Assembly (NCBI GenBank): GCA_003990765.1
Contig: RBNJ01000361.1
Coordinates: 1 to 32,245 of the forward strand
Length of the DNA: 32,245 bases
Source: Jimgerdemannia flammicorona
Taxonomy: Eukaryota
Direction of reading: 5' to 3'
The notes below the pieces were generated by a model, which saw nothing but the letters and a program-made list of their open reading frames with translations, was not told where the DNA came from and searched no databases. How positions within the stretch are numbered: position 1 is the first letter of the stretch; every line of letters begins with the position of its first letter. Both the position numbers and the translations under genes were made by a program. Shown piece by piece: positions 1 through 32,245 of the stretch.

Positions 1-351
1 TTGCTGCCTAGAAGCCCTCACTGGCACCTTCCTCCCCCTCAGCCAGCTCTCCAGTCCAGCCCCCTGCTGACCCCCCTTCACCTTCTCTGCAAAGCTTGCC
101 CTGCCAGACCCTTGACTGCCAGCTCCGCCCCCTCCACCACCACATCCTCCCACCAGCAGGCTCCTCATGCTTCCCCCTAAGCCAGGGCCTCTCCCTACTT
201 GCTGCTATTCAAATGCTCCAGGGCCACCCTACCCAGTATGCACCTCAGAACGTTCGTTGGTTGCCATGAAACTAGTAGCTTGTCTCCAGAAACTGCATCG
301 AAAGTATTGCCGAAGGATTGTGTAACCTGAATGTTACCAGAGAAAGGTGTC
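1..351 (-). mobile_element. L1/Tx1-like LINE copy 1: 5' UTR plus start of ORF1 (runs off the window start)
   Basis: The reverse complement aligns with the 5' end of the LINE at 28391+. It shares the motif CTTTCwCyGGTAACATTCrGGTkACACAA, an ATG at 267 (MATNERSEVHTG.. vs MDGNDRTGECTG..) and SFAEKVK vs TFADKVR. It contains premature TAG stops. Confidence 0.85.
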
Positions 352-359
352 TAAGAGAG

Positions 360-788
360 CTCCTCTCTCTCTATCTCTTTATATCAGAATACTACCAGGC
401 TATTAATAACTGCAACTCTTTCACTACTTTCCCACAAATACTCTCTATCAGATAGTGATAGCAACCACTCTGAGGACCCCACTCCCTCCACCAATTAGAT
501 ATAATATCTATTCTTAACTTCTCTCACTTTATTATTTGCTCCTTCAGCTCTATCTACTATCTATTATCAAATATATATAGTCAATATCTAGCCAAACCCA
601 CCCACACTACTAATGCTCAACTAACCATGAGTCACTCATTACCAATATATCTCACTAAATGTAACTTCAAGTTCTCCTAATGATCTCTCTCTACCTACTT
701 ATCCTCATATCTCCAAGCAACTACTAACCAATCTCCAGAAGTTCTCAAGGACCTCACACTCACTCAGTCAATATTCTGATATCTGTTA
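360..788 (-). pseudogene. Degenerate 3' end of a LINE ORF2 (C-terminal zinc-finger region)
   Basis: The minus strand is G-rich like the other LINE copies. It reads E-Y-*-L-S-E-C-E-V-L-E-N-F-W-R-L-V, matching the H-x4-C...W end of L1-clade ORF2 after H-to-Y decay. Confidence 0.5.
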
Positions 789-2028
789 GAGTATATATAG
801 TTCTTTATATATATATGAGATAGTTTTGAAGAAGAGTAGTAGAAAAGAGTGATTATAAAGTTGAAAAAAGTAATAAAGAGATAATCTAAAGAAATCTCTT
901 TTTTCAAAAAGGTAGTAGTATTAAATATATATTGATTACTAAAGTTATAATATTTAAATTATTATTTAAACTTTCTTAAATATATAGTTAGAAGATTAAA
1001 GAAGACAGTAAAAGAATATATAGTTTTAGAAAAGAAAAAAGTCTCAATAAGTTTAGAAATATTGATATGAGGATATAAAATAATAGTTTAGAGTTAGTAG
1101 ACTTTTATAGATAACTTAAGATATTGAGAGACTAGTGAGAAAGAAAAGTAATAGAGTTGAGAGATAAAGAACAATTGAAAGATATAGTTTTGTCCTAGAG
1201 AAATGAAATGAAAGAATATAAGAAGTATACTTAGAGTGAAGAGAGTGAGTAAACTATTATATAAAGGGTTTTTATTAAAAGATAGTAAAGGCTTAACTGA
1301 CTATAAGACTATAGAGATAGAAAGTGGTTATAGAAGAGAATCAGAAAAGAAGATAGTGAGAGATAAAAAAATCTTTAAGTAGGAGAAATAAGAATTAATA
1401 CTATTTCTTAAAGGAGATAATAGAGTTAATAAGAATAAAATCTATTAGTAAAGTAGCAGAAGTTAGCTTTAGTAATAGTTAAGAGTAAAAGAAGGTATAG
1501 AGTTAGGTTGACAGAATAAGAAGATTTATACTTCTTCAGTTTTGAGTAATAGTGTAATAATTTTAAAGAAGAAATATATATAATATTAATATATAGAATT
1601 AGTTAGATATATACTGAAGACTGCTGAGAGTATAAGTAATATAAAGAGATTAGTAGTAGTGAGATATAGATATCAGAATATATCTTAGTAGACTATTAGT
1701 ATCAAAAACATTTGGTAAGATCTGAAAGAGTATTAAGAGAGTAAATAATGATAGTTTAGAGAGATAATCGAGATAATTATTAATAGAGATTGATTGATAA
1801 TATTGAATATATTTAAGAGAAGATTTAGAGAGATTTTTAAACTTTTTAATAGTAATTACTATTTATTAGTAGTTGGTGTTTGAAGGATAGAGATGGATAA
1901 GAGTTAGAGAATTAATAGATTAGTAATAGTGACTAATAAGAGAGAAAGTTCAAATTTGATAATATATATTAGTAAGAAGGAGTAAGGAAGTATTTTTTAA
2001 AGAGTGATAGAGATAGTATTAGTAAGTT

Positions 2029-2309
2029 TAGTACTCTCAAATAAATCAAATTAATTTGAATCAAATTGAATTCAAATTGAATTGAGGGTCAAATTTGAAC
2101 CCTATTTTTTGAAATGTAATGACTCAATTAATACATGTCCAAATTCAATGATCTTTAGCTTGTTAGATTCCCCTATATAAGGGGAATCTAACAAGCTAAA
2201 TATAATTGAATTTGAATGTGTATTAGTCAAGTTATTATATTTTGAAAAATAGGGTTCAAATTGGACCTCAAATAAAATTAGTCTTCAATTTGATTCATTG
2301 GAAGTACTA
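2029..2309. mobile_element. hAT-type fold-back MITE 1 (281 bp)
   Basis: Termini TAGTACT...AGTACTA. Perfect 8-bp TSD AGTAAGTT (2021-2028, 2310-2317). Near-complete palindrome centred on TTTAGCTTGTTAGATTCCCC-TATATAA-GGGGAATCTAACAAGCTAAA. Confidence 0.88.
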
Positions 2310-2749
2310 AGTAAGTTAGATATAGTTGATTTTAGAGAAGATAGATATATAATATATAGAGGGCTAGGGTAAAAAAGATAAGATAAAAGAAGAAAGTAGA
2401 TAGCGAGTTCTAGAACTCTCTATAACTAATTTCTTCTAAGCTACTAGCTATTGCTATAATATAAGGATATTTTTATATATTATAATAGTTGATTTGAATT
2501 AGGAATATAAATCAAAAAAAAGACATTCGATTATAATACCTGAATCTAATTTCCTAATATATATAGTATAGTCTTACAAATAGCAGTTATTTTATAAATA
2601 TAGAACTTTTAACAAATGTTAGGATTTTATAAATATTGAAATTTGACAGATATTGAATCTGGATAATCATTGAGATTTCATAGATATTAAGAATCTATAT
2701 ATATTTGTAAAAAGTAACTTACAGAAAATATAGTCATAACTTAGCTTAA

Positions 2750-2912
2750 CAAACTTGTATTAATATTCCCAATATCTAGAGTAAATAAACCTCAGATCTA
2801 AATAGTTCAAAAGTAAAGAAAAGACAAGAGAACTAATAAGTCTATAGGCAGATATTCTTCAAACTTACCTATCTCTATATTCTAAAAACTCTGTATAGTC
2901 AAAGAAGATTAA
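2750..2912 (+). repeat. Remnant of an older LTR related to the gypsy LTR
   Basis: AGAGTAAATAAACCTCAG at 2778-2795 is identical to LTR positions 3238-3255. Weaker flanking similarity (AACTTGTAT..., AAAAGACAAG) to the LTR and solo-LTR sequences. Confidence 0.55.
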
Positions 2913-2940
2913 GTTTTCAAGATACAGAAATCTAATATAC

Positions 2941-4294
2941 TGTGACATACCAAAAATATAGCACCTGAATTATACCTTAGCCAGATAATGTGAAAAATTA
3001 GTAACTTAGCCAGATGATATGAACATATAGCATAGTAACCAGACACAGCAACCATTGCTATGGAAAAGTATATAAATAGCCAGACTACTAGACAAGGTAT
3101 ATCTGTGCAGGACCTGCACACCTGTGCCAACCTGCACACTTGTGTTGGATCTGTACAACTTGCTATAAGTACCAAATCTACAGTTAGCCACATAGCAACC
3201 AGATAGTAACCAACTTGTATAAATTATCCCAGAGACAAGAGTAAATAAACCTCAGTCTGAAATACAAACCAAAGAAGCCTCTAAAGATTGAGCATTGGTC
3301 CCCTTTCTACTCTGGTTCACTTTCTGATATAAAGCTGATTTTGCTGTGAAGAACTTTGCCACCTTTGGAATTATTGGTAAGCTTGCCAGACTAAGCCTGA
3401 AGAATCTGAGTTTGCCACCCAAGTTCAAGGAAGAACTTTGCCACCATTTCTAAGTTATCTGCATTCTCAGAAAGCCTAAGAGAAAGCCGCCTTACTCAAG
3501 GCAGTTTCTAATGCAACTTTGCAGTAAATCTGTTCATGCAAATGAAGCCAGTCTTTGACGTAACTTTGCCAAGAGACCCTTTCTCAAAAAGCCACCAGTT
3601 GTTTATATTCCCAGTTGAAGCCGCTGATTCAGGAAGAATCCATGACATCTGAGTTATCCATGTTATCTGAGTTATTATTCCCAGAAGAACCTGATTTGGA
3701 AGAACTCATGCCATCTGAGTTATATCCCAGTTGAAGCTGCTGATTCAGGAAGAATCCATGACATCTGTTATTCATTGTTCTCAGTAAACCCAAGAAGAAT
3801 CTGACACCAGTATAATTCCCAGTAAAAAGGACTCTGCCAAATTACCAGACTGCTCTGAATAAGAAACTTGTCCCACTACACAAGACCATTACCCAGAAAT
3901 TACATAAGGAACCCACCGCACTACACAGAGATCATCATGTAGAAATCACATAAGGAGAACTGCTAAATTGCCAGACCATCATGCATAAGGAGATCGTCAT
4001 GCTACACAGAAATCACCCACTACTCAAGAAGGAAACTGTTTGCACTACATATGAAATTCCACCAATTCCCAGTTGACCCATGAAGGAAACCTATTCACAA
4101 ATCGCTGCTACACCCAGAGAACCATCCCAATTAGGAAATTGATATACAAATTGCTCACAGATATCCAGATTGACTATTATACCACTAAACACTAAAAATA
4201 TTTTATTGCTTTTAATAAAGTAACTGGGGGCTCAAGCCAAACTACACCAACCCCCAACCTTGTAATTTGCCTCCATTGAGTCAGGCACATTATA
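2941..4294 (+). repeat. 5' LTR (1354 bp)
   Basis: Direct repeat of 11793-13193. Starts TGTGACATAC and ends CAGGCACATTATA (decayed CACGTTACA), followed by the PBS. Confidence 0.95.
3069..3078 (+). promoter_or_regulatory. Putative LTR TATA box
   Basis: TATATAAATA ~130 bp into the LTR. A TATAAATA core is present at the equivalent position in all four LTR copies. Confidence 0.5.
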
Positions 4295-4296
4295 TT

Positions 4297-4314
4297 TGTG
4301 GGCTCAACTGGGAA
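4297..4314 (+). other. Primer-binding site, tRNA-Pro-like
   Basis: TGTGGGCTCAACTGGGAA, 2 nt after the LTR, matches the tRNA-Pro PBS TGGGGGCTCGTCCGGGAT at 13/18 positions. Two of the mismatches are CpG-type transitions. Confidence 0.6.
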
Positions 4315-4850
4315 GATTTCAAAATTGACATAACTTTTCAGCTCACAAGAACCCACAGTCAAACTGGATATATTTAATACAACACCAATCTCTATCACTA
4401 CAGAAGAACCAGTTACATATTACCAGTATCTGGACAGGAAGAGAAGTAATTACCTCAAGACTTATCAATTATCCAGCATCAGAAGGATCTCAACCAGAAC
4501 CAGAAGCCAGTACAGCCCAAAATCTCCAACCAGATCAACCAGACAATACAGGTGGCCCTGTTGAAGATTTTGAAGAACTTACACAAGAAGATCTTATTAC
4601 ACAAGCCCAAGATCTTACAGCCAGACACTCCATACTAGTCCCATCAATCTCACCAATAGAACCTTTATCACAAGCCCTTGAAGAATTGGAAGTAGCTCCT
4701 ACAAGAATACCTACACTCATTTCACTTCATCCAAGGTCCAGAACACCATCCTCAGGATACCCAAGTACCCCCATCTCCAGTGACAGCTCAGAAAGCAAAT
4801 CAGAATCAGAATCTAGACCAGAACCAGAATTAGAAGAAAGTGATGATGAA

Positions 4851-5774
4851 ATGGCCACCTCCTTGCCAACCTTTACAAGATATCCAGAGGAAGACCCCAG
4901 AGAATTCCTTGATGGAATTGAAGGAATTGCAGCCCTGAGGAACCTTTCAGATGAAAGAAAAATTGCCATCTACAAGGCCCAGCTCAGAGAACCAGCCAGA
5001 GGAATTTTCCACTGAACAGCAAATGACCCAAATTCAGAACTGGCAAGACAGATATAAGCAGCACTATCTTATGAGCTAGAATATGTGGCCATGGTCCACT
5101 GGCTCATTGAAAAGTATACAGGAAACAAAACCCACCACAAGGCACAAGAATCTATTATGAGGATGAAGATGAATCTTGGAGAATCACTCAGAGCCTTCTT
5201 CACAAGAATCCAGAAGAGAATGTATGCTGTCAGGTTCAATGCTACCAACCAGGACATCATAGGTCCAATGACCTTCATGAATGGAATTTCTCCAAACATT
5301 GCTCAGCATATCCACACCCTAGACATCAGAAGGTCTGAAGAGCAAGTAGATGCAGCCCAAGGATTCTTTGATGTCAAACAAGAAACTACCTAGAGTGATT
5401 ATGACAAAAAAGAAGATAAAGAAGACATCCTGGTCAAAGCCCTACAAGGACTCCTTCAAAGACAGAAAAGATCTGAAGAAAGAAGACCAGCCAAAGAAGG
5501 AAAGAAGAATAGAAGTGAAATCCAAGACCTTAGTTCCAAGTTGGACTAATTGGTTGGACAGATTGAAAAACTCACCATACATGAAAATCAGAGCTACCAA
5601 GACAACAGAGAATACCTACAGCAGAGGAGCCGAGGTTATCCACTAAGAGATAACAGGAATTACCAGCAAGAAGAAAGAAGATACTCTGTCCAAGACAGAG
5701 CCCAAGTCCAATGCTTCCACTATGGACAATTCAGACACTATGCCACTGAATGTGACAACAAGAGAAGTGACTGA
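4851..5774 (+). pseudogene. gag: gag (degenerate); the frame is also open ~170 codons upstream of the ATG
   Basis: MATSLPTFTRYPEEDPREFLDGIEG capsid N-terminal pattern, Q/GESLRAF MHR-like segment, and a decayed CCHC knuckle CFHYGQFRHYATEC. In-frame stops. Confidence 0.85.
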
Positions 5775-6349
5775 AGGAACTCAGAATCATCAAACTGAAG
5801 GAATGACACTCAGTACAAAAAGACTGAAGCTCATCCTGTTGAAGATTTTGAGGAAGTAAGCAACAGTGAAGACTACAGTAACCTAGACTTATACCTAACC
5901 AAGATTACTACTCAGAAAACAGTCTATTCAGCAGAGAAAAGGAAGTGACCTATAGGAAGACCATCCAGAAATATCAGCAGAAGAATCATCCAAGAGGAAG
6001 ATAAAGAACATAAAGAGGAACAAGTAGAAACACCTTCCTAAACTCCTTTACCTTTTGTCTCCAAGACAAATGAGCTACCATCAGAGGATGAAGAAATGGA
6101 ATAAGAAGAATGGGAACCTGCTGCTTCAAAGCCCAAGAAGAAGTACACCCCAAAGACCATGCCTAGAGACATCTACAATGAAGCCTGGCAGAAGATTCAA
6201 GAGGTCAAGATGGAAGTCCCTCTCCTGCAGTTCCTGTAACTGACACCAGCTGGAGTTCAAAAAAAATTGCTGAGAACCACCAGGTCTAGCACTGGCCAAG
6301 TTCTAATACCACAGCAAGAACTAGTTCCCATCCCTGTCCAAGCAGCTGA

Positions 6350-6730
6350 AAGATATGTCAGCACCTACCTATATGGAGATATTGGAGGACAAAAGGCGAA
6401 AATCCTCATAGACACAGGAGCAGCTGTCTGTATCATTGCTAAACAGTTCCTGGACACCCTCCAATGGCCCATTGATGGACCATCCAACCTCAGCATCATA
6501 GTAGCAGATGGAGTCTGAACTCAACCCCTTTGAGAAGTATGAAATATCACCATCTCCCTTGGACACATTCAGTTCTCCATCCTGAAAGCTGTTGTCACTG
6601 AAGCTATCACCTATAACATAATTCTTGGCACCAACTGGATGAAGGAAATGAATGCAGTTGTTGATATTGGTCAATAGGTACTCAAGTTTGACTACTGAGG
6701 CAAGAAGTATAGAGTTAAGATGACCAGCTA
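6350..6730 (+). pseudogene. pol: Retropepsin aspartic protease (pol, degenerate)
   Basis: ILIDTGAAVCII active site (D at 6410) and downstream YNIILGTNWM; several TGA/TAG stops. Confidence 0.9.
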
Positions 6731-8030
6731 TGAGCAATCGAAGAAGAAGAAGGTCACTATTTAGGAGGAATATACCAGTAGTGTAGAATCTACCACAGAA
6801 GAAGAGGAAGAATCTGAAGATGGAAATGATCCCAGACTCAATCCCTAAATTAATCTGGTGGATGACAGACCAGAAGACAATGTGTGGGCCAAGAACACCA
6901 TCCCTATCACCATTGGAGCCATTGTAGGAGAAATCAAAAGATGTCCTATCTGCCTCAAGAGATACAAGTGTCCCAAGCATTCCTTCAAGATCATTTGGAA
7001 AAGGAATTCGCCTGGTACAGCCTGCCCTGAGTGCTGAAATAAGAAGAAAAAATGCAGACATGCTCCAGAAACATCTGCAGCTGAAGCTGCAGAAGTGCAA
7101 GCAATTTGGGGACAAGAATCATCTGAGGGAGAAGAAGTTTCTGACCAAGAAGTCCCTGACCAAGAAGTACCTGAAGAGGAAGAAGTCCCCAAACTCATCC
7201 CCTGGGATGACCCTCACTGGACACTATTTGAAGATACATAATGACCCTTGGAATATGGAAGAAGGACCCAGCACAATTACCATTATTCCCAAGAAAGAAA
7301 CTCACTAAGAAAAGACCTTTTGGCTAGGAAGATGTCCACACCAAATGGTCTTCCACTCTTCCTGAGACTACTGCTATCAGTGTTATCTACTAGACCAACA
7401 GGAGAGACAGAGACCCCAGAGACCAGAACCTCTGAACACAGTTGCACAGTCAACTACCTTCCAAGAAGTTACTACTAAGTTGCAAAGCCAATTCAGAGGA
7501 CAAGACCTCTTCACCTGGACAGAAGTATATCCCTTATCTACTCTTTCACCAACTTATGACCAAGATGGGTACCAATTCCTGAGATAATAAGAGATCAATA
7601 ACCAGGAACATCATTTCCAAGCAATGGGATATTGCAACCATAGAAGACACCCAGATTGCCAAGACTGCAGGCATCAGAAGATCCATCTCAGTCATGATGT
7701 TACAATCCCACTTTGAAGAGAGGAGATAACTGAAGCCAGATCCAAAAAAACCAGACCAAAAAGCCAGGAAGAAGAACCCTCAAGATCTAAGATTTAGAAG
7801 AAGACTTCCTAGCTCTCATCAGATATACAATCTGCCAGAAATGAGTGAAAGATGCCACCAACTTCATGAAAGCCCTAGACCCTACAGGAAGAAGAAGAAT
7901 CAACTATCTCCAAGACCCCTCTACTGGAGCCAGGTGGCCACACCTCAACCTCAGAGTCTAGAGGCTCTCTGCCAGTAGAGCCTCAGCCCAAGGACAGGCT
8001 GAACTTAGCAAGGATGTTACCCAGTATGCC

Positions 8031-8426
8031 ATGCTACATCCAAAGGCCAAACTCCCAACCAAAGCACACCCAGAGGATGTAGGATATGATCTTTACAGTC
8101 TGGAGAATGAATCCATTAAGCCTGGAAAAACATTCATGATCAGAACAGGACTAGCCATACAACTACCCCAAGGAGCTTACATCCAATTGACCTCAAGGTC
8201 TGGACTTACCAGACGAGGAATAACCATGGAAGGAGGAATCATTGACCCAGGATATATAGGTGACATCAAGGTCATTCTACACAACAGTAGTACAGAATGG
8301 CACTGAATCATCAGAGGACAGAAGATTGCTCAAGCAGTCTTCATGAAGGTCAAGACCCCACAATTACAAGAAGTCTCCAAACTAACTGAAGGAACAAGAC
8401 AAGCCAAAGGATTTGGGAGCTCAGAC
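8031..8426 (+). pseudogene. dut: dUTPase domain within the retrotransposon pol
   Basis: All five motifs in one frame: VGYDL, SRSG, GGIIDPGYIG, KIAQ, RQAKGFGSS. One internal TGA (8304-8306). Confidence 0.93.
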
Positions 8427-8859
8427 AAGAAGGAAGTACATCAACTTCAAGTCAACCACCTCAGGAGGAATGTTCCCCAGCAAGTGTACCACCAACCAGA
8501 CAAACTGCACAAGAATCTCATTCTGGAGCCTGGAGAACAAACTATCTTCGAAATCTTTGCACTACCCAACCCCAGGAATCTTTTCTTCAAACCCAATGAA
8601 GATATCCCACACTTGGATATAGAAGGACACATATTCCCTGACAAGATGAACCTGGTGCACTCCCAAGCAACCAACCAAAGTTGGGAAACCATCATCTTGC
8701 CAAAAGGAACCATCATAGGATACCTGGTGCCTTTTCTCAACCAAACTCATAGGGAAGTTTATGAACTAAACCTATCAGGAAATGGCAAAAGGTCCCAGAA
8801 GAAAGAAAAGGCCCCTCTGCGACCCAGGAGACAGTGAAGCCTTCCACCAACATTGGAGA

Positions 8860-10185
8860 AGAATTGACACCCCAGCAGTAGCAACAACTAGTAGAACTTC
8901 TCAACAACTATCAAGATATCTTCACCACTGATTATGGCAATCTGCCATATAACCCATCATATCACTATAGCATAAATACAGGAAATGCAACACCCATCCA
9001 GCAGAAACCTTATAGAATACCCCATCACTTAAAAACATTCGAAAAGGAGCACATTCAAGAACTCTTAGACAATGAAGTCATCCGACCTTCAACCAGCCCC
9101 TGGGCCAGCCCTATACTTATTGTACCAAAGAAAGGAGGATGGAGACTCTGTGTAGATTACAGGAAACTCAATTCAGTCACAGAAAAAGATGCCTATCCTT
9201 TGCCCAGAATTGATGACCTTTTTGATCAGTTACAGGATGCCAGATACTTTAGCAGTATGTATCTTTTCACAGGATTCTATGAGATCCCCATAGACCCCAA
9301 AGACATTCAAAAGACAGCCTTCCTTGCTTTAGGAAAACTGTTTGAATACCTCTGAATGCCTTTTGGACTTTGCAATGCACCCCCCACCTTTCAGAGGATG
9401 ATGAATTCAGTCTATGCCCTCTTGATCCACTACTGCCTGATTGTATTCATGGACAATTCCAACATCTATTCAGTAAATTTCGAAGAACACCTGCACTACC
9501 TAGAAGAATTCTTCAAGCTCACCTGCAAGAACCACTTGAGACTGAATACAAGAAATGCTACTTTAGGAAACAGAAATTCAAATTCCTTGGATTCATGATT
9601 TCGAAAGAAGGAACCCATGCAGATCTAAAGAAAACCAAGAAGATCAATAATTGGCCAGTACCCAAGACCCTGAAGGAAACACTATCATTCCTGATGCTAG
9701 TATCCTACTATAGAAGATTTATCAAGAACTTTGCCCAAATTGCTGCCCCAATCCAGATCCTTCTCAAAAAAGGAGTATCATTCAAATAGACAGAATCACA
9801 AGAAACAGCCTTCAAAGAACTCAAGAACTATATGACTACAGTACCAATCCTTGTGCACCCCAATCTACAGAAGCCATTCATCTTGTATACAGATGCTTCC
9901 AAAGATGGCCTAGGAGTGGTTCTAGCCCAAGAAGGACCTGACCAACAACACTATGTAATAGCTTATATAAGCTGAGCTACCAATCAGCAGCAGATGAACT
10001 ATGGTAGCACCAAACTGGAATGCCTTGCAGTCATATGGGTGGTCACCCTGTTCAAGCATTACCTCATCAGAAAAAGGTTCACTCTGATCACAGATCATGC
10101 AGCCCTCAAATGGCTATTCAACTACAAAGAACCCACTGGAATCCTAGCCTGCTAGATCCTTATCCTTCAGGATTACAATATCTCA
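8860..10185 (+). pseudogene. pol: Reverse transcriptase and RNase H (degenerate)
   Basis: SPWASPILIVPKK, RLCVDYRKLN, YPLPRIDDL, MPFGLCNAPPTFQR, FMDN (decayed catalytic FMDD), LYTDAS, LECLAVIW, TDHAALKWL. Stops and frameshifts present. Confidence 0.95.
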
Positions 10186-10334
10186 CAACAATGTTGATAT
10201 ACTTTCCTGCCAACCCCAATGAACCAGAAAAAGAGTGTCCTGAGGAACTACACTCTAAAGGAAGCTCCTCAGACCATCAAGGTACAAGAAGCAGGGACAG
10301 GTAAATATAGAAGAGAAGCTGTAAACAATACTCC

Positions 10335-11253
10335 AACATTGGCCCAACCTCAGAACACAAGTCCAGGACATACTCAAGAAATGTGACACCTGCCAGAAGT
10401 ACCAAGAAAGAAAGAACTACTAAGCACCACTTCAACCAATCACACCACTAGACAACATCTTCAGAGATGGGGAGTAGATATAATTGGACCCCTACCAGTT
10501 ATGCCAAGAAGAAACAAATATATTCTTGTATTTGTAGAACATCTGACAAAGTGGCCTGAGGCTTTTCTAATGGATATTGCAGATGTCTTAACCATTGTGG
10601 GTCTTCTCTATAGACTCACACTCAGATATAGACCCCTGGAAGAACTTATCTCTGACCGAGACACAGAATTTATCAACAACATAATCACAAGTTATGCCCA
10701 AATTCACAATATCCACCTCAAATAGACCACATCATACCACTCTCAGATCAATGGCATGACAGAAAGAATGAACTAGACTATCAAGAAAGAACTTACCTAA
10801 GTCAATCCTACCAACTGGGACCTCTGCTTATCTGAGATCCTATGGGAAATTTGAAATACCCCTACTGCCTCCACCAAACAAAAGCCATTCGAAATGATGT
10901 TTGCTAAGAAAACCAGATAAGAATCTCAGAGATCTCCTCAAGAAGACAGAACAGTTACATAATCAGGCCCAAGTTCAGATTACCAAAGCCCAAGAAAGAC
11001 AAAAGAAGTACTATGATCAGAAACAGAAGAACCAGAAGATCAAGATTGGAGATAAAGTACTGGTTTGGAGGAGCATGATTGAAATGAATTTTGCCACCAA
11101 ATTGGAGTTCAAATGGGAAGGACCTATCTTGTGCACAATATCAGAGGAATCAGCATCTATTTAAGAAGCATGGATAGATGAACCCTGAAGGCACCAGTAT
11201 ACATCAATCACCTCAAGATATACCTTTCCCCACATCATGAATCAGAGAGTTGA
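10335..11253 (+). pseudogene. pol: Integrase (degenerate; the HH part of the zinc finger appears deleted; GPY/F motif; no chromodomain)
   Basis: WPNLRTQVQDILKKCDTC, WGVDIIGPLP, VEHLTKWPEAF, LISDRDTEF, NGMTERMN, KIGDKVLV, KWEGPY. Confidence 0.92.
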
Positions 11254-11752
11254 TAACCACCTTCAGACTCTTGTCCTCAGCTCATTTCAATCACTGCCAG
11301 TTCCTCTACCCCAATTCCAGGAAGTCAATGGAAACACTCTCCAGAAGATCCAGATTCATCAAGAGAATCTTGTCCTGACCAGACAATTGCTACAGGTCCA
11401 CCAACTTTAGGCTCATTATGCAATTGGAGAACAATTGCAGAACCTCCCAGTCCCTGAACAGATATACATCAGAAACACTACAGGACTATCAAGAAGAGAT
11501 GTCACTGCTACAGACAGACTTTACACCCTTTATAAATGAAACCCTACAGCCCTGTTACAAGTACAATTCTCCTGATATGATGCATGAGGAATGAACCTAG
11601 CCACCTACCTGAGCATCATCAATGCTGTCGAAATTCTATTCCCAGAAGAAGAAGAAGAACCCTTGGAATGGAGCAACTATGATACAGATGATGAAGATGA
11701 TGGAACAGATATTGATGCAGAAGATGCTTACCCACACTGAGATGATGACTAA
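11237..11752 (+). pseudogene. Extra ORF3 (~171 aa, unknown function, acidic C-terminus) between integrase and PPT
   Basis: The ATG overlaps the integrase end by 17 nt. A single frame runs to TAA 11750-11752 with five internal stops (4 TGA, 1 TAG) and no frameshift: MNQRVDNHLQTLVL...AHYAIGEQL...TGLSRRDVTATDRLYTLYK...FPEEEEEPLEWSNYDTDDEDD. Confidence 0.6.
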
Positions 11753-11779
11753 AGGACAGTCTGAGGACAGACCATCCTT

Positions 11780-11792
11780 TAGTAGGGGCTGA
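11780..11792 (+). other. Polypurine tract
   Basis: TAGTAGGGGCTGA immediately before the TG of the 3' LTR. Confidence 0.65.
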
Positions 11793-13193
11793 TGTGATAT
11801 ACCAAAAATGTATTACCCGAATTATACCTTAGCCAGATGATGTGAACAATTAGTAACTTAGCCAGATGATGTGAACAATTAGTAATTTAGCCAGATGATG
11901 TGAACATACAGCATAGTAATCAGACACAGTAACCATTGCTGTAGAAAAGTGTATAAATAGCCAGACTACCAGACAAGGTATATCTGTACAGGACCTGCAC
12001 ACCTGTGCTGGACCTGCACACTTGTGCTAGACCTGCACAACTTGCCATAAGTAGCAAATCTATAGTTAGCCACATAGCAACCAGATAGTAATCAACTTGA
12101 TTAAATTACTTCAGAGATAAGAGTGAATAAACCTCAGTCCAAAATACAAACCAAAGAAGTCTCTAAAGATTGAGTATGTATTGGTCCCCTTTCCACTCTG
12201 GTCTACTTTCTGATATAAAGCTGATTTTGCTGCCAAGTTCAAGTAATGAACTTCACCCCCTTTGGAATTATTGGTATGCTTGCCAGACTAAGCCTGAAGA
12301 ATCCGAGTTTGTCACCCAAGTTCAAGGAAGAACTTTACTGCCATTTCTAAGTTATCTGCATTCCCAGAAAGCCTAAGAGAAAGCTGCCTTACTCAAGCCA
12401 GTTTCTGATGCAACTTCATAGTGAATTCATTCATACAAATGAAGCCAGTCTTTGATGTAACTTTGCCAAGAGACCCTTTTCCAAAAAGCCGCCAGTTGTT
12501 CATATTCCCAGTTGAAGCTGCTGATTCAGGAAGAATCCGCAACATCTGAGTTATCCATGCTATCTGAGTTATTATTCCCAGAAGAACCCGATTCAGAAGT
12601 ACTCACACCATCTGAATTATTTCCCAGTTGAAGCCACCAATTCAGGAGGAATCCATGATATCTGAGTTATTCGTTGTTCTCAGTGAACCCAAGAAGAATC
12701 TGCCGCCAGTATAATTCCCAGTAAGAAGGATTCCACCAAATTACCAGACCACTCTGCATAAGGAACTCATCCCACTATACAAGACCGTTACCCAGAAATC
12801 CCATAAGGAATCCACTGTGCTACACAGAGATCGTCATGCAGAAATCACATAAGGAGAACCGCTAAATTGCCAGACTGTCACACACAAGGAGATTGTCGCA
12901 CTACACAGAAATCACCTGCTACTCAAGAAGGAAACTGCTCATGCTACACACGAAATTCCACCAATTTCCAGTTGACCCAAGAAGGAAACCCATTCACAAA
13001 TTGCCACTACACCCAGAGAACCATCCCAATTAGGAAATTGACATACAAATCACTTGTAGATATCCAGATTGACTATTATACCACTAAACACCAAGAATAT
13101 TTTGTTGCTTTTAACAAAGTAACTGGGGGCTCAAGTTAAATTACACCAACCCCCAATCTTGTAATTTGCCTCCATTGAGTCAGGCATGTTACA
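11793..13193 (+). repeat. 3' LTR (1401 bp)
   Basis: TGTGATATAC...CAGGCATGTTACA. It has one more 29-bp U3 repeat than the 5' LTR and is followed by TSD ATAC. Confidence 0.95.
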
Positions 13194-13240
13194 ATACTTA
13201 TATAGTTGTATATCTACTACATCATAAAATTAAATCCATG

Positions 13241-13525
13241 ATCTGTATCTGGGTATTCTATTCCTGCTATATCTGGCCATATCTGTATCTGGGTGTTCTG
13301 TTCCTGCTGTATCTGGCTATATCTGTATCTGGGTGTTCTGTTCCTACTGTATCTAACTGTATCTATATCTGTATGTTCCGTTCCTGCTGTATCTGGCCAT
13401 ATCTGTATCTGGGTGTTCTGTTCTTGCTGAATCTGACTGTATCTGTATCTGGGTGTTCTGTTTCTGCTACATATATCTGACTGTATCCATACTGCATGTT
13501 CTGTTCCTGCTATGTCTGGCATCTG
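13241..13525. repeat. 40-bp minisatellite, ~7 units
   Basis: Consensus ATCTGTATCTGGGTGTTCTGTTCCTGCTGTATCTGGCCAT in register from 13241. Confidence 0.9.
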
Positions 13526-13732
13526 GCAACTATAATTTGTATATGGCATCTGGTATCACAAAATTGATATTTAATCTCCTATGTATCTCCATCTCCAACA
13601 TCTTCATCTCCAGATATGGCTTCAACTTATATACATATATATTTATTATCACCATATCCATTATCTCCTCTGGTTCCCTGTTGCCTTTCCTGCCATTGAT
13701 ATGCCTATCTATTAATATACCCATGTCTCTGT

Positions 13733-13980
13733 TTCAATCATATCATCCATATCATCCATCTCAATCATTTGTATTATCTGTCTCGATCATATTGCCTCAA
13801 TTGTCCATCTCAATCATTTGTATCATCTATCTCAATCATATCACCCATCATCCATCTCAATTATATTGTCCATCATCTATCTCAATCATATTATCTGTCT
13901 CAATCATTTGTATCATCTGGTTAATCTCAATTGTATCACTTCAATCATTTATATCATCTGTGGTATTGTCCATCTCAACC
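13733..13980. repeat. Degenerate ~21-bp tandem repeat (ATCTCAATCATwTk core)
   Basis: About ten recurrences of TCTCAATCAT/TCAATTAT with a 21-29 bp spacing. Confidence 0.7.
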
Positions 13981-13998
13981 ATATAGATATAATTCTAG

Positions 13999-15160
13999 AT
14001 TTTCTTACCTTGTACTGGAGGCTTTTTTACCAGCAGTAGAGAATTGTCAGCTTTCAATGCAATTCGATTCTTTGTGAACTAGTATATGCTGATATCTGTA
14101 TCAGTATAATCTGAAGAATTGCTGGAGAATACATCATGATTTCTGGAGAAATTCAATCAGAGAAAAAGAATATTTGAAGATACACCAAGGTGTTCAGCAT
14201 CCCCAAGATTCATGCACTTCAGCATTATGAAAAGCAGATTATGGATTTTGGAACACCAGACAACTTTGATAAAGAATACACTGAGCATCAACATATTACT
14301 GATGCAAACAACCATATCTTCACATCAATAAGTACAATTATATTTCTCAGATGATTCAATATAAGTAGTGAAAAATTACTCTGAAGATGAAGCAGTAATA
14401 TCTGGAGAGTTTGAAACTCTCTAACTCTATTGAAGATATATGCCAGCACTATTCTTTGGGCTCTCAGACAAAAAACTCTCCAATATTTATATCATCAGCA
14501 GATATTTAATATAGTGTAAATCTGGAGCTATATATTTGAAACTTTCTTCACAATCAACTATTTCAAGATGGGAAAGAGAGCCAACATAGAGTAAAGAAGT
14601 GCAATCTTCTAGAGCTGAAAAATCTACAGATATTTAATTTACTATTTAAGCAATAATTATTTATGTTATTATTATTATATAGATTTCAGTTTTTCAGTTA
14701 TTGAACCTTTATATGCCTACTATCTTTGGAGGTAATACAGTCACCCATCATATATGCCAATGCACCTCCAGTTTTCATGAACAGCCACAATATGACTGAA
14801 TAGTACTGAATTAGAGAAAAATCTATTGATGTCTCTGACTTTAATATTGGACAATTGAAATTATTGTTTACATATGAGTATGAGAGTAAAATATTTTATC
14901 TTGCTGGTATTCAGCACTTTAAAATGCTCAGTATACATGATCCAGATACACATATGGTAATGTTAGAATGTACAGAATTATTTGAGGTTGTTCAAATTAG
15001 TAATATGATATATAATGTTCATTTGATTCTATATTTTGACAGTACTTCTACTGCAAGCAATGCTTTAAGGGGAAAAAAGAGATATTTATAGCTTTGAGAA
15101 ATATCTTCTTAATTGCTATAGTGATAGATATGCTTACTTCAAGTTCATAATATTGTAATG
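13999..15160 (+). pseudogene. Plavaka-type DNA transposase, 3' half (copy A), with intron 14630-14682
   Basis: SIPKIHALQHYEKQIMDFGTPDNFDKEYTEHQH and C-terminal CTSSFHEQPQYD...NVHLILYF...KYLLNCYSD. Colinear with copy B. Confidence 0.75.
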
Positions 15161-15959
15161 CACAATGGCTCTCAGGGAGAGATAACTAGTTGCAGTTGAT
15201 GATTTGTTATTGGTGTTTAGTAGATAATTCTAGTGAGTATCAGTGGTAGATTCATCAATAGTTCAACCAGATTGATTCCTAGTTCCCAGTTGAGCAAATT
15301 ACAGGAAGACCCACTCCCAGTCAGAATGACCCCAGCAAAGAGAAATTCAACCCAAATTCGGTACCTGAGTAAAATCAAGTCAAAACCGGAGACTGGTTCC
15401 CACACTTTGATTGAATCGTTCGAGCTCTGTTCGAATCCCATGGACCATCCCTTCAGAACAGAACTTTCCAAGATTCCCAACAACATTCTCACCGAGTTTA
15501 ATGAGATTATGACCCCTTTCCGCAGAGATATACACCAAAACGTCAAGGAGATAACTCAAAATACACTACTGTGAGAAACTAGCCCATATCTGGACAACCA
15601 CCAAAGATCCTCGAGAGAAAACGCCTCCCAAAAATCTCCAGAAACCTCAGCTACAACCTATCCAAAGCTAAAGACCATTCCCCAATCCATTGACAAGTTA
15701 TTCAAGTTCTCCCAAAACTTTGATAAAGACTTTAAGTCCAAATATCTCTACAACCAAGAGATATTTCAAGAAACAGAGATCAGAATAATTTTCTAGCAAT
15801 TTGAGACTATCTCCATGCCAAGTTTCAAGAGGATAGCTCTATTTCTTAGAAATCTCACACTGCCCTCTTTCCATAATAAGGAAATCAGTCAGTATAGAGA
15901 AATCCGGATTTGGTTTGCCCACATTCGGAGTTACTGACCCACAGTATCGGATTGCCGAG

Positions 15960-16243
15960 GCACACAAGCAACCACTCTAATCAAATTTCAATGAATCTAC
16001 CACTGGCACTCACTAGAATTATCCATTAAACACCAAAGCAAATCATCGACCGTAAATATTGTGCATTAAAATATTGTACAGATAATATCTGGAGCTAATT
16101 AAACTTGAAATATGTATATCTGTTACTATAGTAATTAAGAAGATATTTCTCAAAGCTATAGATATCTTTTTTCTTTTTTTCTTTTAGAGAATTGCTTGCA
16201 GTAGAAGAACTATCAAAGTATGAAATCAAATGAACATTACAAT
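15960..16243 (-). mobile_element. 3' end fragment of a Plavaka-type element (copy C), closely related to copy A
   Basis: The reverse complement matches ~15013-15285 (AATGTTCATTTGATT...TACTGCAAGCAAT...TATAGCTTTGAGAAATATCTTCTTAATT...GATAATTCTAGTGAGT..CAGTGGTAGATTCAT). Confidence 0.8.
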
Positions 16244-16306
16244 TGTACTTATAAAACTATGTTTTCTGCAATAAAGTTAATTTTGTGCAAATATCAAAGA
16301 CTTGAT

Positions 16307-18585
16307 TTAAAGACTGTAAAATATCACAAATGCATTCCTGTCACTGTGGATATTTAGCAAGTATTTATCAAAACTATAACAATCTCTTTTCAGTAAAAAC
16401 ATCTCTTGCACTCTGCTGAGTTTCAAAAAGTAGAATAAGGTGAACTTGACACACAATAGTACTAACTTCAATTACTTCATAGCTGTTTGTATGTTCCAGC
16501 ATATATATGCCAGTCTCTTCATCTTGCACTTGAAGTGTTTGGAAGTGTTGAATATAGGCAAGATAGTCCATTAAAAAAAAAAAAAAAAAAAAAAAAATAT
16601 AGGCAAGATAGTGAGTGTTCCCATCACTATTATCAAATTTGAACAGCAATTGAAGCAGACCAAAGCTGAAATCAGAGATCTTAGGCTTTCTCTCACTGTG
16701 CTCAATCTGAGAATTGAATAATACCACCCAATCATAATATGGTTGATTGTAGAAAGATGAGTTGTATCAGCAAATATACTTGATGATTTCTTTATCCCAA
16801 GGATCAGCAGAATGCAGAGTGAGTGTTTTGAATAAGATAACCTAAATGAATATAATATAAAATAACATTTTAATATCTATTTTTAAACAAAAGATGTTTT
16901 AAAATTATCAGTATCTGAGAGTTATTGAGCTCTGGAAGATTTCGCATTTTCACCTGATATCTGCTTCCTTCTCCTTCTGGATACAACTGATTATGAAGAA
17001 AAACTCAAAAATTGACCTCCAGATGATTTAAATCAAATTTCTGGCTTGCAGCAGATATTTCCATTGGACAACATGGAATTCTGGATCCCAAGAGACATTG
17101 ATGTTGATTTTGATTTATAATAGAGATATCAGCTCCAGTCTGTATATTTATAAACTTCAGAAAATTGTACTTAGCATAAATTGCTGATCGACAGTGAATA
17201 TATTTTAGCATCTAAGGTTCTGAATCATGCTTGTTAGTTGCCTTATAGGGTAGGTGTGTGTCTGCAATATGTTGATATTCAGTAGATTCTGTATCAAAGT
17301 TGCCAGGAGTTCCAAATTCTCATATATTCTCTATATAATACTGCATTGTATGTATCTTTGGAATATTTGCAGACCAACCATCAATCATCTGAAATTCATT
17401 CTTAAGCTCATCAAATTCAGCTAAAAGTCTATCAGCATCTGCCAGAGATCTCTCTTCTTGAATTGGTAATGAGATCAACATAAACCAGTTCACAAAAGTA
17501 CAGATAGCTCTAATGGCTTTTAAGGCATTCTTATCATCAAAGAATCCTCAGGAATATGGTAAAAAGATCTGAATTAGTTATGGAAAATATAATATTAATA
17601 TAAATTCAGAGTCTATAATTATTGAAAATAAATAAAATAAAATAATTTATCTTCATAATTTGAGCATATTCACTTACAGTTATATTTTGCATATTACAAA
17701 TACCCTTTGGAAAGATCTTGAGACCTGTAAATTGAGGAACTAGTGCAATTCACCTATCCAGTTCATCCAGATATCTGTTTGCCTCTCAGGGAGCATAAAT
17801 ATGATAAACCAGATCTTCAAACCATTACATTAGATACATCCAAATATCCTTTTTAAGCTGATACAATAGGTCAGACATAATTGTTGAATTGATACTGCTC
17901 CTTGGGACATTTCAGAGTAAATTCTAAGTAAATAAATATATTAATCAGTATTTATTATAATAATTAATATTTAAAATAACTTTTTAAATAATTTATAAAT
18001 ATACCTTTTGATATATTAAACCATATTTTTGACAAAAAGAATCTCCAGATATACCATCTTCTTGTAATTTTGTTACATGTTGATAAATCTTTGATATTTG
18101 ATTTACTGTTTGGTCTTCATATTTTGTCTACAGATTACCAAATTGTTGTTTTGTTGCCAGACACCAAGGATAAGTATAGTTCTGACATATAAGAGTCAGT
18201 TTGTAGGATTCTGGATAATCCACCTGAAAGGCCATGAGAACTGGAAAACACCAGTGAGTTTTGCCATCAGGGCTTTTCCATAAACATCCTCTAAAATTAT
18301 AGTTAAGAGAACAATTTTAATATTATAATTTAGATAAATAATTATATTAGTAGTAATTAAGTTAATATTACCTTTTTTATATATCATCTAGACATTTAAA
18401 TATTTTCTTCATACATTTATGATATAAGGACTTCTTGGTCTGTGCAAAGTATTCAGTATGTTCTTCTCTTCCAGTAGGCTTGAGAGATAGAAAATATCTG
18501 ATAAGAACATAGTCAGGCTGTTGATAATTTTGATGTAGCCTTCTAGGAAGATTTCCAATACTGAGATATAATGGATAGCATGTTA
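16307..18585 (-). pseudogene. Plavaka-type DNA transposase (copy B), 5'-truncated, four AT-rich introns (18291-18371, 17924-18004, 17569-17650, 16842-16914)
   Basis: YPLYLSIGNLP, LYHKCM, DGKTHWCFPVLMAFQVDYPE, DLLYQLKK, VPQFTGLKIFPKG, NIPKIHTMQYY..EFGTPGNFDTESTEYQH. Removing the introns restores the frame at the junctions checked. Confidence 0.85.
16551..16612 (+). mobile_element. Ultra-short TPRT (LINE-mediated) insertion: CCATT plus poly(A), with a 17-bp TSD
   Basis: AATATAGGCAAGATAGT at 16551-16567 and 16596-16612 flanks CCATT-A23. Confidence 0.9.
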
Positions 18586-20052
18586 CTAACTCATCCCAAT
18601 CCTCCTCCAGCACATCCTACAATTTAGCATCTCCTCTAGCCCCCCCTAGTACCCCATACTGAGGGCACTCCTTCTCTGCCATCTCTGCATCATCTATAAT
18701 GACACTCAGCTCTGTGCCTTCCCCCCCCTCCTGGGGTCCCTTCTGGTACTACTTCCTTCTCTCCTGCCCAGGCACTCACTCTCAATCTAGCTTCTTCAGT
18801 AGTGGTCTCTCCAGCTGCCCCACCCCCTAACTTAGCCAACAGATTCTTCTGAATGTGCCTCCCCTGCACTCTCTCCTAGGCTGCCTGATCCATCACACCT
18901 TCTTACTATTTACAATCTCTACAACCATCTTGGCCTCAAACTCCTTCCAGGCCAATCTCCTCCTCTCTATAGCTTTAGCTAGATCCTCTAATACCTTTAG
19001 CAAGTCCTCTTCTTCCTCCAGTATCCCTTTCACTCTTGAGACCTTGCACTCCACAGGTCCTCATTTGAGAACTACCAGCCAGTCCCTCACCTTCTCTATA
19101 TTCTCCTTGTCTATCAGCCACACCCTGATGTCCATATCTCCTGTCCTTAATTCTGTACCTTCTCAGATCCAAAACCCAATATCTATAATATTTCTATACT
19201 CCTTAATGACCTCTACAATCAACCCTCTGGCCATTTCCTTCAACACTATAGGAATATCCAGTACTGTCAGTTATACTACTCAGAGATCTCAGTATAAGCA
19301 CTGGATCATAGAGATCACTACCCCCCCTCTCTTCTTTATTGCTTTCAACAGTATATCCTCCTTCTCAAAGCCTATGTATCTCCACCCCTTCCAGACCCTT
19401 CAAAAACTTCACTAATGCTGCTCTCTTCACCTTCTGGATCAGAAGCCCTAGAATTATCCTTACCATTACTGCCAAGCCTTAGAAATATAATATGATAGTG
19501 AATTCTGACCTTAATTTCTTAAGTAATAGTGCTGTCACCAGGTCTGTTACACTATCTGTTAGATCTCTAGGCCTCATTCCCACCCCCTGTCCAGATCCAC
19601 CATCAACCATTACATTTGGATTTTTTTCCAGATTAGCAGTTTTCTTACTATTAGCAGTCCTGCTCCCCCAAGCCACTACTCCCCCAGCCCTGCTACTCTC
19701 ACCACTATGGGCCACTCTACTAGACCCTGCAGCCCTTGCCATCTCCTTGCCCTTCCTCAGTCTAGTCATCAGACAACCTCCCTTCACCTTGTCTGTGAAG
19801 CTTATCCTTTCAGTTCTCTATCCTCCAGCACTGCCTCCTCCTCTTCTATATCCTCCAGCCAGCAAGTTCCACTTGCTTCTCTCCAAGCCATGACTCCTCC
19901 CCATATACTGCCAGTCAAACACACTAAGGCTGCTCTGCCCAGTATATATCTCAGAATACTCATTAGTTGCTATATTACTAGTGCCTATTCTCCAAAAATG
20001 ATATCTTGAGTATTGCTAAAAGTTTATAACCTGAATATTACTAGAGAAAGGT
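18586..20052 (-). mobile_element. L1/Tx1-like LINE copy 2: 5' UTR plus most of ORF1, 3'-truncated and decayed
   Basis: Colinear with ORF1 at 28482-29900 (KNPNVMVDGGSGQGVGMRPRDL..LLLKKLRSEF vs KNPDVTAVGNSGLGVGTRPGDL..LLLKKSRSEF). 5' motif at ~20024-20050; the ATG has decayed to ATA at 19973. Confidence 0.9.
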
Positions 20053-20054
20053 CA

Positions 20055-23000
20055 TGGTTAAAATATGGATACTGTTGCTATTATAATAGTAGGCATGAAG
20101 TGAGCTTGTTTGCTAAGATAATCTATAAAGACAATAATTATATCTTTTTTATTCTTAGTTCAGAGTACTTATATAATGAAGTCTATAGAAATTTATTTCT
20201 AATTAGCAGATAGTACTAGAATAGAGTAGAGTAGTCTAGGTTTTGCTAGAGTTGAGGACTTGTTAGATTAGTAGACATTATAATAAGTAATGTAGGTCTT
20301 TAACTAATCTATCATATAGGGTTAAGAGAAGTTTTGGAAAATAACTTTATAGCATTTATCAAATCCTAGATGTCTAGCTATAGGGACATTATGATATTTG
20401 AATAGGTTAGTTCTTCAGAGGTCTCAGTTATTAGGAATATATAATTTATTCTTATAGTAGATAGTCTTATCCTTCAATTGGTATTGATAGTACCTAGAGT
20501 ATTTGTTGATATCATCACTATTCAGGATTTCTTGAAGTATTTAAGCTTATTTATCATTAGTGTATACTGGAATAATTTGTTTTATGATAGAATTGATATC
20601 CTGGGTGAGAGTTTGTATAACTTCTCTGATTAGTAGTCTAGAGATAGTATCATTAATAACATTTTTCTTACTAGAGTAAATAGTTAAAATTGGTAAGAAC
20701 TTTCATCTATTGAGCTTTCCTTTAGGAAAGGATAGCCTGGGTCTTAATATTGATCATTGATTTGTAGTCTGTTAATATGGTTAAATATACTTCTTTAAGA
20801 TATGACTGCTATTTAATCAGAGTATCTACAATGGCTAATATTTTCTTCTTGTGAGTAGTATAGTTGATTTCAGCATTATTGAACTTATAAGAAAAATAGG
20901 CCACAAGATGTCCTTCTTATATAAGTACTTTTGTAAGAGCTAGGTCAGAGATATTAGTATAATAGAACAAGATTCACTACTTGAAGTACTGAAGTAGTTA
21001 TCAGGATATCTTTTAAGGCTTAAAAAGCTATATCTTGTTTTAGTCTCTATTTAATGAGATTGTTGAAGTTCTTTTCTTACTTTACAGTTTAGAATTGTTT
21101 TTCTTTTTTACCATACTTAGTTAGTTGGATAAGTGTAATAGCAATTTTAACAAAGTTCCCAACAAATTATTTATAATAATTTACTAATATTAGAATTGAC
21201 TGAGAGTCTTTCAGCCTTTTGGGTCTAGACTATTTCTTAATTATGGAGATTTTTCTAGAATTTACTTTGATTCTATTAAGAGTAACAATATATTCAAGAA
21301 ATTGATTTTTCTTCAGAAGAAATCTATATTTGTAGAGTTTTATAAAGAGTTGGTTTTCTTGAAGGTTCAGAGGTACTAGTTTAAGATATTTAAGATATTT
21401 CTCTAGGGTTTTACTGAAGACTAGAATATCATCAATATAGATGATAACAAATTTGTCTAGATATAGGTATAAGATAGCATTCATTAGAGTCTGGAAGGTT
21501 ATAGGAGTATTAGTTAAGTCAAAGGCCATAACCAAGAACTCAAAATATCCATAGTGAGTTCAGAAGATAATTTTGTAAATATCTTCTTCTTTTATGGTAA
21601 TTTGCCAGTAGCTATTTGTAAATCAAAAGAGCTCATAAACTATAAATTAGTTAGCCTATCAAATATTTCATTAACTTGAGATAGTGGATAACAGTTCTTA
21701 ATAGTCTGCTCATTGAGGTCTCAGTAATTAATATATATTCAGAGGTCTTCTCCTTTCTTGAAGACAAAGAGAATTGGTATACCATGGTAATAAATTAGGT
21801 CTAATGAATTCTTGTTCTAGAAGTTCATCAATCTCTTTCATTAGTATATCAATTTCTCTAAGAGACATATGATAGATTGACTTGAAGGCTAGTTTAACAT
21901 CTGATAAGGTCTTGATTGTATAGTCAACTACTTATTTAGATGATAGGCCTTTCAGAAGTTTCTTTGAGAATATATCTTAAAATTTCTAGAGTAAGGGTCT
22001 GATATAACTATTAACTTTGGAAAAGTCTTCTTCAAAGTTCTCAGGTTCTCCTTTGGATAGATATATGGATATAATAAAGAGAGATCATTTCTTTGTTAAT
22101 TTCTTGAGTTATAGTTTATTATTATAAGTGATCTTTAGACTAAAGTTACTAGAGTTGAGTGGTTTTCTTTCATCTTATAGTTTGAAACTATAGTATTCTT
22201 TCTTAATGATCAAAGAATAATTCACCCAATCTATCATAAGGTTTTCTTAATTTAATCATAGTATCTCAAGAATAATTCTATTATCTAAGAGTGGTATAAT
22301 TTAGAAAGTTATATGTACTTGGTAGTTACCAATTCTGAAGAGTAGATTGCAGACTTCTTTGCTAATGATATGAGAGATTCTATTAGTAGTAGTAACTACT
22401 TATATTTGTTATACTAGAGAGATCAGAACTTTAAGTCTGTTGGCTGTTTCTTTATTAATAAAATTGCCTGAGGCACCACTGTCTATTACAATTTTAATAA
22501 AGGCTCAATTAATAAAAGCTTGTAGAGTAAGCAGTTTATCTAATCTAATAGTAGTGATTTCAGTTATAAGAGACTTTCTTCTATTGGCTCTTTATTGGGC
22601 TAACTCATTGATATAAGAGAGGTAATTATCAATTATTTAGAAAGAGTACATTCTAATGTTATGAGAGCATTAGCTGTTAGATACAAATCCATCTTTGATC
22701 TTTCTGTAGAATTGTTTCTCCTTATTTATAGTAGGTTGGGCTGGAGCTTTGGTTGATGAGCTAAATTCTTTGAATCCTCAGATGGTAGGTAGTAGTTCAG
22801 AGACTTTCTTAATAGTCAGAGTAGATTTGATTTTCTCAAATAGGATCTGGATAATATAGTAACTAATAGGGATCTTAAATAGTGTCCAACTATAGTTCCT
22901 GATGAGAACAATAATTTTATCAGTATAATCTTCATCAATGACTTCTTCTTTTACTAAGAGTTCTTTTAATTCTAGACTGCTGCAATAATATATCCTTCTA

Positions 23001-25332
23001 ATATATCTTTCAGGAATTTGAATGCTGATTCTTATATAGACTTACTTGACTTCTCAGTTAGAAACTTTAGCTTCTTTAGCTATATATAGATTATATCTGA
23101 CTACTTTTGACTTTCTTTAGTAAGGGCTATAGCAGTTATCCTTAGCTTAACAAAGTCTAATATCTTGTTAGTCAGATTGTTAAGGTGGTATAGAGTAGTG
23201 ACAGTTACTCATATTATAGTTCAGAGTTTCTGCCTAGGATAGATACTGACCATATAGCCTATTTTTTGATAATTGAAGTATACTTTACTTTATTTGAGTT
23301 CATTTCTTTCTTCTTTAGTATATTTCTTGAAATACTTGACTGGGTGGATTCAGGATTTTGGAGTATCCAAGAAGTAGATATAAAGAGAGCTCTGAATGAT
23401 TTATGCTTGAGTTCTTCTTTCTTAGTTTATAATTTTTCCTTATTATGAAATTATTTTCAAAGCAGAATTGATTTAGCTATTAGAATTTGCTTGATCGTGA
23501 TCTTGATTCTAGCTAGGTACCACTGTTAGTGGTCACAACTAACTAGACATCCTTGTTCCCAGATCTTTCTTGTGAGCTATTCTGGTAGTATATTAAATAA
23601 ATAGTTTGTTTTTATACCATTTCATACTTCATTATTGGTAATATATCCTAGATCAATAGTATTTAGGAGTAACTCAAGTTTTGTATAGAAGGTTTCAAAT
23701 TTCTCCTTACTATATATATATATTAAATTTGAGATTACAGAGTTTGACTTGAGTTTTTGCAATCATAGTTTCATTATAATATTGGATAATTATGAGATAT
23801 TTGAGCCCAGAGGCTGTAGGGTGGTCTCCATATTCAGGGGTATTATTCACTATATTTTGAGCAATAACTATAGATCAGATGTCCTATGTGAGTGGTTTTT
23901 CAAAGAGATTTATCACTATTCTTCAATAGGTTCTTAGAAGAATATAACAACTTAGTAAATATAAACTATAATATTAGCAAAGAGTTGTTCAATAGTATAG
24001 TCTTAGTTATCTATTAGAAGTAGTACTCCAAATAAGTCAATTTAATCTAGATAGATTCAGATTGGATTCAGATTGAATTCCATCCAGATCAATTTGAATC
24101 AATCATTGTTTTAATTTCCAAATTAGATAATTAAATATTTACATCAATAACTTAATGAATAATTATCCAATTTTGATGATCTTGGTGTTATTTAAAAGCC
24201 CTTAATAAGGTATTTCTAATAATATTAAGAATATTCAAATTGAATCATATATTGTCAAGCTATTAATGAAAATATTCTTTTGAAGAAATTTCCAAAATCA
24301 CTAAGTCAAATAATTTTCAAAATTGGCAAGTCAGAGATTTTTTTTGATAACTAAACAATGCATGATCTAATTTCAATATTCTTAATATCATTAGAAAGGC
24401 CTTATTAAGTACATTCAAATGATACCAAGATTATCAAAATTGGATGATTATTCATCAAGTCATTGATGTAAACATTTAATTATCTAATTTAGAAATCAAA
24501 ACAATGGTTGATTCAAATCAATCCAGATGGAATTTGAATTCCATCTGAGTTGATCCAGATGGTATTTGAATCTAATCTGGATTAGTTCATTCAGAGTACT
24601 AGTTAGGAGACAATTAGCAACTTATTCATTAGTCTATTGATTGGCTTCAAAATTGATATCTACTATAATAATAAAGCTTTGAACTTCTTGTATAGTACTA
24701 TTAAAGGTAGGTAGACTCAGGCTTTTAGTTAACCAGATCTGTTTAACTAAGATAGTAATGATTGCTATCATTATAGCTATTTGGGCCATAATGTCTAGAA
24801 TTTGTTAATTTGCCATATTGTTTATAGGAGATAGTTGAACTACTAATAGTAGTATTATTGATACAATTTGAGATACTAGTATAGAGTGTGATAGTATTCT
24901 CTGAGTTTGTGTGAGTTGCTGAAGTAGCTGTTGTAGATCTGGTATAAGGGCCTAATAGATAACTGTCTATTGTTCTGTGGATATATTTTGTCCTAAGATA
25001 GGTATGTCTCCTTTAGCAGTATATATAGGATTAAATTTAGTAAAATACTCCTCCTCTTCTTCACTTTGGTCTTAGTATTACTGGGTTTATTCAGTGTCAA
25101 AGTAGATGATATCAGTTATATATCAGATTTTAGATAGACTTAATTCAAAAGCTCCTTCAAGATTGGGTCCTGGTTCTGGTTCAGTTTCAGGCTCAGATAG
25201 AGTTCTAGGTAGGCCTGCTTCTGACTCAGAGTCTAATTATTGATAAAGAGTTTCTCTGACTTCTTCTTTAAGGATATGGTAGGCCTTATATTCTGAAACT
25301 AATTGTATAGGGCAGTCTTAGTTCTGGTATAG
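20055..25332 (-). mobile_element. Second, older Ty3/gypsy element (gag-PR-RT-RH-IN), hypermutated, truncated in the integrase core, no LTR recognised
   Basis: gag from ATG 24816 (SLPTFN), decayed knuckle at 23236-23283, protease VIDSGASGNFI ~22455-22495, RT VMAFDLTNTPITFQ..YIDDILVFS (21230-21535), integrase ISIDFI..IVFIDYLSKQAHF (~20090-20200). No dUTPase seen. Confidence 0.88.
24021..24601. mobile_element. hAT-type fold-back MITE 2 (581 bp) inserted in the gypsy-2 gag
   Basis: Termini TAGTACTC...GAGTACTA as in MITE 1. 8-bp TSD ATTAGAAG/GTTAGGAG (two transitions). Long inverted arms (e.g. AATTAGATAATTAAA / TTTAATTATCTAATT). Confidence 0.85.
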
Positions 25333-26546
25333 TGTAACATACCCAGCTCAATGGAGGCAAATTATAAGGTTGGGGGTTGATGTAGTTTGGCTTGAGCCCC
25401 CAGTTACTTTGTCAAAAGCAACAAAATGTTCTTGGTGTTTAGTGGTATAATAGTCAATCCAGATACAACAGTAGTTCCTCTGGTCACATGCGGTTGATTT
25501 GTGTATCAGTTTCCTTATTGGGACGGTTCTCTGGGTGTAGCAGTGATTGTATGTCTTTCCTTGGTTGACGGATAATTTCTATGTAGCGCGGTGATCTCCT
25601 TATGCGTGACGGTCTGGCAATTTAGCGGTGACGATCTTGTGTAGCGTGACGATTTCTAAAAGTATGTGATTTCTGGGTGATGGTCTTGTACAGCGGATTT
25701 CCTTATGCAATTTGACAGACAACTCGATTTGGGTGCGGATTCACTGGGAATAGAGGATGATGCAGATTCTTCTGAATCGGCTCACTGGGAATTATACTGG
25801 CAGCGGATTCTTCTGGGACCAGGCTCACTGGGAACAGATAAATAACTCGGATGTCATGGAATAATAACTGGTGAGTGATTCTTGGCAAGTTACATCAAAG
25901 ACTGGCTTCGTTTACATGGGGCTACATCATAGACTGACTTCACTGCGAAGTTGCGTCAAGAGACTGGCTTGTGGCAAGGTTCCTTAAGGCGGGCTCTCTG
26001 GGAATGTGGGTAACTTCTTCAGGCTTATCTGGCAAGCGAACCAAAACATAGCGGTTTATTCCTTAAGTAGTGGATTACTCAAAAGGCAGCAAAGTTCTTC
26101 CTTGAACTTTTGGTGGCAAATCTTCATGCTTATCTGGCAAGCGAACCAAGGCTTGGTATCAGAAAGTGGACTGGAGTGGAAAAAGGGGACCAATGCTCAC
26201 AATCTCCTAACAGTGGCTGTAGAGTTCCTCTCAAAGTATGGTAGGCAGACTTGTCTTTTGCTTTTGGATTCAATTTCAGACTGAGGTTTATTTACTCTTA
26301 TCTCTGGGGTATTTTATACAGTTGTGATTGCTATCTGGTTACTACATTGCTAATTATAGATTGCTATCTATGGCAAGTATGCTGGTTCAGCACAGGTGTG
26401 CTGGTTCAGCACAAGTATACTTTATCTGGTAGTCTGGCTATTTATATAGTTTTCTGCAGCAATGGTTGGTGTATCTGATTACTATGCTATATGTTCATGG
26501 CATCTGACTAAGTTATAATTCAAGTGGTATGTTTTGATTTATCACA
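25333..26546 (-). mobile_element. Solo LTR 1 of the dUTPase-gypsy family
   Basis: Reverse-complement homolog of the LTRs (TGTAACAT...ATCACA) with TSD ATAG on both sides (25329-25332, 26547-26550). Confidence 0.93.
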
Positions 26547-26582
26547 ATAGTGATAGTCAGTAGAGTTGAGCCACTTAACTAT

Positions 26583-27979
26583 TGTAATGTGCCTGGCTCA
26601 ATGGAGGCAAATTACAAGGTTGGGGGTTGATGTAGTTTGGCTTGAGCCCCCAGTTACTTTGTCAAAAAGCAACAAAATGTTCTAAGATTCCTGAAGTCCT
26701 AGGTGTTTAGTGGTATAATAGTCAAGATCTGGATACTGTGCGAGTGGTTTCCTTTTTGGGACAGGTTCTTGGATGTAGCAGCGATTTGTGTGTGTGTGTG
26801 AACGGGTTGCCTTCTTGGGTCAACTGGGAATGCCACAATTTCGTGTAGCAAGGCAATCTCCAAAGTATGCGATTTCTGGCATAACGGTCTTGGTGCGACA
26901 ATCTCTGTGTAGCGTGACGATCTCCTTGTGCGTGATGGTCTGGTAATTTAGCAGTTCTTCTTATGTGATTTATGCATGACGATCTTGTGTAGCGCAAGTG
27001 GATTCCTTATGTAGTCATTCTGATAATTTGGCGGATAACTCGATTTGGCTCACTGGAGATGGTATGGCATGGATTCTTCTTCCGGAAATAATAACTCGGA
27101 TGGCGCGGATAATTCGAATAACTGGGAATAATGCTGGTGGTGGATTCTCTGTACCGGGCTCACTGGGAACAACGAATAACTCGGATGGTGCGGATTCAAC
27201 TTTAACTGGGAATACTACTTGGAGGGCATGAGTTCTTCCGAATCGGACTCTTCTGGGAATATGGATAACTTGAAAATGGCGGATGATGCGGATTCTTCCC
27301 GAATCGGCAGGCTTCTGGGAAATAACTCGGATAGCGCGGATTCTTTCTGAATCGGCGGGCTCTTCTGGGAATACAATGGTGCGGATTCTTCTGAATCGGC
27401 GGCTTGGCTGGGAAAGGGTCTCTTGGCAAAGTTACGTTAAAGACTGGCTTCATTTGCGCAAACGGATTCACTGCGAAGTTGCGTCAGAAACTGGCTTGAG
27501 CAAGGCGGCTTTCTTTTAGGCTTTCTAACTTGGAAATGGCGGCAAAGTTCTTCCTTGAACTTGGCGGCAAACTTCAGGCTTATCTGGCAAGTGAACCAAT
27601 CAATCTTTGTATCGGAAAGTGGACCAGAGTGGGGAAAAGGGACCAATGCTCAATCTTTAAAGGCTTCTTTGGTTTGCTTCAACTTTTCGGACTGAGGTTT
27701 ATTCACTCTTGTCTCTGGGGTATTTTATACATTGTGGTTGCTATCTGGTTGCTATCTGGCTAACTATAGATTTGCTATCTATGGTGTATTTGGGTGGATG
27801 GTCACTGTCTGGCAGACAGCCACTGTCCAGGGGACAGCCACTGTTCACATTATTCCCTTCTTTGGCTATCTGGTTATTTATACATTTTTCCGCAGCAATG
27901 GTTGCTGGTTACTATGCTATGCTAATGTTCACATCACCTGGTTAGGTTTCGAGATTGCTACGTTTTGTGGTTTGTTACA
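26583..27979 (-). mobile_element. Solo LTR 2 of the dUTPase-gypsy family (CpG-rich, least decayed copy)
   Basis: TGTAATGT...TGTTACA with TSD CTAT on both sides (26579-26582, 27980-27983). Confidence 0.93.
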
Positions 27980-28481
27980 CTATAAAGACTTAGGCTTTGG
28001 GAGAAACTAAGGCTAGGAAGATAGCTGCTAGTTGTCCTAGGTCACTTGGATTTATAGAGCTTATAAAACTCTTGTTGAGAAAAGTAAAGATGACTTCTAT
28101 AAGACCTTCTTCATCTTGACTTACAGGGTATAGAGCAAGAAGTTCAGTAAATAGAAGTTTGCCTATCTGTTGATTTAGTTGGAGGACTTCTTTCTTTATA
28201 TAAAACTTATCTCCAATTATTCTTGTATATCAGGTTCAATTTACTCTAGATTATTAGATATATAATTCAGAATGAATTCTAGTTCAGCAGTTGGGCTTTA
28301 TATCAACTTGTAGGAATTTCTGTAGAAGGGTGACATCGCGGTCTGGTGAAAAGGATCTGCGAACAGAGTGGTGGATGGGTGGAGATGGTGTTAGATACAC
28401 AGCTTTCACCGGTAACATTCGGGTGACACAAGAACTCAGGCAACAATTTTTACTACATTTCGGTGTCAAGCGACTATCAAC

Positions 28482-30404
28482 ATGGATGGCAACGATCGAA
28501 CTGGTGAGTGTACTGGTCAGGGGGGTGCTGGTGCCTTTGGCTGGCAGTAGGTGGGGAGGAGGGGAGATGGTTTGGGGATGCCAGGGGCCTCGATGGTTGG
28601 CCGAGATCCTGGTGGTGGAGGGAGGGGCAGGCTGAGGCAATGAGGTGGGGAGAGGTCAACCTTCGCTGACAAGGTCAGAATGGAGAAGATGGCCTCTGGC
28701 CTTGATGATTGGCTTGGCCTGGGGAAGGCATCGACGGCGGCTGCTGAGGGACAGAGAGGTATACTCAGGGGAGTCTCAGGTGGCAGGGTAGGAGTGGGAG
28801 TAGGGGCTGGAGATGGTGCTGTGACTGCTGATGGGGCTGTGACTGGGGATCTGGCAAAAAATCCAGATGTGACGGCAGTTGGCAATTCGGGACTAGGAGT
28901 GGGCACAAGGCCTGGGGACCTGGCAGATGGCATGATAGGCATGGTGTTGGCCCTATTACTCAAGAAGTCGAGGTCGGAATTTGCAGTCACTATGTGTTTC
29001 AAGGGCTTGGTGGTGATGGCGAGGATGATTTTGGGGCTGGTGGCACAGGAGGCTAAGGGAGTAGTGTTGGTGAAGTTTTCGTGGAGAAAGGAGGGGGTTG
29101 AGGTGGGGTTTGAGGAGAAAGATGCCTTGTTGGCAGCCATGGAGAAGGGGGTGACAGTTGGCAGGGTTGTGGTCCCTATGGCCTGGTGCATATGCTGGGA
29201 CCCCCGGGTGGTGCAGTTGACAGTGTTGGATCTCCCAACCATGTCGAAGGAGAGGACCAGGGAGCTGGTTGTAGAGGCGATCAAGGAGTATGGAGAGATT
29301 GTGGACATTGGGTTCAAGGTCTGGGAGGGCACAGAGCTTAGGACTGGCGACGTCGATGTCAGAGTGAGGCTGGCTGGGAAGGAGAATATGGGGAAGTTGA
29401 GGGACTGGCCAGCAATGCTGAGGTGGGGACCAGTGGATTATAAGGTCACGAGGGTGAAGGGGACCCAGGAGGAGGAGGAGGACCTGTTGGAGGCGCTGGA
29501 GGATCTGGAAGGGGCAGTTGCAAGGAGGAGATTGGCTTGGAAGGAGTTTGAGGCCAGGACGGTGGTAGGAGAGGTGGATGGGAAGAGGGTCCGGATGGAG
29601 AAGGGGGCTTGGGAGAAGATGCAGGGGAGGAAAATCCAGAAGGAGCTGCTGGCAAGGTTGGGTGGGGGTAGGGCTGGTGGAAGCTCAGGGGAGGGAGTTG
29701 CAGGGTTGCAGGAGAGCGCCTGGGCTGAGGGAGGAGAAATGGCCCAGGGTGGGGCTCAGATTGGAGTGGGGGAAGAGAAGGAAGGTGAGTTGGAGGCAGA
29801 TGCCGAAATGGGTGAGGGTATGTACCCTCAGGATAGTGTCCCAGGTGGGGCTGAGGGGAAGGAGGAGCTGCTGGATGTGCCGGATGAGGAGTGGGATGAG
29901 TCAGTGAGGAGGAGCATGCTGATGGACCCCGAGGTGGATGGGGGACGAATTGCTCAGGGTGTGGCAGAGGCAGTGGATGAGGAGAAGTGGATGTGGAAGA
30001 CCCTGGAAGGGGTAGCGGCTGAAGAGCTGGAGGGTGAGGATTTCCGGGTGATGGAAGAGAGGCATTGGGAGGAGATCCTACGGGGGGAGGAGGTGTCAAG
30101 AAAGATGAGGAATGAGATCCTGACTGTCCTTCTGGAGTCAGTTGAATATCAAGTGGATGATCAGCGGGAGGAGGAACTTCAGAAGATTGTGAGTGACAGG
30201 GCACTTTTCTTGTGGAACTCGAGGAAGGGACTGGAGAAGTGGTGTGCAGTCTGCTTGGACTACTGGTCAGATATGGAGGCCGTGGATGGGGTGGAATGTC
30301 AGGAAATCTTGGAGGCACTAGATGCTCAGGCCAATGTGGAGGGTGACTTGGAAGCTGAACAGTGCTTGGATCTGGCTGGGGATGAGATGAGCATGGAATA
30401 CTAG
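28482..30404 (+). pseudogene. LINE ORF1 (RRM-like middle, long acidic tail), two early premature stops
   Basis: ATG 28482 is in frame with the 574-aa ORF (28680-30404); stops TAG ~28548 and TGA ~28641. LTVLDLP..AIKEYGEIVDI..TGDVDVRV is typical of L1-clade ORF1. Confidence 0.82.
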
Positions 30405-30435
30405 GTTGGGGTTGCCAATTCAACATTTTTTCAAT

Positions 30436-31258
30436 ATGAACAGTACAACTAGGATATTCTCATTGAATGTTAATGGGTTATGGGGGGCGGCTAGGAGGAA
30501 GTACATATTTGGATGTCTTAAGGGATTGGATGCGGACCTCTTCTTGCTACAGGATGTTCGATATGAGGAAGATGTGGACTTACAGGATTGGACTAAGGAA
30601 TGGGGGGGCACAGCAGTATGGAGGGGGAAAGTGTGTATCCTCGTTCGGAAAGAGATGGGGGACATTGTGGACATTGGACATTGGGGGTCTCGGGTGGTGT
30701 GGGGTATGTGGAAGAGGCCTGGATGGGGCTTGTTGACAGTTGGGTCTTGTTACTGCCCAGCTGAAAGAGGGGAGAGGGTGGATTGGATTCGCTGATTGAA
30801 GGAGGCTGGTGAATTGGGAGAAGTTGGCCTGGACTGTATGGGGGGTGACTTCAACATGGTACGGGATAAGGAGATGGATAGAACAGATAGCGGGAGAGGC
30901 ATGCGGGGTGAAAGTGGTGGGCTGGGTGACTGGTTGGAAATAGAGAGGTTGTGTTCTTTAGTGGACTCAGGAAGACACCTTTGGGTCAATCGGCAGGTGT
31001 ACACCCACTGGGCAGCAGGGCTGGACTCCAGGATTGACTGGGTTCTGACGGTGGAGTGTTGGGGAGCAGATGTCTGGTCAGTGCTGGAAGTGATATGGTG
31101 TCCGTGGTCTGATCACTGGGGGCTGCTTGGAGGGGGGAGGTTTGGGGGAAATGAGGATGGGCCTGGACATTGGCGGCTAAATTCTTCCTCGTTGGAGGAT
31201 AGGGTGTTGTGGGAGGGTTGGGAGACAGAGGTGATTGGAAATATCGGTAGGTGGCGGG
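30436..31258 (+). pseudogene. LINE ORF2 APE endonuclease domain (one internal TGA at 30793-30795)
   Basis: SLNVNGL, LLQD, CYCP, GGDFN, SRIDWVL, SDH, GPGHWRLN. Confidence 0.93.
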
Positions 31259-32245
31259 AACCGGGTGTGGCTGGGCAAGGTGTTAGACCGGATTGGGGTT
31301 CCCCCGAGGTTTAGGGCCTCTATGCTGAGTCTGCTGGAGGGTAGTAGGGCGGCTCTGACGTGTAATGGTCACCATGGAAGGGCATTCTCCTTGGGGAGAG
31401 GAGTTCCTCAGGGGGACCCTCTGTCCCCTATCCTCTATGCCCTCTCGCTGGAGCCGCTGATGGATAGGATTCGCCGGAGGGTAGCAGGGCTCTCTATTTA
31501 TGGCATCGAGTGGAAGGTGGGGGCCTTTGCTGACGATATGGTGGTTGGACTTGGGTCTGTAGCGGATGTCAAGGTGCTTCAGGAGACTGTGGAATGGTAT
31601 GAGGCACACTCAGGGGCGAAGCTCAACTGGCATAAGTGTGAGACAATGGTGCTAGGGAATGGGCTAGTAGGTGGGGACGTCATTGGAACAATTGTCCCTG
31701 CTGGTGAGGTGGTGCGGTACCTGGGCATCTTCCTCTCTGTATATGGTTCTGTCTTGCCTCGAGTTTGGTGGGAGGGCAGGGTGGGTATTTGGGGGGAGAC
31801 CCTGCGAGGATGGGGAGGGCGCCATATTTCTCTAGCGGGGCGGGTGACGATTCTGAATGTATATTGGTTCCCCAAGCTGTGGTATGTGGCATATCACCTT
31901 GACTTCCCAGCATGGGTGGTGAAGAAGTTGATGAAGATGGCTAGGGTTTGGATTTGGGCAGGAAGGAGGTCCCAGATCAGTTGGGATACTCTTGCGTTGC
32001 CGGTAGTTAGGGGTGGTCTTAGCCTGGTGGACTTTCCTAAGCGGCTGCACTGCTTGCGAGCTTGGTGGTTGAAGAGGGCTGAGGAACTGCAGGGCGGAGG
32101 TTGGGTGCCACTGCTACAGAAGGTGTGGGAGATGCGAACATCCCCTCGAGGGTCCTCCGGTGATCTGCTCTCTTTGGTGGGGCTGCAGGGGATTCGGCGG
32201 CTGCGGTTCAAGGGCTTTTGGTGGGGAGTGGCTGATGGGGCCCAC
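31259..32245 (+). pseudogene. LINE ORF2 reverse transcriptase, C-terminal part (frame open to the window end)
   Basis: RGVPQGDPLSPILY, AFADD (~31526-31537), SGAKLNWHK, RYLGI, SLAGRVTILN, GGLSL. Confidence 0.93.

Follow-up and report, generated by a model that had tools for sequence, protein, structure and literature searches.

LTR retrotransposons that carry a dUTPase between protease (PR) and reverse transcriptase (RT) have been described before. They are known from basidiomycetes and Tuber, from bdelloid rotifers and, in the form of a giant gypsy element, from planarians (PMC2864245, PMC5408684 and PMC6431247, respectively). A first-pass annotation of our locus had presented its virus-like repertoire as a novelty, but the PR-dUTPase-RT layout is already present in the accessible parts of these three papers. 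PosPlaTy3-5 of Postia placenta, the elements of Phanerochaete chrysosporium and Tmt1 of Tuber melanosporum are, like the element studied here, gypsy LTR elements with dUTPase in this position, and they likewise have a CCHC gag, with gag and pol in one or two ORFs (Novikova et al. 2010, PMC2864245). For our element, too, a fungus is a plausible host in view of a Plavaka relic in the DNA analysed. The published fungal elements were reported among chromodomain-containing clades, whereas we detected no chromodomain here, and the accessible sections of the main-text account include neither a second dUTPase-fold domain nor a Cys-rich spacer (PMC2864245). The rotifer elements Juno, Vesta and TelKA (Rodriguez et al. 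2017, PMC5408684) share with our element the dUTPase between PR and RT, a modular accessory content and a GPY/F-type integrase end, which lacks a chromodomain in the rotifer elements and gave no chromodomain match in ours. Juno also has an extra zinc knuckle near the dUTPase; it lies 3' of the dUTPase, while our Cys motifs lie 5' of it. The rotifer elements often have a real ORF3 and occur as young copies, but our element has no ORF3 and is an old, decayed copy. A pseudo-dUTPase is not reported in the accessible sections of that account (PMC5408684).

In the betaretroviral Gag-Pro of MPMV and MMTV the dUTPase belongs to the pro reading frame. Translation yields it along with the protease, 5' of the -1 change to RT-RNase H-integrase, as in our element, and MPMV dUTPase (2d4l_A) matches the catalytic dUTPase domain described below in fold (Z 11.5). 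Betaretroviruses have one more frameshift, between gag and pro. Our element differs in having gag, PR and dUTPase in one frame and an apparently Ty3-type RT, and the betaretroviral dUTPase is N-terminal to PR (GyDB paper, PMC2238898). The herpesviral proteins EBV dUTPase (2we1), MHV-68 ORF10 (7byf) and HCMV pp71 (8qdo) have two dUTPase-fold barrels per chain, which is also what structure models predict for our element. In the herpesviral dUTPase the five motifs are split between two domains that form one active site. In our element, by contrast, the first domain holds all five motifs and the second none, and no sequence relation was detectable.

The element occupies positions 2941-13193 on the forward strand of the window, which is the whole stretch of DNA analysed (32,245 nt). 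It had been called as a single Ty3/gypsy element bounded by target site duplications (TSDs), and the LTR pair, the ATAC repeats and the gypsy domain order bear this out. The 5' LTR (2941-4294, 1354 bp) starts with TGTGA and ends with TTATA, and the 3' LTR (11793-13193, 1401 bp) runs from TGTGA to GTTACA. When the two LTRs are aligned, 1201 positions match, 153 differ and 47 columns hold a gap (88.7% identity, K2P 0.127). Both LTRs begin with TG; the 3' LTR ends with CA and the 5' LTR with a decayed TA. Two direct LTRs with TG..CA ends and a short TSD agree with Metaviridae. The LTRs were also rightly described as long and repeat-rich, as tandem repeats with periods of 29, 19 and 50 bp are found within the LTRs, with all three periods present in the 5' LTR (2941-4294). 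By direct reading, ATAC stands at 2937-2940 and the same four bases follow the 3' LTR at 13194-13197. The flanks read TATAC on the left and ATACT on the right, so that a 5-bp reading does not fit and the proposed 4-bp TSD holds. Chromoviruses typically have a 5-bp TSD.

Two nucleotides 3' of the 5' LTR we read a PBS-like site, TGTGGGCTCAACTGGG (4297-4312), which may correspond to tRNA-Pro. A near copy of it, TGGGGGCTCAA, is present inside each LTR (at 4225 and 13124), and no tRNA gene was found in the 32,245-nt window. The purine-rich tract TAGTAGGGGCTGA (11780-11792) abuts the 3' LTR and is a putative PPT. Between these sites, Pfam matches on the forward strand follow in the order PR, dUTPase, RT, RNase H and integrase core (rve), with integrase 3' of RT as in the Ty3/gypsy order PR-RT-RNase H-IN.

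This copy is a dead, long-decayed relic and no working system. We counted 44 in-frame stops on the best reading path through the coding region, together with at least four unprogrammed frame changes caused by frame-breaking indels. The differences between the LTRs comprised 138 transitions and 15 transversions, 67 of the transitions lay at CpG-derived sites, and the observed/expected ratio of CpG in the LTR comparison was 0.07. Inactivation of the copy would have come mostly from C-to-T changes at methylated CpG sites.

With the dUTPase and the segment that follows it (X) as the query, exhaustive HMMER searching gave 29,120 matches at E<=0.001. The top-scoring proteins covering X were P0123 (76% identity), P0124 (39%, query residues 18-290) and P0127 (36%). 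P0124 is an environmental protein encoded by one uninterrupted ORF of 1179 aa with zf-CCHC, protease and dUTPase, in the order gag-PR-Cys-dUTPase-X, and it aligns to the gag, Cys and dUTPase-X parts of our element.

The gag frame had been described as N-terminally extended. An open frame does extend over 228 codons (4329-5012), but its sole ATG lies at 4851, just 5' of the capsid-like part. The ATG-less stretch before it (4329-4850), which is rich in Ser, Pro and Glu, had no Pfam match and no counterpart in P0124, and it is known from one decayed copy only; it is either a leader or a decayed N-terminal extension of gag. The region from 4851 to 5771 comprises a capsid-like part and a decayed CCHC knuckle, CFHYGQFRHYATEC (5712-5753). 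It is 27% identical to residues 1-183 of P0124 (E 6e-14), and the alignment terminates on the CCHC knuckle of that protein (Pfam zf-CCHC). Further 3', the aspartic protease (6375-6674) carries the active-site motif ILIDTGAA and was detected with gag-asp_proteas (E 2.5e-5), with RVP (E 0.0049) and by tblastn with P0124.

The three Cys/His clusters that had been noticed 3' of PR were all recovered. Cluster 1 (6942-7061, frame 0) reads CPIC..CPKH followed by CPEC..CRH, with one stop in the second part. Cluster 2 (7333-7383) and cluster 3 (7633-7686) are in frame 1. The former reads GRCPH-x10-CYQC and corresponds in BLASTP to GRCQH..CRAC of P0124, and the latter reads GYCNH..CQDC..H and corresponds to GYCEC..CFYC..H (E 9e-10 over 179 columns for the region of both clusters). 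These motifs probably bound zinc. As to the retention of the accessory segments in relatives, dUTPase-X is kept in P0123, P0124 and P0127 and two Cys motifs are kept in P0124; cluster 1 is absent from P0124 and is known from one decayed copy only.

The dUTPase (8043-8423) was matched by PF00692 in two halves (E 2.6e-19 and 3e-5). It had been called complete, which holds for its five motifs and not for its reading frame, which is broken by an in-frame TGA at 8304-8306. Vaccinia dUTPase (2okd) aligned to it end to end (E 2.5e-24), with the motifs GYDLYS, SRSGL, GGIIDPGY, KIAQ and RQAKGFGSS and with the TGA between motifs 3 and 4. The five motifs, with the Asp of motif 3 and the GFGS arm of motif 5 among them, are consistent with a trimeric, all-beta dUTPase (PF00692). 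By its Pfam match, the domain lies between PR and RT.

The approximately 100 residues 3' of the dUTPase are predicted to form a second, motif-less and inactive-looking dUTPase-like barrel, a candidate pseudo-dUTPase (X, 8484-8741). No dUTPase motif was recognisable in X, since all five are in the first domain. As X is carried by only four sequences, both AF2 models were built on four-row alignments (mean pLDDT 62.7 and 70.2). In the model of P0127, ten-residue blocks over residues 171-250 had a mean pLDDT of 76-90. The best structural matches were all herpesviral. Residues 170-255 of this model matched EBV dUTPase (2we1_A) with Z 11.5 and rmsd 2.1 over 84 residues, and MHV-68 ORF10 (7byf_C) with Z 9.2, the next unrelated match having 5.8; HCMV pp71 (8qdo) gave Z 9.7. 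In the search with the model of the element's own X (8439-8834), the best 22 of the 50 matches listed (Z 7.1-11.4) were all members of the dUTPase or dCTP-deaminase superfamily; the match ranked 23 scored 5.6. Foldseek gave only dUTPases among the matches listed, with borderline E-values of 1e-3 to 1.6e-2. Comparison of X with the neighbouring dUTPase by hhalign showed no sequence similarity (E 0.09, probability 0.6%), so an origin of X by duplication is unsupported. We found no published description of a second, inactive-looking dUTPase-fold domain after the dUTPase in such elements.

Nested repeats are densely stacked in the window and there are two frame changes around the Cys region, so we considered whether the accessory block could be an artefact of this copy, produced when a standard gypsy element received a nested insertion or captured a fragment of a host dUTPase after integration. 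We regard this as very improbable. In P0124, gag, PR, the Cys motifs, dUTPase and X form one uninterrupted ORF, dUTPase and X are contiguous also in P0127 and P0123, and the block has no repeat boundaries or TSDs at its flanks.

ORF1, which contains gag, PR, dUTPase and the predicted pseudo-dUTPase, ends in frame 0 with a stop at 8835-8837 and overlaps pol (frame 2, that is the -1 frame) at 8765-8837; RT-RNase H-integrase follow in the -1 frame. The place of the ORF1 end is conserved: P0123 stops at the same residue, and P0124 and P0127 stop approximately 20 residues later. No canonical or intact slippery heptamer is left in the overlap, so only the geometry of the frames points to frameshifting. 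The RT (8882-9595, RVT_1) has its catalytic YxDD decayed to FMDN. It is followed by RNase H (9790-10152; RT_RNaseH_2 E 6.8e-20, RT_RNaseH E 2.2e-15) and by integrase (10198-11235), which consists of a zinc-binding remnant, a core at 10456-10719 (rve, E 7.3e-6) and a GPY/F-like C-terminal region with KWEGP at 11111. The integrase C-terminus aligned to that of the protein P0071 (E 2e-7).

The RT tree comprised 111 rows. In it, the RT of our element paired only with the metagenomic protein P0005 (67% identity, SH-aLRT 100) and stood outside every other supported group, in agreement with the distinct lineage proposed earlier. Other dUTPase-bearing rows (P0078, P0109 and P0192) were placed in two other supported groups. 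Identity of the RT to everything but P0005 was at most 49-50% among the matches listed from a collection of 5.8 billion proteins. A gypsy lineage whose RT shares no more than 50% identity with any named entry among them is present in this genome and a few environmental assemblies. The records of P0124 and P0005 each give a contig of 6,987 bp, presumably the same one, and this fits a two-ORF arrangement. The RT matched RVT_1 and not RVT_2. When RT-RNase H of P0005 was compared with solved structures, Ty3 RT (4ol8) was the nearest (E 6.3e-87), followed by caulimovirus (8r0s, 5.9e-58), foamy virus (about 1e-35) and gammaretrovirus (about 1e-28). Judged through this 67%-identical relative, the RT of our element appears nearest to Ty3-type enzymes and not to retroviral or copia ones.

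The region 3' of the integrase had been read as an ORF in the env position. We observed instead that 11236-11737 is entirely in the integrase frame and forms a tail of approximately 165 codons with an acidic end and with stops at 11408, 11537, 11573 and 11585. The longest stop-free stretch 3' of the GPY/F-like region has 73 codons (11189-11407). The tail, known from one decayed copy only, had no Pfam match at E<=10 and no blastp match among the 303 proteins collected. An endogenous retrovirus-like (errantivirus-like) element that formerly had env in this place would account for the roughly 500 bp between integrase and PPT, and the 4-bp TSD and tRNA-Pro-like PBS resemble those of some retroviruses and insect errantiviruses. 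Given the single frame, its short open stretch, the missing Pfam match and an RT that appears much closer to Ty3 RT than to the retroviral enzymes, we find such an origin hardly credible.

The tail also bears on whether the element is an ordinary chromovirus of a described dUTPase-bearing fungal chromoviral clade, such as that of PosPlaTy3, with a chromodomain decayed beyond recognition. The tail continues in frame after the GPY/F-like integrase end, where a chromodomain usually lies, and TGA accounts for three of the four stops in it, which is what decay of TGG (Trp) codons would leave. Moreover, the published fungal dUTPase gypsy elements come from a survey of chromodomain elements, as far as the accessible part of it goes (PMC2864245). 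The tail gave no PF00385 (Chromo) match at E<=10, a null result weakened by the decay of the copy. BLASTP against the chromodomain-bearing P0071 aligned the integrase part only, and no intact relative spans the tail. PF00385 was present in 2 of the 120 RT neighbours listed, neither of which groups with our element in the tree, and only the 4-bp repeat fits as TSD, not the chromoviral 5 bp. Taken together, we consider a chromoviral origin unlikely.

We are confident that the element is instead a decayed, non-functional Ty3/gypsy (Metaviridae) LTR retrotransposon of a little-sampled lineage, with the following ancestral layout and mechanism. Ancestral ORF1 would have encoded gag (capsid-like part and one CCHC knuckle), PR, a Cys/His spacer of about 380 residues, the five-motif dUTPase and the dead dUTPase-fold domain, and would have ended there, with RT-RNase H-integrase next in the -1 frame. 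As in established LTR retroelements, a tRNA would have primed from the PBS and the plus strand from the PPT, and integrase would have cut with a 4-bp stagger. Through -1 ribosomal frameshifting, PR and dUTPase would be made at Gag-like amounts, and RT and integrase at lower ones. The dUTPase may have reduced dUTP near the reverse-transcription complex, limiting uracil in cDNA where host dUTPase was scarce; its activity and benefit in the ancestors are assumed by analogy with non-primate lentiviruses. We guess that the pseudo-dUTPase partnered the catalytic domain in a structural or regulatory role.

For gypsy elements, a dUTPase in the PR-RT interval is already known; what is new is the predicted X fold, the conserved ORF1 end with pol in the -1 frame, and the isolated RT. 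More tentatively, our element might belong, with a handful of environmental relatives, to a deep-branching Ty3/gypsy clade that has not been described. This clade would be marked by a dUTPase module of two barrels, one catalytic and one motif-less, made at Gag levels with PR before the -1 frameshift and preceded by paired, conserved CxH/CxxC zinc modules, with the dead barrel in a non-enzymatic role (assembly, regulation or host interaction). The module would give retrotransposons a counterpart to the two-domain dUTPases, and to the dUTPase-related proteins, that herpesviruses have. If the X fold holds experimentally, it would be a second case, after herpesviruses, of dUTPase-fold doubling with motifs lost in one half, and P0127 (312 aa) would be a simple, non-pathogenic protein for probing the role of a dead barrel. 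The capture of dUTPase by retroelements is recurring and poorly understood; in the gypsy and copia polyproteins retrieved, the enzyme occupied at least five different positions.

For annotation the message is ordinary, as the locus is a dead retrotransposon within a pile of repeats. Besides the element, the window contains other LTRs, a second gypsy relic, a Plavaka relic and LINE fragments.

By repeat search, the window holds one long direct-repeat pair, with the copies approximately 8.85-8.9 kb apart. Base reading and global alignment identified the pair as the LTRs of a plus-strand element at 2941-13193. The 5' LTR occupies 2941-4294 (1354 bp, starts TGTGA, ends TTATA) and the 3' LTR 11793-13193 (1401 bp, starts TGTGA, ends GTTACA). 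Their identity is 88.7% (K2P 0.127; 1201 matches, 153 mismatches, 47 gap columns). The target-site duplication ATAC abuts both LTRs (2937-2940 and 13194-13197, base reading), and a 5-bp duplication does not fit because the flanks read TATAC before the 5' LTR and ATACT after the 3' LTR. The first-pass annotation had described an element bounded by 4-bp duplications with long, repeat-rich LTRs, and both points hold; the LTRs contain tandem repeats with periods of 29, 19 and 50 bp.

The PBS-position site TGTGGGCTCAACTGGG lies on the plus strand at 4297-4312, 2 bases past the 5' LTR, and the purine-rich TAGTAGGGGCTGA adjoins the 3' LTR on the same strand (base reading). The first-pass annotation called the site tRNA-Pro-like, a putative assignment; a tRNA gene search of the window returned none. 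Every LTR of this family also carries a near copy of the PBS core, TGGGGGCTCAA, approximately 70 nt before its 3' end (4225-4235 and 13124-13134; on the minus strand, 26652 and 25402). The bases CCCCCA come next in each case and could pair with TGGGGGCTCAA; the two together form a possible U5-PBS structural element.

We ran a Pfam search on 27 stop-free pieces of the element. The plus-strand matches were aspartic protease (6240-6515 piece), dUTPase in two halves (7962-8303, E 2.6e-19; 8307-8834, E 3e-5), RVT_1 (8882-9352 and 9356-9595 pieces), RNase H (9790-10152 pieces) and integrase core (10387-10722 piece). This order is of the Ty3/gypsy type, with a dUTPase between protease (PR) and RT. 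No Pfam family matched the leader or read-through of gag, the Cys regions or the 3' tail. The coding region is broken. There are 44 in-frame stops on the best reading path, and three-frame translation with stop-free segments placed frame shifts at approximately 7240, 7800, 9580 and 10790, beyond the conserved one between ORF1 and pol. One further frame change lies within the integrase zinc-binding region.

The differences between the LTRs comprise 138 transitions and 15 transversions; of the 138 transitions, CpG-derived sites account for 67 and CpA/TpG sites for 42. The CpG observed/expected ratio is 0.07 in the element (2941-13193), 0.01 in 20000-25000 and 0.36 in the LINE of the window. Such extreme depletion points to heavy CpG methylation of the host repeats, and probably not to classic RIP alone. 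RIP as the chief mode of decay was rejected, since CpG sites dominate and a TCG bias is absent.

A word-based search with the RT of the element had 6,452 protein matches at E<=1e-10. Of the 120 listed, P0005, a metagenomic RT-RH protein of 450 aa, stood out with 67% identity, while the others reached at most 49%; two of the 120 (P0078 and P0109) bear a dUTPase. The word-based search of longer proteins with the dUTPase piece gave nothing at E<=1e-5, because relatives are rare. An exhaustive HMMER search with P0001, which consists of the dUTPase and 130 residues downstream, gave 29,120 matches at E<=0.001, mostly cellular or viral dUTPases. The three top matches extend over the part after the dUTPase: P0123 (226 aa, 76% identical to P0001), P0124 (1179 aa, 39% identity across query residues 18-290) and P0127 (312 aa, 36% identical).

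A single unbroken reading frame encodes P0124, in which a CCHC knuckle, a protease and a dUTPase are recognisable. The protein matches the window in gag (E 6e-14) and in the frame-1 Cys region (E 9e-10), and aligns over the dUTPase and the domain that follows it; in a PDB sequence search only its dUTPase part was matched. The contig recorded for P0124 measures 6,987 bp, and so does that of P0005. Most simply the two are one contig, which would then hold an intact two-ORF relative. A metagenome scan for the DNA of these two proteins yielded an AT-rich dUTPase locus, which was rejected as unrelated and without RT, and a scan of viral contigs for their contig found nothing. In soil-metagenome DNA, one sequencing run contained a small share (0.10) of the sequence words; the sequencing-run look-up listed no RNA run with matching words.

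Over its full length the window dUTPase aligns with that of vaccinia (2okd, E 2.5e-24), and it keeps all five motifs (GYDLYS, SRSGL, GGIIDPGY, KIAQ and RQAKGFGSS). Contrary to the description of this domain as complete, a single in-frame TGA interrupts it at 8304, between motifs 3 and 4.

The dUTPase is followed by a further domain, X, at 8484-8741. In the AF2 model of P0127 (4-row alignment) this part is a confidently modelled all-beta domain, with a mean pLDDT of 76-90 in 10-residue blocks over 171-250. We compared the model exhaustively with 48,161 chains. Residues 170-255 matched EBV dUTPase 2we1_A (Z 11.5, rmsd 2.1, 84 residues) and MHV-68 ORF10 7byf_C (Z 9.2), and the next unrelated match had Z 5.8. 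A separate model of window 8439-8834 had a mean pLDDT of 70.2. Ranks 1-22 of its best 50 matches all belonged to the dUTPase/dCTP-deaminase superfamily (Z 7.1-11.4; rank 23, Z 5.6), and all Foldseek matches listed for it were dUTPases, with borderline E values of 1e-3 to 1.6e-2. None of the five dUTPase motifs was recognisable in X when aligned with its relatives. As the models are dUTPase-like and the motifs are absent, X is predicted to be a dUTPase-fold domain without catalytic motifs. Its origin by internal duplication of the dUTPase is plausible; hhalign of X against the neighbouring catalytic domain gave no significant similarity (E 0.09). Measured between the ends of Pfam matches, the gap from dUTPase to RVT_1 is 94-124 residues in P0078, P0109 and P0192, another dUTPase-bearing gypsy protein, versus 233 codons in the window. 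In blastp against the 303 collected proteins, the X part of P0124 matched only P0127, P0123 and P0273. By these sequence comparisons, X seems specific to the lineage of the element.

The window and P0123 terminate ORF1, which runs from gag to X, at an identical residue position; P0124 and P0127 extend approximately 20 residues beyond it. The RT-RH-IN part of the window lies in the -1 frame relative to ORF1, with an overlap at 8765-8837. A heptamer scan of this overlap found no canonical slippery heptamer in this decayed copy.

A gag frame extended at the N-terminus had been proposed, and the open frame at 4329-5012 indeed spans 228 codons; however, its sole ATG (4851) directly precedes the capsid-like part, and the portion upstream is low-complexity and had no match in Pfam. 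All three Cys/His clusters noted after the protease were present in the three-frame translation of the plus strand: cluster 1 at 6942-7061 (frame 0), cluster 2 at 7333-7383 (frame 1; GRCPH..CYQC versus GRCQH..CRAC in P0124) and cluster 3 at 7633-7686 (frame 1; GYCNH..CQDC..H versus GYCEC..CFYC..H). Clusters 2 and 3 are conserved in P0124, but the alignment contains no counterpart of cluster 1. When the Cys-rich spacer of P0124 was searched in the Atlas, no match was usable. An ORF in the env position was not upheld. The integrase C-terminal region matches that of another gypsy polyprotein as far as KWEGP at 11111, and the stretch from there to 11737 comprises approximately 165 codons in the integrase frame with an acidic end. 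It contains stops at 11408, 11537, 11573 and 11585, its longest open run is 73 codons, and it has no Pfam match at E<=10. This stretch is an integrase tail and not an env gene; that the tail derives from a decayed chromodomain is conceivable. In blastp against the 303 collected proteins the spacer, the tail and the Cys region had no match.

For the placement of the lineage we used the RT. The nearest solved structure to the RT-RH of P0005 is Ty3 RT (E 6.3e-87), with foamy-virus and gammaretroviral RTs far lower. We built a maximum-likelihood tree (quick search, LG+G4) of 111 rows, namely the window and 110 of 121 candidate proteins, after leaving out 11 candidates with fewer than 200 aligned residues. 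The window and P0005 form a pair (SH-aLRT 100) on a long stem within a basal polytomy that lacks resolution. P0078 and P0109 belong to a separate supported group of 21 rows, which includes a Rhizophagus protein, and P0192 groups with plant and green-algal elements; dUTPase-bearing gypsy elements are thus scattered over the tree. The tree agrees with the distinct lineage proposed in the first-pass annotation, in that the window pairs solely with P0005 among the 111 rows; within this retrieved set, the lineage appears distinct from all others. We also surveyed the domains of 27 proteins from the RT and P0001 search matches, chosen because they exceed a simple dUTPase in length. Twelve of these join the dUTPase to retroelement domains, in the arrangements PR-dUT-RT, dUT-PR, IN-dUT, dUT-IN and copia-type, so dUTPase capture has been recurrent.

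Gypsy elements with a dUTPase in the PR-RT interval have been described before. Novikova et al. 2010 (PMC2864245) describe dUTPase at three positions, including the PR-RT interval, in gypsy families of Postia placenta, and cite prior cases from Phanerochaete and Tuber. For the rotifer elements Juno, Vesta and TelKA, Rodriguez et al. 2017 (PMC5408684) place it at the PR-RT position; they report an extra Zn knuckle in Juno and a chromodomain in none of the three. The giant planarian gypsy elements of Arkhipova and Yushenova 2019 (PMC6431247) carry it at the PR-RT position too, and an Entomophthora preprint reports a Ty3-rich genome enriched in dUTPase and retroviral protease Pfam domains. The virus-like repertoire of the first-pass annotation is therefore not supported as a novelty, given these fungal, rotifer and planarian cases. 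No mention of a retrotransposon with a second domain of the dUTPase fold turned up in the open-access text searched. The element itself is dead and belongs to a Ty3/gypsy lineage with few sampled members; the original observation is partly confirmed and its interpretation partly supported. What is new, and common to a handful of environmental sequences, is a second, motif-free domain predicted to have the dUTPase fold, conserved Cys motifs ahead of the dUTPase, and the layout in which ORF1 (gag-PR-dUTPase-X) is followed by pol in the -1 frame.

The window as a whole is a repeat pile. A second gypsy relic on the minus strand (21116-23125) is older and far more decayed, with 27-29% GC, and also has a dUTPase (22781-23041, Pfam E 1.2e-8) upstream of RT (RVT_1, 21233-21559, Pfam E 4.6e-11). 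Its RT is only approximately 36-40% identical to that of the main element and therefore represents a different family, so that two dUTPase-bearing gypsy families occur in one 32-kb window. Two extra minus-strand LTRs at 25333-27979, members of a related family, share 66-80% identity with the main LTRs and stand head-to-tail, 36 bp apart. The first (27979 to 26583) is flanked by ATAG on either side, with the PBS-like GTGGCTCAACTC 8 nt downstream, and may be a 5' LTR that was truncated, or a solo LTR. The CTAT/CTAT flanks of the second (26546 to 25333) look like the 4-bp duplication of a solo LTR. We rejected the 36 bp as a deleted internal region, because there is no PPT and the second LTR has its own CTAT/CTAT flanks.

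Relics of Plavaka-type DNA transposases lie at 16374-18616 on the minus strand (PF18759 at 18380-18616, E 1.1e-10, and 18131-18316, E 2.4e-7) and at 14810-15091 on the plus strand. The Plavaka family is mainly fungal, and these relics are the sole hint of the host, which may be a fungus. An L1-like LINE on the plus strand (28644-32245) is strongly G-skewed, with 51-59% GC across 29001-32000. Its ORF1 is open over 586 codons. One stop and one frame change interrupt the part for endonuclease and RT, and RVT_1 is matched; the database proteins closest to the LINE are only 25-36% identical, and the Atlas taxa are uninformative as to the host. A second LINE ORF1 fragment (18584-19811, minus strand) is 44-47% identical. 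The repeat search also found tandem arrays at 13201-13520 and 13734-13893. The former has a 40-bp unit in approximately 5.7 copies with a 120-bp higher-order period and begins 4 bp past the 3' target-site duplication, and the latter is a 25/49-bp array.

What the first reader, a model, noticed from the sequence alone, without database searches (positions are those of the whole stretch)
11237..11752. Hidden ORF3 in the env position, soluble and HTH-like rather than envelope-like
Seen: absent from the ORF track because of five stops, but a single frame with an ATG overlapping the integrase end fills the IN-PPT gap. Its stop density resembles the real pol, and it has no signal peptide or TM segment. 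Inference: AHYAIGEQL-x15-GLSRRDVTATDRLYTLY resembles, by eye only, the helical YWxIGxxI...GFSxRNLxxMRxFY pattern of DUF1016/YhcG N-terminal domains. With the very acidic tail this suggests a trans-activator or silencing antagonist.
Basis: partly seen in the sequence, partly recalled or inferred. Interest (0 to 1): 0.7.

Follow-up and report, generated by a model that had tools for sequence, protein, structure and literature searches.

The report
Retrotransposon gene matched to own promoter
A jumping gene in a fungus carries a real extra gene for a small unknown protein, and each version of that protein travels with its own matching set of short DNA palindromes in the element's promoter, which suggests the element encodes its own on-switch.

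Summary
The hidden ORF3 is real: a 171-codon gene between integrase and PPT of a decayed, dUTPase-bearing fungal Ty3/gypsy element. Open copies exist (47 of 150 top hits), net dN/dS is 0.22 in this frame only, and its ATG overlaps the integrase stop. It is not env, and the DUF1016 link is unsupported (hhalign 2.9%, within shuffles). The predicted fold is all-helical with an HTH-like pair and an acidic-aromatic tail; no significant fold match.

New here: the genome holds at least six ORF3 types, and each comes with its own tandem array of 16-19 bp palindromic units beside the LTR TATA boxes. Array type matched ORF3 type in 138 of 140 copies, while integrase (109 of 143) and intervening DNA are shared or mosaic. 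Types D and R differ only in codons 1-82, ending at the predicted recognition helix, and in the array; the 360 bases from codon 91 to the TATA region show no fixed difference.

Best reading: a self-encoded, sequence-specific regulator, probably an activator, that binds its own LTR, working like foamy-virus Tas or plant VANC without homology. Binding and expression are untested.

The parts
2941..4294 (+). 5' LTR (88.8% identical to the 3' LTR; 4-bp target duplication ATAC at 2937-2940 and 13194-13197)
3103..3157 (+). Type-A palindrome array in the 5' LTR (about 3 units of 19 bp), between TATA box 1 (3071-3078) and TATA box 2 (3218-3224); AATAAA at 3244-3249
   Evidence: sequence
4295..4312 (+). 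Probable primer-binding site (likeness to a tRNA-Pro PBS is recalled, not tested)
   Evidence: sequence
4329..5960 (+). gag-like region with a decayed CCHC-type knuckle (by eye; no Pfam hit)
5961..10222 (+). pol part 1, broken by stops and frameshifts: aspartyl protease, dUTPase (about 8043-8423), RT, RNase H
   Evidence: Pfam PF13975, PF00692, PF00078, PF17919
10219..11253 (+). Integrase as a separate cistron; in related copies its ATG overlaps the RNase H stop (ATGA); no chromodomain seen
   Evidence: PF00665; ATG at -1 of the stop in at least 35 of 61 located junctions, 71 examined
11237..11752 (+). ORF3, 171 codons, five internal stops in this copy
11336..11533 (+). Predicted long helix (aa 34-69) and HTH-like pair (aa 72-82, 86-99); residues 85-90 differ by ORF3 type
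   Evidence: AlphaFold2 on natural homologs; residue table
11642..11749 (+). Low-confidence acidic tail (15-19 D/E, no K/R, 3-5 aromatic residues in the last 36 aa); candidate activation domain
11781..11792 (+). Polypurine tract
11793..13193 (+). 3' LTR
11984..12039 (+). Type-A palindrome array in the 3' LTR (about 3 units of 19 bp, GTGCAG-N3-CTGCAC pattern), after TATA box 1 (11952-11959) and before a decayed TATA box 2 (about 12098-12107) and AATAAA (12126-12131)

Best explanation
ORF3 is the element's own sequence-specific transcription regulator, most likely an activator. SHOWN: it is a selected protein-coding gene whose start sits on or 14 nt inside the integrase stop, and each protein type is paired with its own palindromic tandem array in the LTR despite exchange of the DNA around and between them. 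INFERRED: (1) it is translated by termination-reinitiation from the genomic RNA, like the integrase before it; (2) helices 72-82 and 86-99 form an HTH whose first recognition-helix residues read a 5-6 bp half-site; (3) it binds the inverted half-sites as a dimer or short filament, several per LTR; (4) the acidic-aromatic tail recruits the host transcription machinery to the TATA box that follows, a positive feedback confined to copies with the matching array. Protein and array behave as a lock-and-key cassette shuffled onto a shared pol.
For: Selection: net dN/dS between types A, B and C is 0.22 (95% CI 0.15-0.32; transversions only 0.21-0.28), against 0.76-2.2 in the three control frames tested. 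Coupling: the integrase stop is at +1 (47) or +14 (49) of the ATG in 96 of 96 located, 100 examined, never in frame, and the fourth base is A in 100 of 100. Cassette: third-position divergence between B and C is 0.11 in integrase (within type 0.09-0.12) but 0.43 in ORF3. Arrays: each type has its own 18-19 bp unit; 5-bp inverted pairs number 35, 217, 137, 132 and 130 against shuffle means of 5-8, and a random unit is palindromic 3.5% of the time. A sixth type (3 copies) has a 16-bp palindromic unit. Concordance with helix type by three nearest neighbours: array 138 of 140; aa 100-135 144 of 154; tail/PPT 123 of 138; U3 111 and 117 of 129; integrase 109 of 143; after AATAAA 63 of 126. D versus R (28 and 34 copies): 22 near-fixed sites in codons 1-90, none at 0.6 or above over nt 270-629, 21 in the array. 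The last ones are at codons 81-82, the start of the predicted recognition helix, where D has Leu in 30 of 30 and R in 0 of 37. Two multi-site tail haplotypes occur in both D (11, 13) and R (7, 19), and 6 D copies carry the R-type spacer. Yet half-site type matched in 27 of 28 D and 29 of 31 R arrays, the rest unscorable. A second TATA box lies 26 nt before AATAAA in 115 of 117 copies that have it, which places the array upstream of a core promoter.
Confidence: 0.55

Rival explanations
1. ORF3 binds the array DNA but acts against silencing (VANC-like): it keeps methylation or heterochromatin off matching LTRs rather than recruiting polymerase directly.
For: Strong CpG depletion of the elements (observed/expected 0.04) points to heavy methylation. 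VANC targets form tandem repeats that vary between related elements (PMC5735166, abstract and section 9 read). The same covariation data apply.
Against: The arrays were seen at the promoter; VANC motifs also lie in introns and upstream regions. I did not scan element bodies for further sites. The acidic-aromatic tail fits direct activation. No VANC-associated domain in the Pfam scans.
Confidence: 0.13
2. The array is read as RNA. If TATA box 1 is the working promoter, the palindromes lie at the 5' end of the transcript and form stem-loops that ORF3 binds, Tat-like or Rev/CERV-like, for elongation, export or packaging.
For: TATA box 1 lies about 25-30 nt before the array. 6-3-6 palindromes can form hairpins. 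An LTR retrotransposon protein needed for genomic RNA export is known (CERV, PMC10309623, abstract read).
Against: Spacer bases vary freely within arrays. Both junctions of the tandem unit are palindromic, as expected for evenly spaced half-sites on DNA. TATA box 2 downstream is conserved in 117 of 126 copies.
Confidence: 0.1
3. ORF3 binds the array as a repressor or copy-number limiter, occluding the promoter of matching copies.
For: The array starts right after TATA box 1, where a bound protein could block initiation. The same covariation data apply.
Against: The tail is conserved, acidic and aromatic. A self-repressor gives weaker selection against mismatched recombinants, yet none was seen among the scorable D and R arrays.
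Confidence: 0.07
4. ORF3 and array are unrelated in function. ORF3 does another job (host-defence antagonist, particle or integration cofactor), the arrays bind host factors or serve RNA dimerisation, and the match reflects linkage plus a few founder recombinants.
For: The distance is short, there are few independent type changes, and the spacer and whole N-terminal half are also type-specific. No structural proof of an HTH.
Against: Two separated islands of fixed difference with a shared, four-gamete middle in D/R. U3 clusters are shared across A, B and C, and across D and R, while the arrays stay matched.
Confidence: 0.15

Closest known systems
Foamy virus Bel1/Tas (PMC517496; passages read)
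   Same: Element-encoded trans-activator that binds its own LTR directly and has a C-terminal acidic activation domain. Its place near the 3' LTR is recalled.
   Different: Animal retrovirus; about 27-bp target; made from an internal promoter. No sequence similarity found in the Pfam scans; no stop-start coupling or allelic cassette series in the passages read.
VANC proteins of Arabidopsis VANDAL DNA transposons (PMC5735166; abstract and section 9 read)
   Same: Transposon-encoded, sequence-specific protein whose targets form tandem repeats that change between related elements.
   Different: DNA transposon of plants; different domains (DUF1985, DUF287); acts by removing methylation; the motifs quoted are non-palindromic 9-mers.
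Sense additional ORFs between pol and the 3' LTR (plants: PMC7264820, parts 1-2 of 3 read; fungi: 'add. ORF with unknown function' and dUTPase-bearing PosPlaTy3, PMC2864245, passages; bdelloid ORF3s, PMC5408684, passages)
   Same: Position, presence in most copies, and dUTPase between protease and RT in some fungal Gypsy elements.
   Different: Those described are env-like, enzymatic or unassigned; none in the text read is tied to a cognate LTR array.
CERV of C. elegans Cer1 (PMC10309623; abstract read)
   Same: Accessory regulatory protein of an LTR retrotransposon.
   Different: Made from a spliced mRNA; acts in RNA export; no similarity tested or found.
Termination-reinitiation at overlapping stop/start codons in fungal viruses HvV190S and CHV1 and the retrotransposon SART1 (PMC10275272; passages read)
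   Same: AUGA-type overlap, or stop and start within 20 nt.
   Different: Here used twice in one LTR element (RNase H to integrase, integrase to ORF3); mechanism untested.
DUF1016_N/YhcG (PF17761) and DUF3102 (PF11300)
   Same: A helix ending in aromatic-x-I-G followed by a G-x-S-x-R helix start; DUF3102 models appear among weak Foldseek rows.
   Different: No significant sequence, profile or structure score; no nuclease domain.

Membership tests
Ty3/gypsy LTR retrotransposon (host element) | Protease-RT-RNase H-integrase order between LTRs, with PPT and target duplication | tested here: met
Ty3/gypsy LTR retrotransposon (host element) | Integrase cut from a single Pol polyprotein | tested here: not met
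   RNase H frame stops on the integrase ATG in at least 35 of 61 located junctions
env / env-like ORF3 | Position between pol and the 3' LTR, sense strand | tested here: met
env / env-like ORF3 | Transmembrane anchor and cysteine-rich ectodomain | tested here: not met
   max KD19 0.94-1.46 and 0-1 Cys in 6 of 6 proteins; all-helical soluble model
env / env-like ORF3 | Signal peptide; spliced mRNA | not testable with these tools
   no predictor; no RNA holder listed
DUF1016_N / YhcG | Pfam PF17761 score over the cut-off | tested here: not met
DUF1016_N / YhcG | Significant profile-profile similarity | tested here: not met
   Prob 2.9%; 9 of 100 and 12 of 100 shuffles as high; both profiles are shallow
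DUF1016_N / YhcG | C-terminal PD-(D/E)XK nuclease domain | tested here: not met
   ORF ends at 169-172 aa in an acidic tail
DUF3102 | Pfam PF11300 score over the cut-off | tested here: not met
DUF3102 | Structural similarity | tested here: inconclusive
   Foldseek rows at E 0.34-1.7, TM 0.31-0.36
Helix-turn-helix DNA-binding proteins | Three-helix bundle with a tight turn before a recognition helix | tested here: inconclusive
Helix-turn-helix DNA-binding proteins | Sequence-specific DNA binding | not testable with these tools
   indirect covariation only
Foamy virus Tas (works-like) | C-terminal acidic domain | tested here: met
   composition only; activity untested
Foamy virus Tas (works-like) | Sequence homology to Bel1/Tas | tested here: not met
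   no such family among Pfam hits up to E 10 or E 1
VANC (works-like) | Type-specific tandem-repeat targets in the own element | tested here: inconclusive
   arrays co-vary with protein type; that they are targets is inferred
VANC (works-like) | DUF1985/DUF287 domains | tested here: not met

The most novel reading that the evidence does not exclude
A fungal LTR retrotransposon lineage encodes its own DNA-binding transcription activator, of a protein family with no named relative. It diversifies as an allelic series of protein-operator pairs: a change at the first recognition-helix residue goes with a change in the palindromic half-site, giving co-resident subfamilies private, mutually orthogonal feedback loops on a shared pol.
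Probability: 0.5. Interest if true: 0.88.

Novelty: new variant of a known kind. Interest (0 to 1): 0.74.

Why it matters
Extra ORFs of LTR retrotransposons are common and mostly unassigned; a review calls their roles unclear (PMC7264820). Here the copies themselves name a candidate target and the residues likely to read it, so the question becomes a simple binding and reporter test. If confirmed, a fungal Gypsy element would have the regulatory logic of complex retroviruses, reached independently. It would explain how many subfamilies coexist in one heavily methylated genome, and supply at least six natural protein-operator pairs of about 170 residues. My ten literature searches (open-access library only) listed no LTR retrotransposon with such a matched protein-array system. 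Subscription papers are not covered, and old .doc supplements of PMC2864245 that list fungal element structures were not seen.

Tried and rejected
Homologs outside the family: none. The 1.84-billion-representative search gave 6 hits, 5 in the family and one low-complexity match at E 2e-4. The profile search gave 16, all family. The search for longer or fused forms gave none among 8000 candidates, which is weak evidence. PHROGs, PDB sequence, phage and plasmid searches gave only chance-level rows. ESM Atlas: only unnamed or unrelated clusters, TM at most 0.52. Fold searches: nothing significant; absence there does not show a new fold. Homodimer prediction: no verdict, a control scored higher. 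Expression: no RNA holder listed, and the two contig runs laid gave no joints and no usable signal. Metagenome locus scan: 554 pattern matches, none confirmed; a second try found no usable pattern. The site-by-site A-versus-B profile crashed and was not rerun. The first RNase H junction script located 1 of 44 and was replaced. TATA box 1 counts are circular, because that box anchored the array search, and were not used. Rejected readings: neutral filler or shadow frame; env; in-frame fusion to integrase (0 of 96); a conserved splice acceptor before the ATG (the nearest AG is absent in type B, by eye).

Full report
OBSERVATION. Window 11237-11752 is a single frame of 171 codons from ATG to TAA with five internal stops. 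It lies in a decayed Ty3/gypsy element: LTRs 2941-4294 and 11793-13193, 88.8% identical with 136 of 152 differences transitions, and a 4-bp target duplication. Pfam finds protease, dUTPase, RT, RNase H and integrase in that order. CpG observed/expected is 0.04. The host is a fungus: 88 Zn2Cys6 matches and class-1 chitin synthase in its 231-Mb assembly.

THE GENE IS REAL. The genome holds at least 1671 candidate matches; 47 of the best 150 have no internal stop. Among the 30 copies closest to the window, 26 have no frameshift, and only this frame lacks near-universal stops. Public metagenomes hold open homologs of 169-183 aa, down to about 50% identity. Net dN/dS between three sequence types (36, 26 and 18 copies) is 0.22 in each comparison, CI 0.15-0.32. 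It is 0.21-0.28 on transversions alone, which sidesteps CpG decay; the three control frames give 0.76-2.2.

EXPRESSION ROUTE (inferred). In 96 of 100 copies the integrase C-terminal motif could be located. Its frame stops at +1 of the ORF3 ATG (ATGA overlap, 47 copies) or at +14 (49 copies), never in frame; the fourth base is A in all 100 although residue 2 varies among Asn, Ser and Thr. After earlier scan notes raised it, I checked the RNase H-integrase junction. The RNase H frame stops on an ATGA that opens the integrase in at least 35 of 61 located junctions, 71 examined; others have earlier decay stops and 7 rows were not printed. Both downstream cistrons begin with the same few codons in types A and C. 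Such overlaps are the pattern of termination-reinitiation known from fungal viruses and SART1 (PMC10275272, passages). No RNA data were available.

ORF3 IS A SWAPPED CASSETTE. Types defined by ORF3 are far more diverged in ORF3 than in the adjacent integrase. For B versus C, third-position divergence is 0.43 in ORF3 and 0.11 in integrase, the same as within type. The largest integrase cluster holds 29 A, 20 B, 12 C and 11 R copies.

EACH TYPE HAS ITS OWN PALINDROME ARRAY. Just after a TATA box in the LTR every type carries, usually, 2-6 tandem units of 18-19 bp. The patterns are A GTGCAG-N3-CTGCAC, B GTACAG-N3-CTGTAC, C GTGTCC-N3-GGACAC, D TGACAG-N3-CTGTCA and R GGACAG-N3-CTGTCC. A rare type E (3 copies) has TACCT-N3-AGGTA in a 16-bp unit. 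Inverted pairs exceed shuffles 5- to 44-fold, and a random unit is palindromic 3.5% of the time. A second TATA box, present in 117 of 126 copies, lies 26 nt before AATAAA in 115 of those, so the array may be an upstream activating element in U3. Which box is used is unknown.

THE MATCH EXCEEDS SIMPLE LINKAGE. Of 198 loci, 158 were unique and 156 could be typed by residues 77-96. Three-nearest-neighbour agreement with that type was 138 of 140 for the array and 136 of 140 for the short spacer before it. It was lower for the DNA in between (144 of 154, 123 of 138, 111 of 129, 117 of 129), for integrase (109 of 143) and for the DNA after the array (96 of 127, 63 of 126). The two array misses were one A copy called B and one D copy with a truncated array. 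D versus R is the cleanest case. There are 22 near-fixed differences in codons 1-90, none even at 0.6 over the next 360 nt (rest of ORF3, PPT, most of U3), then 21 in the array. The ORF3 island ends at codons 81-82, the start of the predicted recognition helix. There D has Leu in 30 of 30 copies, while R has Arg or residues reachable from it by transitions and no Leu in 37; the half-sites differ by T versus G at the outer base. That Arg reads G and Leu reads T fits general protein-DNA chemistry (own knowledge) but is post hoc. The middle has been exchanged more than once: two multi-site tail haplotypes occur in both D (11 and 13 copies) and R (7 and 19; 4 mixed), and 6 D copies carry the R-type spacer. 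Still, no scorable D or R array had the other's half-site (27 of 28 and 29 of 31; 3 unscorable).

LIMITS. There are about five independent type changes. Typing was done after inspection, and sampling was from top hits. A and B half-sites differ by one transition and blur in decayed copies (22 of 34 A arrays called A by direct count). C and R share a 5-bp core with different helices. The whole N-terminal half is type-specific, so the helix is singled out only by the D/R boundary. Nothing here shows binding.

MECHANISM. Shown: a selected ORF, stop-start overlaps, cassette exchange, and type-matched palindromic arrays at the promoter. Inferred: reinitiated translation, HTH-mediated binding to inverted half-sites about 9 bp apart, and activation through the acidic-aromatic tail, giving each subfamily a private feedback loop. 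I put 0.55 on activator, 0.13 on anti-silencing, 0.10 on an RNA target, 0.07 on repressor and 0.15 on no functional link.

COMPARISON. It would work like foamy virus Tas (binds its own LTR, C-terminal acidic domain; PMC517496 passages) and like VANC (targets in tandem repeats that change between related elements; PMC5735166 abstract and section 9). It is a member of neither, nor of env, DUF1016 or DUF3102. Additional ORFs at this position are known but mostly unassigned (PMC7264820 parts 1-2; PMC2864245 and PMC5408684 passages). Passages of PMC3248453, PMC13547354 and bioRxiv 10.64898/2026.08.24.746577 showed no LTR element with a matched array. Earlier notes of this scan report orphan ORF3s and stand-alone integrases in this genome; none of the 8 shown, of 384 that fit, mentions the arrays.

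VERDICT. Observation confirmed; interpretation partly supported. A real orphan accessory gene with strong indirect evidence of a cognate LTR target. New variant of a known kind; interest 0.74.

Noticed in passing
L221:2030-2521 (-) and L221:2925-3420 (+) = G000:C2821: Two divergently oriented ORF3 homologs of different types with no PPT or LTR beside them, keeping more CpG than the elements (observed/expected 0.36 and 0.23). Both matched without internal stops, and the downstream flank is single-locus. Possibly captured or domesticated copies, or a source of hairpin RNA.
   Followed up: partly
window 10219-10222: Integrase begins as its own cistron at an ATGA overlap with the RNase H stop; the window copy has a 26-nt deletion just upstream.
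   Followed up: yes
window 26584-27944 (-) and 25334-26520 (-): Two further adjacent LTRs of the same family without internal region: one with an R-type array, one with an A-like array variant.
   Followed up: partly
window about 12150-13193 and 3270-4294: The roughly 1-kb LTR part after AATAAA comes in many variants that assort independently of ORF3 type (63 of 126 concordant; 11 mixed clusters).
   Followed up: partly
window about 6700-7960: About 1.2 kb between protease and dUTPase with acidic stretches and a cysteine-rich segment; no Pfam hit in the frames tested.
   Followed up: no
L003, L007, L013, L020, L022: The five type-A copies with Asn instead of Asp at residue 88 all show a GTAC left half-site in several array units: a possible fine-scale co-change, but both changes are transitions.
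   Followed up: no
window 28644-30404 (+), with an inverted relative near 18897-19323: GC-rich 586-codon open frame with no Pfam hit, possibly ORF1 of a non-LTR element.
   Followed up: no
window 13201-13520 and 13728-13942: 40-bp and 9-bp-based tandem repeats directly after the 3' LTR.
   Followed up: no
window 11822-11908: A 29-bp unit repeated three times in this copy's 3' U3 but not triplicated in its 5' LTR; other types show shorter duplications of the same motif.
   Followed up: no
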